A DNA stretch of 63,462 bases, counting the filler, from Stramenopiles sp. TOSAG23-6 (lineage: Eukaryota), in the NCBI GenBank assembly GCA_900128565.1. It is 22 parts of 22 records of this genome, joined end to end, with 100 filler letters (N's around TTAATTAATTAA, not from the genome) between each part and the next. Parts side by side here need not be neighbours in the genome. Positions count along the whole stretch, not along the records: positions 57,571 to 63,462 come from LT636805.1; 21 more parts are not named here. One strand, given 5' to 3'. Within the stretch, counting starts at the first letter, position 1. Every line of letters begins with the position of its first letter. Positions 1 through 63,462 of this stretch are shown one piece after another. Both the position numbers and the translations under genes were made by a program. Below the pieces are notes generated by a model. That model was not told the origin of the DNA. It saw nothing but the letters and a program-made list of their open reading frames with translations, and did not search any database.

Positions 1-2390
1 TTCCGAGGGAGTATGCTAGTTGGGACTCTGTTGACCCTGCTGAGCTTTTTGGTGCACCAATAGTAAAAAAGCCAACAAAAAAGGGTGTCCTGAAGCATCT
101 GCAGTCCGAAGCAAAGGGAATACACTGTCTCGTACTCTGGATGGATTGTGACAGGGAAGGTGAAAATATTAATTTTGAAGTACTTGATGTCATTGGTTGG
201 TCTGATCCCAAATTCGAGTATAAAGTTTTTCGGGCAAAATTTAGTGCTATCAATGAAAAGGACATCTTAAAAGCTTATAATTCTTTAATTAGACCAAACA
301 AGAATGAAAGTCTCTCAGTTGATGCTAGACAGGAGTTAGATCTAAAAATTGGAGTTGCATTCTCGAGATTTCAAACTAAATACTTCCAGGGTCGCTATGG
401 TAATCTCGATTCATCAGTCATTTCGTATGGTCCTTGCCAAACACCCACCCTTGGATTTTGCGTTCAGCGTCATCTTGATATTTTATCATTTGTACCAAAA
501 GCCTACTGGACTCTTGACCTTCGAATAAATAAGAATGGCATTCGATGTTTGTGTACATCGGCACATGGAAGATACTTTAAGCGGTCAAAGGCACTTGATC
601 TACTTGGGAAGATTAAAAATGCTCCAGATGCACAGGTTAAAGTGCTGAGTGTTGTTAATAAAGAAAAGAAACAAGGACGACCAGCCGCACTTAATACTGT
701 GGGATTCCTAAAAGCATGCTCTAAAGGTCTCTGTATAGGCCCTCATGCAGCTATGCAACTTGCTGAACGTCTCTATCTGATGGGTTATGTATCTTACCCA
801 CGCACAGAGAGCACGACGTATCCGGCGAGTTTTTCAATTGAGGGTACATTGAAAGAACCTGATGCAATATGGCAGTGTCAAACAGTAAAATTCGAAGTAT
901 CTCTTTCTTCCCAACAGTTTATTGCCAGAGGAAAGAAACTTAAGAGGGCTGGATTCTTGGACGCGCTTAAAGTCCGTGAATACCTAGAGCATGAAAGATA
1001 TGATGATGATGGTGATGATGATGTTGAGGAAACGGAGCAGCGCACTCTCCCACAATTTGTTGAGGGAGAAACGTTTCCTCTCACAAGTGTTGATCAAGGT
1101 AGAAGAGCATGTGATGATATGTCTGTCATTTCCCTTTCAAATAAAAAAGAAACTGTTGCTCCAAGTCACTTGAGTGAAAGTGAATTGATTAGTCTTATGG
1201 AGCGACATGGTATTGGAACGGATGCATCAATTCCTTCACATATTGAGAATATCCAAAAACGAAATTATGCAACATTAGGAAGTGGAAGACGTCTAATTCC
1301 GACACAGCTTGGTCTGGTACTTGCACAGGGATATCAAAAAATTGATGCAACATTGGTACTTCCACAAGTTCGTTCTCAAATTGAGTCTGAGTGTGTCAAA
1401 ATCGCCAAAGGTGAAATGGAAAAGAATGATGTCTTGAACAGAGCAATAAGCGTTTTTTCAGCAAAATTTGATCATTTTATGTCTAATATTGGTCTCATGG
1501 ATATGTTATTCTCTGCAAGTTTTGCAAAGCTTGAAGATTCTGGAAAGCCGTTCAGTCGGTGTGGTTTAACTCGGCGTTATCTCCATTGCATTCAAGGACC
1601 TCCACCAAGATTCTATAATCGCCTAACTGAAACAATTTATCCAATGCCTCAAGGTGGTATTCTCAAACCATGGTCAGATCGTTATTGTACAGTGTGTGAT
1701 TTTGAGCTATGTTTATATTCTTGTGGAAATCCACAGAGAACATTTCCGCTTTGTCCATATTGTTACAACAATCCGAAACCTGAGTGGGGTTCAATTGTCA
1801 ATTCAGACTCAGAATCTGATGATGAAAGTAATACTCACACCGAGTCAAATAAAAATCAAAAACATCGTCGTGGATCTACCTCATCCGTTGTTGGACCAAC
1901 TTCACAGGAGAAGAAGGGTCGAAATAAGAAGCGAAATTTAGTTTTGAATTGTCCTTTGCCTGATTTACATCCATCAATCCAAGCACTGGTCGTATATGAG
2001 GATATAGAAAATGGTGGTTTTTACATTCTCGATCCTACGGGAGGTCCAAAATGGAAACTTGTAAATACCCGTAATGCAAGTATACAATATTTTCCAAGCT
2101 GTGTTGCCCGTGTGAAAGTAATGAAAAAAGTCGATTCGGATATGAAATGTGCTTTTCTAAAAGTTGAATTTAAGAAAGGACAGAGTCTCATGCAGGATGG
2201 CGCTGATGAGAGTATAGATTGCTTCTTGACAAACAAAATACTTCGTGATAATATGGTTGTTCGTCATGGGTCTGAAAGATTGAAATGGAAACGACATCGT
2301 GGTGGACGAGGCCGTGGGAGAAGGAAAGGTCGTGGCAGGGGACGGCGAAAGCACCACGGTGATATCAAGATGACTTTTGATGGATTTTAA
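1..2390 (+). CDS. TOP3B: DNA topoisomerase III beta (5' truncated; apparent internal deletion)
   Basis: Toprim W(M)DCDREGENI, SYGPCQTPTLGF, catalytic GYVSYPRTE, GIGTDASIPSHI, C-terminal Cys zinc ribbons and an RGG tail. Confidence 0.93.
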   Translation, partial: PREYASWDSVDPAELFGAPIVKKPTKKGVLKHLQSEAKGIHCLVLWMDCDREGENINFEVLDVIGWSDPKFEYKVFRAKFSAINEKDILKAYNSLIRPNKNESLSVDARQELDLKIGVAFSRFQTKYFQGRYGNLDSSVISYGPCQTPTLGFCVQRHLDILSFVPKAYWTLDLRINKNGIRCLCTSAHGRYFKRSKALDLLGKIKNAPDAQVKVLSVVNKEKKQGRPAALNTVGFLKACSKGLCIGPHAAMQLAERLYLMGYVSYPRTESTTYPASFSIEGTLKEPDAIWQCQTVKFEVSLSSQQFIARGKKLKRAGFLDALKVREYLEHERYDDDGDDDVEETEQRTLPQFVEGETFPLTSVDQGRRACDDMSVISLSNKKETVAPSHLSESELISLMERHGIGTDASIPSHIENIQKRNYATLGSGRRLIPTQLGLVLAQGYQKIDATLVLPQVRSQIESECVKIAKGEMEKNDVLNRAISVFSAKFDHFMSNIGLMDMLFSASFAKLEDSGKPFSRCGLTRRYLHCIQGPPPRFYNRLTETIYPMPQGGILKPWSDRYCTVCDFELCLYSCGNPQRTFPLCPYCYNNPKPEWGSIVNSDSESDDESNTHTESNKNQKHRRGSTSSVVGPTSQEKKGRNKKRNLVLNCPLPDLHPSIQALVVYEDIENGGFYILDPTGGPKWKLVNTRNASIQYFPSCVARVKVMKKVDSDMKCAFLKVEFKKGQSLMQDGADESIDCFLTNKILRDNMVVRHGSERLKWKRHRGGRGRGRRKGRGRGRRKHHGDIKMTFDGF

Positions 2391-2509
2391 GGATTGCCTA
2401 GATACATGCATAATTTTAAGTTTTTTTAGGTACTTGTATAGTTCTTGAATGTGTGGTGATGGTTTTTAAAATAGATATTATAAATTTTAAGTAATAATGC
2501 TTTTATTTT

Positions 2510-5500
2510 TCAACAGATATTTGAGTGGCTCATGAGTTCTCTAGTATTACCATAGATTTTGCACAAACGACTCGCCATTTCTTTCGATTTTTCTGAAAGT
2601 TGAAGTAGAGACAATTTTTGTGAGGCAGAATATTCATTTCTGAGTTGAACAAGTTCATCAAGTTGTTCGTGTGCGACTAATAACTGCGACCATTGCTCAT
2701 GTTGAATATGTGAAGCAAAAGTCGCAAACTTTTGATGAATATTGAGACTATTTGAATTATCATTATCCGAAACATTTTGATTAATATTGTTATCATTGCC
2801 ATCCATATTTCTTCCTATATTAGATATTCCAGAAAATTCATGAAGATTTTGTTCGGAGACACGTCGAAGAATTGCTTCGCGGAGAAGAGGAAGACATTGA
2901 GAATATTCTTTTGCAACCTCAATTCGTAGAACACATGATATACTTTGGGAAGAATGATTTTGAGTACCCGGAATATCCCGCGACGAAGTTAAGGTGACGG
3001 TAGCACCACAGCGCAATCGCGAGACTGCGACGCCCTGTCCACACCAACCCCATTTGTTTGTTTCTAATCCCAACAAAATTTGTAATGCTGATTGTTTTGA
3101 ACTTGAAGGAATAGAAATACGAAGTGAACATGAATTACCCATGAAAACATTATTTTGAGATGAAGAAATTGGAGTACTACCATATAATGGCAATGTATCT
3201 TTAGACTTTAAAAATTGTCTACTCCAACTAAAATTACTACTCTGTTTACGCGATGAATTCTTATTACCTTGGGTTTTTAGAGTATGTTCAAGAACTGATG
3301 GTGGCGCAGGTATACAAAAACTTAAGATATCTACAACGCCAATACCGAGTAGAGCGGAATAAACACCTGGATTATTCTTTGACGATTTATTTGCATTATA
3401 TCGAATGCCATTGAACCATTCGATAGTATTATTATCGAATACATTAATAGAGTGACTATTTGCATTAGTATTGTTTGTTGTAAAAGTATTTACTGAATTT
3501 GAACATTTCATCTTTTTACTACTCTTATCTTGCGCACTGATCCATGTTTCTATCTTTATCGGCGTATCTGACGTCATAGGTAAGACAACATCCCAGTGCC
3601 AAGGTTGAGATTTGTTATGAATACTTTTTGATGATTGTACATCTGGAGGAGGAACACGAGCTGATATAGTTTCTATACGCAATGGTAAAAAATCAGTACT
3701 CTTTGAATTATAAGATGTTGATCCATGTTTTCTACTCTTGGATGGTGAAGGTAATTCTATTTCTAATTTATCCATATTCTTAGTTGAGTCAGTCTCTTGT
3801 TGTTGGAAACGAACAATGATTGTCCAATCAACAAAATTTCCACACATTCTGGGTGGATCTTTCAAGGATACACGAAATATCCGCTGAAGTCCAGGAGAAG
3901 AGTGCTCACGCAATACAGTTTGGCAACAATATCCGATAGAAACACACCCAACTTGCTTCTTTGAAGAAATATGACTGAAATATGGAATTCTCCTTTTAGA
4001 TGGAATGATCCGCCGCAACGCTGACAAAACATGCACAGCTTCAGTTATTGCTAATATTTGCATATTTTGTATAATAGCATTACTTGCAGTCATATTCTGA
4101 GCTTCGGATATAGAAGAAATTCTGTTTAATAATCGTTTGATCTCCAATGAAGCAGTGTCGGAATCTCCAATAGCTTCGATATCTACAGTTTCAAAACTAG
4201 AATCTAAATTTTTATACGAAATTTTACTACGAGGCCAAATTCCTCTATCTTCTTCGTCATCAGACGAAGAACTATACTCACTACTCTCATCATCGTACGT
4301 ATCGAAACAATTTTCATTTTCATACTTTTTATCTACAACACGTTTTTTTGTATCTGATCTTGTAAGTGGTACAAAATCTTTCATAATATTTTGATTAATT
4401 TTAGGTAAACCAAAAGAAATAAGTTGACCAGAACTTGTTAATGCAACTACATTTTTGTTTTTATGTTGTGTTATATTTGAAACTAAAAGCTTTATAGATG
4501 CAGAAGTTTCTATCACCTGTGACAAAACATCAAATTGGGTGAGTACGATATTTCCATTACCATGACGCTTTATAGTTCTACCAACACGAAAATTCGAATT
4601 TTTGTTTTCTAATAAATTTGTTGCATAAAGAACTCCANNNNNNTTTCATTATTTATACAAATATATACAGATTGTATAGGTCCCGGGACTCGTGTTGTAT
4701 GTTGAAAGTATTCATAAGAATTTATTTCATTATTCAAACTATTTTTTCTTTTTTCTGATGTTTTTGTTGATTTTCTTTCTTCTGATGTTTTTGTTGATTT
4801 TCGCATCCCCCTGATAATTATTTTACCCAACTTACCCACAAATATAAGACAAGATAGTTCGTTATCATTGATATCATTGCATTTTTTTTCAATAGAAATT
4901 GGAATTATTCTAATCACAGGCTCTTCAAATGATATATTAAGAATACCCGATTGTACTATACATGTATTGTGATTTTTGGTTTTTCAAAAAATCGAAATTT
5001 GTTAGGTATGAAATTTGGTACAAAAAAAAGGAAATTCAATTTTGAAAACGTACATCCACTTGTCAATGATTTTGTAGATATTTCACACCATTTCACTACA
5101 CCTTCAAAATCACCTTGCAAAGCTATGATAGAAAACCTCAACGGCGAGTCTATCCCAAAAATGTTTGCAATAAGATCATCGCGCACCTCAAAAGCAGTAC
5201 TCCATCCTTTACAATATTGTGTGCCCATGGATTGTACTGGATTTTCAGAGTTCGACGAATGAGAAGATTGAGAAGATCGAATGCAAAGACTTGATGAGCT
5301 TAGACTTCCATCAAGAGAAGGCAGTTCTAATGTTTCATTAGAAGTATCAGATAAATTAATATCTCTAGCCCCAAGAGTAATATCGGGAATCTTCCAGACC
5401 ATTGTTGAACAAAGAAAACTAGACATTAGTACTATGCATTCACTAGGCTCAAAGGCAGCACTTGGTAAACTTGCTGACGCAAACGAGTGTGTTCCAGCTC

Positions 5501-5612
5501 TTTTAGAAATGCAACATTTTAGTGGCACATCCACAACTACATCCCCAACAATAAACTGTGTCATACTAGCAATCGTTTCATGTTGAACCTCCTCTTTATT
5601 ATCAATACTCAT
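2510..5612 (-). CDS. FAAP100: Fanconi anaemia core complex protein FAAP100-like (2 exons, intron 4962-5053, N gap at ~4640)
   Basis: Joining ORFs 4956-5612, 4609-4917 and 2510-4525 gives IFGIDSPL..., FEEPVIRI, CLIFVGKLGKI, VPGPIQSV, VVALTSSGQL and EIKRLLNRISSISE, collinear with FAAP100 motifs as I recall them. Confidence 0.7.
4962..5053 (-). other. Family intron, GT-AT, 92 nt
   Basis: ggAT|GTACGTTTT..CATACCTAAC..CAATACAT|gt; removal fuses two ORFs in frame (SG-C-IVQSG). Confidence 0.8.
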
Positions 5613-5972
5613 ATTATTATTACTATTATCCGCAATTAGATTGAATGGTTTAACAGTCCAAATACGCCCGTNNNNNNNNNNNNNNNNNNNNNNNNNNNNN
5701 NNNNNNNNNNNNNNNNNNNNNNNNNNNNNNNNNNNCTATAGTAAAAGCCCCATTTTCGTATTTGCTTTCACCCGTTTTAAGCCACATAGCACTAGAGATA
5801 TCAGCAGGGAAACGAAGGATTAATCCAAGTTCGTTTTCCAAAAATATATGAAATAAACATGGCACAACTCTTACAGCCAGGAGTTGCTTACACTGTATTC
5901 GTTCACGTACTTGAAGACTTGATTCCGTCTCTTGAATATATGCAGTCGTAAGCACTGGTATGCCACGAACAG

Positions 5973-6072
5973 NNNNNNNNNNNNNNNNNNNNNNNNNNNN
6001 NNNNNNNNNNNNNNNNTTAATTAATTAANNNNNNNNNNNNNNNNNNNNNNNNNNNNNNNNNNNNNNNNNNNN
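5973..6072. other. Artificial contig spacer N-TTAATTAATTAA-N (first of 21)
   Basis: Identical 100-nt spacer recurs at ~1.1 kb and ~6 kb intervals; contig lengths decrease within each size series. Confidence 0.97.
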
Positions 6073-6581
6073 GACTTTACCTGTTCCGAATTTTCACTCA
6101 TGTTGATTATGACCAGTGTCTACTATCTCACTCTCAAATTAACCAGTCAAAGTGAATATCAAAAATGAAGATAAACTATACGAAAATAGTATTATTTGTA
6201 TCTCATATATATCATATATCTGTAATGAACATTTTTACTGTTTCTTTGTCCTACAATTTAGATTCATTCAATTCTAGAAATGTACACAAAATTTCATACT
6301 ATAGTATTTTTTATATGCTCAAAGACTTTCGGTTTCGGAGATAAAAGTTGATTCGGTTACTAACTCCGATTCTACATTTTTTTTCCTTTACGTATGAAAA
6401 TATGGTACAAAACGTTACAACGTTGTTACCGGGTAACGGCTCCATGTTTGGAGCCAGCATGCCAAGAGAATCAAAAAACCAAAAAAAAACGAATTCAATT
6501 TATTCATCTTCAACATCTTCAACATTTGCCTGTTAAATAATTTAGGCTACGACGTATTTTAATACATCTGACAATATTATA

Positions 6582-7076
6582 ATGAATACACAAACAGATG
6601 AACGTTCAACAATACACCCAAACACCAATGTTATTCTTTCTCGTTTACAGTCATTAGTTGATGGATTGATTCAGGATATGAATACATCATCTATTGGTTC
6701 ATCTAATGAATCATCTATTGGATCATCCATTGGTTCGTCTAATGATTCATCCCTTGGTACGCAGAATCTTCCACCAGACATACCTCACAACATCAATACA
6801 AATGAAGACATCATTGAACCACCATTGCAACAAGATGAAGTCTTGAAATTAAGTGATGGTGTTGAGATTCCTCTCGTTACCGTTCAAAATCTTGTCCAAG
6901 GAGACGACATCGACTTTTCTTCCATTATGAGTTTAATTCAATCCGAGAGATCTCTTCATGAGTTGTGTTTTTACGCTGATACATTGTCAGCCGAACTACA
7001 AGCACATTTTAGAACTACATCGAATGTGTGCTGTAAAACAGAGGAATTGTTACAATATGCCGTTCATTTAGATTTG
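6582..7076 (+). CDS. Hypothetical protein (3' truncated)
   Basis: ATG-initiated open frame running to the contig end, with Ser-rich short repeats; no recognised domain. Confidence 0.45.
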
Positions 7077-7321
7077 NNNNNNNNNNNNNNNNNNNNNNNN
7101 NNNNNNNNNNNNNNNNNNNNTTAATTAATTAANNNNNNNNNNNNNNNNNNNNNNNNNNNNNNNNNNNNNNNNNNNNCCAAAACCTCTAATAAACGAAAAT
7201 GATTTTTTTAAAAGTTTTTTGTTTAGTAAATGAATAAAAACACCCACAATAAAATCGCCAAAAACACAACCAATAACGGCAATAGCGCTTCGAATTCATA
7301 TATACCTTATTTTTCATAGCT

Positions 7322-8180
7322 TCAAGCGACTCTTTCCAATGTGGCAGGCGTACCTAATGCAACACGCTGCTCATAAATATCGCGGGTGTTTTTAGCATTT
7401 TCAACTAATTGTTTTAACTCATCTTCCTCAGGGCTTTTTATTTCCGGAAGGAAAGGAATCAATTCAGGAGGAATGAGACCAGGCAAATCTTTAGGTGTTG
7501 ATTGATGGTAGTTCAAACGTTTTAAAATTTCATTATCATCATGAATTTCAAAAGGGTGACTAAAATTGAAAAATATATCTTTCCCAGCAGCATCCTCAAC
7601 AAAAGCACGTTGACCACGACGACGTTTCTTATTCAATTCGATGACTTCTTCTGCAGAGTGACCTGTTTCAGACATTTCAATTTGGATTCTTGTTTTTGCA
7701 TTTGTATTGACAATTATAAAAGGCAATGGAATTCTGTTATTCTTTTCATCGAACTTTAAATTATCAAGTAGTGACGTTTCACCTGCAAGCACTCTAGCCT
7801 CATCTTTTAGACAGATCGCTTCAGCTTCAGAGTATAGACGAGATTCTATTTCGGCTTTTTCTTTTTGAACTACAGATCCAACAGTACTTTTTTCAGAAGT
7901 CTCGGAATATTTTTCAGTAGTGACAGACGCTTCGATATTGTTTCCAATATCTTCAATTTTATTTTCATCTTTATCTACCGTATTATCAATCATCATACTA
8001 TCATTTGAAGCGTCTATTATATTTTCATCCTTCTTTTTTTGATTATTGCGCATTTCCAAGGCTTTTTGCCAAACTTTTTTTTGCCATTCATTTGCCTCCT
8101 CCTCCTCTTTATTTCTACGAATCAGTTGCTTAAATGCAATTTGCTGTAGTAGTAACTCTTGTAGATGTTCCTTTTTGGTT
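7322..8180 (-). CDS. TFDP: E2F dimerisation partner (DP) transcription factor, C-terminal part
   Basis: KKEHLQELLLQQIAFKQLIRRN, IPLPFIIVNT and FFNFSHPFEIHDDNEILKRL are hallmark DP-domain segments. Confidence 0.88.
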
Positions 8181-8379
8181 NNNNNNNNNNNNNNNNNNNN
8201 NNNNNNNNNNNNNNNNNNNNNNNNTTAATTAATTAANNNNNNNNNNNNNNNNNNNNNNNNNNNNNNNNNNNNNNNNNNNNATTTCATTTTGTTCAATTTC
8301 ATTTTGTTCAATTTCATTTTGTTCAATTTCATTTTTTTTCTAACGAATTTTTTCATTTGACGTATTTTTTATAGTACAT

Positions 8380-9283
8380 TATTTATTATTACACAAGATA
8401 TTATTATTGAGAATGTCTAATGGTGCATTTATACAGTTAACTGGTATTCCTGCAAACTCAATAATAAAATCAAACATTCCTAATTATAAGGAATTATATG
8501 AGAAACACGAAAAACCTAATTCTACTAAAAAAAATAAAAACGGGACATTTCCAATGTATGTTTTTTTTTCAATTTCGAATTTATTTTTTTTCGTACGAAA
8601 TTTTGTACCTAACAAATTGTAGAAAAAAATATTTTTTCACAATATATTGATTTAAATGAGTACCTTCCGAAACAACGTATTTTTTATTCAAGGCCTTTTG
8701 CAAGGGTACCTGGTTTACCTAAAAAACATATTTTAAATTTATTAGTATCAAAACATAAAGGAAAAAAGAATACTAAAATAATAAAAAACACAAATTGGAA
8801 AAAAAGAGATAAATTTTTTGGTGCTAGTCGGAAACTTATTTTTACTATTTTTATAAGACGTTCAAATTTTCATTCAGGAATGTTTAACAATACGAAATTA
8901 GGTACACAATTATCAAGAAATTCAAAAAGAAAACGAAATCGACGATTTTTATTATATATGTTTTATTTTTTTTCAATTTCGAATTTATTTTTTTATAGGA
9001 AATTTTGTACCTAACGATTTTTTTTTGAAATATTTTTTCAAAAATCATGTTTACCGCCTCGTCTTCGTTTAGTCATACCCTTATTTAGTACATTATTACA
9101 TAATCAAACTATTTTACCATACAGTAGGCTATTGTCTAAATATTGTCCAATCACAAAAGATCTAAATCTTGCTCGAGAAGCAGATTTTAATACCAATCGT
9201 AATACTATATCCGTGTCTGGTAGTGATACTACAAATACTAATCGTAATACTACATCCGTGTCTGGTAGTGATACTACAAATAC
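8380..9283 (+). CDS. TERT: Telomerase reverse transcriptase, N-terminal fragment (exons 8380-8555, 8648-8955, 9049-9283)
   Basis: Spliced product has the GQ-motif end YLLLHKILLLRMSNGAFIQLTG, then IFYSRPF..GLPKKHILN, RKLIFTIF and the CP motif LPPRLRLVIPLFSTLLHNQTILPYSRLLSKYCPI (cf. human [35 protein letters not shown]). Confidence 0.82.
8556..8647 (+). other. Family intron, GT-AT, 92 nt
   Basis: ccaAT|GTATG..TTCGTACGAAATTTTGTACCTAAC..CACAATATAT|t gat; restores the TERT frame. Confidence 0.8.
8956..9048 (+). other. Family intron, AT-AT, 93 nt
   Basis: ttAT|ATATGTTTT..GTACCTAAC..AAAATCAT|gt tta ccg; contains an in-frame TAA, so it must be removed to reach the CP motif. Confidence 0.7.
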
Positions 9284-9399
9284 NNNNNNNNNNNNNNNNN
9301 NNNNNNNNNNNNNNNNNNNNNNNNNNNTTAATTAATTAANNNNNNNNNNNNNNNNNNNNNNNNNNNNNNNNNNNNNNNNNNNNAAAAATAAAACATACA

Positions 9400-10332
9400 T
9401 CTGGTAACAAATATTCTTTTAGGGTTAGGGTTTCATTCTCCGATTCATTATTTTCATGTTTACAATAATTTGATGTTTGGAGTCGATAAATTTCTAAAAA
9501 TGAGCTATACACTGAAAAAATTGTTTCTAGATTTCCATTTTTAAAATTGTCAAAATGAATAACATTTTCATTGACTTGCCCAAACAATCCTGAAGTCACT
9601 GACGTACTACTATTAGGGTTAGGGTTAGGGTTTAAAGAATAATTTTGTATTACTTGTAGCATCATCTATATTTGTACCATCATTTGAATTAAAATTAGAA
9701 TTAGCATGACAATCATCAAGTGATGTATTTATAGTATTAGTAGTAGTATCAATATTTGTACCATTTTTAAAACAATAATTTTTATACTGTTTACATTTTT
9801 CTTCATTTTTTCGTGTTTGAACAGTCATAGCATGCAAAATTATTGCTATTACTGAAGTATACAATTCGAATTTATTTTTTATAGGAAATTTTGTACCTAA
9901 CGAATTTAATTTTGAAGACGTCGAAATAATTTCAAGTAATTTTTTTATCAAAAATTGATTCATTATAAATGTATTACTACTAGTACCCATCATGGAAACA
10001 TTTGGGTTAGATAGCGAAATGTAATTTGGAAAAATATTTCAAAAAAATTTCAAAAATTTGTTAGGTACAAAATTTTTTGAAAAAAAAAATTTCGATTTTT
10101 TTTTTTTTTCGGTAAATAAAAAAAAAAAAATAAAACATACTTAAATATTATTGAATAGATTGTTTCAGAAAAAGTTGTTTGGAAATGTTGTACAGAACTG
10201 CTTGACAAAAATTCAATATTTCGTGTAGAGAGCATTCCATTGTTTAACCAATTTGTTACTTTTTGTGTTTTACATGAAACATTTTCAATCGTACAAGAAT
10301 TCAAATTCACATCTAAAATTCCTTGGAGTAAA
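9400..10332 (-). CDS. Hypothetical multi-exon gene fragment
   Basis: Open frames separated by family intron 10019-10140 and bounded by partial introns at both contig ends; the two downstream ORF-track entries are in different frames near 9625-9665. Confidence 0.45.
10019..10140 (-). other. Family intron, GT-AT, 122 nt
   Basis: ttAA|GTATG..GTACCTAAC..CCAAATTACAT|t tcg; joins ORFs 10050-10310 and 9625-9993 in frame. Confidence 0.7.
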
Positions 10333-10486
10333 ATGTATTTTGGAAAAATATTTCAAAAAAAAATTTTGAAAATTTGTTAGGTACAANNNNNNNNNNNNNN
10401 NNNNNNNNNNNNNNNNNNNNNNNNNNNNNNTTAATTAATTAANNNNNNNNNNNNNNNNNNNNNNNNNNNNNNNNNNNNNNNNNNNN

Positions 10487-11488
10487 TTTGTAAAACCAAT
10501 TCAAGACGTGGCAGACTTTCAACTCCTAATAAATGACCAAGAGAAGGAGTTCAATCTGACGAACAAGTTATATAAGAAATGTCCGTATACTGTAGAACCA
10601 ATAAAAGGTGTGTATGGTGATATTTTAGATATTTATGGCGCAAAGGTCATTTTATTGAAATACTACCCAAAAGGTGATTTATTTAATGCCCTCAATAAAG
10701 CGAAGAGACAACCCACAGAAGAACTTTGGATGAAGCGAGAGAAAAGCATAACAAAATACATCCGTCATATTACAGAAGCAGTAGAGTGTATGAACAGACT
10801 AGGGTACATCTACTCTGATTTAAAATTTGAAAATGTTTTATTGGATGACAATGACAATGCTGTGCTTGCAGATTTTGGTATAAGTTTCCAGGCAGTTGCT
10901 TGGAAATCTCGCCATAAGGAACTAACATCAATGTTAGCACTAAAACAATACCAAGCACAACCTTGGATACATGATGGCTTAGAGCATGTTCGATGCAGTT
11001 ATGCTAGTATTCCGCCCTATGAGGAGAGACAAGATGCGTACTACATGCCTGTCTATGCTTTCGATACATGGGGTATAGGAGTTTTATTCATCTGGGCTTC
11101 AGGGTTTGTTCATGATAGCAACTATAAATATGGGGAAGATAAAACAGGAGGATTACTTCCAGTACTTACAGCTGAGAAGAACAGCAAAGATGATCTATTT
11201 AGACAATGGATTCACACTGCACCATCACACCTACATCAATGCTTACACTATATGATTGATGATATGTTACCTCAACTAATGGGTTATTTACCGGAGGACA
11301 GAGTTAAATACTCAAAACGTAGAAGGCGAGATATCGATCCTTGTAAAGGTTTACTCAGTACAATGGACAGTAGTATACACAGTGATATGGGGAGTAAAGA
11401 TGATACAGAAGAACCTAGAGTATTAGTATCCAATGATTATCAAATAGATGTAAGTGATTATGATGAAAGTGATGAAGGTGATGAATCT
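10487..11488 (+). CDS. Divergent Ser/Thr protein kinase (fragment)
   Basis: YYPKGDL hinge, YSDLKFENVLL catalytic loop, LADFG and DTWGIG. Confidence 0.85.
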
Positions 11489-11627
11489 NNNNNNNNNNNN
11501 NNNNNNNNNNNNNNNNNNNNNNNNNNNNNNNNTTAATTAATTAANNNNNNNNNNNNNNNNNNNNNNNNNNNNNNNNNNNNNNNNNNNNATTTCGATTTTT
11601 TTGTTTAAAAAAAAAAATAAAACATAC

Positions 11628-12490
11628 ATGCAAAACTCAACGCTGAGATAATTACTCCACATAACACTGCAATTGCTAAATCTGTGAAAATTGTAACAAT
11701 TGTTACTACCAAAATAATAAATACGTCGGTACGTCGAACTTTTACAGCTTTTAAACTCAAAGCATCTCTACCTTTTTTAGTTAATAAGGCAGAGAGAATT
11801 AACTTGAAGGAATACCATTCAAAAGTATGAATGACAACCATAAACATGACACCAACTAAACCTGCAGTAGGGATTATATTAATTAGTGGCTGCATGACCA
11901 TAATTGCTAAAAATAAAAAGAATGAAGCGCTTATACTAGATACACGCGAAATACCGCCTGATTTAGCATTAATCATAGATTGGCCAATCATTGCACAGCC
12001 ACCCATACCACCAAACATCCCTGACATCACATTGCCAATACCTTGACCAATACATTCTCGACTAGGATTTCCCTTTACACCTGTCATATCATTGAGAAGT
12101 TGTTGTGTCATTAGAGACTCAACTAGACCAATAAATGCAAGAATACAAGCTTTCGGAAACACGACATCTAAAGAATTGAAGAAATTAGGAAGGTTATTAT
12201 CGTAGTCATTATTCACCCAAAATGGAACCATGTCACTGAAGGAAGCGTCAATTTTTGCGATATCCTCAACTGCAGGTGTTTTCAACTCCATACAGGCTCG
12301 AATTATTCCATATAGTATGAAAAATATTTTTTTTGCAAAATTTGTTAGGTACGAAATTTCGTACGAAAAAAAAATGAAAAAAACTTGAAAAAAATAAAAA
12401 CATACATGCTCAACGCCAATTGCGACGCCAATTGCAACTAAACTAGATGGAATAACTGTCGTTAGTTTCGGTAATAAATGAACAACAAGC
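11628..12490 (-). CDS. SulP/SLC26-family anion transporter (internal fragment)
   Basis: GLVESLMT, ECIGQGIGN, FGGMGGCAMIGQSMIN..SGG.SR and TDLAIAV. Confidence 0.92.
12310..12405 (-). other. Family intron, GT-AT, 96 nt (in frame; read through by the ORF track)
   Basis: gagcAT|GTATG..CGTACCTAAC..CATACTATAT|gga; removal gives VEHGIIR. Confidence 0.75.
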
Positions 12491-12690
12491 ATGTATTTTG
12501 GGAAAATATTTCAAAAAAATCTAAAAAAAAATCGTTAGGTACAAAATTTACTATAAAAAAAAATCGATTTTTTTGTAAAAATAAAATAAANNNNNNNNNN
12601 NNNNNNNNNNNNNNNNNNNNNNNNNNNNNNNNNNTTAATTAATTAANNNNNNNNNNNNNNNNNNNNNNNNNNNNNNNNNNNNNNNNNNNN

Positions 12691-13692
12691 CTGGTTTTAC
12701 TGTTGCTGTTCGTGGTGCTGGTGGTACTACTGTTTCACGTAATTGATTATCCTTTAATCGAAGTGTTGGTACTGGTCCACTAAATCTAGTGATCAAATCA
12801 ATTAAGGCATTATGACGAGGTGCTGGTTCAGTAAAGGCATTATCATGTGTTAAACTTGGTTGATTTCTTGCTCGTTCAACTGCTGGTGCTAATGCTGCAA
12901 GTTGCAATTCTGATGGTGTTCCCTGTAATTGAAGAGACCCTTGTACTGTTCTACTTAATAAATCAGTTAAGGCATTATCATGTGTTAAACTCGGTTGATC
13001 TTTGTTCATACGTAGTGCCAAAAGATTTTTTATATAAACGCCAAGAACTTGCAATTCTGCTACGCCAACTTGCAATCCTGCTTGGTCAAGAACTTGGAAT
13101 CCTGCTTGGCCAAGAACTTGCAATCCTGCTTCGCCAACTTGGGATTCTGCTGTATACTGTAATTGAAGAGACCTTAAAACAGAATTAACAAATTCAGGGT
13201 TTATGCGGATCATTTCGTGATTTTCGTCATCTGGTAAAAACATTTCAACGTTTACAGAATTTTGACCTTGAATCAAGGTTCTCGCTGCTCCACATAGGAT
13301 TCGAATAATTGAAACAATTCGTTTCCATTTCTGAGGAGTAAAATGTTGTTTCAAAAGAAATGATTCAAAATCAAGCTCAAAAGAGTCAACTTGTTCAGGT
13401 GCAAGTTCAAGTTCAAGTGCTGGTGTTTCCTGTACTTGACTATCGTGTAATCGAAGAGGCTCTTGTACTGTTCTACTTAATATAGTGAACAAATCAGTTA
13501 CGGCATTATCATCGTCACTCGGAAGGGTTTCTGCTGCTGTTCCATGTCCTGGACCAAAGAAGAGTTCTCTGACTGAGTGTACATCTTGAGGATTTACTCC
13601 GTTTCCAGAAAGAAAAGTAGGAAGTGTTACAAGACGGTCCTCATTAGGCAGCGAAAGTTTTCCATCTTGATGCGCTTCACCTTCTGGTTGTG
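12691..13692 (-). CDS. Hypothetical protein with internal repeats (fragment)
   Basis: Long open frame with repeated QVLGQAGL and HDNALTDL..SRTVQ units. Confidence 0.5.
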
Positions 13693-13883
13693 NNNNNNNN
13701 NNNNNNNNNNNNNNNNNNNNNNNNNNNNNNNNNNNNTTAATTAATTAANNNNNNNNNNNNNNNNNNNNNNNNNNNNNNNNNNNNNNNNNNNNAATATTTC
13801 AAAAAAAAACTAAAATTTGTTAGGTACAAAATTTCGTACGAAAAAAAATCGATTTTTTTGTTAAAAAAAAAAATAAAACATGC

Positions 13884-14752
13884 GTGTCATTACAGGTGGG
13901 TTTTGACCAGTGAACATATTCCAGCCTTTTTTTTCGAGAATTGAAGCTACTTGATAAATTGAGATGGATTTTTCAACGCTTATGATAGGAATACACGCAC
14001 AATCTGGTTCGATTAGTAGTTCAAGTTCAGGAATATTGGAAATTATTTCCTTAACTTTTGCTTCCATATTTTTGTATTGAAGTGCAAAATCTTTGTAACC
14101 ATTGTCTCCCATTCGAAGCATTGTACCCCAGGCTTGAGCCACAACTCCACCCGGTCGGCTACCTTGAAGGGTTGGTGTAATATAGAGACCTTCGCAGCCA
14201 TCAAAGCTTGGCATATAGGAAAGTCGCCTCAGCTGAGGGTCGAGAAAGCAAATAACTGATACTCCTTTACTGGCAAAACCATATTTATGTACATGTATTT
14301 TGGAAAAATATTTCAACAAAAAATCGTTAGGTACAAAATTTCGTACGAAAAAAAAACTTGAATTTGAAAAAAAATAAAACATACATCTACTGAAATTGTT
14401 GTGACACCTTCGATCGAGAAGTCAAATCCTTTTGATGGATGTATTTTTCCGGTTTTGATCAAATAAGATAATAGAAACCCACCAAATATTGTGAAAAAAT
14501 ATTTTTTTTTTTTTTTGCGAAAAAAAAATTCGTTAGGTACGGAATTTCGTACGAAAAATTTCAATTTTGAAAACATACTAGACAGTTATCTACATGCAAT
14601 CCAATATTATTTTTCAAAGCGATTTTTCCAAGATCAAAAATAGGATCAATAATGCCGTGTGTAAATGTTGGAGCGGATGCATATATAGCTACTGTATTAG
14701 GTGTGATATGCGCTTGCACAGCCTTTGGACAAAGTTTGAAGCCAGTCGTTCC
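13884..14752 (-). CDS. SGPL1: Sphingosine-1-phosphate lyase (exons 14752-14579, 14483-14385, 14292-13884)
   Basis: SAPTFTHGIIDPI, GLHVDNCLGGFLL, GFDFSIEGVTTISVDVHKYG (PLP lysine) and GLYITPTLQGSRPG. Confidence 0.9.
14293..14384 (-). other. Family intron, GT-AT, 92 nt
   Basis: gtagAT|GTATG..CCAAAATACAT|gta cat aaa; restores SVDVHKYG. Confidence 0.88.
14484..14578 (-). other. Family intron, GT-TT, 95 nt
   Basis: tgt cta|GTATG..CACAATATTT|ggt ggg ttt; restores HVDNCLGGF, and no AG is available. Confidence 0.85.
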
Positions 14753-14894
14753 ATGTACAATGAAAAAATATTTTTTTTTGTTAAAAATTTTTGTNNNNNN
14801 NNNNNNNNNNNNNNNNNNNNNNNNNNNNNNNNNNNNNNTTAATTAATTAANNNNNNNNNNNNNNNNNNNNNNNNNNNNNNNNNNNNNNNNNNNN

Positions 14895-15566
14895 CGACGA
14901 CGGATCCTTGGTCCGGGCTTCAATTTTTTCCCGTATCTGGCGCTCTATATCTTTCAGCTTGGGCCGGTATTCACCGTCTAAATGACGCGGAAAACACATT
15001 TGGTCTGGAAGGAACGCAGTCTTCTTCGCCACATACGACAGGGCGTTTTTCGTCAGCGGTGGCCCCCCAGCTGAGTAATCCGGCGGCAAGAGCCCATTGA
15101 TAAATTCGTTGAAATCAAGCAAACCGCTGTTATCCGTGTCAAACATCATGAACAAGGCATTCACTTCGTCCGTCGTCAGCTTGAGGTCGAAGCGGCGCTT
15201 TAGGACGTCTTTTAAGTGTGCCCTATTTATTCCCTGGACAGGGCACTCCAGCAGCTTGTACGCCACGACATTTCGTTCTTCGGCCCGTCGAATTCGTCCC
15301 AATATTTTGTCCCGTATGACCTGTATGATGGTATCTACGTTCCAGTTCAGCGTTTTTCGGTGATGGGCTAACTTTTGCCTCGATTTCTTTCGAGCCTGGT
15401 ACGTCACCTTTTGCCTTACTTGGGCAAGTTTTTTCATCGTTGCTTTCTTCTTCGCACGCTGTTCTCTGTACAACAATGCCGTCGCCGTATTCATTCGTTT
15501 CTGATGCCCTATCGTTGCCATGATGGACGTTGATCCCGCACAGTACAAGTACTGCAAACCAAACAA
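14895..15566 (-). CDS. EF-hand protein (3' truncated; likely start near 15523)
   Basis: Canonical EF-hand LFMMFDTDNSGLLDFNEF. Confidence 0.8.
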
Positions 15567-15995
15567 TCACAATCACAAGAAAAGCACACAATTGCAATCT
15601 ATCTCTTGCCGCGTGTGATTCAAACACACAAACGTTCCGCTGATCAAAACTCTAAACGTTTACACGCAAATACGACGTTGCATAATGCAACTTGATAACT
15701 TGATAATCGGGGAATCGACATACAAATGGAAGGTCGTGTTTCTTTTCTTTCTTTCTTTCGTTCTAATTCTATTTCTATATGTAAATATAAAATGAGAGAT
15801 TTCAGATTTCTTCAACGAATAAAAAATAAAAAATAAATAAAAAAGTATTTTAGTTTTACAATATATTCCTTAACCTAAAATATATGTACATAAATNNNNN
15901 NNNNNNNNNNNNNNNNNNNNNNNNNNNNNNNNNNNNNNNTTAATTAATTAANNNNNNNNNNNNNNNNNNNNNNNNNNNNNNNNNNNNNNNNNNNN

Positions 15996-16890
15996 TTTAC
16001 TTTTTGTCGTAATTTTCTTCTTTTTAGTCTTTTTAAACATGTGTCCAACATCATAAGACGATATATCATTTACGCAAGTTCTACTAACTTCACTCTCAAC
16101 ATCAGTTGGTTCTTTCAAAGGAGACTTACAATTTTCTTTTTCCTTGATTTTTTTAACTTTCAATTGTTTTTTGAAATTTTCTTTCTCCGCAACTTTCTTT
16201 TTCCAAGGGTTTTTCATTAACTTTCGTTCTTCATGTCTCTGAAAAATTTCATCCTTATAGAATTCATCTGAAATTTTCCCATTATATGAATTTTGGACGG
16301 CTTCTTTGATTTTTGCTAAGACAATTCTACTCTCTTTGAGTAACTCCGCATTCTCCTCTTTGTACGGTGAAGCTATGTTATCTTTCAATTCTTTATAAGA
16401 GTCGATAAACTTAAACGCCTTCTTTTGGTCTTCTTCAGACAAAATGCCATGGAGAAGACCGTCCGTTTGTGGTGTAGTTTTTACAAGCCAACTAAGATGA
16501 CTTTCGTACTTTTCACGGCTTTCGGCATTACCGTAACTTTCTAATGCATATTGCATGGGATTACAGACACGTGTATCCGATAAAAGTCTATGATAGTGGC
16601 GTTTATAGACTAAAGCAGACACACGTAGATCGAAACCAAGAGCAAAGAGAGTATGCAATTCTAGTCTGTTCATCTCAGATACAGTAATACCACCGATTTT
16701 TGCAAATGCATTATTATCCCAGTGAGTATCATCATAGAATTTCGCAGCAATCAAAGTACAGACAATCACAGCTCTATGAGCGGAGTACTCGTTAATCTCA
16801 AGACCGAGCTGTGACAAATTTGCGATGTATACAGTTCCGAGAACAACAGTTTCAAAAGACACTTTGGCATACTGAACAACACGATGAACA
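15996..16890 (-). CDS. Cyclin, PHO80/cyclin-U (CNPPD1-like) type (fragment)
   Basis: HRAVIVCTLIAAKFYDDTHWDNNAFAKIGGITVSEMNRLELHTLFALGFDL. Confidence 0.88.
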
Positions 16891-17110
16891 ATTGAAAGTT
16901 AAAAAAATCAAAAGAACAGTGTCGATTTAAAACTGATCAGGATGGTAATCCTGATAAGGGTATGACAAGAAGTAAACGTGACTGTAACAATGAACGNNNN
17001 NNNNNNNNNNNNNNNNNNNNNNNNNNNNNNNNNNNNNNNNTTAATTAATTAANNNNNNNNNNNNNNNNNNNNNNNNNNNNNNNNNNNNNNNNNNNNTTTC
17101 CAAAATACAT

Positions 17111-17503
17111 GCTTCCAGGAGCTGGTGGCGAATTAATCTCAAAATTAGAAAAAGCATTGCCCGTTCGTACGTTTTCCTTTTATCATAGTGTACACTGTCC
17201 AACATTTCATTTTTTTTTTTTTACAATTTTGAATTTTTCGTACGAAATTTTGTACCTAACAAAAAAATATTTTTTTTCAATTTTTTTTTCGTAGGAAATT
17301 TTGTACCTAACAAAAACCAATAAATATTTTTTCACAAACATTTCATGTGGGTTACAAAAACGTGTATACAAAAAAGACGTAGTTAAAAAAGCTGTGCGCA
17401 CTTTGTTTGCAGCACTGTTGAAACATTCCTCATCAGCATATGTCACAACAGAAATCGATGAAGATAATTTTAAATCAAATACAACAATTTGTAATATTTG
17501 TAT

Positions 17504-17549
<46 letters not shown>

Positions 17550-18043
17550 ATTGAATTTTTTTTTTCGTACGAAATGTTGTACCTAACAAAAAAAAAAATT
17601 TGAAAAAAATTTGAAAATTGAAAATATACTTTTACAGTATAGGGAAAAGAGCTTCAGTTCAATTATGTAAATGGTTACAACAACAAAAAAATGCTTTACA
17701 GTTGTCCTATGACACACTTGCTTCAACAATCACTCAAAGAGCTGAATTTTTACTTGAATTGTTACCCGGATACCGTGGATTATATACAAATTTAAATGAA
17801 ATTCAAACATCAAATGAAACTTCAAAAAATTTTGAAAATTTTGAAACTTCAAAAAATTTTGAAAATTCTGAAAATTTTGAAAATTCTGAAAATTTTGAAA
17901 TTCCTAAATTACTGCGTGGAGTTTCTTCTTTAACCTTAAAACAATCTGATAACCCTAACCCTACTCATAAACAAAATGAAAAAAATGCCATTGAAAATTT
18001 ACGTACAATACTTGCATTTGCTGAAGAAGATCACGATGGGATT
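17111..18043 (+). CDS. Internal fragment of a large helical protein (3 exons)
   Basis: Exons separated by family introns ~17167-17343 and 17500-17642; AVRTLFAALLKH and RAEFLLEL segments. Confidence 0.55.
17500..17642 (+). other. Family intron, GT-AG, 143 nt
   Basis: att t|GTATG..GTACCTAAC..ACAGTATAG|gg aaa joins in frame. Confidence 0.7.
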
Positions 18044-18546
18044 AGTATGTTTATTTTTTTCAAAAACAAATCAAAAATTTTCTATGATTTTTTTTTTNNN
18101 NNNNNNNNNNNNNNNNNNNNNNNNNNNNNNNNNNNNNNNNNTTAATTAATTAANNNNNNNNNNNNNNNNNNNNNNNNNNNNNNNNNNNNNNNNNNNNAAT
18201 AATCGTTAGGTACAAAATTTCGTACGAAAAATAAATTCGAAATTGAAAAAAAATTGAAGATACTCCTGAAAATCAAAATGATATTTTTATGAGTAGTGGA
18301 GATGATAAAGATTAAAAAAATAAAAAATCTTTTCGCATTTTGAATTTCTAATTTATAGTGGTCGGTTTATTAAACTAGTTTTTAACCGCCCGCGCCGCTC
18401 GCGCCGCTCCTCTAGCCTCGGCTAAAAAAATCATGAATACGACGAATACCGAATACCGAATGCCGAACGACTCTTTTTTCGGTGTTCTTATTTGTTTCCT
18501 ACTACTTCTTTAAGTACATACATTGTAATAAACAAAATCCAAACAG

Positions 18547-19198
18547 AATTCCGTTTCTATCGCTGTCACAATTGTTCTCGCTGAAGGAAATTTTACGCCT
18601 GTCAACTTTGATGAACTCCAAAAGGAATTAATTAAACATTGTCAAGGAACAGGATCCAAAGGGAAACCGAATACGTGGGACATTAAAAACGTGAAATCGT
18701 TGAAATCATTAATGATTAAAAACGTGAAATCGTCGAAAACATTAATGAATCACGCAAGTGTCAGAGATTGCAATCCAGACATATCTCAATGGGACACAAG
18801 TGCCGTAACCGACATGTCCTACATCTTTTCTCAAACAACGTCATTTAACCAAGATCTTTCCAAATGGGACACAAGTAACGTGACGACGATGAGAAGTATG
18901 TTTTGGCGTTCAGCTGCTTTTAATGGAAACATTTCTAACTGGAACGTCGGAAAGGTGGAAGACATATCCTACATGTTTTATTGGGCGTATTCATTTAACC
19001 AAGATATTTCCAAATGGAACGTCGAAAATGTGAAAGACATGAAAAGTATGTTTTATAATGCAAAGAAGTTTAATGGAGATATTACCAATTGGAACGTTGA
19101 AAAGGTGGAAGACATGTCCTACATGTTTGTTGGAGCATCTTTATTTAACCAAGATATTTCTGAATGGAAAACAAGTAACGTAATAAACATGTCCTACA
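18547..19198 (+). CDS. DUF285 / BspA-like repeat surface protein (fragment)
   Basis: Tandem ~25-aa repeats FNQDISKW(D/N)(T/V)..V.DMSYMF. Confidence 0.88.
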
Positions 19199-19298
19199 NN
19201 NNNNNNNNNNNNNNNNNNNNNNNNNNNNNNNNNNNNNNNNNNTTAATTAATTAANNNNNNNNNNNNNNNNNNNNNNNNNNNNNNNNNNNNNNNNNNNN

Positions 19299-19686
19299 AG
19301 AAGATGTATTGTTGATACCACAAATCCCTGGAATGGTTGGTGTGTGGAATGCAGGATCTCATCAACTTGAGATAAAAAGTCAAAAATATTCTGATATATC
19401 TCCTGAGTTGTTACTTGATCCTAATTCTACGTTAGAACAAGTAATCGCAAGGGATCAATTTCATGGTATGGAGAGACTCAGTCCACAACTCTCACAATCT
19501 AGAGCTCATCGTAAATTATTTGGTAAAACTTTGCGTCTAAAGGAAGAAAAGGAAGACGATGTCCGAGGTTTCAATTCTTTTGAGTTCGATGACATAAGTA
19601 CAGGTGAAATAAAGGAATATAAATTAAATACAAGTACTATTTTTAATCAAGATCCTTCAAGACCAGAAACAGAATCAATTAAATGA
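19299..19686 (+). CDS. Hypothetical protein, C-terminal fragment
   Basis: Open frame from the contig start to TGA, followed by an AT-rich 3' region. Confidence 0.5.
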
Positions 19687-19882
19687 AAATGTTAATACAT
19701 CTAAATCAAATCCTAATAAATCTAAATTAAATAGTAAACAATACATTTAAATCAAATTCTATACAACTAAATAATCCGAAAATGATATTTTACTAAATGT
19801 ATTTAAACGATATTAATAAAAATATTAAAACGTTAATTTGTATATTTATTAATTGAAAACGATAAGCAAAAATAAGAACAAA

Positions 19883-20281
19883 TTACATTTCTTTAGTCTC
19901 TATAGGTGCCAATTCTACAGCAACAGTCGTTTTAGTTTCCTGTTTATGCACATCTGCATTAGAAGGGTTTCTAGCTCGTTCAAATACATTGAGATTTTCA
20001 TCATCACGAGAAAAAACTCGAGATAAAACATTTGAACTTAATTGTACACTACAACTATTAGAAACTGGAGACTCACTATCGACATTTTTGTAAAACTTTT
20101 GTACCCCTCGATTCAAAAGTGTGGTGAATTGCCCATCTAAAAATAATGCAATAAACAAAGCATGTGGATGATCAATTTCGGCTACAATAATACGCATCAC
20201 TGCAGTCAAAGGGACAGCTAAAATAGCACCAACGGCACCCCACAATGAATACCACAATGCTAATGACATTAAAACTACCAC
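19883..20281 (-). CDS. AI-2E family transporter, last exon
   Basis: LALWYSLWGAVGAILAVPLTAVMRII; preceded by the family acceptor CCAAAATACAT. Confidence 0.8.
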   Translation of the reverse strand: MVVLMSLALWYSLWGAVGAILAVPLTAVMRIIVAEIDHPHALFIALFLDGQFTTLLNRGVQKFYKNVDSESPVSNSCSVQLSSNVLSRVFSRDDENLNVFERARNPSNADVHKQETKTTVAVELAPIETKEM

Positions 20282-20504
20282 ATGTATTTTGGAAAAATNN
20301 NNNNNNNNNNNNNNNNNNNNNNNNNNNNNNNNNNNNNNNNNNTTAATTAATTAANNNNNNNNNNNNNNNNNNNNNNNNNNNNNNNNNNNNNNNNNNNNAA
20401 TACGTCTCTTGACCATAGTCGGACAATCAATTTTGAAACCCTTCGTGATGTTGGGGTTACATGGTGTGAATATTACCTAAAACCTGAAAAGCAGAATACA
20501 CCTC

Positions 20505-21398
20505 TTACTCTGCTCTTTTTTTCAGCTCAGTCATTTTCAAAGCTCCGTAGAAATAAGCTCGGCGAAGTGAATGCAGATTTGTTTTTTCATTTGTCTTTAC
20601 TTCTTCTACTTCATCTTGGATTCCCTGTTCACTGAGCCAACGTTCTGCGTCCAACGCTGCCATCGCACCAGTTCCAGCCGAGGTTACCGCCTGTCTGTAT
20701 ACATGGTCTGCGACATCACCGGCAGCAAAGACACCAGCAACATCAGTATGTGTAGACCCTTCTTTCACTGATATATAGCCGCCATCATTAAGCGTCAGAC
20801 CTTGATGTTGGAATATTTTAGTATTTTTGTTTTTCACTAAAACATGAGTTAAAGTCTTTATCATTATTTTTTCAGATTTTTTATCAGTAGGATCAGATAG
20901 AACTTCCTGATCTTCACCTTTAAACTGAACAACGTTTGAATCCCAAAGAACCTTGATTTTCTCATGCTTAAGTACTCTATTTGCCAATACTTTTGAAGCA
21001 CGGAACTCGTCACGACGATGAATGATTAACACAGATGCAGAAGTCCGTGCTAAGACTAAAGCATCTTCCATTGCCGTGTCTCCGCCTCCAACAACAACTA
21101 CAGCTTTATCCCGAAAAAGAAAGCCATCGCATGTCGCACAACTTGAGACGCCACCACCACGATATTCATATTCTCCAGGGACTCCAAGCCATCTGGAATC
21201 CGCACCAGTTGCAATTATAACACTATGTGAACGAAATGAAGTCGTGTTTGTATGCAAAGTCATTGGTTGGGTACTAAAATCTACTTTGGTAATGAGTTCA
21301 GGATTAAAGAAAGCCCCAGCGTCCTGAGCTTGCTGAGCCATAAGTGCAACTAGACTTGGACCAGTACCTCCAATGACACCAGGATAATTTTCCACAGT
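20505..21398 (-). CDS. NADPH thioredoxin reductase, low-molecular-weight type (5' truncated)
   Basis: VENYPG, IIATGA, GVSSCATCDG, VVGGGDTAMEDA, HRRDEFRAS and GVFAAGDVADHVYRQAVTSAG. Confidence 0.93.
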   Translation of the reverse strand, partial: TVENYPGVIGGTGPSLVALMAQQAQDAGAFFNPELITKVDFSTQPMTLHTNTTSFRSHSVIIATGADSRWLGVPGEYEYRGGGVSSCATCDGFLFRDKAVVVVGGGDTAMEDALVLARTSASVLIIHRRDEFRASKVLANRVLKHEKIKVLWDSNVVQFKGEDQEVLSDPTDKKSEKIMIKTLTHVLVKNKNTKIFQHQGLTLNDGGYISVKEGSTHTDVAGVFAAGDVADHVYRQAVTSAGTGAMAALDAERWLSEQGIQDEVEEVKTNEKTNLHSLRRAYFYGALKMTELKKRAE

Positions 21399-21551
21399 NN
21401 NNNNNNNNNNNNNNNNNNNNNNNNNNNNNNNNNNNNNNNNNNTTAATTAATTAANNNNNNNNNNNNNNNNNNNNNNNNNNNNNNNNNNNNNNNNNNNNAT
21501 TTTCAAAATTGAAATTTTTTTTTATTTTTTTTTTTTTGAAAATTTCGTCAC

Positions 21552-21594
<43 letters not shown>

Positions 21595-21656
21595 GTAGAA
21601 AATTTTGTACCTAAACAAAAACGTTTTTTTTTTTTGAAATATTTTTTCACAATACT

Positions 21657-22286
21657 TATCCAAAAACGAAGGGCAAAATTGAATATATTGATATTGGGAC
21701 ACCTCTTACAAATAAATACTATTTAAATCGTAGTGATAGCTATGGTTTAGAACATTCAACACAACACTATGGAGGAGCTTTGGATGGATTACGTCCATGT
21801 TTGTTTTCATTAGGGTTAGGGTTAGGATTTCAAATTTTCAAATTATTTTTTTTTTCATTTTTTTTTTCATTTTTTTTTTCATTTTTTTTTTCATTTTTTT
21901 TCTTTACAATCGATATACTCCAATGATTTCAATTGTAGTTATAAATATACCTAACAAAAATATCAAATGTTTGAATATTGTTTTACACTACATGTACAAG
22001 TATAAATGGATTATATCTCAGTGGTCAAGATTTGTGTAGTGTTGGGATTGTTGGAGCTCTGAACTCTGCAATTATGTACATTTTCAAAATTAAATTTCAA
22101 TTTTTTTTCATAGGAAATTTTGTACCTAACATTTTTTTTTCAAAAAAAAAAAAAAAAAAATATTTTTCACAAGACATGACAGTCCATGCTATTCTCGGAT
22201 ATGATGTAATTGATGTTGTACTTCGAAAGCGTAATGTAGTTGAAGACTTGATGAAAATGGAAGAAAAAAATAAAAAAATAAAATGA
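21657..22286 (+). CDS. RETSAT-like / phytoene-desaturase-family oxidoreductase, C-terminal exons
   Basis: Spliced: YPKTKGKIEYIDIGTPLTNKYYL..SYGLEH..LRPCTSINGLYLSGQDLCSVGIVGAL..TVHAILGY. Confidence 0.8.
21799..21993 (+). other. Family intron, GT-AT, 195 nt; contains TTAGGG repeats
   Basis: ccAT|GTTTGTTTTC..ATACCTAAC..CACTACAT|gt aca; restores LRP-CTSINGLYL. Confidence 0.75.
22076..22177 (+). other. Family intron, GT-AT, 102 nt (in frame)
   Basis: attAT|GTACATTTTC..GTACCTAAC..CACAAGACAT|g aca. Confidence 0.78.
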
Positions 22287-22793
22287 AAATAATTCATTCA
22301 AAAAAAAACTCAAAAAAGAAAAAAAATGTTAGGTACAAAATTTCGTATTAAAAACTGTACATAGAAGACATAGAAAGGGATAATTTAGGGTGAACGACAG
22401 TGAATTGTTTTTACCCTGTGGAATATTCCCTGAAAAAAAAATAATCAATAAAATTAGGCAAATGGTTGATTGTTGTATCTTTATATTGATCTTTATAACG
22501 ATTTATAAAGTTCTTACATAGATATCATTTGAACTTCTCTTGATGTTTTGCGGCCAATTTTCGAGAGACGATACTTATGGCGAATCAGACATCGCACTGA
22601 CTCTTTTTTTTTTGTAGCAAAATTTTCATAAGTAACGAAAAAATGTTCAGCAGATCGACGACGTATGTCTGTGGCAATAACGTTAACATAACTTTTTTAC
22701 GAATATTACGACGGTACAAGTGTACTACTACCCGCCCTACCCGCTACTACCTTGAATATAGAGATTAATTACCTAATTACCAGCTACAGATAT

Positions 22794-23267
22794 ATGAAAG
22801 AGCTATTGATTATTCTTGCTTTATGTCTGAGTATTACATTTGCTTCCAATGGACGACGCACCCGCACGCGAAAAAACGCTTTTCAAAACTTGGCTAAGAA
22901 TCCTAATAATAATGATATAAGGGATACAAGACAACTGGAAGATATCACACACATGAGTATACAAGACGAGAATGTCGTGCCAAGTGCGTTGAGTGCCACT
23001 GTTGCCGACGGTGAAAGAAGAAAACCTCAAAGAATTCAACGTCGACGTAGAGAAGATCGAGAAGAGTTTGACGACAACTTTGATATTGGAAAGTGGAGCA
23101 GAGCCTATGAAAGACGAGCATGGAAAAATGAATTAGATAGACGGAGTCAACAGATGAAAAAAGTCGAGAAAATTCCATCTCTACCAATGAATACAACTTA
23201 TGTTGTTTTATTTCTACTCTTTGTACTGTATTTATTGCAAACTTTCAGCACAACAGTACAACTTTAA
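22794..23267 (+). CDS. Small secreted or membrane-anchored hypothetical protein
   Basis: N-terminal signal peptide MKELLIILALCLSITFA and a C-terminal hydrophobic segment. Confidence 0.6.
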   Translation: MKELLIILALCLSITFASNGRRTRTRKNAFQNLAKNPNNNDIRDTRQLEDITHMSIQDENVVPSALSATVADGERRKPQRIQRRRREDREEFDDNFDIGKWSRAYERRAWKNELDRRSQQMKKVEKIPSLPMNTTYVVLFLLFVLYLLQTFSTTVQL

Positions 23268-23745
23268 TGCTTTAGTGTTGTTTTATTTCTACTCTTTGTC
23301 GCTCTTTTTGTCGCTCTTTGTAACATAAATTGGCATAAATTGCAAGCTTTCAGCACAAGATGATATATATATATTTCACGCAAACAATCTCCACTACGCA
23401 ATACTAATATTAATAATAATTGAATATAAATTGTGAAAAATAAAAGAATCAAAAAATGTAAAAAGTTCTTAATAAATGCTATAAAATGACGTATTAAATA
23501 TTTTCCAAATTCCATCGTCAACGTCAATACTTGCAACACGAAATATTGATTTTGATACAAATCGCGATTTCGCATCGACATCAAAGTCATCATCAAAGTC
23601 GGAGTCAACTTCTTCTTTCTTTGTTGTTTGGATTTTAGTCACACTCAATCTCTATATATAGATCGTCCATTATTTGAATTAAAGTAAAAGTATATAGTTT
23701 TGTTTTTTGCTTGAGGTAGAGAAAACGTTCACTTCATTTTGAGGG

Positions 23746-25191
23746 ATGGATTATGGGGGTGATGGTGAATATGGTGGTCATAGTGGAATTCTATACAAAC
23801 GAAAGATCAAAAAAAATATCGCAGGTAGAGAAAAACTTACAAAATGGCGAAAACGTTTCTGCCTTCTCGCATCGCCATCCACGCCAGATGGATCCCGTTT
23901 TTTAACGTATTATGTAAGCAAGGCTGCTTTCGAAAAGCGTCAAAAACCTAAAGGCGCTATACGCATAAATGCAAGTATGTCTGTTAAGCTTCATAGAGAT
24001 GTAGAAGAGAAATTTTCATTGACGACAAATAGTGGACAAGTCTACTATTTTCGAGCTGCCAACGCTTCAGATCGAGCTATATGGTATGAAAATATAAGTG
24101 CTGAAATTGCACAGTTGAGTGGTGGCCGGATTAGAGGCTTTGGTAATGAATCAGTTACTTTATTTTCTCGTGAGGGTTGGCTAATAAAAGGCGATGGATT
24201 ACGAAAACATCGAAGATTCTTTCAACTTCAAGGAAATTTACTTTCATACTATAAAACAGAGAAAAAGAAAAAAAGCAATCACATTGGTGATATTAGTCTA
24301 AAAGATGCAGTTGTAGATATTCCTGATAGACTTGGATTTTATTTTGAAATTACGGCAAATGAACCAAAACACAAGACATGTAAGTTTTATTTTTTTGAAA
24401 ATTTGAATTTTTTTTTTATAGTAAATTTTGTACCTAACAATTTTTTTTTTAAGAAAATTTTGAAATATTTTTCCAAAAATACATATATTCTAAAAGCAGA
24501 ATCTCTTGATTCACGACATGCGTGGATATCAGCAATTGAAGGCAATATTGCCCTAAGTAGAGCAAAAATTAGTGCAGAAAGTGTTCATGAAGGTAGCTTT
24601 AACACCGCAATGGAAGAGGCACATGCAAGAATGTCTTCTCGACTTGCTGGTGATGATCAAAGTATATCTTCAAACATTGGTTTAATAGATGAAAATAAGA
24701 AGAAAAAAAAGAAAACGAAAACGAAACCACAACCACCTGAAAAGGGGATTTCATTTAACGAGCGAATAAAGCGACTGAGTGTACAAAATTCAACATCTAC
24801 CGATTCGATTCATCCACCTCCACCTCCATCTGAAACACATCAAAATAAAATACAAAACTTTTCATCAGTCATTGACTCGACATGCGACGAGGATGGTGGT
24901 TTTTCAGTAATAAAAGAATTCAGTAGTTCTGGTACAATCGAAGTTAATTCTCATGATTTTGATGGTTTCAGTTTTGATGGGGAATCTACTGAAGAAGAGG
25001 AAGAAGAAGCAGAAGGAGGAGAGGGACATTTTAATTGTATTACAGAAAAACCATCTCACATTGAATCGGAAGAAAAATATTATTCCCCTGCGAAAAAAGT
25101 AACAAATATAAATACAACAGATTCTATATCGAAGGATATTCTGAATGAAACTGTAAATGAAACTGTAAATTCTGATGAGAAAACTGAATAA
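23746..25191 (+). CDS. Tandem PH-domain protein (intron 24380-24484)
   Basis: Two PH domains: SGILYK..WRKRFC..YFRA..RAIW and EGWLIK..RRFFQL..YILKA..RHAWI. Confidence 0.88.
   Translation: MDYGGDGEYGGHSGILYKRKIKKNIAGREKLTKWRKRFCLLASPSTPDGSRFLTYYVSKAAFEKRQKPKGAIRINASMSVKLHRDVEEKFSLTTNSGQVYYFRAANASDRAIWYENISAEIAQLSGGRIRGFGNESVTLFSREGWLIKGDGLRKHRRFFQLQGNLLSYYKTEKKKKSNHIGDISLKDAVVDIPDRLGFYFEITANEPKHKTCKFYFFENLNFFFIVNFVPNNFFFKKILKYFSKNTYILKAESLDSRHAWISAIEGNIALSRAKISAESVHEGSFNTAMEEAHARMSSRLAGDDQSISSNIGLIDENKKKKKKTKTKPQPPEKGISFNERIKRLSVQNSTSTDSIHPPPPPSETHQNKIQNFSSVIDSTCDEDGGFSVIKEFSSSGTIEVNSHDFDGFSFDGESTEEEEEEAEGGEGHFNCITEKPSHIESEEKYYSPAKKVTNINTTDSISKDILNETVNETVNSDEKTE
24380..24484 (+). other. Family intron, GT-AT, 105 nt (in frame)
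   Basis: gacAT|GTAAG..GTACCTAAC..CCAAAAATACAT|at att; restores the PH strand KTYILKAE. Confidence 0.82.
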
Positions 25192-25397
25192 TGATTTGTT
25201 TATATAAGGATCTGTACTAAACTTGAGTATATCGATTTTATAACTTTATTTGTCTACGTTTGTGAACTAGATTGAGTTACCAATTTTGAAACTTTTGCCC
25301 ATATAAAAACCATAAAAGATTTTTTTCAATATTTTGAATGTATAAATTTATACATTTCGTATTAAAAGATTTTTTCCAATATTTTGAATGTATGAAT

Positions 25398-27255
25398 TTA
25401 TACATTTCGTATTATTATACCACGTGGTTCAATCACTGGATTCACCATTGATATAAGCTGTTGCCGTCTAGACGAACGAAGTTTAGTAAGAATATTTTTT
25501 CTTTCTTTTATTTTTTTTCTATTTGTTTCCATTTTTATCTTTGGAGTTTCGTTTATACGTGACATTTGTACTTGGGCATAATCATTCATCATTTGACAAA
25601 AGTTCCGTTTATCATTTATTATAGATTTCCATTTTTGAATACCACTGTTTTGCAATATATATTTTAACAACGTTTTTGTTAGGTGTACATTTTCATTGTA
25701 AAAAACATATTCGTTTATGTACAAAATTTCGTATGAAAAACAAATAAATTTAAAATTCAATTTTCAAAACGTACATGTTTTGCATTTTGTCTAGAGGCTG
25801 TTCTGCCCATAATTCTTCATTACTATTTTCTATATTTTTACTGATTTCAATATTTTGAGAATTTTGGGAATTTTGAGGTATCAAAGAACAGATTTTTCTC
25901 ACAGCACGAAATCTAGGTGTTGCAGATTGTATTGCTGTTTCATGTATCATGAAAAACTATTACAATTTGTTTTTTTGTTAGGTACAAACTTTAGTACAAC
26001 AAAAAAAAATAGGGAAAAACAAATAATGAAAACCTACAGCGCGCTTCCTATTGGCAGTTACATGAAGTTTGTATTCAGCGATTTTCCCTTCTACACCTGA
26101 AATAGTATCAGAATAATTTGTGTCATTTATAGTATCATGAAAATTATCATTGTTTTTTTTTGCATTTTCTAATCGAATCACATCTGCAGGACGGATTGCA
26201 CTAGAACACCAATCCCAAAAAATACCACGAAGCCTTTTGCGATCGGAGGATGCATTCACCCATTGGATAGCTTGTAGCGATTCTTTCAGTTTTGAAGGAT
26301 TCATTGCAAGGTACATCTCAAAAGGTGTAAGTGACACTAACCCTAACCCTAACCCTAATTTTGTACCTAATTTTGTATCTAATTTTGTATTTATTTCATC
26401 TTTTGGCTGCTGTAAACGTTTCATTCGAGCACAGAGAGCAATTCGGCGTGTATCTAAAGCGTTCACCTCTCGTAGACGATATCTTAATCGTCCCACAACC
26501 AATGCAATTTCTTCACACTGAGTTTTTTTTAATTCGTGTATATTTTCGATATTTTCGATATTTTCAAATTGTTCTTTTCGTTTGATAAGAAAATTTCTAT
26601 TCAATAATGTAGGAGTTAATATATCATCGATTGCATCACGCCCCGCATGAAACACATGATCTGTCCCAATAGTGTCTATTGGGAAAGGGGGTAATCTCGT
26701 CGATACTTTGTGAACAACTTTGTATTTACTATTGGTATTGAACGTTTCACCTTTACAATCATCTGTCACGAAATCTTTTTCTGTGAAAAGTTCAGAATTT
26801 GACATACGAATCAACATTTCTTGTTCAAACTTTTGAAGAACTGAACTATTTGCTATAAGCCAACATAATGCAATGTATAACTCCCGAGATGAACAGTTAT
26901 TCAAACAAGTACCTCCGTGAAAATCCGCGTCTGATAGGTCTCTGTAACCCCATTCTATTAGATAATGTCTGACAAAATTATACACTATATCCAAATCTAT
27001 TCGATTGTTTACATCCATTTTTTCCCACAATGCCATAAGGCTAATATTGCCTTTCACAGAGGGCACTGAAAAATCAAGAATTCGAACCAATACTAACTCA
27101 TGCAGTGTACGAAGCAGCGTCACTTTTGCCTCAGACTTGTCAAATTTGCCACGCCTTAATGTCTCTGGGCTTATTGTTACTCCAAAGTATTTGAGAGAAT
27201 CACACACTAAATGCGCCGCTGCTTGAATGTCTTCTCGACATACACGACGCGCCAT
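25398..27255 (-). CDS. TEDC1: Tubulin epsilon and delta complex protein 1-like (3 exons)
   Basis: ISPETLRRGKFDK, SSRELYIALCWL and IFWDWCSS match TEDC1/C14orf80 motifs. Confidence 0.78.
25645..25774 (-). other. Family intron, GT-AG, 130 nt
   Basis: aacAT|GTACG..CACCTAAC..GCAAAACAG|t ggt joins in frame. Confidence 0.68.
25942..26037 (-). other. Family intron, GT-AT, 96 nt
   Basis: gct|GTAGGTTTTC..GTACCTAAC..ATGATACAT|gaa; removes the in-frame TAA. Confidence 0.72.
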
Positions 27256-27586
27256 TATTACACTTTTTGAACAGGGTAAGAATAGATGTACTTTTACTTA
27301 AAATGTAATGCAACTCTCAGATTCTCTCTTATAGCTTATTTATTTTGTTGACTTTTTAAGATTAGAGTGATTTTATTATCGCAATTTGCGGTCTGCATTT
27401 TTTTTTTGCGTAAAAATCTTCNNNNNNNNNNNNNNNNNNNNNNNNNNNNNNNNNNNNNNNNNNNNTTAATTAATTAANNNNNNNNNNNNNNNNNNNNNNN
27501 NNNNNNNNNNNNNNNNNNNNNTTTTTCGTACGAAATTTTGTACCTAACGATTTTTTTTGTTTTTGAAATATTTTTCCAAAATACAT

Positions 27587-29810
27587 TAATGTTAGAGTGT
27601 GAAGCTTTTGCTTGTGCAATGCAACTAGCTAAACGTGCAATGCAGAGAAGAAGTGGCTTTGTACGTTTTCATCGTGAATTTTAAATTTATTTTTGTTTTG
27701 GTTTTCGTACGAAATGTTGTACCTAACAAATGCTTTTTCTAAAAAAAAAATATTTCTTCACAACTCATGAAACCGGTCATGGAGGTGCAAACTCCAATAA
27801 AAAATACGAACCCAGCGGTTCTGTTGAAGCTCCACATTTGTTCTTCTGCACAATCCCAGATGACGTAAGCAGTGCGATGGCTCTAAAAGAAATCGTGAAA
27901 ATTCGTTGCGGTGAAAGTGTCTCGGAAGTTTTATACGTACGTTTTCATTATTAATTTTCAATTTATTTTTTTTTTGGTTTTCGTACGAAATTTTGTACCT
28001 AATTTTATTTTTTTTTTCGTACGAAATTTTAATTTTCTTATTTTCTTTTTGCTAAGAACATTTTGCACCTAACAAATTTTAAAATTAAAATGTATTTTTA
28101 CACATTACGTAGTGAATATCATCGTTGGCTTACTTTAGGTTTTACTCATTTGCTACCAAGAAATGCGTTATTACGCGTTTTTGATTGCGCTCTAAATGTA
28201 CGTTTTATTTTTTTTTCAATTTCGAATTTATTATTTTTTTTATACGAAATTTTGTACCTAACAAAAAACATTTTGAAATATTTTTCCAAAATAAATGAAG
28301 GATCGAAAATATTTTTTAGAATTGCTGTAGCTCTCATTTGGAGACACAAAGATTTCGTGACAAAATTAAAAAGTAATGTTATTGTGAATGATGTCAACTC
28401 ACTTGAAGGTAAAACACAAATTGAAAAAAACTCACTTGAAAGTAAATCGCAAATTGAAAAAAAAACGTCAAAGAAGAAAATTGAAAAAAAAACGTCAAAG
28501 AAGAAAATTGAAAAAAAAACGTCTAAGAAGAAAATAGAAAAAAAAACGTCTAAGAAGAAAATAGAAGCGGATCCAAATTACAACGTAGAAAAATTTGAGA
28601 AAGCAATTTGGCTAGATGCAATAGCAGATGCCGGTGCTACCATTCTTACGGTTGGTTTTTCATTTCCTAATTTTAAACGAGGACAACTCAAGAAACTTCG
28701 TCATAAAAGTTACAAGGATGATGCAAGGCCTGTGTTGCAGAGTCAAATGCAAGCTGTACTATTATCAAGTAGCAATCGATCAACTCAACAGGAAAGTAGT
28801 GATGGAAGTTTTGAAGTTGATTCAAGTAATGGTCCTAGAGTAAAGTGTCTTAAAGTGGTTGACACTAAAAGACGTACGTTTTCATTATGAATTTCAAATT
28901 TATTTTTTTTTTCGTACGAAATTTTGTACCTAACAAATTTAAATTTTTTTTTTGAAATATTTTTTACAATACATGTGCACAGATTCATCTTGTCCGAACA
29001 CCGATTGAAATTCATTCTGTTGATCGCTCAGATTCTGCCACTTCTGATATTTTAAGAGGTGTAAAAGGTCGTCGTCGTTGGTGGTTTCTCAAGGAGTGGT
29101 TGAATTTATCATGGTGTCTGGAACAGCCAGCATTATTATATTCAACTGGTTATCATGGATGGGGTCTGGAAAATTTGTTTGAAGCGAGTGCAAAACATTA
29201 TCAGAGACGTGTTAAAAAAAATGGTTTATGTCCTTCTTTATTAATTATAGAAACTGTTGATAGACAATGTTTTGGTGCTTTTATATACCACACTTTATCT
29301 CCACAGGTGTTTTGTAGTGGTAGAGATGCGGAAGCGCCTTTCTATTGGTTATTTCGATTTTCCAATTCAAAAACAGCGGAAGGTGAAGTTTTTAGATGGC
29401 AGATGCCTCTACCTGAAAGTATTGTGCCAAATAGTAGTACTGGTAGTACATTGAGTACCAATAGTCTTAGTAGTAGTGGCAGTGGTTATACTTCTGTAAA
29501 CAAAACCTCTGTATGTTCTCCAATTGTCATTAGTGAAGATGGGGATAAAGAGTACTCATTAGCAATCGGCGCCAGTAGACTTGGGGAAGCTCTATTTATT
29601 GATAGCTCATTGCATAGTGGTCACACGGACCCATGTTCTGAATTTGGTATTGATGAGGCCTCAACATTATGGAGAAAACCTGTCAGTACTCAGGAAAAAA
29701 ATATTGTTACAAATAATAATACTACTGAGAATGATGAAAATAATAACTCCGTGCAGTTTAAAGTGCGTTGTCTAGAAGTTCTATTATTACGTGGTGCAGG
29801 GAATCAATGA
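27587..29810 (+). CDS. TBC (Rab-GAP) plus TLDc domain protein, TBC1D24-like (5' truncated, 4 internal introns)
   Basis: Spliced TBC motif WLTLGFTHLLP..LRVFDCALNEGSKIFFRIAVAL; TLDc LLYSTGYHGWGLENL, LLIIET..FGAF, LFIDSSLHSG..C..F and F.VRCLEV. Confidence 0.82.
27661..27768 (+). other. Family intron, GT-AT, 108 nt
   Basis: ttt|GTACG..GTACCTAAC..CACAACTCAT|gaa. Confidence 0.7.
27937..28110 (+). other. Family intron with duplicated internal motifs; acceptor non-AG (GT by the spacing rule, uncertain)
   Basis: tac|GTACG.. two palindrome/branch boxes ..ACACATTACGT|agt gaa; the frame requires a phase-0 join. Confidence 0.55.
28198..28296 (+). other. Family intron, GT-AT, 99 nt (in frame)
   Basis: ctaaAT|GTACG..CCAAAATAAAT|gaa gga; restores DCALNEGSK. 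Confidence 0.88.
28874..28974 (+). other. Family intron, GT-AT, 101 nt
   Basis: aga c|GTACG..TACAATACAT|gt gca; links the TBC exon in frame to TLDc ORF 29100. Confidence 0.78.
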
Positions 29811-29975
29811 TATACATATATACCTATTTAATATTTAATACAAAAATATCCCCATTTAATTGTTTAGTCGTTTAGTCTTTCATAGTTATAAGCTGTTTAA
29901 TTATTTAGTCTTATTTATAAATATTTTGTATAATCATTAGAATACTGTGTCAACGTTGACTGCGTATACTTTTTT

Positions 29976-32210
29976 TTATAGTTGTATAACATTTACATCA
30001 GCATCAAAAGATTTTTCCGAATCTGACTTTGGGTCCTCAAGTGATCCACCAAACCCATTTTCATTTATATTCCAATGTTGTTTTTCCATTTCTCCTGGAA
30101 TTACAATTTCAGTCTCATTTTCCTCTTCAGTGTCATCAAGACTGATATCACTATCGATGTCTTCACTACCAGATGAAACATCACCTATATTATCTACATC
30201 ATCATCATTTATATCCGGAGAAACCTCGTTAGTAGAACCTTTTGAAATTGCCTCTTGGATTACTGAAGTACAGGTAAATGTTTCTGAAATTGTCTCTGAT
30301 GTTGCCGATTTTTTACACGTAAATTTTGGTATCGGAGGAGGTAATATTTTTTCTGGATGAAGTACTTTAATTTGATCTAGTTCTGGTCCTTGTGATGAAT
30401 GCATAGTAGAAAAATCTGGTAATGATTCATTTGGATACATAAATATTGTAGTTAGTGCTATTATCGCTTGAGATAATTCTGGTTCGCGAAACAATGTTCT
30501 GTCTTGATTTTTGCTACTGTTTTCCTTTGTGTCATTATCATTAGAATCATTTGAATCATTAGAATCATTTGGACTATTTAAGGAGTTTGGAGACATAAAT
30601 AATACTAAGACGAATTGGCTAGCAATTGTTTTAGCTCTCTTTTCGGTTGTTTCAATATCATCTTTTGATGTGACTAGTTTGAATATTAAATTTCGGATTA
30701 TAAAAGATAATGCATATAAATGTTGGGGTGGGACTAGTAGTGTCTTATTATCAAATAACATTTTGATTGTTGCACATCGATCACTGACATCTGGAACACG
30801 CGCAGCTCCTAACAAGGCATAGAAACATGTAACTGGAATATTATTGTGAAAATATGCCAAAAAAATTGTTTTTTTGTTAGGTACAAAATTTCACACAAAA
30901 CAAAATTTAGGTAAAAAATTCATGATGAAAACATACATAATTGGTGTATTTAGCAATTTGAACCATTTCGATAAAAGCCTTCCAACAGAGAGAATTGCTA
31001 CTTGACCAGTGCCAATGTCTTTCTCTAAATTCAAATGACAACCCTCATCGTATTGATTACACAAATGATCTAATAAATCATTTATTTTTGAGTTATCAGC
31101 GACATCTGATGGAACTTCACCAGAAAATAAATAAGTGATATTAGTATCAAGAGCAAATGTACTGAGATACGAAACACAATCAGTCAATATGACTGGCAAT
31201 CTCCCATGTGACTTCAATGTAACACCAAAAACACCTCCATTTTGTGTGAGATTTATCTTTTTAATACAATTTGCTTCATGCTCCTTGTTGACCACTGCAG
31301 CAAGTTCTTCAGGTGGTGGTATTTTAGTCTCGACAGAATGTATGACATTGCTGTTATATTTTACAAGTAATTTTTGCAGGTGACAAAAATTTTGAATGGC
31401 ATTGCATAAAAATATTGAACGTGCTGATATATTATGAAAAAATATTTCAAAAAAAAATCGTTAGGTACAAAATTTAGTACGAAAAAAAAACGAATTTGAA
31501 AAAAAAAGAATACATACATCCTTTGACTTTTTTCATAATATTAAACACTTCTCTATTACACATGACAATTTTATTCCGCGTTTCTTCTAAAATTTGATAT
31601 TTTTTAGATAGTCCGATGTATTGTGAATCATATATTTTTTTCGGTTTAAAAATATATATAAAGTACAAAATTTTGGTACAGTTTTTTTGTTTTTTTTTGG
31701 AAATTCAATTTTGAAAACATACATATTTGTGGCTGTTTGATCATCTCCATTTTCACTTTCGGAGTGAATTTCCTGCTTATAAAATCGATAGTCAATTAAT
31801 AGTTCTTCACGTCTCGCAAACAATTGCTTTAGCAAAGGCATTTCAGCTTCAAATCCTTCAAGTGGTGTTAATAATAAGTCCTGGCTTACATCGACGAAGT
31901 GATACTGCATGAAGCCTCTGACTAAAGCTTCCGCACATTCACTGTTGCAGTCATGATTACTTTTGAAGCTGAAGATAGATTTTGCGTATTGTAATGCAGC
32001 ATCATTAGCTGCTTGCTGTTTCTTGATGAAATCAATTGCTGAGTGCTTTATCAAACTTAAAGAAGTTTCTATATCTTTGCTTTCGTCCATTTCAGTGAGA
32101 AAAGCCATTTCATCAAAGTCTTTTTTTATCGAAGCAGAAGTTCCAAGAGAATCACGCGCTTTCGTAAGTACTGAACGACCAAACAATTCTAATTTCCTAG
32201 AAAAATTCAT
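29976..32210 (-). CDS. BAR-like coiled-coil plus degenerate RhoGAP protein (4 exons)
   Basis: N-terminal helical BAR-like region (RREELLIDY); RhoGAP-like VFGVTL..LPVILTDCVSYL and VGRLLSKWFKLLNTPIIP. Confidence 0.7.
30838..30936 (-). other. Family intron, GT-AT, 99 nt
   Basis: attAT|GTATG..CAATAATAT|t cca; restores RhoGAP PIIP. Confidence 0.78.
31427..31517 (-). other. Family intron, GT-AT, 91 nt
   Basis: ggAT|GTATG..CATAATATAT|ca gca. Confidence 0.72.
31616..31722 (-). other. Family intron, GT-AT, 107 nt
   Basis: aatAT|GTATG..CACAATACAT|c gga; branch box is degenerate. Confidence 0.7.
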
Positions 32211-32452
32211 GATTCGTTTGGGCGAAATTAAACGTTCTGCAAGTTAGTTAGTTATAAGATCTTCTTGACGTGTTTTTTAGTTTTGCGTTGTTTTTGCAGA
32301 AAAAAAAAGATTTTTTTTTCGAATTTTAATTTTTTGGAATCGGGATTTATTTCGTGTATTATCGATACACAGCAGAAACAACAGTCAGTCTTCTTTTTCG
32401 TTCGTATACCAAAACAACAAGAGTGAACCTCTTCGTCACTATACAACTAAAA

Positions 32453-33163
32453 ATGTCCCGAGATGAAAGGATGAAAATGATTATTCGATCATTACCTGCA
32501 CTTGCAATGGGTTTTATTGGAGTCAATGCAGCCTATCGTGGATATCGAAAGCTAGCTTATCCAGAGCCAGGTTTTGGTCGTACTTCAAACCCAAGAGTAT
32601 TTCTTCGATTAGAGGCAGTGCACAGGACTCAGTTTAATGTTCACACAGAATCTCTTGGTACCATTGTGTTGGAACTTCGTTCCGATATTGTACCTAGAAC
32701 ATCTGAAAACTTTCGTGCCCTTTGTACACATGAGCATGGGTACGGATACCGACGATCAAAGATACACCGTGTTAGAAAAGGTTTACTTCAAGGTGGTGAC
32801 ATTGAATACGAAAATGGTCTTGGTGGTAAGTCGATATATGGTCGGACGTTTGCGGATGAAAATTTTCAATTAAATCACACTGCAGGTACAATAACTATGG
32901 CTAACCATGGTAAAGATAGTAATAACTCTCAATTTGTACTGTTATCAAAAGATGCGCCTTGGTTGGATGGAATTCATGTGGCCTTTGGGCGAGTCATTGA
33001 TGGCATGGACGTCATAGAATATATCAATGAAAAATATGCAAAAGAGGAAAGTATAGTTGAAGCAAGTATTGATAATAGTGAATTAGATAATGATCAATTG
33101 TCTGTGACTCCGTCAAAGGTTGCAATTAGAATAGTAGACTGTGGCGAATTAGAACCAGAATAA
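32453..33163 (+). CDS. Cyclophilin-type peptidyl-prolyl isomerase with N-terminal hydrophobic extension
   Basis: VPRTSENFRALCT, QGGD, GGKSIYG.TFADENF, MANHGKDSNNSQF and WLDGIHVAFGRV. Confidence 0.95.
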   Translation: MSRDERMKMIIRSLPALAMGFIGVNAAYRGYRKLAYPEPGFGRTSNPRVFLRLEAVHRTQFNVHTESLGTIVLELRSDIVPRTSENFRALCTHEHGYGYRRSKIHRVRKGLLQGGDIEYENGLGGKSIYGRTFADENFQLNHTAGTITMANHGKDSNNSQFVLLSKDAPWLDGIHVAFGRVIDGMDVIEYINEKYAKEESIVEASIDNSELDNDQLSVTPSKVAIRIVDCGELEPE

Positions 33164-33550
33164 AAGTCTACATTCAAATTTATTTTTTTATCTTTAGGTA
33201 CAAAATTCACTACGAAAAAAAACTGAAAATTTTGTACTTACGAAACGATTTTTATTTGTATGTTTACACTGGTGATGCCGTGCCACTATTCGTTGCATTA
33301 CTCATTAATCTCTCTTGAATTAGGTAGTCACCAGCTAATCTTTTTTTTTCAATATGACTTCTTTCGTCACTATTCTGATTGTTGGTCATGTATTTTGGAA
33401 AAATATTTCAAAAAAAAAAACTTAAATTTGTTAGGTACAAAATNNNNNNNNNNNNNNNNNNNNNNNNNNNNNNNNNNNNNNNNNNNNTTAATTAATTAAN
33501 NNNNNNNNNNNNNNNNNNNNNNNNNNNNNNNNNNNNNNNNNNNAAAAAAA

Positions 33551-33582
<32 letters not shown>

Positions 33583-33598
33583 TTTTTGGGATAAAAAT

Positions 33599-33638
<40 letters not shown>

Positions 33639-33642
33639 GTAC

Positions 33643-34450
33643 AATTGTCTTATCGTCACTTCCACTCACAATATTTAGAGAATCTGGAGAAAAATGAGCA
33701 GATCGAACCCAATTTGAATGACCCAAAAGAGAGCATTTAAAACGCCTAGATGGCATTCCCCATACCATGATACTTTTATCATCACCAGCAGTGAGCATAT
33801 CTTTTCCATCGGCTGAAAAATTAACACAACGAACTGCCCTTGTATTTTGGAAAAATATTTCAAAATTTTTTTTTTTTTTTTTGAAAATTTGTTAGGTACA
33901 AAATTTCGTACGAAACCAAAAAAAAAAAAAATTTGAAATATTTTTGTAAAAAAAAAATAAAACATATCTGCATGAACTTTCGCACTTGTGTGTTTTCCTT
34001 GTACTGTTGGTCTCCAGACTCGAACGGTACGATCTGCTGAAGCAGTGGCAAGATTATTTCCATTTGGTGAAAATGAACAGTCAAATATATCACCGTGGTG
34101 CCCCGTGTAACGATACGCTCTCAATTGTGACTTAAAGTTCCAAACCATGACAGTTGCATCTGAGGAACAGGAGGCTAATTGTTTCATTGAAGGAGAAAAA
34201 CTGAGACCATTGACACGTCCTTTATGACCACGAAACGTTTTCTATAGTGTGTTTGATTTGTATATAAATGGTATAGAGTAAATGAATGTCGTATATATAA
34301 ATATAAGGGGAGAAAGAAGAAGGAGGGAGAAAAAAAACACAATTTCTATTTCAATGAAGGAAACAATGTCTATAGAATATAATGTACCTCTAATTTAGGA
34401 GCAGATATCAATGGCATCGAGTATAAAGAATTATCATCAGACAATGTCAT
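33643..34450 (-). CDS. POC1: POC1 centriolar WD40 protein, N-terminal exons (34450-34388, 34241-33968, 33838-33643)
   Basis: [37 protein letters not shown] and [13 protein letters not shown]. Confidence 0.9.
33839..33967 (-). other. Family intron, AT-AG, 129 nt
   Basis: gcAG|ATATGTTTT..CCAAAATACAAG|gg gca; restores [13 protein letters not shown]. Confidence 0.75.
34242..34387 (-). other. Ordinary GT-AG intron lacking family motifs, 146 nt
   Basis: gag|GTACATT..CACTATAG|aaa acg; joins PKLE-KTFRGH. Confidence 0.75.
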
Positions 34451-34847
34451 AGTAGCAAAACGAGATATTCTACTTGAACAATAGTGTTATCGATGATGAT
34501 TCGATTTCTTCACACAGTTTGAGAGATAAAAATATCTTGCTTTTTTCTCTTTTTTCGAAAAAATTACAAAATTTACCTTTTTTTTTTTTTTCGCGCGAGT
34601 TGCATTTTGAATTTTTGAATTTCGAATTTATTTTGTCTTGAGAAACAAAAGAGGAAGAAAAATTCAAATTTTGTCTTTCCTGTTACATCTTTTGAAATTG
34701 AAAATTTCAAATTTTTTGTGTTTTTTTCTCTCGTTGTTTCTGTGCTTTTGTTTCTGTCGAGAGAAGAAGCTTCCGAGAAAGTTCTTTTTTGATCTTTATT
34801 CCTCTTCGAAGTACACATTATATATTGAATTCATCAAACATCAAGGT

Positions 34848-35945
34848 ATGGTATATGTGTATATTGTTTTATTTCAATGCATAGTAGTATGCTCAGCACA
34901 AATGCATGCCTTTCGTCTTCATCATCGGAAGCATCCAGCCGAGAGAATTTCACTCCTGCCTGCTTTAGTTCCTGTTCCTGTTGATGAGGACGTTTTACAA
35001 AATGATTCTTCAGATTCTTTTATTGATATATCATCGTCATTGAATAGAAAATCAAGAAAATCAAAAAATACAGAAAATACAGAAAATACAGAAAATACAA
35101 AGAACACAAAGGATAGTACAACAACAATGAATACAAATTCAACATTGAATACAAATTCAACGTATACATTTAATACAAATTCAAACCCAACTAACTCAAC
35201 AGATATGGACAAACATTATGAGAATACAAACTATACAATGTTAATGACAAAACCAACTGTTCAAAATAATACAGATTCAAGTATTTTTTCACAAATTGAG
35301 AATATATTTCATGGACAATTTAGTAAAGTTCAAGAATTACTTATGAAAGTAGTTAATCCAAGTGAATCACAGTTTAATGATGTACTAGATGAAACAAATA
35401 ATTCAAATAATTCAACAATAAGTAAAGATATTTTTTCAAATCAATCATCTCTACGACATATACCACCACATGAACAAGAAGAATTGAACAAAAAAATTGC
35501 ACTTGAAAAAGTTAGACAATGTTTTGATGAAGAATATGGAAACCCTAGTAGTACAAATAGTCGAGTCACAACCCTAGTAACCCTTCCTACAAATGATGAA
35601 AAAGATGAAAAAGATGAAAAAAACGAAAACAAAAAAAATCCAAAACAAAAAAATATAACAAATGTATTTCGTCAATTTCTTGAAAAAGATGTGATAGATG
35701 TAGGACTTGCTACAAAACTTTGTACAATTTTAAAAGAGATAAAAATTCCAAATGATGTTTTTTTACAATTTCATCGTGGGAAAAAAAATGAAATCATTGA
35801 AATGGAGGAGTCAAAACACACGAAATCTGAAGAAAATGTGAAATCTCAAGATATTTTAGTTGATTTTTATACGAGACAAAAAAATGAAATATTTTTATGT
35901 TTGTGTTATCCACAAAATTCTAATGGTAATAATGGTACTGTATGA
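34848..35945 (+). CDS. Secreted low-complexity hypothetical protein
   Basis: Signal-peptide-like MVYVYIVLFQCIVVCSA followed by Asn/Thr-rich repeats. Confidence 0.6.
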   Translation: MVYVYIVLFQCIVVCSAQMHAFRLHHRKHPAERISLLPALVPVPVDEDVLQNDSSDSFIDISSSLNRKSRKSKNTENTENTENTKNTKDSTTTMNTNSTLNTNSTYTFNTNSNPTNSTDMDKHYENTNYTMLMTKPTVQNNTDSSIFSQIENIFHGQFSKVQELLMKVVNPSESQFNDVLDETNNSNNSTISKDIFSNQSSLRHIPPHEQEELNKKIALEKVRQCFDEEYGNPSSTNSRVTTLVTLPTNDEKDEKDEKNENKKNPKQKNITNVFRQFLEKDVIDVGLATKLCTILKEIKIPNDVFLQFHRGKKNEIIEMEESKHTKSEENVKSQDILVDFYTRQKNEIFLCLCYPQNSNGNNGTV

Positions 35946-36211
35946 GTTAGATTAGTTTTATATGTGTTTTGATGTATAAAATTCGTATTTATTATTTTTA
36001 GCTTTTTTTTAGACTATATTTGAAAAATAAACACAAAATTTTAATTTTGTGAAAAAGTTGAAAGCCAAAGTTGAAACTGTTTTATTTCGTCATCAAATCG
36101 TCATCCTTTTCTTCCTTTTCTTCCTTTTCTCCCCTCTCTCTCAACTGGCAACTGCACTCAAAATTTCAACTGAAAACAGTTTAGTTTTTAAAATTGTGTA
36201 GAAGAAACACA

Positions 36212-37339
36212 ATGAGTTGTTTTTGTTGTTGTTGTGGCCCGGATAAAAATACTGTATATATCTCGGAAAGTGGTTCATCGAGTATATGTAAAGATACATT
36301 TGGTACCAGGTTTTGTTTAAACCACATGGATAATAGACTATGTAGATTTATCACTCCACAACTGTTTAATAAAATCTTAAAAGACGCTGACAATAAAACA
36401 AGGCAAGCAACCAAATGTTTTTTACCTACATCACTCATTTTTTTCATAATTGGGATTACTGTTGGAATTATTCTATTAACCAAGTATGAGCCGTATAAGA
36501 CAAAATGTACTGCTCCAATGTCAAATTGTACAAACTTTCAGTTGCCTAACGGATCTGACGGTAAAACTCCAAGTTGTTGCAACTACTGGTGCTGTGAGAT
36601 GTTAGATAGTAGACAATATACACTGGATACTGGAAAATCTCTGAACCGAAAAACTATAGATCCTGTATTACAAAAGAAAATTGATAATGAGATCTGTGTA
36701 GCTACGGTAAAAACGGAAGACGAATATTGTAGCTGTACTTCAGGAGAACATAATCGCGATCATCGTTGCGGTGTGGTTACAGTTGAAGGTGAACACGTTG
36801 TACACGAGGAAAAACATGGAGCACTTTTGGGTATTGGTATTACTCTCCTAACACTTGCATTTGCTTACCCATTCTTCGCATATATATACTTTATAATTTG
36901 TAAAAAGAGAAGCGCAGCTATTTTAGCCTTCACAGATGGATTTAGAGGCTGTGGCGTGAACCTTTCTATTGAGTGGAAACAAGCGCGATTATGTAGCCCC
37001 GCCTACATCAAAGTGAAAATACCACCACATGATGCACATGGTCCAGTGACACATCCACCGCCTGGAGGTGCCTATGTTAGTGTATATCCGATACAATCTC
37101 AAGTACAAAATCATGTTATTCACGCTCAACCAATTCTTCCACAACAACAGTTAACTCAACATACCGGATTTCAACCACAAATACAACCACAAATAGCTCA
37201 ACCTGTATTTCAACAAGCTCATCCGGCATTGCAACAATCAATTACACAAGCACAACCGATGTATTCNCCCNGTATGGAAAAANCTCTGANGTTTTTCGTT
37301 AACACTAACACTATGAAATTTCATTCTAAAAAAATATAA
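36212..37339 (+). CDS. Two-TM membrane protein with Cys-rich loop and Gln/Pro-rich tail
   Basis: MSCFCCCC start, two hydrophobic helices flanking a Cys-rich region; Ns near the 3' end. Confidence 0.65.
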   Translation: MSCFCCCCGPDKNTVYISESGSSSICKDTFGTRFCLNHMDNRLCRFITPQLFNKILKDADNKTRQATKCFLPTSLIFFIIGITVGIILLTKYEPYKTKCTAPMSNCTNFQLPNGSDGKTPSCCNYWCCEMLDSRQYTLDTGKSLNRKTIDPVLQKKIDNEICVATVKTEDEYCSCTSGEHNRDHRCGVVTVEGEHVVHEEKHGALLGIGITLLTLAFAYPFFAYIYFIICKKRSAAILAFTDGFRGCGVNLSIEWKQARLCSPAYIKVKIPPHDAHGPVTHPPPGGAYVSVYPIQSQVQNHVIHAQPILPQQQLTQHTGFQPQIQPQIAQPVFQQAHPALQQSITQAQPMYXPXMEKXLXFFVNTNTMKFHSKKI

Positions 37340-37653
37340 TGTAAATCTAAAAGAATAAAACTACGTATAAACTAAAAGAATACAACTACATGATTGTTTT
37401 TCAGTATTTCTTGAATTATCCAAGTATTCATTTTATTATATGGTAAATGTAATAGTATATATAGAAGTTTATAATATAGAATACGTAGTATATATAGTCT
37501 CTTTAAGTAAGTGTTGTCTAACATAAGTAAGTGTTGTCTAACATTTCGTTTTCCTCAAGTGATCTCGTAATATAAATAACACTGCAACTACAGTCTAGAT
37601 ACGTACGTGAATCAAAAACTTCATAATTGACGTGTTGGAGGTTGAGATAAATA

Positions 37654-38535
37654 CTATATACGCCACGTACTACGCCGACTTTCATTTACTTTCCCTGGTG
37701 TAATTGGCGACAATGATCCTCTATTCTCCTGAAATTTGCTCTTGTAACGACGGCTACTGAAACGCGTGCGACGACGTTCTCCCATTGGACTGTTAGGCAT
37801 TGTTTTCGGAGAAATTGGTACTCCTTCAACTCGTTGCCTTAATGGTGGTGTGCTATGACGCAGTCTCCTCACGGACAGAACTTCTTCCTGTTTTCTCAAT
37901 GGACTTGTTTTCTCTGCTCTTCTTTTCGCTTCAATAAGCTCTTGATTGACGCGACGTATAATCTCTTTTTGGTTTTTTAATCTTTCTTCATTCTTTCTCC
38001 ATGAAGATTTACTCAAAGGCATATATTCATGTGATCCACCAGGTCCTAACGAAGATTTTTCGAACAATCTCTCAATAGCACTTCGCCGTGTTGGTGTTCC
38101 TGCGTAGGCTTTTCTTGCTGTCGACGACGGTTCGGTGGAGAGAATATTATCAAATTGTCGTAGAAGTTTCTCATAACCTTGTGATTGCACGATATAATCT
38201 TCATTATTTTGTTCCTCTGGTAATTCTTTTCTTGCGGTTGACGTACTTGAAGGTATAATCCCTTCGTAATTACCTGCCCGTAGAACTTGAAGAAGTGCGC
38301 CTAGTTTTTTATGAAAATTATTATATGCTTCCTCTTCTTGTGGTTGATTATCCCGTGTAAAAATAATGAGTTGTTTGGGATCCTGAAACGTTTCAGGGCT
38401 CTTCTTTAATATTTCATAGAAGTTAGGTAAAGTGGCACGGGAAGTACTCGAAGTAGTGGATCCTTGCATCCCCTCACATTCTAATATTATGATTTCTATT
38501 ATAGTGAGTAAAAATAACAATTTGTAGAATATCAT
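37654..38535 (-). CDS. Secreted hypothetical protein with basic C-terminus
   Basis: 293-aa ORF with an N-terminal signal peptide. Confidence 0.6.
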   Translation of the reverse strand: MIFYKLLFLLTIIEIIILECEGMQGSTTSSTSRATLPNFYEILKKSPETFQDPKQLIIFTRDNQPQEEEAYNNFHKKLGALLQVLRAGNYEGIIPSSTSTARKELPEEQNNEDYIVQSQGYEKLLRQFDNILSTEPSSTARKAYAGTPTRRSAIERLFEKSSLGPGGSHEYMPLSKSSWRKNEERLKNQKEIIRRVNQELIEAKRRAEKTSPLRKQEEVLSVRRLRHSTPPLRQRVEGVPISPKTMPNSPMGERRRTRFSSRRYKSKFQENRGSLSPITPGKVNESRRSTWRI

Positions 38536-39120
38536 GGAGGAACTTCTTTTTTGTTTATCGGTATGACATTAATATTAAATATAATGATGTTTGTTTAGAA
38601 ATGCCTCAATGCGAATGACAATTATATACTATTTTTTAATATTACGGTATCCAAAATTCCAAATAGAAAATACAAAAAAATGTGTTACAAGATTTGGAGA
38701 TTTTTAGAAAGACAGCGAGGAACTCAATCCTCAAAATTTAATCGATCGAAATCAAATCAGTACCGGGTAATTTTCGTAAAAATTTTTCGAGCGATAAAAA
38801 TAAAATTGCGTGACCAAAAAAAATACTACAATAATATCACAGAACACGCCAATTATTACATTTCATCCCCTGAACCCCTGATGATCTAATTCATCAAAAG
38901 TAAGGTTGTTTCATTGTGAATATAGACAATATATATATTACTGTTTCGGATTAGGAAACCGTATAGTGAAAGAACTGTTCGTCTTTCATTGCGTATACAA
39001 TATATTGTAGAACTACACAATCTGAGTCCATCTTGGTCGAAGAATTACCTTCTCTATACTACACTATACGTAGAATAAAAAACATAGTTTCAAACGTCTG
39101 ATTGCACCTCTATATATACA

Positions 39121-39397
39121 ATGTCAAATAAAGTAGACTCTGATTTTACTTCAACAACCTCATCGTATAAGAGAAAGCATAGTAAACCAGTTACTTATGA
39201 AGGAAAAGCTAACGTGGCTCGTAGTGAATGGCGTGACGTCAATCGCGACAAAGCTGTTCGTGTTCATGTTATATCAAATATTATTACTATTTTGCAGTCA
39301 CGCGACTTTTTTGGTGAAGATAGTCGGAGTATTTCAAAACAGCTTATACTACAAATAGAAAAAAGATTGTACTGTAGTGCTCAAAACTTAAACGAAT
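39121..39397 (+). CDS. KIX-like domain protein, first exon
   Basis: EWR...RVHVISNIITILQ...QIEKRLYCSAQNLNE(Y); followed by the donor AT|GTATA of a family intron. Confidence 0.6.
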
Positions 39398-39652
39398 GTA
39401 TATTATATTTTTTTTTTTACAAAAAAATCGAATTTATTTTTCATACGAAATTTTGTACCTAANNNNNNNNNNNNNNNNNNNNNNNNNNNNNNNNNNNNNN
39501 NNNNNNTTAATTAATTAANNNNNNNNNNNNNNNNNNNNNNNNNNNNNNNNNNNNNNNNNNNNTTTTTTTGTATGAATTTTTTTTTCGTACGAAATTTTGT
39601 ACCTAACAAAAAAATTTAGATTTTTTTTTCAAAATACTTTTCCAAAATACAT

Positions 39653-40070
39653 ACCCTACAATGTTGAAAGACAAGGATGGAAATAAAGTTTGTGTTGTAC
39701 AAGCCTGGGCTTATGCACACTTGGTCGGACAAGTTACCGTCTATCTTGATTATAACACTGGCATAGTGTCAAAATGTATTGGGAAACCAAGAATACCATA
39801 TATTAATAAGAAAATGGAGGTTTCAAATTTAACTAACTATGGCAAATGTAGTAATGATAATGGTAATAAATTGTCTTGTGAAACAAAACGAGGAGTTACA
39901 TCTATTCGAAAATGTTTGTACGTTTTCATCATTCATTTCAAATGTTCAAATTCAAATGTTCAAATTCAAATGTTCAACTTCAAATGTTCAACTTCAAATG
40001 TTAAAATTCAAATGTTAAAATTCAAATGTTTTTTTTTTTTGTAGTAAATTTGGTACCTAACAAATTTTTT

Positions 40071-40110
<40 letters not shown>

Positions 40111-41095
40111 TTGCCAAAGGTAATTCCGACGCAACCAATGCATTACAAGAATATTATAAAGAAGCAAATAAATTAAAAAAAAAGGTAATTGCAAATATTG
40201 AATCTACCCTTTGTTTAGAGAGATATCCAGGAGGTAATTATGGTACATTTTGTGACGAGGATGATTCATCTTGGTCACAAGGAGGCGACGCTTGTCAATT
40301 TGTTACCCGATCTATGTACGTCATCATTATGAACTTCATTTTATTTTTTTTAATGTCAAATTCTATACCCAACAAAAAAGTTGAATGGAAAATATTTTTT
40401 CATAATATATGTTAGCCGTTACACCAACTGCTGATTTGTCTATTCAAAATAGTGGTGGTTGTAGGTCAGATATAGAAAAGGGTAACTTTACATATGATGA
40501 TGCTTACAAAATCTTACCCTTTAGTAATACACTTGTCATTATTGAAATGACAGGAAGTGAAATTGTAAAATTGTTAAATGAGGCTGTGTACAGTCCAATA
40601 ACACGCCCTGCTAGTTATCCTTATGGTTCAGGTCTACGATTTCATACAAATATGTCACGTAATTTTGGAAAACGTATTTATAACGTACAAGTAAACTCAC
40701 AACTAAAAAGTGATTGGGTTAGTCTTGATATATCAAAAGTCTATAAAGTTGTAACGAGTAGTTATTTACGAAAAGGAAAAGATGGATTTTCCACATTTTC
40801 TTTGATTCCAAAAGATAAAGTTGAGGATACATATGTAGAATTAGTTGAAGGATTAATTAAATACGCGGAAACTCTTCATTCTCATGGAGAAACAATTAAA
40901 CCAACTCCTTCAAGTGAGAGAAGTACACAATTGTATATTGATATTAGTGGATGCAATCATTCACAACGTCAATCACCAAAAGATTGTGATCTTGTTTTGA
41001 GAGCTTCAAATAGAAACAAATCTGCATTGATATTACCCGGATTTGTTTTTTCTTTTCTTAATGTAATTGTTTCTTTGTTTTACATTATAAAATAA
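39653..41095 (+). CDS. 5'-nucleotidase (UshA/CD73 family), C-terminal exons; possible GPI anchor
   Basis: YPT..VVQAWAY..VG, IQNSGGCRSDI, LPFSNTLVIIEMTGSEI, YPYGSGLRF, YLRKGKDGF and a hydrophobic C-terminus; introns ~39918-40115 and 40316-40410. Confidence 0.9.
40316..40410 (+). other. Family intron, GT-AT, 95 nt
   Basis: tctAT|GTACG..ATACCCAAC..CATAATATAT|g tta. Confidence 0.78.
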
Positions 41096-41201
41096 AAAAT
41101 AAAATAAATAAAAAACTAGAGAATTAGTAAGTGTCTTTGATTATTATGTATAAAACCTATACTATTATGTAAGATAATTTTTTTTTTGATTTATTATTAA
41201 A

Positions 41202-42896
41202 TTACAAATTGTACTGAGCTTTGAATGCTGAACGCCAATGGGAAAGCCACGATTTGTACAACAAGTGCATTTTCATTGCTGGCGAATTTGATGTCATTGA
41301 GACTTTTCGTCCTTCTTTTATGAAAAGCCTATTCATGTTTGCGTCAACTGTTTTGATAAATGCCTCTCCAAGTGTGCGTGGATTGAAATAACTTGTCCGG
41401 AAGCGCCCAAATGAACTTACATTTTCTAAAAGCTCGTCATTTCCGACGAGCAGCATGTGAAACTGACGAAACGATTTTAGATTTTCAGACTCAACACCAT
41501 TATTTGAATACTGACCAAATTCCCAGTGATATAGATCATGTGCATGTATACCCTCCCTGTTATATTCTTTGTTATATGCCTTGCACTTTGCTGTTGCTTT
41601 TTCCAAATCTGGTTCATCTTTATCAGCATCAGTGTAGCATATATTCGTACCCCCTTCATCAGGGCGACATCCATTGTACCCAAAAGCGCTAAAGGCTCGC
41701 CATCTTAATTCATCTGTGATTGGTGGCAGTATAGAAGGTAGCATAGCAAGAACAACGACATCTCTTGGATTGTTCCATCCATTTGGCATGCTAGGAACTG
41801 CACCATATTTTGCGACAAAATCAACTGTGGTAAGTTCACCATAGCTGATGTATAACTCTTGACCTGCTTGTATAGTCCGAAGTGCCGAGACACCGGAAAC
41901 AGAGAGATCACAATCATTTCTATAGACACTTCCGTGTAAGAATGGCCATTTTCCAGAATGTATCTCTACATTACATTTTGGATGGCCAGTAGGTACTCCA
42001 TTGAACATTTCTACAAGTGGTACAATTTCTGGGCCACTTTTTCCTTGATGAGACCGAGATGATACCACAGCACTTGCGCGAAGAAATGTTGTAAACAGAC
42101 CATCTTCAGCGTTTATGTCCTCGGTAAATAAGGCGAACACACCCTTTTGACGCATTACAGGTTCCACAACTAGTGAAAATATTTCCTTCATGCCTTTGCG
42201 TTGAACACAAACTTGTTGGTACGCTGGGAGGCCTCTAAAAAGTTCAACTTCTTCCTCTGTCCAAAATAAGGGATTTTCACGCAAATCTTTGGGCCACGTT
42301 GCCGCCACTAGCGCGTGGTTAGCATTATTGTAATGTGGGGAATTGGTACAATGTTCGGTATTACGTGCAGCGGCTGAAAGTCCGTGCATACAAATCACAA
42401 TCAAGTCTAGTTCTTCAGGGGTAACCAATTGAGAAGTCTTTGTCATAACATTATTTACGCCAATACTATATGGATATTTTTCCGTACGTGCCTGTCGAAT
42501 ATTGGTAATTACGTCCATACACGTTTTATCCTTTGGGGCATTCTTCTTTGCCGTGACGCGAGCACTCTCCGGGACTACCAGGAGAATCTCCCCTTCACCT
42601 ATTTTTGCATTGGCCTTGATACAGATTTGTCCACTTTTAGATTCACAAAATGAAAGCTTTGCATTACACGTGAAACCGACACTGGGATAACGCTCTTCCA
42701 TAGAGAGACGAAGCTGGTTTAGTGCTTTTGTACGCCACCCTACGATTATATTCGTCGGTTTGACTAAAATTTTTTTTCCTGTGGATAGAACACATTTAAA
42801 ACGTTCCCCTTCTGACGAAAGGATCGTACAAGCGGTGCCATTGAGTTGATTTGAACGCACTAGACCATCAATCGTGGCAAAGTCTCCCACTCGCAT
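41202..42896 (-). CDS. SET-domain lysine methyltransferase (Rubisco-LSMT/SETD3/SETD6-like)
   Basis: I.EGEILLVVP, PLFWTEEE, VVSSRS, IVPLVEMFN and IQAGQELYISYG..FVAKYG. Confidence 0.82.
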   Translation of the reverse strand: MRVGDFATIDGLVRSNQLNGTACTILSSEGERFKCVLSTGKKILVKPTNIIVGWRTKALNQLRLSMEERYPSVGFTCNAKLSFCESKSGQICIKANAKIGEGEILLVVPESARVTAKKNAPKDKTCMDVITNIRQARTEKYPYSIGVNNVMTKTSQLVTPEELDLIVICMHGLSAAARNTEHCTNSPHYNNANHALVAATWPKDLRENPLFWTEEEVELFRGLPAYQQVCVQRKGMKEIFSLVVEPVMRQKGVFALFTEDINAEDGLFTTFLRASAVVSSRSHQGKSGPEIVPLVEMFNGVPTGHPKCNVEIHSGKWPFLHGSVYRNDCDLSVSGVSALRTIQAGQELYISYGELTTVDFVAKYGAVPSMPNGWNNPRDVVVLAMLPSILPPITDELRWRAFSAFGYNGCRPDEGGTNICYTDADKDEPDLEKATAKCKAYNKEYNREGIHAHDLYHWEFGQYSNNGVESENLKSFRQFHMLLVGNDELLENVSSFGRFRTSYFNPRTLGEAFIKTVDANMNRLFIKEGRKVSMTSNSPAMKMHLLYKSWLSHWRSAFKAQYNL

Positions 42897-43353
42897 TGCC
42901 TATTTGGATGGATAAGATCACTAGAAAAATAAGTCTACTGAAAAAGATACCAAGAGTTAATCCGTGCGAAGTTCTTGACAATTGCGAAACAATAGTATTT
43001 CGCAAGTCGATCGCGAAGAAAGCGATTTTTTAGAGTCTGACAGACTCTGACTCTGACAGACACCAATTTAAATTCGAAATTGCAAAAAATTTAGGTAAAC
43101 CGGGTAACAACTTGAGTCAAAGTGACAGTTTCAATAGCAAATTTTATCACTTTTGTTTCATCTTTAGCTCCTGCTAATTAACATTCGTAGTATAGTAGAG
43201 TAAGCGTATATATAGAATCAAATACATAAGTTCAAGATCATTTTGACCTGACCTTGGAGACGATGCCCGGGGAGGCCAAAAGCCTAANNNNNNNNNNNNN
43301 NNNNNNNNNNNNNNNNNNNNNNNNNNNNNNNNNNNNNNNNNNNNNNNNNNNCG

Positions 43354-44244
43354 TCAACGACGGGTGGAGGTTGGGAATGCTTTGAGTGCAAATCGAAGTG
43401 TTCAGCACTAGCAAGTGCTTGTCCTTCCTGTTTTAATAGCCGCATAGTTTCGGATAAGGCTCGCGCAGCTGCCGAAGAATTAAATAAGGGACGTATGCAT
43501 ACACCAGTCAAGCATATACAGTGTATGGGATCTAGTGTAGACAAAAACGGTCGCCCTGTAACAACTTGCAGTTGGCCTGCAACTATAGCGTGTTCAACAT
43601 GTCAAAAACCTATGTGTAAACTTTGTTTTGACGACCATGTTCTTCATCCTCGTTTTAGAAAACACGAATCTTGTGAAGTGAGTGCGCTTACAAAACTGAA
43701 AGAAGAGACAAAAGATATTGAAACACAATTACGTAGACGACAAAAACGGCATGAAGAAGAAGCTGAAAAAGAAGAAGAGGAACGAGTAAAACGTAATTTA
43801 TTAGCCATTGCAGATTTTTATGAAGGAGAAGATACAAAGAACGTACTTGTATTACGTGCTCGTGATGTAAAAAGGCGAAAAGGTTACGTTACGATAGATT
43901 ATCCAACAACTGGGCGTCAATATATCGGCGAAATATCTCTAGAATCAAAACGCATTGGATTGAAAATTCCTGAGGGTTATGGAGAGCTTTTTGAATCTCA
44001 GGAAAAAGGAGGACATGCAGTGTATGAAGGTTTATGGCGTCAAGGAGAGATGTCTGGGAAAGGGCGTTTTTATTTTGATGACGACTTTTGGTTTGATGGT
44101 TATTTTTTTAATGGTAAAAAACAAGGGCAAGGGGAATTAGTACGAAAATTAGAAAAGGCGGATGATAATGGATTTACAGAAGAACGTGTTATTCCATTTT
44201 TTAATTGTCGTTTTATGTATTTTTGCTTGTTGTCGCAATGCTAA
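43354..44244 (+). CDS. Zinc-finger (RanBP2-like, B-box) plus MORN-repeat protein
   Basis: WECFEC..CPSC, CSTCQKPMCKLCFDDH and MORN repeats YEGLWRQGEMSGKG / FDGYFFNGKKQGQG; 3' end possibly chimeric. Confidence 0.72.
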   Translation, partial: STTGGGWECFECKSKCSALASACPSCFNSRIVSDKARAAAEELNKGRMHTPVKHIQCMGSSVDKNGRPVTTCSWPATIACSTCQKPMCKLCFDDHVLHPRFRKHESCEVSALTKLKEETKDIETQLRRRQKRHEEEAEKEEEERVKRNLLAIADFYEGEDTKNVLVLRARDVKRRKGYVTIDYPTTGRQYIGEISLESKRIGLKIPEGYGELFESQEKGGHAVYEGLWRQGEMSGKGRFYFDDDFWFDGYFFNGKKQGQGELVRKLEKADDNGFTEERVIPFFNCRFMYFCLLSQC

Positions 44245-45471
44245 ATTATCTGCTTTGAGTTCTTGTTGTATGACATACCCAGGATCTTTCATTTTCTCTG
44301 CATGTACAGCAAGAGCATTCACTTCTTCTGGAGGTTTCCAAAGTCCATAAGCAGGCCCAACTGGTTTGAGATCTTCCGGTGGTTGACCCGGTAATTGATA
44401 CACCCGTTCAAGTTCATCATTTCTTTGATCAAAGAAATCTTTTTCAGTGCAACCAGGAACTTCTGGTGTCCATTCAGATGCTGGAAGATACGAGTTCATT
44501 TTATCTTTATTGTAAGATGAACTTACATGACTTCTTCTAGTAGCAAATTCAAAATGTTGTGGTAGAGATAATGCAACATTAGGTGGTTTTTTCTTTTCTG
44601 TTTTCATTAATGTAGGAGGTATATCCTTATCCAAGTATGTTACCCCCATGTACCTCGTTCCAGGTCTTAATGTACCCTTTCGACGACGAAGAGCATATCC
44701 AGGACCATATTTTTCACCTCGTAGTATCTCTCGTGTAGATGGTCTATATCCTTTTTCTCCAGGTAACGGAGGATCCGAATAGATTCCATCATACTTGCTT
44801 GCTTTCTTTCCATAAAGACCATCCATTAACCGATTAGACTGCGCAAACTCGCGAAATGCAGTTTGTACAGTATTACGACGGTGTCGAAGATTCCCAAGTC
44901 GTCTTTGAAATGATGCAGAGCCGCTTCGTAATCATTTCACTTCTCTCTCTTGAATGACTCTATTACTGTCTCCTCTACGACTTGCACGCGCTGTTCTTGC
45001 CTCACGCATTACATCTTCTAAAACTCGTAAACTTTGATGACCACTATCGGGAGCTTGTGTAAGGTCAATCTTCCAGTTTTTTTCTTCCACATACCTTTTA
45101 TCCCGTCTTTTTTTCTTCTTCTTTCGTACATTACGTTTGACTCTATGAGTTGATTTTTCATTCAATACAATGTTTTCTTTCTTTTGTTTACTTTTATTTT
45201 TGGGGGAGGTAACATCTTCCTCGATTTCATTAACTGTTGGTAAACCTCCTGTTGATCTACTACTTACTGGGCGCATATTAATACCTGTCAAGTCTTGTTT
45301 TGAACGATTTCGACTACCTGGTCTACCTGATCTACTACCTGGTCTACCTGATCTACTACCTGATCTACCTGATTTACTACCTGGTCTACCTGATCTACTA
45401 CCTGATCTACCTGATCTACTACCTGGTCTACCTGATTTACTACCTGGTCTACCTGATTTACTACCTGGTCT
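44149..45471 (-). CDS. Hypothetical protein; one in-frame TGA at 44932-44934
   Basis: ORFs 44932-45291 and 44149-44826 are in the same frame, and the sequence between them is open. Confidence 0.5.
45313..45471. repeat. Minisatellite of CTACCTG(G/A)T units (21-bp higher-order period)
   Basis: Visible tandem array running into the contig end. Confidence 0.9.
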
Positions 45472-45627
45472 NNNNNNNNNNNNNNNNNNNNNNNNNNNNN
45501 NNNNNNNNNNNNNNNTTAATTAATTAANNNNNNNNNNNNNNNNNNNNNNNNNNNNNNNNNNNNNNNNNNNNTCGTACGAAATTTTGTACCTAACGATTTT
45601 TTTTTGAAATATTTTTCCAAAATACAG

Positions 45628-48600
45628 AGGACCTGGTTGTGAAGTATCAAGTGTTAAAATTTTTACAGTAAAATGTCTTGAACAAAATTCAACAAATACG
45701 AAAACAAACCTTTTGCAAAAACTTTATCATGAAGCACTACGATCGCATTTGTTCGCATCTCTTTTGAACAAGGAAAAAGAAGCACTCGCTGCTGAAAGTT
45801 CGCCTTGTGATGTACATGGTGCAACTTTCAGTAATGTTATGGAGGAACCAAAAGGTATAAAATTCGAATTTCCACTCGAAGAATCGGAATTACCAAAAAC
45901 TATAACAAGAGATCAACAGCAGACTTTATTATCTGGATTTTCACACACGTTAGACTTATCTGCAAAGGTACTATCTTATATGAAGACAACATCAGTCGGA
46001 AAAATACTAAATGACAGTGTTGATACAGGTGGGTGTGCTCTCCACGAAACCAGAGACATATCTAAATTTACAAAAGAGCTTTCATCGTGTACACCAAACT
46101 TTGTATTGTGTATTCGACCCAATACATGTAGCGAAAAAGAAGAAAAAGATACTGAATTGTCAAAATTTGATGGTGCAATTGTGACGCAACAGATTCAGAG
46201 TTGGAATTTGAAGTCACTCATCACTGTTTGTTCAAAAGGTATGCCCTTTCGTATACCATTTAAAAAATTTCTCATTCGTTATCATATTTTTGCTCCGACG
46301 TATATGTTTCGTGACATCACTTTCGGTACTATACCTCAAGAATTGGTCATTGAATTATGTGCAAGATTAATTGATGTTATACATGGACAATCGATCTTAT
46401 TCAAAGGTGTAAAAATGGGTATGACTTGTGTTGTATTCCGCTCTGAAAAGACTCTTAAAATGCTTGAAAAAAGTCGAAATTTTGAAATAATGGGTGACGT
46501 TCTGAACACACAAAATTTCAAATTTGCAGAGTCAAAGCTTTTAGTGATTCAACGTACAGTAAAAGCTTGGGTGTACCGTCACAAAGCCGTATATCAACTA
46601 GGATTATTGCATCAAATGCGAGTAGCTTGGAAGAAGAAATCATTTGATGCATTAAAAAGTTCTCTTGCAGAAGCATCCATTGTTGAAAGTTCAATAATTT
46701 CAAAGAAAAAGCAACCATGGCCTTTCGCGACATATTTTTGTTCAGAAATGAAATTACGAAGAAAACAAATGGCTGATCTTGAAGAACGACAAAGGATGGG
46801 AATAACTGTTGAGCATCTTATGGATGGTGATGCGTACGCTAGACTAGAGGAATTTGGTGATGCCTTAGATCAATGTAACAAAGTAGGATTGATAAATCAG
46901 AATGTGTATTGGTTAAAGAAGGAATACAAAATTGCTTTAAATCGACGTAAAGCTGAAAATTTAATGACAGAAGGCCTGAGAAATTTTGACAAAAAGAAAA
47001 TTCTCGTCGCCACAGAGCTTGCACAGAGACCTGATATGCGAACAAAATATGGAGAAATTTTTGCTGATCAAGTCGAAGAATTAGGTAAAGTGTTGGAAGT
47101 TATACAAAAAGAAATTCCTATTTTCGAGGAACTCGAGCATCTTCTCAGTATAGGCTGTATACGAGGTCAACCGGGTAACCTTGATACATCCTCAGTCACA
47201 TCTGAGACTGAAAAACTTCTGAATAATGTAGTTGTATCTCTGAAATGTATTCCTGGAGGTATAAAGTCAATGAGAAGTAAGATTTTAGTACGATCTGCCC
47301 ATCTCATCCAAGAAATAAGAAAATATTTGTTGGAGGAAAATGATGAAATGATTGAAGACTGTCTACGTCGATTTTCGAAACGTGAAACTTCTAATTGTGT
47401 GAAAACGGAGTTTAACTTAATTAGAAAAGATTTTGAAAATCGAAAAGTAAAAAAGGTTTTGTGTAATATTTTAGAGACTGGTAAAGTTTCTGGTGTGTAT
47501 GGATCTGTCGATACAGACAATATTAATGTAGAAAAACTGAAACTTGCTATTAAAGAAGCATCTGAAGTTGCGGTTTCCGAGCGTTTACAAGGTATGTTTT
47601 TTTTTTTTTTATGAAATTTTTTTTTATAGGAAATTTTGTACCTAACAATTTTTTTTATATTTTTTTTTGAAATATTTTTCCAAAATACAGACACATCGAC
47701 TTTACTAGCTGCTGTATCGGGTGTTGTTCGATGTAGAATTGCGTTGAAGGCTGCGTTCGATTCGCAACAAAAATTAGATGAACTTATTGATATACAAGAA
47801 AAGAAGTTGATCGGTGAGAGATTTGAAGAAGAAAAAGGCGTTTTCGATATTTTGGATAGTGAGCTTACAATAGAGAAACTAGAAATGACCAAAATATTAG
47901 GCACCCTTAATGAAGAAGAAATACAAAATTTTCGTGCTGGTGTAGAAAATCGAAAAATGCAACAAGATCATTTTGATAAAATATCTAAGGCTAAACATGC
48001 TATTGCGTGGGAGAAAAAAAAGGAGAGCATGCAATTGGACGTGAAACTTTCCTGGGAGAGATTGAAATTCATGTTATTAGAAGCTGTCGCATCGTATCAA
48101 CACCAACTTACAAAAGAAGAAATTAAATTGATTGAGCATATTTGGGAAGAACACGATGTAAGTGATCAATTTCTCAGGTATCTTCGTATAGGTATGGGAA
48201 CAGGTCCTGTTGGAGAAATGGATACATCCTTAATAGACACCAACAAATTAGATCTTACAATGAAACGCGCTGATGCACTTGAAAACTTATCAGAGGAAAC
48301 TCGAATGTTGCAGCGAAATTCGCGAGTCATTTTCAAGCTTAGAGTTGCTTTAAAAAGTGGCACTTGGTCAGATGTTGTTGGTGTGATTTCAAACTATCGC
48401 TTTGACGTAAAATGTGATCCGTATAATGCATTAGTTCTTCCTCATTCAGATGCAGAAGTTGACCGAGCATTTTTAGAGTGGCAATATTTTAATGAAATAG
48501 ATAGATTGACAGTGGCGCTAGAAACTGGTGGAGGCAAAGGAGATATAGGTAGCATGGATTACCGAGATGTATCTACTAAAGTTTTAGGTACAGCAATAGA

Positions 48601-50794
48601 ATTTTCTGAATTAGCAAAGGTTAATTCCGATATTATTCGCAAATTAATAGAGCAAGCAAAAGCAGTTAAACGAATCAGGGAATATTTACAAAGCGGTGAT
48701 ACAGAGTCAGCTCGACAATCATGTGACGAATCAAGGAATTCTGAACTAGCCAATTCAGAGATAATCAATGTTGGAGAAGATTTAGGGCATAAAAAGATAG
48801 TCAGTATTTTAGAAGAGATATTGAAAGCAGATGGTGTTTGCGGAACACCAGAAGAAATGGATGTTTTCCCAATGAGTATTGTTGTCTTGGAAAAAGGTAT
48901 TAAACAGGTAAAACATATTCAGTGTAATACTGTTGTAAGTCGTGATCTCATCCTTCTTGCTGAGTACCTCTTGGGGTTACGAAAGGCTGTTAATATGGAA
49001 GAGCCCGAGAATGATTATTTGATAGAAGGAAAATGGAAGATGTTGTATGATATGATGCAAGATCCTCTCGCCACTCTAGTTCCAGTTTTTGCAAAAGATG
49101 ATATTGCCGTCATCGGAGTTGCTGTCACAAATAGATTGCTGCAGTCTAAGTTGGCAATAGCATTAACCAGGAATAGAGCAACTGGTTCTCCAGGCGCAAT
49201 GAACACACAAAATATTTCTATTGATGAATTAGAAAAGGAATTAGGTAGAGTAAATGCATTTAATCATCTTACCCAAAAGACAAAATCATTAATACGAACA
49301 GTGAGGAAGATACAAAAACTAAGAACATGCTTACAAACACGTGATTGGGACTCATTAGAGTCTGTGCTGATTAGCATGGATGGATTACAGGTTCCTGCTG
49401 TATGCCGCCCAGAAATTCACCATGCGTATAGCCAATTAGAATTCAATAATGTATCTGAAAATCTTGAAAAAGCTTTACGTAATGGACAACCTAAAGGCGC
49501 AATTGGCATGATGGACACAGAAGGAATTTTGACAACTGAACTTGATCGAGCTATAGCAACTGCCATGGATGTTGAATCCAAGGGTGAAATCTTGCAGAAA
49601 ATATTAGTTTCGGCTGTACTAATTCGACGACTGCGTGTGGCGACTCATCAGCTTAAGTGGAAAGCTGTACAGCAACTAATTAAGTTTACAGAGCGACCAG
49701 ACATTGAAATTATAGATGATATAAAAGCTGAAGTTAGACGTTATTCTCAAGAGCTTCAAGGCAGAGCTCTGGTGGCTGAACTTGATCGTGGAATTGAAGA
49801 ATATGATATTTTGAGCTTGCAAGGCACAGTTGATCAAGCTCGTGTTTCTGGTCTAGATACTACAAATAGCCCAATAATTCAAAAGTATTTAAATGCTTCT
49901 GCAACTTATCTATCAAACTTAAAAAATAAAAATGATATTGGTAAATATGCATCACAGAATAGAAAAGTAGAAGAAATAAAACAAAATTTGCAGGGAGTGT
50001 CCAATGCAGATTTCAATATTACTACCAATAAAACTGAACAAATAAATCAATTACTCGGATTGGAAGAAGGCGAGTTACTTCAAAAAAGGCTAGTCGCAGC
50101 AATAACAGTAAATGACGTTCGCCGTATTGCACAAATAACCAAAGAAATGAAGGATATTTACTTTCAGAATCATGGCTTTTCAAGTTTTCGAGTTTCACTA
50201 TACCCAGATCTAAAAACACCATTACAGTACGCAAAATCAGTACAGTGCAGAAAACTTAATAATCAACGAAATTGGAAAGAGTCACACAAAACATTAATTA
50301 ATGAGGGCAAGAAAATGATGCATTTTACAGAATCTTATTTAAATACATCACTATCACATTTACCAGAAAAAACACCCAAAAGTAGTGCAATACGATCCTT
50401 CAGTGCATTTCTTCGATATTCACGTGATCCCTTTTCAAATCCATTAGTTGAGGATGTTGCGATTATAATAGGAATGTGTATCCGTCAACCAGCTCTTCGC
50501 GATGAAGTGTATCTCCAAATCATAAAACAATGCACAAAAAATCCAAATAAGGAAAGTTTAATGAGATACTGTAAATTATTAGATATTTGTCTGGAGTGTT
50601 TTCCTCCATCAGAAGATTTTGAGAATTTTCTTGAAGCTTTTATCAGACAAAATATGGATGGAACTGATAAATTATTAAAACTTCATGTAATTTTATTTGT
50701 AGGTCGCCAAGGTACACATCCTCCATCGGATGCTCAAGTACGAGCATTAATGAAAAAGTACAGCCCTAACAAGCCCATTGAATTAGCTTCATGA
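45628..50794 (+). CDS. Unconventional myosin: divergent motor C-terminus, IQ, repeat tail, MyTH4 (5' truncated)
   Basis: CTPNFVLCIRPN, GMPFRIPFKKFLIRY, MGMTCVVFR, IQ-like IQRTVKAW and MyTH4 LRDEVYLQIIKQCTKNP..CFPPS. Confidence 0.88.
47592..47690 (+). other. Family intron, GT-AG, 99 nt
   Basis: caAG|GTATG..GTACCTAAC..CCAAAATACAG|ac; joins ORFs 45713 and 47636. Confidence 0.88.
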
Positions 50795-50959
50795 GAAATC
50801 GAAAATCTAGAAATCTAGAAATTGAAAATTCCGATTGCGTTGAAAAATGTTGTTTAGAGTAATTATAAAAGTAGATTTCTATCAATTTTGAAACATGTTT
50901 AAGAATTTTTTTAATACATTAAGTCGATCTTTCTATATATAATCATAATTTTTCAGTAA

Positions 50960-51060
50960 GTGCAACTGGGCTGGCGCTGCGACTGTGAAGAATCAACTGA
51001 AGTTTGGCGATCTTGTGCCGATGTTACAATTGTACAGAAAGACAAGAGTAATAGTGAAAA
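50960..51060 (+). pseudogene. Orphan fragment resembling the C-terminus of a eukaryotic LPMO-like protein
   Basis: QLGWRCDCEESTEVWRSCADVTI resembles the WRWDCE..QVW..CADI motif; preceded by TAA, with no upstream exons. Confidence 0.4.
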
Positions 51061-51190
51061 TTTATTTAGTATACAAGAAATTGGCTCATTTCTGAAGAAA
51101 ATTCATCTTTTTTTTTTTTTTTTTTTTTTTGTTCAGGTACAAAATTTTAAATTTCGTATGAAAAAAACCGTACAATTGTTAGAGATCTTC

Positions 51191-51426
51191 TTATGAGACC
51201 CATTTAAAGAATTTGCACGCGACACTTTTCTTGTTTTCAAAAATACCACATCTATAAAACAATCGACCTCTATTAATATCTGTTTTTTTCGACAAAGGTT
51301 TAACTAAAACTCGAGCAGTATATCCACACCTACATTTCGGTGCATTCTTTTCTGCTTCAGCGATTTCTACTTTCATTTTATTTTTTTTCAATATAAGAGT
51401 ATGTTTTTGAATTGGAGATTTTGAAC
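51191..51426 (-). CDS. GRF-type zinc finger, C-terminal fragment
   Basis: PKCRCG..A..NRGRLFYRC..CKFFKW. Confidence 0.8.
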
Positions 51427-52653
51427 GATTTCTAGATTTTCGATTTCTCATGAAGCTAATTCAATGGGCTTGTTANNNNNNNNNNNNNNNNNNNNNNNNN
51501 NNNNNNNNNNNNNNNNNNNTTAATTAATTAANNNNNNNNNNNNNNNNNNNNNNNNNNNNNNNNNNNNNNNNNNNNGGGCCGGAAAAAATAATCTTTTTCC
51601 ATTGAACAGCAACACAGTATAGAAAACAAAAATGGAAAACATCACCGCCGACGAAGCTTTTTTTAATTATTTTAAGCTGAAAACCCGCGAAAGGACAAGG
51701 TCCATAAACCCTAATAATAAACCTTCGTGATTGTGTTATAGTTAGGGTTGAATTTTGAAACCCTACTTCAAAAAAACTTTTTTTTTGCTAAATTAGCTAA
51801 ACATCGCACAGCACAGATACTATTGCCTGTTATTGTGTACATGCAATACCATAAGCAACGATGTTTAATAAAAAAATTCTAAATAGAGGGTCAACAGGCA
51901 CAGGGGCTGATTTATTGCAGGTAACAGGGACAGCATGGGTTATCCGACTTTCGAATGATGTGCCAATGTTATAGTTTTTAGCGGGTCGTTAGCACGCTGG
52001 GAATTTGGCCCGGCACCTCAAGCCTGTGTAATGTATTTTCGTCACTAACATACTCACAGTATGTTAAATATATTCGAGATATTTCACCCTTAGAGATATT
52101 ATTTTACAGTACGTGTATATCGTACTTACCGAAGATGGGATTTTCATTATTAGACGACTATACAATTATTTATATTAATCAATGCTGTGTTGTTATTATT
52201 AATTTTATAAAACTACAAAACTCGGAAAGAATAATCACGAAAAGAAGTTGGATTAAAGCTCGGCGGAGAAAAGAGGGGGGGGACTCTGCTAATTGTCGCC
52301 AGCATGATGAGTATTACTACTACTAATTGTCGCCAGCAAGAGAATAACTATTCGTTTTGCATTGTAATGTATTTTGATAGGGAATATTACTACATAGGCA
52401 TATCATTGGGCGGCAGGTTTCCAAATTTTCTCCAAATAAAAAGCACTTGTTGAATATAGTAATAATGTAGATTGATTGACACCAAGAAGAAATACCAAAT
52501 ACGAAAAGACCACACTTGATTGTGAACATTTAGACTAACTACATATGGTGTTAACTCAAATCTTGTAGTTATTTTTATGGCTTTTGGGTTATAATTATAG
52601 TATTTCTTTTCTGGTTCCCTGTATGTAGTCATATAGCATAGAAGAACGAGAGA

Positions 52654-55386
52654 ATGTTTCTTATGACTGCAAAACGAACATGGCTTTTAGCCGTGGCTAC
52701 CCTGCTCTACCACTTGGCGTCTTGCAGGGGTCTGGAGCACGGGAGTGTGTCCAAGAGTGCCGCTTCACTTACACTGTTGGGCAAGAATAGGAAAACGTTA
52801 GCGTCGACTTCTGGGGGACATGCAAGGAGGCATTTTAGTTCCTCTTTGAGTGCAAAGGACAACCGTTTGTGTGTCACGACCGCTGAGAAATATATTGAGT
52901 GCCTTGAGCGCAAGAGAGGCAATTTGTGGGACTTTAAAGCATACGATCCCGCAGGGAGGACGCAGAAAGAGTTGCTAGAAAAACCGTCTACCTGCGCTTC
53001 AAAACCGAAAGGCCAAAACGGGCCTGTCTGCTGTGATGGTAAAATGCATAAGTGTCATTTGTATTCTGGGGGGATACAGTGTTTGGGAGATGACTCCGAG
53101 GGCCAATCGAACAGTCATAAAATTAAGAATGCATCCAATGGGAAGTTCGTGTCTGTCGACTGTGGCGATTGGCATACTTGCGGTGTCACGAGTACAGGAG
53201 CGATAGAATGTTTCGGTTTAGATTATAGCCGCCAAGCTAATGGGGGAAAACCTAAAACAGCACTGAATGGAAAATTTGTCCAAGTTAGTGCCAGCGGCAA
53301 ATACACGTGTGGACTGACAGACCATGGGACGGTTGAATGTTTTGGGCAAGGCGCACCGAATGTTTTTGACTACAGCCCGCTTTACTACATATCGTCCCCG
53401 TCAGGCTTTGTTCACAAACGCGGAAAACTAATAGAATGCCCAAGGGGTACATTTTCAAACGGAAATCAAACAAACTGCACCAAATGTCCCGACAATAAAC
53501 CGTTGTCGAGCCTACAGGCAAAGTCAATGCACGAATGCAGAAAAGTCCCACCCGGACATGGCTTCAATAGGATTCTCGGTAAACTGTTTAGTTGTGACTA
53601 CGGCGAGTACAACACAGGAAATGACGTAACTTGTAAAAAGTGCCCAAACGACAGGATAAAATCGCCAAAAGGATCCGAATCTCAAGCGCAATGTACGGCC
53701 GTTCCCGCCGGATATGAATATAAAGGTGGCAAAGAAACGCGATGTCTTGGGGGGACGTATTCTTTTGGAAATCAATTCGAATGCTCATGGTGTCCCCCTG
53801 AAAGACCTAATTCTCCTGCTGGTTCAAAATCCGATAGAGAGTGTAAGTCATCTTTAGGTGAAATCAACGCACTGTTGAAATCGGTGGAGGGGATGAAGGA
53901 AGGGCAGAATGATATTTCGATAAAAACTTCACGTCTGTGGCAAAGAGAGCAAATACGAATGCACCACGATAGAATGATGGACGGACGCAAAGATCTAGAC
54001 AACAAGAAAGAAAAGGTTGCATGTGAAGACGAACGCAGAAACGGGAACATCGTCTTTCCTGCCATTGAAATTGAAAACGAGATTGAGAAGGTTGAAGGTA
54101 CTACCTGCATCGATACAAATCGTGATGAAATGCTTAAATCATTTTGTAGTTTCACAACTGACTTAGACAATTTATTTCTAATNCAAAACATCCAAAAAGA
54201 AGCCAAGGCCTTCTGGCCCAATATCTGTTGCAAGGAACGAAGGGATGCAGCAGTGGAAGTGTGTGAAGATCCAAGTGGCAAAAAAAAACGTGGTGAGATT
54301 GTGCCCTTTGCTCTGTCGTCGGGTGGGAACTATAGTCGACATAATTTGTATGTGGAAGTGGCGGATACAATTAAACAGAATGGTTATTTGCATAAAGGAA
54401 TGAATCGATTAATCGATACCCTTCCAAGCATCGGAAAGCAGAAGAAACGTGCGATGAAACGTCTGATTGGAACATTTTTCAACGACGTCTCGCTGTGCGG
54501 CCCACGTATTATAGATGCACCAGATGCGAAAGACAAAAAGAAATTGTGTGAACTCTTTATCCCGTATAATCATGCCATGACAAGTTTCTTCGAAATGATT
54601 GAACGCCTGTACATGAAACCGACGCAGGCATCCTTTCTAGAAACTATGGAAATGTCTTTAGACTTACGACAGCAATTCCCGCCTCGTCTGGGCAAGAATA
54701 GGAATGTTGGTGCGATGATGCAGGTAAAGAAAAAGGACACAAAGACAACTTGTAGTACCGGAAGTCGATATGGTAGTCGATCAAAATTAGCTAGGAAGAA
54801 GGAAGACTTCTGCAAAGGTTACAAGCATCTAGACTTGAGCGATACCAGAATCAAAAACATTGCCGTCCAGTATCTGAAAAATGATATAACCTTGAGTGAT
54901 CAAGAAATGTTTAGCCTCTCGCACCGCATGCGCTATCAAGTTAAAGACACATCGTGCCCATCCCCTCTGTTCACCGCGAACGACATTTCCATCCAGCAGG
55001 TTGCCATGGATGCGTTGGGAACAGAAAAGGAATGGGTCGCCGTGGTGAATTTGAATACGAAGGATGACGATGGCTATTTACAGAGTGAATTGCCGTACTG
55101 TGAGGAAAGATCGTATCTTATTGGTACCAGCGTTAGCGTGAAAGCTTATGTGGATAGCGGAAATTATTGTGGAAAGTTAGTAGATTACAATGAATGCAGA
55201 AGTAAATGCTTAGCAGAATGTCGTGCTGGCAACTGTCGCAAAACATGCGCCAAAAAATTGGTACAACTGAAAAACAGACAGGACAAGCATTATTCCAAAG
55301 AAGTGGTGCTGATGGGAACGCAATACACCGTTAGTAGTATTAGTAAGAGGAGGCGGTTGCTGTATTCGCATCAAAGTGGGTGTTAG
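52654..55386 (+). CDS. Secreted protein with RCC1-like repeats and ephrin-receptor-like Cys-rich repeats
   Basis: Signal peptide; VDCGDWHTCGVTSTGAIECFG repeats; CPRGTFS..CTKCP repeats; coiled coil; C-terminal RRRLLYSHQSGC. Confidence 0.8.
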   Translation: MFLMTAKRTWLLAVATLLYHLASCRGLEHGSVSKSAASLTLLGKNRKTLASTSGGHARRHFSSSLSAKDNRLCVTTAEKYIECLERKRGNLWDFKAYDPAGRTQKELLEKPSTCASKPKGQNGPVCCDGKMHKCHLYSGGIQCLGDDSEGQSNSHKIKNASNGKFVSVDCGDWHTCGVTSTGAIECFGLDYSRQANGGKPKTALNGKFVQVSASGKYTCGLTDHGTVECFGQGAPNVFDYSPLYYISSPSGFVHKRGKLIECPRGTFSNGNQTNCTKCPDNKPLSSLQAKSMHECRKVPPGHGFNRILGKLFSCDYGEYNTGNDVTCKKCPNDRIKSPKGSESQAQCTAVPAGYEYKGGKETRCLGGTYSFGNQFECSWCPPERPNSPAGSKSDRECKSSLGEINALLKSVEGMKEGQNDISIKTSRLWQREQIRMHHDRMMDGRKDLDNKKEKVACEDERRNGNIVFPAIEIENEIEKVEGTTCIDTNRDEMLKSFCSFTTDLDNLFLXQNIQKEAKAFWPNICCKERRDAAVEVCEDPSGKKKRGEIVPFALSSGGNYSRHNLYVEVADTIKQNGYLHKGMNRLIDTLPSIGKQKKRAMKRLIGTFFNDVSLCGPRIIDAPDAKDKKKLCELFIPYNHAMTSFFEMIERLYMKPTQASFLETMEMSLDLRQQFPPRLGKNRNVGAMMQVKKKDTKTTCSTGSRYGSRSKLARKKEDFCKGYKHLDLSDTRIKNIAVQYLKNDITLSDQEMFSLSHRMRYQVKDTSCPSPLFTANDISIQQVAMDALGTEKEWVAVVNLNTKDDDGYLQSELPYCEERSYLIGTSVSVKAYVDSGNYCGKLVDYNECRSKCLAECRAGNCRKTCAKKLVQLKNRQDKHYSKEVVLMGTQYTVSSISKRRRLLYSHQSGC

Positions 55387-55535
55387 AAAGAACAAAACTG
55401 ACTATTTTTCAGTTATGCTTTATTTATAATCCCAACACCTCGCAGCACACGAGCGTGTAAATAAAATTAATTTATCTTGAAAAATTCTTAAAACACTGAA
55501 TTTAAGTTCTTAGGATTTTTACTTTTTACACCTAT

Positions 55536-57425
55536 TCAATTCAGCGAGAGAGTGGCGGACCGTTCCCTCTGAGACTCAGCCCCGAATTGAGTGGGTCCTG
55601 GATTGCAGTACGCTTCTTCAAGCTTCCATTTCTGTAACATTATCCTTAGGTGTTGAAACGCCTTCCCCTGCTTTACATCCACAACAACTGGACTATATTC
55701 CCCACGGCAAGTGTCAAGATTAATGCGCACCAACGCTAGTAATGGAACAACTTGAGGGGTCCAATTGTTTTCTACATCACTGGCAGCTAGGTTTCTGATG
55801 GTGCAGATCGAGCCAGTCAAATCTTTCCGGCTTAGCGCATAGGCAGCAGTCCTGCCCAAAGCATTGCCGTACATGCAATCAAACTCGGTCGGAAACCCAC
55901 AACGAGCTTGGTACCCAAAAAAGTGAGTGAGAGCCCCGAATTTTCCATTGTACGTTCCATTGTCGGAACGGCGTTTCATCTCTTTTTTCACTAGGTCAAG
56001 CAACAATTTTTCTGTTTCGATCTGGGACAATTCCAAGGTGCCATGAATTTCACGCTTCATTATTTTTTCTTGAATAAAACCCGGTAAATACTCAAAAAGC
56101 ATTCGTTGCCACGGTTTCAAGAGTCGCAACGTTTCCTCCAAGCCAGCGTTGAGATGCTCAGCACCTATGTTCTTTAGCTCCGTTAGAAGGCTGGCAACTT
56201 CAGGAATGAAGGTAAGAAGGCCTTCAGGAATCAGAATTACCCCAAACTGTTTACCCTGCAGCGATCGTAGACAGACCATGTCCGCAATTTCAGTCACAAT
56301 CATTGAGAGTGTTTTCTGATTTTCCCAAATGTCTTCGCCAATCAACACTGCGTTAGGACAACACTGCAGCCCTACTTCAAGGACCATGTGGCTTGGTCTA
56401 CGGCCCATCATTCTTAAAAAGTAAAAGTACTTCTTGTTGGAGTTGCAATCGGTTGCAATATTACCACATAGCTGAGAACAAACCCTGCTCGCAGAATGAA
56501 ACCCAACGGTTTCTTCTACGTACTTGTTTATCATGTCCCGGTCTATAGTTGCGGGTATCGCAGTCACCGCAGTAGAGGTACCTTGTGCCAACATGTATTC
56601 CGCCAAAGACAGCGTATCTGACGCGGTGTAAGTCCCACCTACACACACCAAACCATCAAGCGATAATTTGAGACAGGTTGCATTGATTGCTTTTAGCTGC
56701 TCTTCCTTGTACATTTGGTCGACAGACCTTCCAAGCACGTCTACACCACCAGTATTTCGAAAATCTTCAAAAAGTTCCTCCGTAATCTCAACGCACTCCC
56801 CTTTGAACAGTCCGAGGGTTCCATTTTTGAACCCGTAAAGAACGGCATCCTGGTTCAATAGTTTCAGTGCATTATACAAGCCCTCAACGATGTTGTGGGC
56901 GCCAGGGCAGGGACGCCCGCAGAAAACAACCCCTACACGTTTGCAGGGGGATCCTGCTGCTTTGGCTTCACCAATTCCCAGATTTTCTCCTCCAGTATGC
57001 AGCTCATACACGGCGTCACTATTTGTGATTAGGTTTGGATACAGCTTGCTGAACTGCGAAGTAGCAGAATTGTCCACTGGCGTCGTCTCCGTTTGCACAA
57101 ATCTGAAAGCGTTGGAATGAAGCACACGTGGACTCTTGACCGCGTGGGCCACCCTGGTGCGAACGAACGGGAGGCTTAACGTCGCTTCCGAATCTCTGTT
57201 AGTTCCACCAACCTTGTCTCCGACTCTTTGCCGTTTTACAGGACGAGAGTTGCTTTCATTTTCGGACAAACCCCCACGCTGTTCCAGTTCAAGCCTCAGC
57301 ATAATGCTTATGTCTGCGGCCCACTTGGTAGCCTCAAACTGGATCGGGCCCGGACTTCGATACTTGTCGTGGAGTTTCCACTGTTCCCTGCTCTTTGCAA
57401 ACGTCAGAAACGGCTTCCCGGTCAA
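55536..57425 (-). CDS. Pyrophosphate-dependent phosphofructokinase, C-terminal half of a two-domain fusion
   Basis: YRSPGPIQF ends the first PFK half; the second half has GVVFCGRPCPGAHN, IPATID.D, YFLRMMGR, HFFGYQARC and YCNPGPTQF. Confidence 0.9.
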   Translation of the reverse strand: MTGKPFLTFAKSREQWKLHDKYRSPGPIQFEATKWAADISIMLRLELEQRGGLSENESNSRPVKRQRVGDKVGGTNRDSEATLSLPFVRTRVAHAVKSPRVLHSNAFRFVQTETTPVDNSATSQFSKLYPNLITNSDAVYELHTGGENLGIGEAKAAGSPCKRVGVVFCGRPCPGAHNIVEGLYNALKLLNQDAVLYGFKNGTLGLFKGECVEITEELFEDFRNTGGVDVLGRSVDQMYKEEQLKAINATCLKLSLDGLVCVGGTYTASDTLSLAEYMLAQGTSTAVTAIPATIDRDMINKYVEETVGFHSASRVCSQLCGNIATDCNSNKKYFYFLRMMGRRPSHMVLEVGLQCCPNAVLIGEDIWENQKTLSMIVTEIADMVCLRSLQGKQFGVILIPEGLLTFIPEVASLLTELKNIGAEHLNAGLEETLRLLKPWQRMLFEYLPGFIQEKIMKREIHGTLELSQIETEKLLLDLVKKEMKRRSDNGTYNGKFGALTHFFGYQARCGFPTEFDCMYGNALGRTAAYALSRKDLTGSICTIRNLAASDVENNWTPQVVPLLALVRINLDTCRGEYSPVVVDVKQGKAFQHLRIMLQKWKLEEAYCNPGPTQFGAESQRERSATLSLN

Positions 57426-57805
57426 GATTGGTGACGGGGCGATTATTGGGGCAGGTACTGTAGTGACAAANNNNNNNNNNNNNNNNNNNNNNNNNNNNNN
57501 NNNNNNNNNNNNNNTTAATTAATTAANNNNNNNNNNNNNNNNNNNNNNNNNNNNNNNNNNNNNNNNNNNNCACGGAATATCAACAGCCATCGGTTTCACA
57601 AACAAATGTTCCAAGAACTCATCTAAAAGAGTCTAGACAACATCGAGCACCACGACGAAGACATAATGGCAAGTCTAGACCACAGAGCGCAGCTCCTACG
57701 AGGGGAAAATCAAGACGAGGAAAGCAAGTAAGACCAACGACAGCATACCGTAAGAAAAAAATCATTTCGAAGAAAAAGAAAGAACCAATAACACCACGAT
57801 CTGCA

Positions 57806-58069
57806 ATGGAAGAAGTTGAAATGTTACGTAGACAACAAAACGCGCATTTATTATCGGTTCTCGAAGAGGAGCAACAAGCTGAGGCAATGCGAGAAGAAAA
57901 GCGGAAGAAGGTGACACTAAGTGGTGAAAAACGGAGAATTGATAAATTATTTGGTGTGGAACGTGCGAAAGCTTCGGAACGAATTATGAGAATAACTGAA
58001 GCGCATGAAAAAGAACTTGCCAGTAAAATGGCTGAACTAAATCTCGCTAGTCAGGTTATTGAAAATTGA
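57806..58069 (+). CDS. Small coiled-coil hypothetical protein (or last exon)
   Basis: LRRQQNAHLLSVLEEEQ..FGVERAKASERI. Confidence 0.6.
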   Translation: MEEVEMLRRQQNAHLLSVLEEEQQAEAMREEKRKKVTLSGEKRRIDKLFGVERAKASERIMRITEAHEKELASKMAELNLASQVIEN

Positions 58070-58448
58070 TAAAATGGAAATATATACTGAAAAAAATACG
58101 ACCAGTTTTTTAAAAATAATCAAGAAACTATACATTTCATGAAAATGCTGTTTTGTTATTTTTTTTAATGTTTTTCTAATAATAATAAATCTAAGTTGTT
58201 ATTGCTACCCATTTTTTTTCTAATACGAATAAATATAGTTGTTATCCAATTACTGGATTGATTTCAATGATTTGTGAACAACAGTCATAATAATAATAAA
58301 GATATAAGTAGATGCGACGGTTAAAAATTCAACCGTTTCAATTCCTAAAAAAACGAAATGATGGTACCCAAACGGCAACCAAGGACCAAGCGCAAGGCAC
58401 TAACACTATTCACCACTGATGATACATATTTTTCGTCTTTAAATTGAC

Positions 58449-60068
58449 ATGGTGTGTACTCCGAATAAGGCTTTCAAATACTTTCCTAGAAGGATGTATT
58501 TTCTTCTTTGGTTTACGTTTTTATTGTCATTCGTCGCTATCGGTGATGCTCGATCAAAGAGATACAAGAAACGTCGTATACATTCTGAACCAAAAGAAAC
58601 AACTTCGACCCAGTCGTCTTATCAACCTTCACGTAACAGATCAAGAAAGAGGAAGAAGACCAATGAAAGTGGCCGAGTTACTAGCGACACTACCAATCTC
58701 ACATTCGATACACTTCAGTCAGATCTTCACAATTATGAAGATACGGAAAACGAAGAAGTTCTCGTAGATGTTCAAGGAGGCACCATTCAAAATGTTCACT
58801 ATTTTGCAAATAACGAAGTCCATACATGCCAGCAATGCGAATTGAATGGTTTGGGTTGGAATCCAGTTCACAGGTTTTGTGGTATTTTTGATCACACGGA
58901 ATGTGCAAATGATGCTACTGATGTCGCGAGGAAAGGGAGAAAACTAAAGTTATATATCCAAAAGAATGCTCAAACTTTGGTACAAGAAGCATTTGATTTC
59001 TTTGGTGCTCGAAAATATAAAGTTGGTCTAAATTTATTGGATTACGCACTTATTGTAATAGATGATCTAGCGGGTGCTAAAGTATGGGCAGCCAGAGGTA
59101 TGGTGTTGTGCAAAGAAGGGTATTTTAGAGATTGCATACGCAGTTTTGACAAGGCCTTGAAAATAGACCCTAACTATGCTGACGCAGATATGTATGCTAA
59201 TCGAGGAGCAGCGTATGTTAAATTAGATCAGCATCATGCTGCTCTAGCAGACTTTGACCGAGCTATCGCAATTAAAAGTGACCATCTTCGGGCAAAGAAC
59301 TTCAGGGCAGTCTCCCTTCAGGAAATAGGGAGATTCGAGGAAGCTTTGGCCGGATTTCAAGAAATTGAAGCTATTAATCCGAATCTTGCAGGACCAGGTG
59401 AACTAAATTTTAATATTGGTGTAGTGCTACAGAAGTTGGGGCGCCATAATGAAGCAGTTGCAAATTTTGACAAGGGTATGAAGCATAATAATAAAAGTGC
59501 TGATGCATGGTCAAATCGTGGCCTTGCTGTGATAATGTTGGGTGATGAAGAGGCTGGAATCCAATGTTTTGATAAAGCAATTGAAATTGAACCTAATCAT
59601 TTTCCAGCCCTTGCAAACAGAGGTCGACGTAGATATCTTATGGGAGATTATGAAAAATCACTGCATGATTGGGAAAAAGTGATTGCTGTTGGAATCAATA
59701 AAGTAGATGGATATGAAGGTGCAGGTCGAGCGCTGATGAAGCTGAATCAACCAGAAGAAGCCTTTAAAATGTGTGCAAAAGCTGTAGAAATTCATCTAAG
59801 AACGTGGGGAGCTCCAGCGCTGGGAATCACAGGAGAAGATGTTGGCAATTTGTATCAATTTATTAAAAACGGTAAAAGTAAAGAAGTGCTAAACATGTTG
59901 AGATCTCAGCCAAAATTGGCTTTTTTGAGATCTGAAGATGGACAGGGTCCTTTATTTTGGGCTAGAAAATTTAAATTTCGTGGGATTTCAAAAATACTTG
60001 AAGAAGCTGGTTCAGCCACACTTGCAATGGATAGTCATTGTAAAACTCTTTTTACAGTAGGAAAATAA
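58449..60068 (+). CDS. TPR-repeat protein with N-terminal signal/TM and C-terminal ankyrin-like repeat
   Basis: Multiple TPRs (e.g. AWSNRGLA..FDKAIEIEPN) and C-terminal DGQGPLFWA. Confidence 0.88.
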   Translation: MVCTPNKAFKYFPRRMYFLLWFTFLLSFVAIGDARSKRYKKRRIHSEPKETTSTQSSYQPSRNRSRKRKKTNESGRVTSDTTNLTFDTLQSDLHNYEDTENEEVLVDVQGGTIQNVHYFANNEVHTCQQCELNGLGWNPVHRFCGIFDHTECANDATDVARKGRKLKLYIQKNAQTLVQEAFDFFGARKYKVGLNLLDYALIVIDDLAGAKVWAARGMVLCKEGYFRDCIRSFDKALKIDPNYADADMYANRGAAYVKLDQHHAALADFDRAIAIKSDHLRAKNFRAVSLQEIGRFEEALAGFQEIEAINPNLAGPGELNFNIGVVLQKLGRHNEAVANFDKGMKHNNKSADAWSNRGLAVIMLGDEEAGIQCFDKAIEIEPNHFPALANRGRRRYLMGDYEKSLHDWEKVIAVGINKVDGYEGAGRALMKLNQPEEAFKMCAKAVEIHLRTWGAPALGITGEDVGNLYQFIKNGKSKEVLNMLRSQPKLAFLRSEDGQGPLFWARKFKFRGISKILEEAGSATLAMDSHCKTLFTVGK

Positions 60069-60307
60069 AAGTTTAATACTAATCAGATTTGAGTGTTTTT
60101 AGATTTTATTTATAAAAATAATTGAAAACCCAATCAAACTCAAATTAAGCAAAATAAAATCTATTTATCTCAATTTCCGATTTCTCAGAACACGAAGATT
60201 TCAGTCCAGTTCACATCAAAAAACACTTTGTGTGACTTTACACAAGTGCCTCTGCAAACTCTATAAGGGACGGGAGTACTACTAGAGTAGTAACAAATTT
60301 CTATTTT

Positions 60308-62046
60308 ATGTCTTCTATAACTGCGTTTGTAGTATGCGTTGCTACTGGTTGTGCATGGTGCTATGCTCGTTCTAGACATGGCCCTGATATCTTTAAGAAA
60401 GTTCCAAAATGGCAACGAAAGAAAATGCGTCGAAAGTTGCGNAAAAAAAAAGCAACGATTAGTTCAAATTCAGCGCAAGAAGGAAAAAGAGACAAAGCGG
60501 AAACTAAAACGATTTAATAGTACGTGTGGTGATGTATTTGTACAAGGTTCTGATCGTGTATGGATGAAAGATGATGATTGGCTTGATAATCAGGTTAGAG
60601 CTTTACCCGCAATGGCTGAGTTCCCACATCTTATCAAACCTGCTCAAACAGCTCTCAAAGCTTGGCGTATACGCTTTAATAAAACTACTTGGAAGCGCCT
60701 TTTTAAATTATCTGGAAGAGATGGGCGTGGAGATGGTGCAAAAGAGCGTGTATTGAAGGAATTGAATGAATGTGTCCCAGTAATTGCATATGTTCTTGAC
60801 GCTGTCTCAAGATGGAATAGAAAATCTAAAGAATCTAAAGCTTCCAGAGAGTCAGACTCTAAAATCACTATAGTTGACCTTTGTAGTGGCTTTGGGATTT
60901 TGTCAATGTTTTTATCAGAAATACTCCCACCTGAAAAAGTAAAAGCAATAGTTTTAATTGATAAAATGTGGCCTCTGAAAAATCAATCACCAAAAACAAA
61001 TTCAAACCAAATTTCGTGTGAACATTTAACTACACCTGGTTGGCCTATTGCATTATATAAACGAAAAGTCAATATAAAAGCAAAACGAGAATTGAGACAA
61101 ATACACAAATACGTGTTTGATAGAGCTTCTGAATCTGGACCGACCATTATTATAGGAATACATTTATGTGGAAGTTTAAGTAACAGAGTATGTTTTCAAA
61201 AAAAAAAAAAAAAAAAAATTCATACGAAATATTTTTTCATACGAAATTTTGTACCTAACAAAATAATTTTAAAAAATTTATATATTTTTTTACAATACAA
61301 GCAGTACAACTTTTTAATCAAAGAAAAGATGTCAAACTCTTAATATTGAAGCCATGTTGTTTGCCAGGATACAAAGCTGTCCATCAAGAGCTTGAATGGA
61401 CTTTAGGTAAGCATCATTTCACAGCTGCGGAATTATGTATGTTTTAATTTTTTTTTTTTTTTCCAGTAAAAAAAAAAAAATCGAATTTTTTTTTTTTGGT
61501 TTTAATTTTGTACCTAACAAATTTTTTTTTTTAGAAAAATTTTGAAATATTTTTCCAAAATACATATGAAAATAATAATAATAATAACAAAGATATGGAA
61601 ACCCAAATGTGTTCAAATGTCAAATATGTATTGAAAAATAGTACAAATAATCAAAAATGTCTTAGTAAGAGTTGTACTGGACATCATCATGAAAAAGAAG
61701 GATCAAGATTTGATAAATGGTGTAATCATGTATGTTTTTTTTTTTTTTAACAAAAAAATCCAATTTTTTTTTTCGTACGAAATTTTGTACCTAACGATTT
61801 TTTTTTAGAAAAATTTTGAAATATTTTTCCAAAATACATTTGTTCTTAGGCATTGACACCTCTTCTTTCTCTTCTTCTTCTTCTTTTTCAGATGATAATA
61901 ATCATAATCATGATACTAATGCACATAGTATTATTGGCAATTTGGAATGTGTTGGTAAAAAAAGTTCTTTTATTGCGGGTTCAAGAAAACCATTTGATAT
62001 TTCTTCATGGAAAAAACATCTTGTTGACATCCAAAGTTGTTCTTAA
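60308..62046 (+). CDS. Class I SAM-dependent methyltransferase-domain protein (4 exons; frameshift at N ~60442)
   Basis: IVDLCSGFG, GIHLCGSLSNRAVQLFN and LILKPCCLPG after splicing. Confidence 0.82.
61188..61300 (+). other. Family intron, GT-AA, 113 nt
   Basis: aga|GTATG..TACAATACAA|gca gta; only this join reaches LILKPCCLPG. Confidence 0.8.
61437..61565 (+). other. Family intron, GT-AT, 129 nt
   Basis: ttAT|GTATG..CCAAAATACAT|at gaa. Confidence 0.78.
61730..61839 (+). other. Family intron, GT-AT, 110 nt
   Basis: aatcAT|GTATG..CCAAAATACAT|ttg ttc. Confidence 0.8.
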
Positions 62047-62367
62047 TAAAAATAAAAAAAATTGTTAGGTACAAAATTTTTATAAAAAACCAAAACCAAA
62101 ACAAAAAAAAAAAAATTTCAAAATTTTCAAATGTATTTTTTTTATACTAAACTACTATATACTATAATAACTATAATAAAGAAATTTCAAAAGTCTTTTT
62201 CTTTTTTGTACTACAGTATATACTAGGTTAGTATTCAAAACATTTCGTACCAAATTCCGTACCTAAGGATTTTTATTAATTACAACATTCAAGAGATTTT
62301 AGTAAAAGTCTTTTTTTATTTTTTTCGAATTTTTTTTTTTTTTTGGTTTTCATACGAAATTTTGTAC

Positions 62368-63334
62368 CTAACAATTTTTTTTAGATTTTTTTTTACATTC
62401 AAGGGATTGGAGAATCTCCTCAGCAGCTCTTTCACCACTCAACATTGCAGCATGAACTGAACCTTGATACTCTCCATCAGTTGCTTCGCCAGCAAAGAAC
62501 AAACAATTTGGAATATTCTTATCCACATTACTCCCTACTGGTTCAGCTAAATCAAATATTGTGAAGAAATATTTTTCAAAATTTAATTTTTTTTAGTTTT
62601 TTAGTTTTTTAGTTTTTTAGTTGGTTAAAAAAAAAAAAAAAAAAAAATCTTTTTTGTTTTTTTGTTTTTTTGTTTTTTTGTTTTTTTGTTTTTTTGTTTA
62701 GGTATGAAATTTCGTATGAAAACCAAAAAAAAAAAAAAATGAAATTCATGATGAAAACAAACATTTGCATCATCATCTTTTGTATTCATATTATAGTAAC
62801 TATACGCGCCTCTACTAAACTCATCTTCACCCCATCGAGTCACATGAGAAAACACCAAAACACTTCCACATATAGATTTCGTGTTTTCATTACTTTTGTG
62901 AATTGGATGATTTAGATTCATTTTGATCAATTTTTTTTTTTTCGTGGATTTCGTGGGATTAGGGTTAGGGTTTTCAAACATTTCTTTCAAACTACATAAT
63001 GCTGCAATAACAATTTCATTGTCAGTCAAATCTCTAATTTTAAGTGCTTCATTGCCAACAATTGATGCAGATAAGACAGGTATTCCTTTCAATTTATAAT
63101 GATTTTCAAATACACTCACTTTCAAATGTTTAGGGTTAGGGTTAGGGTTAGGGTTAGGGTGTATAGTAGACAGATTCTTCTCGAGTGTGTGAAGTTGGTT
63201 AGGGTTAATATTGGCTAAAAAAGGAGCATTTTTTGGCCAAAAACAAGATTCAAATTGAAGAATAATTTTTGTGTATTCACACACACCAATACGTTGAATA
63301 GCATTTTGTTTTTTTATTGGAAGAGGTGGATGAA
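62368..63334 (-). CDS. Flavin-dependent amine (polyamine) oxidase, C-terminal exons
   Basis: F.PPLP..KQNAIQRIG, KIILQF..FW, TRWGEDEFSRGAYSY, LAEPV and LFFAGEAT..YQGSVHAAMLSGERAA. Confidence 0.9.
62554..62762 (-). other. Family intron, GT-TT, 209 nt
   Basis: aat|GTTTG..CATACCTAA..CACAATATTT|gat tta gct; gives DDANDLAEPV. Confidence 0.68.
63130..63160 (+). repeat. Interstitial (TTAGGG)5 inside coding sequence
   Basis: Five exact telomeric hexamers encoding PNPNPNPNP on the minus strand. Confidence 0.9.
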
Positions 63335-63398
63335 ATGTAATTTTGAGAAAATATTTAAAAAAAAATGAAAAATTTTGTTAGGTACAAAATTATCTACG

Positions 63399-63438
<40 letters not shown>

Positions 63439-63462
63439 GAATTTTTTTTTTTTTGGAAAAAA

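Follow-up and report, generated by a model that had tools for sequence, protein, structure and literature searches.

A repeated, introner-like intron family with a mostly AT acceptor in Stramenopiles sp. TOSAG23-6

The focal intron and its repeated family

The window, by which we mean the whole 63,462-nt stretch of DNA analysed here (Stramenopiles sp. TOSAG23-6, assembly GCA_900128565.1), is AT-rich, with a GC content of about 23-44% per 2 kb, and its many parts are joined by linkers of the form N44-TTAATTAATTAA-N44. According to Pfam, its open reading frames (ORFs) are eukaryotic and include TOP3B, a myosin with MyTH4, PH, WD40, TEDC1, a cyclin, PFK and others; snRNA and tRNA genes were sought throughout the window and none were found. 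The TOP3B ORF matches EukProt protein GSMAST32.ASY1.ANO1.874.1 (P0001) with block-for-block identity, and its next best matches are from diatoms, at ~47% identity. Eight blocks of this continuous ORF are missing from its only named public protein. From the TOP3B matches, the organism is treated here as a marine stramenopile with a MAST-3-type label.

The focal intron occupies positions 24380..24484 of the plus strand, inside a PH-domain gene. It is 105 nt long, begins with GT and ends with AT, and reads gACAT/GTAAGTTTT...AAAAATACAT/atattc, where slashes mark the cuts and the 3′ part is also written CCAAAAATACAT/atattc. Excising it joins a 212-codon upstream frame, which ends in phase 1, to a 234-codon downstream frame, and the intron interrupts the Pfam PH domain, which is matched as two stretches, one on each side. 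No homologues of the PH-domain gene in the near-length range were found across the intron at E<=1e-10. The upstream exon ends in ACAT (24376..24379, plus strand), whose last two bases are found again where the intron ends; here the direct repeat extends to 4 nt, with ACAT at 24376-24379 and again at 24481-24484.

Three conserved boxes lie within the focal intron, all on the plus strand. The 5′ box GTAAGTTTT (24380..24388) follows a family consensus of GTAYGTTTT, defined by an alignment of 19 copies (A1) in which columns G7, T8, A9, G11 and T12-15 are invariant or nearly so, and from its sequence we infer that this box is the 5′ splice site. The core box ATAGTAAATTTTGTACCTAAC (24418..24438) usually reads CGTACGAAATTTTGTACCTAAC in the family, and its CTAAC at 24434-24438 is the predicted branch site. 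The 3′ box GAAATATTTTTCCAAAAATACAT (24462..24484), a conserved block of the same alignment, ends in the AT acceptor, and exact or near-exact copies of it occur at 24 places in the window.

These boxes belong to a single family of ~100-nt introns, present in the 63 kb as 23 full-length copies, defined by having both ends readable, and about 20 partial copies, a density of about 0.7 copies per kb. The full-length copies have a median length of 99 nt (range 91-174) and a GC content of 0.18. An nhmmer profile built from 11 copies found 46 matches at E<1e-3 on both strands of the 63 kb, the focal intron among its family matches (E=1e-15, CCAAAA 3′ box subfamily), and a second profile found 48 at E<1e-2. 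The core motif is present in 40 of the 74 AT-rich islands that are at least 60 nt long. One copy, at 25774, was left out of the catalogue because an AT end and an AG end both fit its reading frame. An automatic listing of ORF-to-ORF junctions was too noisy for counting introns outside the family.

Nineteen of the full-length copies align as homologues from end to end. From 5′ to 3′, their blocks are GTAYGTTTT, middle blocks such as CAATTTCGAATTTATT or ACAAAAAAATCGA with no known splicing role, the core CGTACGAAATTTTGTACCTAAC (within which GTACCTAAC is invariant in 19/19 aligned copies), a T/A run of variable length and the 3′ box ATATTTTTYCAMAATACAT. Full-length copies share a median pairwise identity of 0.69, with 0.90 as the highest value. 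Sequence variants near either end are linked: the CCAAA variant of the 3′ box is found in 0/12 copies that have C at position +10 and in 8/11 that lack it (P=3e-4), indicating that the copies descended from different master copies. Judged by these sequences, such linked subfamilies are the likely mark of a mobile family, unlike signals that have converged.

The host genes encode myosin, WD40, PH-domain and TLDc proteins, TEDC1, a sulfate permease, a 5′-nucleotidase and others, so that similar introns lie at non-homologous positions in unrelated genes. For the intron at 40316, a comparison with solved 5′-nucleotidases aligned the downstream exon and found no detectable match for the upstream exon. 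The copies are unevenly spread, with five of them within 1.4 kb at 27522-28974 and none in the 795-codon TOP3B ORF. Each of the 23 full-length copies is flanked by open reading frames and oriented in the sense direction, and no full-length copy clearly outside a gene was found in the window; a partial copy consisting of middle blocks only (9842..9952, plus strand, nhmmer E=1e-9) runs antisense to the sole long open frame of its region. Two double copies, at 27937-28110 and 17202-17342, were considered as nested insertions and set aside, as they resemble internal duplications and not clean insertions.

Across all four public sequencing runs used here (an independent DNA metagenome and three RNA runs), bins that contain the element have a summed contig depth of 1e3 to 3e4, versus about 2-5 for exon bins, an excess that fits thousands of copies, with the reservation that summed contig depth is not copy number. 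A search of public contigs with the core motif returned 3 metagenome, 6 viral and 3 prokaryote-genome loci, which share the typed motif only and are unrelated.

Splicing at an acceptor that is mostly AT

We now turn to the reading frames and RNA contigs that define the intron ends. When the copies are excised at their family-defined ends, the longest flanking frames are joined in all 23 cases; a shift of 1 or 2 bases at the 3′ end leaves none of the 23 joined. The first dinucleotide of these introns is GT in 21 copies and AT in 2, and the last is AT in 18, AA in 2, AG in 1, TT in 1 and GT in 1. For the copies at 30936, 33967 and 61188, the 3′ ends were placed by family homology together with the reading frame.

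Contigs from three metatranscriptome runs and one independent DNA metagenome (X3) were placed on a single N-free 5.9-kb piece of the window, 27522-33443. One RNA contig bridges a copy: record 30 of run X9 passes from position 31426 straight to 31518, leaving out precisely the 91-nt copy at 31427..31517 (minus strand, AT/GT...AT). At the copy 28874..28974 (plus strand, AC/GT...AT, flanking frames of 280 and 277 codons), 28873 is the last position of RNA contig X7 record 19 and 28975 the first of X9 record 27, and such halts at copy boundaries are seen for two pairs of RNA contig ends. RNA contig X7 record 17 spans the 74-nt exon that separates two copies, running up to 27659, next to the copy 27661..27768 (plus strand, TT/GT...AT, frames checked). 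These three records, X7 17 and 19 and X9 27, are consistent with splicing, short of proof. The DNA contigs of run X3 behave differently, crossing both boundaries between exon and the 28874 intron, which indicates that the sampled population carries the intron. By reading frame in 23/23 copies, and by RNA on the 5.9-kb piece, the copies are thus removed from transcripts as introners are.

The family's acceptor is mostly AT and not AG, as supported by both the frames and the RNA contigs, and GT...AT is the sole reading that fits all copies. The single clean AG-ending full-length copy lies in the myosin gene at 47592..47690 (plus strand, AG/GT...AG), where flanking frames of 661 and 1033 codons carry Pfam Myosin_head and MyTH4. 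The original prediction had named a second AG-ending copy, at 33839, with an exon that also ends in AG; that end is one base out of frame. WD40 repeats in the other downstream frame make the intron at 33840..33967 (minus strand, WD40 gene) 128 nt long and not 129 nt, with the ends AG/AT...AA and a terminal ...ACAA.

A major-type (U2-like) spliceosome would be expected to remove these introns, recognizing GTAYGT as the 5′ site and, inside the 20-nt conserved core, CTAAC as the branch site; the CURAY/UACUAAC branch-site and GUAUGU 5′-site consensus sequences are established signals. The 3′ cut would then be set by the conserved 3′ box (ATATTTTTYCAMAATAC followed by AT), about 41 nt past the branch A, without any AG. 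In 21 copies, the branch A and the 3′ end are separated by 34-52 nt (median 41 nt). This interval contains many AT dinucleotides, which means that the cut cannot simply be made at the first of them; the conserved 3′ box, held at a nearly fixed distance, presumably positions the cut.

The shared AT and the origin of the family

Of the 18 copies that end in AT, 14 also have AT at the end of the upstream exon, as do those at 61437..61565 (plus strand, family-model match and frames), 61730..61839 (plus strand, frames checked, the best family-model match at nhmmer E=1e-19) and 14293..14384 (minus strand), where the repeat reaches ATGTA. The exceptions are the copies at 10019..10140 (minus strand, AA/GT...AT, model match and frames), 25942..26037 (minus strand, CT/GT...AT, in a TEDC1-like gene by Pfam and frames), 27661 (TT) and 28874 (AC), and each of the four matches its intron end at one of the two positions. 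The original prediction had counted 15 of 19 with these same four exceptions. The missing case would be restored by a copy whose 3′ end is at 33388 and whose 5′ end is masked by N's: an RNA contig (33237-33389) enters its terminal AT by 2 nt, which implies an AT exon, as weak information from RNA. At a second 5′-masked copy, the RNA contig at 27586 runs in by just 1 nt.

This identity is real and far beyond chance. Among 21,314 coding dinucleotides, 8.8% are AT, and exon AT in 14/23 copies exceeds that background of 0.088 with a binomial P=6e-10. The match is also tied to the individual locus, as exon AT occurs in 0/5 of the copies with a non-AT ending (table of exon AT against intron-end AT, 14/0/4/5; Fisher P=0.0037); a permutation test on an earlier 21-copy set gave P=0.007. 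This linkage test rests on few loci, because only 5 copies lack a terminal AT.

Exon and intron ends agree over two bases in 15/23 copies, 14 of them sharing AT and one sharing AG, so that the repeat is nearly always AT; the third base, exon(-3), equals intron(-3) in 3/11 copies, which leaves no match beyond two bases across the family. The dinucleotide AT is both invariant and self-complementary, which is why the data would look much alike under a duplication, a preference for inserting at AT, or RNA pairing. Two copies are informative, and they are split one each: the copy at 47592 has AG in the exon and AG at the intron end, which are identical, and the copy at 27937..28110 (plus strand, 174 nt, duplicated core, frames of 70 and 259 codons) reads AC/GT...GT, with AC in the exon and GT at the intron end, which are complementary.

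We consider it supported that this is an introner-like mobile intron family with a non-AG acceptor. A short, very AT-rich, non-autonomous element would have multiplied, and each copy would now be a spliceosomal intron. The matching AT would most simply have arisen on insertion of DNA at an AT target, either by a 2-bp duplication (AT-[GTAT...ATAC]-AT) or by insertion into A^T, and under either mode a GT...AT cut would restore the exon to its pre-insertion state. Such exact restoration could in turn have allowed an AG-less element to spread through coding sequence. In published introner families, the splice site is often drawn from the target-site duplication (PMC9860276).

The MITE half of the predicted introner/MITE origin fares less well than the introner half. 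What stands is a repeated intron family in unrelated genes with an AT acceptor. What does not stand is a long terminal inverted repeat: the inverted termini are only 4-6 bp (GTAT/ATAC, or 6 bp with AT), fall to 3 bp in the GTACG subfamily, and no family-specific terminal inverted repeats of ~10 bp or more were found in the family. The 3′ box is unmirrored at the 5′ end, which leaves no MITE-like long inverted repeat. The prediction had also noted the absence of a transposase from the window, and indeed Pfam finds no transposase domain in its 69 ORFs, and hence no cognate autonomous element there. Among the DNA metagenome contig matches listed, there were no empty sites, and the intron at 28874 was present.

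The proposal that a 2-bp AT duplication supplies the acceptor is similarly divided, with the non-AG acceptor and the locus-linked identity upheld and the duplication itself undistinguished from its alternatives. We rate the introner reading as well supported and the 2-bp duplication as plausible. A DNA-level source for the exon-side AT, by 2-bp duplication or by insertion into A^T, is the origin that we favour, though our confidence in it is evenly balanced; it is favoured because the identity is locus-linked, because published introners provide a precedent and because a partial copy lies antisense to a long frame. The published criterion (PMC9860276) cannot separate duplication from target preference here, since the repeat is 2 bp and nearly invariant.

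The shared AT could instead reflect pairing in RNA, with exon AU-GUAU binding AUAC-AU to draw the splice sites together and the family spreading at the RNA level; the match between exon and intron would then be co-selected complementarity, or the site preference of reverse splicing, and not a DNA-level duplication. We regard this explanation as rather unlikely. It is encouraged by a 6-bp helix that is possible in 77% of cells and seen in several single-sequence folds, by the complementary ends of the 27937 copy, by the lack of long terminal inverted repeats and of a transposase, and by the sense orientation of all 23 full-length copies, which RNA-mediated spread would also give. However, the ends pair in 77.0% of 113 cells against 77.4% with shuffled partners, with one compensatory cell and no covariation. 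The complementarity of the intron ends that had been predicted therefore holds at the level of the consensus and does not extend to pairing of individual partners above the shuffled level. RNAalifold found no terminal helix, just a 4-bp hairpin at the core, and eight single-sequence folds have unremarkable energy z-scores of +0.11 to -2.08. Also against RNA pairing, the ends of the AG-ending copy at 47592 are identical and not complementary, position +4 stands opposite an A in the GTACG subfamily, and the partial copy at 9842..9952 is antisense to its region's only long open frame.

Alternatively, these may be old, vertically inherited introns with long obligatory signals and no mobility, in which the exon AT forms part of the 5′ splice-site consensus through a changed U1 or U5 interaction. 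The 5′ end, the CTAAC core and the 3′ box are far better conserved than the remainder, which means that they are under selection as signals, and exon +1 is G in 12/23 copies, as at ordinary splice sites. Several observations nonetheless make old introns improbable: the middle blocks and end variants are co-inherited as subfamilies (P=3e-4), some pairs are 90% identical over their whole length, five copies are clustered in 1.4 kb while the TOP3B ORF has none, and the exon AT is absent from all five copies with another ending.

The true ends could also be AT...AC, two bases upstream, of U2 or U12 type, with the AT repeat as an artefact of boundary ambiguity. The first A and last C of an intron are a known compatible pair, the 14 copies with AT on both sides can formally be written AT...AC, and their mRNA is identical under GT-AT, TG-CA and AT-AC readings. 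Yet two loci with unique boundaries reject this register as a general rule by their RNA contig ends, since the exon keeps its AC at 28874 (contigs to 28873 and from 28975) and the contig at 27661 runs to 27659, neither of which fits a cut 2 nt upstream. AT-AC ends would further need one GTAYGT box to serve two registers, given that the AG copy at 47592 is clearly GT-AG and uses its GTATGT box in the GT register. We consider AT...AC ends very improbable. U12-type introns are known by a 5′ [AG]TATCCTT and a branch site TCCTTAAC 10-26 nt from the 3′ end, and a minor-type intron is rejected here, where the 5′ box is GTAYGTTTT and 34-52 nt separate the CTAAC branch motif from the 3′ end. Euglenid nonconventional introns have no conserved borders and extended base-pairing of their ends; the present family has conserved borders and no consensus helix, and that type is likewise set aside.

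Returning to the introner-like reading, we tentatively extend it to the genome as a whole, as a conjecture that we hold with less than even confidence. GT...AT may be the majority intron class genome-wide, produced by a burst of a ~100-nt element whose AT duplication served as the acceptor, with a spliceosome retuned to it. To the same tentative degree, a genome as dense in copies as the window would contain around 10,000 of them, and the 3′ box and the branch distance, not an AG, would set the cut.

Bursts of intron gain are at present best explained by introners. If the present reading is true, an AG-less, frame-exact family would show how far the rule for the 3′ site can be relaxed when a mobile element brings other signals, and it would provide a natural system for studying 3′ splice-site choice. 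Gene finders bound to GT-AG will get most gene models wrong in this lineage, the TOP3B public protein without its eight ORF blocks being an existing example. A 2025 introner survey discarded families with unfamiliar splice sites unless they were RNA-supported (PMC12130899), and surveys that drop families with unfamiliar ends would miss this one.

Comparison with known intron systems

Literature on MAST-3 introns and splice sites, on stramenopile GT-AT introns and on Incisomonas introns was searched, with supplementary species lists, which may name the lineage, lying outside the coverage, and in it the family is undescribed. The available text of a single-cell genome paper on such lineages (PMC5778133) leaves unusual splice sites unmentioned, as does that of a 2026 preprint (10.64898/2026.04.17.719054). 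The same literature yielded no account of GT-AT introns as a class from this lineage.

AG-less introns are familiar from the tunicates Fritillaria and Oikopleura, from which a single 100-nt family whose internal core is fixed is not known to have been described. The major spliceosome of these tunicates is reported to remove many introns that lack AG and are linked to transposon insertions (10.1101/2025.08.15.670264), which resembles the situation here. Unlike the present introns, theirs are found in an animal and have AG...AN ends, as quoted in PMC7789003.

Of the cases described so far, the algal introners and the introner elements of Amoebophrya come closest. The introners of Micromonas, Aureococcus and many marine protists are hundreds to thousands of similar short introns at unrelated gene positions; they are non-autonomous, place short direct repeats over their splice sites and keep the mRNA's length on excision (PMC9860276, PMC12130899). 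The present family differs in its ends and in its repeat. Published introners have GY...AG ends, or were retained only with GT/GC/GA/AT and AG/AC ends (PMC12130899), whereas here AT closes 18/23 copies; their repeats are 3-9 bp (PMC9860276, PMC12130899), versus 2 bp here. Also unlike introners, the present family's inverted termini are just 4-6 bp, and its conserved internal core and 3′ box far exceed ordinary splicing signals in length.

The introner elements of Amoebophrya are likewise repeated families of non-canonical introns in a marine protist with no transposase to explain them, and they have direct repeats of 3-5 nt over their boundaries and inverted repeats that join the intron ends (PMC7789003). 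They show no conserved terminal dinucleotides, and their inverted repeats are 8-20 nt long (PMC7789003). In contrast, the present family keeps GT in 21/23 copies and AT in 18/23, retains a yeast-like GTAYGT and CTAAC, and has a minimal inverted repeat.

Composition of the window

Each linker between separate pieces of the window (N runs, positions 5973-57570) has the form N44-TTAATTAATTAA-N44. The pieces are ordered by slowly decreasing length, at about 1005 bp each across 6073-21398 and about 5900 bp each beyond. Adjoining pieces of this chain are therefore not necessarily neighbors in the genome. The N masks cut 11 copies of the introner-like intron family.

Variant copies and gene models

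Two full-length family copies, at 8956-9048 and 33840-33967 (ATATGTTTT), begin with AT in place of GT, and one copy with a masked 3′ end (13790-13883) begins with GC (GCATGTTTT). The copies at 17202-17342, 27937-28110 and 39560-39652 carry duplicated internal blocks, either two cores (the conserved box holding CTAAC) or two 3′ boxes (the conserved block ending in the acceptor). Consequently, local duplication also alters the elements.

Three partial copies, in both orientations, lie at 62017-62408 between two convergent genes, whose stop codons are found near 62054 (plus strand) and near 62370 (minus strand). For any of these copies to be in the sense orientation, the opposite gene's 3′ UTR would have to extend to it.

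The TOP3B open reading frame (3-2390) is continuous across 795 codons and contains no family intron. This frame has just one named public protein, EukProt GSMAST32.ASY1.ANO1.874.1, and that protein lacks eight internal blocks of the frame, which suggests that the public TOP3B gene model contains false introns.

Telomere-like arrays and a DUF285 reading frame

Short interstitial TTAGGG arrays, telomere-like and two to five units long, occur at seven loci in the window (9419-9429, 9613-9629, 17954-17964, 21810-21826, 26336-26358, 62959-62969 and 63130-63158), with 14 matches observed versus 0.5 expected by chance. Some arrays are located within open reading frames, including 26336-26358, which encodes LGLGLG in the TEDC1-like frame, and others directly follow a GT-like site (21800-21826). 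The loose end of one metatranscriptome RNA contig also carries the TTAGGG repeat.

The open reading frame at 18532-19251, alone on its own 1-kb piece, matches Pfam DUF285 very strongly (E = 1e-94). This repeat family takes its name from Mycoplasma proteins. The frame may encode a BspA-like repeat protein of the protist, or it may be foreign DNA.

Follow-up and report, generated by a model that had tools for sequence, protein, structure and literature searches.

Can the 3' end of an intron be set by position when an AG is available one base downstream? A methyltransferase gene of Stramenopiles sp. TOSAG23-6 raises this question, since an earlier note proposed that its first intron begins with GT and ends in AA at 61300 rather than using the AG that ends at 61301, and offered this intron as a "direct test" of AG independence. 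We analysed the gene within its window, by which we mean the whole 63,462-nt stretch of DNA. The window is AT-rich (~23-44% GC across 2-kb bins), and its breaks are written as N-runs around TTAATTAATTAA.

A methyltransferase gene with three predicted introns

The host gene is a Methyltransf_32-like methyltransferase. Its first exon matches Pfam PF13679 with an E value of 0.0011 and 19.4 bits over profile positions 19-115 of 143, a weak match that falls under the cut-off of 27. Exon 1 has 38 homologs at E 1e-3 or better, most of which contain PF13679 and a few of which are named, from diatoms and Symbiodiniaceae; 15 additional, longer homologs were found for the gene. The closest ortholog is P0039, at 52% identity. 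P0001, which comes from an independent assembly, is 99% identical to the exon 1 region and represents an unspliced read-through, and protein searches at 132-422 aa and at 423-2000 aa returned no spliced protein from the same species. Relative to P0001, the frame of exon 1 is broken in the window at an N plus an A-run (60442-60452). All four predicted exons are open frames that match P0039. The gene is laid out as follows.

60308..61187, plus strand: exon 1, from open reading frames, with the start codon as in P0001 (weak PF13679 match; P0001 99% identical)
61188..61300, plus strand: intron 1, the studied intron, 113 nt, written GT..AA, from profile scores, homolog alignment and family alignment
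61300-61301 and 61303-61304, plus strand: two nearby AGs, neither of which opens a frame from the GTATGT donor
61301..61436, plus strand: exon 2, AVQLFN...LILKPCCLPG...HHFTAAEL, ending in phase 1, from homolog alignment (P0039 reads LSNRAVHMFN..LILKPCCLPG..HHFTALDLY)
61437..61565, plus strand: intron 2, of the same introner-like family, GT..AT (equivalents AT..AC and TG..CA), motif score 1.00, in frame
61566..61729, plus strand: exon 3, from an open reading frame and splice motif
61730..61839, plus strand: intron 3, of the same introner-like family, GT..AT, from motif scoring and a check for canonical alternatives
61840..62046, plus strand: exon 4, including the stop codon, from the open reading frame 61795..62046

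The second and third introns follow the same pattern. Intron 2 passes over an internal AG and has no canonical in-frame alternative within 18 nt, and its junction reads ..ELY|EN in the window against ..DLY|RE in P0039. Intron 3 passes over one internal AG as well as a TCTTAG 10 nt downstream, and its junction, WCNH|LFLGID, aligns without gaps to both P0039 (WCCHMHQGID) and P0004 (WSDNLYKGVD).

Homology supports a first-intron junction at 61187|61301

At the studied intron, positions 61182-61196 read ...AACAGA|GTATGTTTT and positions 61291-61306 read ...TACAATACAA|GCAGTA, with A at 61300 and G at 61301. We assembled splice products by coordinates and scored them with a profile built from 37 homologs. 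The join 61187|61301 yielded ...HLCGSLSNRAVQLFNQRKDVKLLILKPCCLPG and scored 283.9 bits in a single ungapped stretch across ..giHLCktLsvrAielfn..LkPCCLPg. Moving the 3' end to the AG at 61301 (join 61187|61302) instead gave ...SNRQYNFLIKEKMSNS followed by a stop (..KMSNS) and 224.4 bits, against 223.3 bits for the unspliced reading of the locus. Two expectations of the earlier note are thus borne out: a GT-AA cut keeps the frame through to LILKPCCLPG, in our alignment gapless against 52 homologs, and use of the AG ending at 61301 shifts the frame into an early stop.

The alignment with those 52 homologs places the junction with some precision. All 15 columns around 61187|61301 are contiguous. 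Immediately before the junction, 24 homologs have R, 13 have H and 9 have K. Immediately after it, 45 of the 47 ungapped homologs have A, the other two have F and none has V; in the next column, I, V or A is present in 45 of 47. P0039 reads LSNRAVHMFN across the same point. Together, the profile score, the homolog columns and the match to P0039 confirm the predicted junction, and indicate that 61188-61300 is a real intron whose frame-keeping end, given a GT donor, is the AA at 61299-61300. A join two bases further upstream (61185|61299, K for R) scores 283.2 bits, which the profile cannot separate from 283.9; it was set aside on the greater frequency of R among the homologs and the R of P0039. 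The 12 in-frame GT..AG pairs near intron 1 all score below 283.9 bits (233.5-277.8), the best of them being 61192..61304.

What the junction says about AG use is a separate matter. The AG at 61187-61188 recurs at 61300-61301, so that three placements, AG..CA (61187-61299), GT..AA (61188-61300) and TA..AG (61189-61301), yield identical mRNA. Junction reads therefore cannot show that the AG was "ignored" here, and because its borders are degenerate this single intron is a weak test. The earlier note's description of it as a direct test does not survive this degeneracy, all the more as the canonical pair GT61192..AG61304 is set aside only by homology. The AG at 61300-61301 sits in an AAG context.

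The studied intron is one copy of a repeated intron family

The studied intron contains a sequence, TTGTACCTAAC, that recurs throughout the window: with at most one mismatch it occurs 41 times in 63 kb against 1.15 expected, a count that 0 of 100 shuffles reached, and it is carried by 38 of 79 AT-rich islands. Seventeen complete copies of the surrounding element, among them all three methyltransferase introns, align end to end (alignment A1); their host genes encode the methyltransferase, a lyase, a WD40 protein, a myosin and others. By this alignment the predicted intron is not a chance oddity, as it stands in register with 16 other copies. The family consensus runs from GTATGTTTT.. through T/A runs to ..TCGTACGAAATTTTGTACCTAAC.. 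and then to ..GAAATATTTTT(C)CA(A/C)AATA(C/T)AT. Three modules can be placed in the studied intron.

61188..61196, plus strand: 5' splice-site module GTATGTTTT, its GTA invariant in 17/17 aligned copies
61249..61259, plus strand: core TTGTACCTAAC, a candidate CTAAC-type branch site, invariant in alignment A1
61283..61300, plus strand: 3' module TTTTTTTACAATACAA, from alignment A1, with ..ATATTTTTCCAAAATACAT or ..TTCACAATATAT as its counterpart in the family

The 5' hexamer is GTATGT in 11 copies, GTACGT in three and another GTAnnT in the remaining three. The CTAAC of the core lies within GTACCTAAC (61251-61259), a sequence unchanged in all aligned copies, with the T-rich 3' module further downstream. 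The second A of the core (61258) is 42 nt before the 3' end. Over the 17 copies this distance ranges from 34 to 49 nt, which indicates that the cut is not made at a fixed distance from the core. At the end itself, the copies have A at position -2 in 16 cases, C (11), T (5) or A (1) at position -3, and T at position -1 in 15 copies, G in one and A in one, the last being the studied intron.

Predicted RNA folds of four copies were no better than those of shuffled sequences (z -1.1, -0.3, -0.4 and -2.3), and the ends were paired in the minimum-energy fold of one copy only; pairing of the ends as a ruler is thus not supported. Pfam searches of the short exons that flank other family copies gave nothing useful, and Rfam and tRNA scans of the window returned 0 matches, with no snRNA within the window. 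Among JGI metagenome contigs, a protein scan found no relative and the 23-nt family core had 0 exact matches.

Most copies end without AG

Written with a GT donor, the 17 copies end in AT (14), TT (1), AG (1) and AA (1, at 61188-61300), so that 16 of 17 lack an AG at the frame-fitting end. An internal AG between the core and the 3' end is skipped in seven copies, and in six no GT/GC..AG pair lies in frame within 18 nt. Shifting the borders does little to restore an AG: a placement ending in AG is possible in only 2/17 copies and one ending in AC in 6/17, and GT is the sole 5' reading common to all 17.

To choose 3' ends blind to frame, each was picked from the terminal motif alone and then checked against a GTAnnT donor. 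Among the 18 copies with a motif score >=0.75, a threshold chosen after the table had been seen, the picked end was in frame in 16 (binomial 1.7e-6), the misses being 17579 and, by one base, 30884. Over all 23 scorable copies it was in frame in 17 (8e-5); these leave out 13 of 36 exact-core sites, six with their 5' side in a gap and seven without a GTAnnT donor.

Copies in other genes allow the borders to be placed against solved structures.

14484..14578, minus strand: copy in a sphingosine-1-phosphate-lyase-like gene, GT..TT, with TA..TG as its sole other placement, from solved structures
14293..14384, minus strand: copy in the same lyase-like gene, GT..AT, from solved structures
33840..33967, minus strand: copy in a POC1-like WD40 gene, which starts ATATGT and ends in AA in the family register, from structure 9qzc_AM

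In the lyase-like gene, the residue numbering of solved structures runs on without a break across three successive exons. The junction at 14484..14578 falls between residues 278/279 of 5eud_A, 241/242 of 8cmx, 261/262 of 4q6r, 238/239 of 8ayf and 282/283 of 3maf, and this copy has no canonical alternative in the form of an in-frame GT/GC..AG pair within 18 nt. For 14293..14384, the preceding exon ends at residue 309 of 5eud_A and residue 2 of the next exon aligns at 311, hence residue 1 at 310; elsewhere the junction falls at 293/294 of 4q6r, 270/271 of 8ayf and 277/278 of 8cmx. The predicted borders of these two copies, GT..TT and GT..AT, are in this way fixed to the residue. At 33840..33967, 9qzc_AM leaves exactly one residue between the flanking exons (131 and 133), which fits the family register and not the GT..AG reading, one codon longer.

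Taken with the ends seen across the alignment, the two structure-fixed lyase copies indicate that AG-independent 3' ends are a predicted property of the family as a whole, for which other copies are a better test than 61188-61300. The proposal that position prevails over an available AG, made in the earlier note for the methyltransferase intron, fares well on these family data, in which most ends are T and AGs are passed over, and draws its support from them rather than from the studied intron itself.

Signs of a mobile element

Many near-identical copies occur as introns of unrelated genes, as is expected of introners. The borders carry a perfect 2-nt direct repeat in 11 of the 17 copies (AT in 10, AG in 47592-47690), and in the other six one of the two flank bases matches, as at 61188-61300 (GA against AA). 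In these 11 copies the intron and the exon before it finish on the same two bases. This suggests that excision may take in the element together with one copy of a 2-nt target-site duplication, which would also explain the variable last bases. A search for an empty site with which to compare the duplication found none. Inverted repeats are short and weak: in intron 3, ATGTATGTT pairs with AAAATACAT over 9 nt at 89%, and the studied intron has only low-complexity A/T arms. Three observations weaken the target-duplication part of the picture, namely the six one-base matches, the weakness of the inverted repeats and the failure of folding to support end-pairing.

The intergenic stretch 62047-62390 contains diverged copies in either orientation, and copies also run antisense to neighbouring genes (62072-, 62364+). 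The N-run breaks of the window fall inside family copies, and P0001 shares the exon end and the intron start with the window and then diverges within the intron. The intergenic copies in both orientations and the breaks inside copies would fit a mobile repeat.

An introner-like element with a 3' cut set by position is the probable explanation

We think it likely that the studied intron is one of many copies of an introner-like (MITE-like) element, equipped with splicing signals of its own and removed by the spliceosome, with a 3' cut set by position. The element would supply a GTATGT-type 5' site, a CTAAC-type branch-site core in GTACCTAAC and a T-rich 3' module ending ..A(C/T)A-N. Removal would take place at the RNA level and most likely by the major spliceosome. 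The second-step cut would then fall not at the first AG but at a fixed place, where the 3' module ends, irrespective of which nucleotide comes last (mostly T, and A here), so that the element and one copy of the 2-nt target-site duplication would be spliced out, with the exact cleavage presumably within the 2-nt repeat. By sequence, the intron has the GTRNGT-like 5' site (GTATGT, 61188-61193) and a CTRAY-type candidate branch site of U2-type introns; the terminal AG of that type is absent with the GT donor and appears only under the equivalent TA..AG placement. It does not resemble a U12-type intron, as its 5' motif differs and the core A is 42 nt from the end (34-49 nt in the 17 copies), against about 9-15 nt for the branch motif of that type.

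The reading closest to this one keeps the same mRNA and has the AG used after all, through an intron 61189-61301 (TA..AG) whose 5' cut lies one base inside GTATGT. Positions 61188 and 61301 are both G, making the products identical; the stretch from the core to 61300-61301 contains no other AG, which makes this the first one past the branch-like site; and a second copy (donor 17500) likewise has an AG that ends one base past its frame-consistent end. We nevertheless consider it unlikely. Splicing starts with the 5' cut, at a place determined by pairing to GTATGT; a 5' GT fits 17/17 copies against 2/17 for a placement ending in AG; the AG that would be used follows an A (AAG); and the copy at 14484-14578, for which GT..TT and TA..TG are the only placements, shows that the AG is dispensable. 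Nor do we give much credit to a canonical intron of the same length from GT61192 (GTTTTC) to AG61304 (AAGCAG), which would encode ..SNRVLQLFN... It is in frame without a stop, scores 277.8 bits, 6 under the best, and is what a gene finder bound to GT-AG would choose. However, it puts V where 0/47 homologs have V (A in 45) and L where 1/47 has L, it bypasses a strong GTATGT four bases upstream at a site invariant in the family, and the same shift produces no GT..AG in most other copies, 6/17 of which are without any canonical option.

Removal by something other than the spliceosome, either at the DNA level in the manner of ciliate eliminated sequences or by an unknown RNA machinery of the kind proposed for euglenid nonconventional introns, would account for the short direct repeats at the borders and the varying 3' dinucleotides, and in the parts of one account that bear on them those systems have ambiguous borders too (PMC11282704). 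We regard this as very improbable given the conserved GTATGT and CTAAC, which occur in the expected order and within genes in the sense orientation only; moreover, folding of four copies gave no stable structure that pairs the ends, the intron is present in two independent assemblies and the standard genetic code fits the genes. Least probable is an artefact, in the form of a 1-nt assembly error close to the junction, or a dead gene, a pseudogene in which frame is irrelevant. The same gene does contain a homopolymer/N error, the frame break at 60442-60452 relative to P0001, and the intron has long A and T runs, but runs inside an intron leave the frame unaffected. Homology begins with the very first codon after 61300 and continues in one frame, so that a compensating error would need to lie within 1-2 bases of the junction; four exons are open and match P0039, and 16 other copies show the same geometry.

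If the introner-like element with a position-set cut is taken further, a broader reading is possible, which we advance tentatively and stop a little short of favoring: in this AT-rich protist most introns would belong to one young introner family, handled by an ordinary spliceosome with a normal GTATGT and CTAAC and a non-AG 3' site (consensus A-Y-A-T), position alone placing the cut where the element ends, regardless of the last base (T, G or A) and, in one copy, of the last two (TT). Were that so, the family would offer a natural case of a change confined to the rule for the second-step site, and the AA-ending intron at 61188-61300, which is followed by AGs at one and four bases, could act as its internal control. 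The natural variants (AT, TT, AG and AA ends, with AGs skipped both upstream and downstream) would make 3' site choice by position testable. Gene finders bound to GT-AG would mis-annotate most genes of such a genome; here they would return 61192..61304 or a truncated model.

Comparison with known intron systems

A literature search found neither this family nor any GT..AT introner described; it covered subscription journals and supplements thinly and so is weak evidence of novelty. The systems below are compared by their descriptions, as given in parts of the cited sources; nearest to the present family are non-canonical introns of transposon origin in Fritillaria, Amoebophrya and Physarum.

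The introners of Micromonas, Aureococcus and others comprise many near-identical short introns per genome, with direct repeats at the borders and one splice site carried by the element (PMC11282704, PMC12130899). The present family is like them in copy number, border repeats, a splice site supplied by the element and sense orientation in genes. In those descriptions, however, introners are GT/GC..AG, with an AG that is borne by the element or co-opted from the duplication, whereas 16/17 copies here are without AG and have weak inverted repeats. The MITE-derived introns of the tunicate Fritillaria borealis have AG-AC and AG-AT borders and are reported to be removed by an adapted major spliceosome (PMC11282704, PMC13326754). 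Transposon-like introns and non-AG 3' ends (AC and AT there) are common to both, but theirs start with AG, while the family described here has a textbook GTATGT and departs only at the 3' end; an AG..CA placement is possible for 61188-61300 only. The host also differs, here being a protist, with methyltransferase homologs from diatoms and dinoflagellates. Transposon-derived non-canonical introns are listed for Polarella as well (PMC11282704).

In Amoebophrya A25/A120, repeated introns have direct repeats that overlap the borders and render them ambiguous (PMC7789003), a feature shared with the present family. The sections of that source that we used describe no preferred dinucleotides, inverted-repeat hairpins of 8-20 nt and a U1 snRNA that went undetected, in contrast to the conserved 5' site and core found here, where no hairpin is supported; coding GC is 54-58% there (PMC7789003) against ~31-33% for the window. 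That GC difference, along with only 29% identity, speaks against Amoebophrya as the source, and Parmales are likewise too GC-rich (49.8-64.8%, PMC10328945), while an uncultured marine stramenopile of the MAST-4A kind, at 33.9% GC (PMC5269757), might match. Physarum polycephalum has U12-type introns with GT-AT, AT-AA and AT-AT borders, for which the proposed source is a transposon that has inverted ends and duplicates 2 nt (TA) (10.1101/2020.10.12.336362). Non-canonical borders including GT-AT, and a proposed element that duplicates 2 nt, are common ground. The Physarum introns are described with [G/A]TATC[C/T]TT as their 5' motif and with a branch motif that precedes the 3' end by 9-12 nt, unlike GTATGTTT here (G and T at +5 and +6) and a core at 34-49 nt (10.1101/2020.10.12.336362). 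Euglenid nonconventional introns share variable non-GT-AG borders and duplication-like repeats at the junctions but, in the portion of the review concerned, are without a conserved 5' GT or polypyrimidine tract and rely on a stable structure that joins the ends, of which there is no counterpart here (PMC11282704).

With moderate confidence, then, the family appears to differ from the known kinds in that its 5' site is textbook, its core branch-like and its 3' end the only departure. If RNA data agree, it would split the two ends of the splice-site rule, combining canonical-looking 5' and branch sites with a dispensable 3' AG, whereas previously described systems either show changes at both ends or in all of their splicing signals (Fritillaria, Amoebophrya, euglenids) or depend on the minor spliceosome (Physarum).

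Family introns whose 3' ends lie off a nearby AG

Among the copies of the introner-like intron family, whose 3' end is mostly AT, the one in a POC1-like WD40 gene has an A in place of the first G of its donor and again ends in AA followed by G, as does the GT..AA intron at 61188-61300 in the methyltransferase gene.

33840-33967, minus strand: copy within a POC1-like WD40 gene, 5' ATATGT, 3' AA
17500-17636, plus strand: second copy with a frame-consistent 3' end one base ahead of CAG, from reading frames
39918-40117, plus strand: long family intron with a tandem repeat and a GTACGT donor

In structure 9qzc_AM exactly one residue separates the exons flanking 33840-33967, a spacing that fits AT..AA, the borders obtained by alignment of the family copies; the shifted placements TA..AG and AT..GG would give a different residue at the exon join. 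At 17500-17636, GTAT is present at both borders, so that GT..CA, TA..AG, AT..GT, TG..TA and GT..AT are all equivalent, yielding one identical mRNA, and because no homolog of the host gene is recognisable, this junction is placed by reading frames only. The intron at 39918-40117 carries a tandem repeat with a unit of ~14-15 nt (..TTCAAATGTTCAA..). Its donor is GTACGT, and the acceptors in frame with that donor, 40118 among them, differ from the AG at 40118-40119.

Family copies at assembly gaps and outside genes

The assembly evidently broke at the family repeat, and several family introns are therefore incomplete. Most of the N..TTAATTAATTAA..N linkers fall within family copies; gaps with such linkers lie near 10390, 12590, 13790, 18200, 21490, 27520, 33450, 39470-39590 and 45570.

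~13830-13885, minus strand: family copy with a GCATGT donor (GC-type 5' site), its 3' part missing in an assembly gap
core at 62072, minus strand: diverged family copy between convergent genes
core at 62364, plus strand: diverged family copy between convergent genes
~26338-26362, plus strand: three telomere-like CCCTAA units directly upstream of a GTACCTAAT variant of the branch-site-like core

The two diverged copies lie within 62047-62390, which separates the convergent methyltransferase (plus) and amine-oxidase-like (minus) genes; each is antisense to the adjoining gene, whose stop codon coincides with the start of the copy or lies close to it. The CCCTAA units and core variant lie within an AT-rich stretch, antisense to a long minus-strand ORF (25978-27297).

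Coding exons compared with database proteins

The methyltransferase exon is broken in frame at 60442-60452 by an N followed by an A-run, such that two frames are required (..RRKLX / XKKKQRLVQ..). P0001, a 99% identical protein from an independent assembly, reads uninterrupted through the same stretch (..RRKLRKKKQRLVQ..), and the break is probably a homopolymer-length error of the window's assembly.

55539-57518, minus strand: pyrophosphate-type phosphofructokinase exon, matching P0054

This exon is 99.7% identical to residues 492-1120 of P0054, a fused double enzyme of 1120 aa; the N-terminal half is missing from the window past the gap at ~57519. The 90% cluster of P0054 has members in records of ENA, JGI, Logan and NCBI, and the organism or its close kin is therefore widespread in environmental data.
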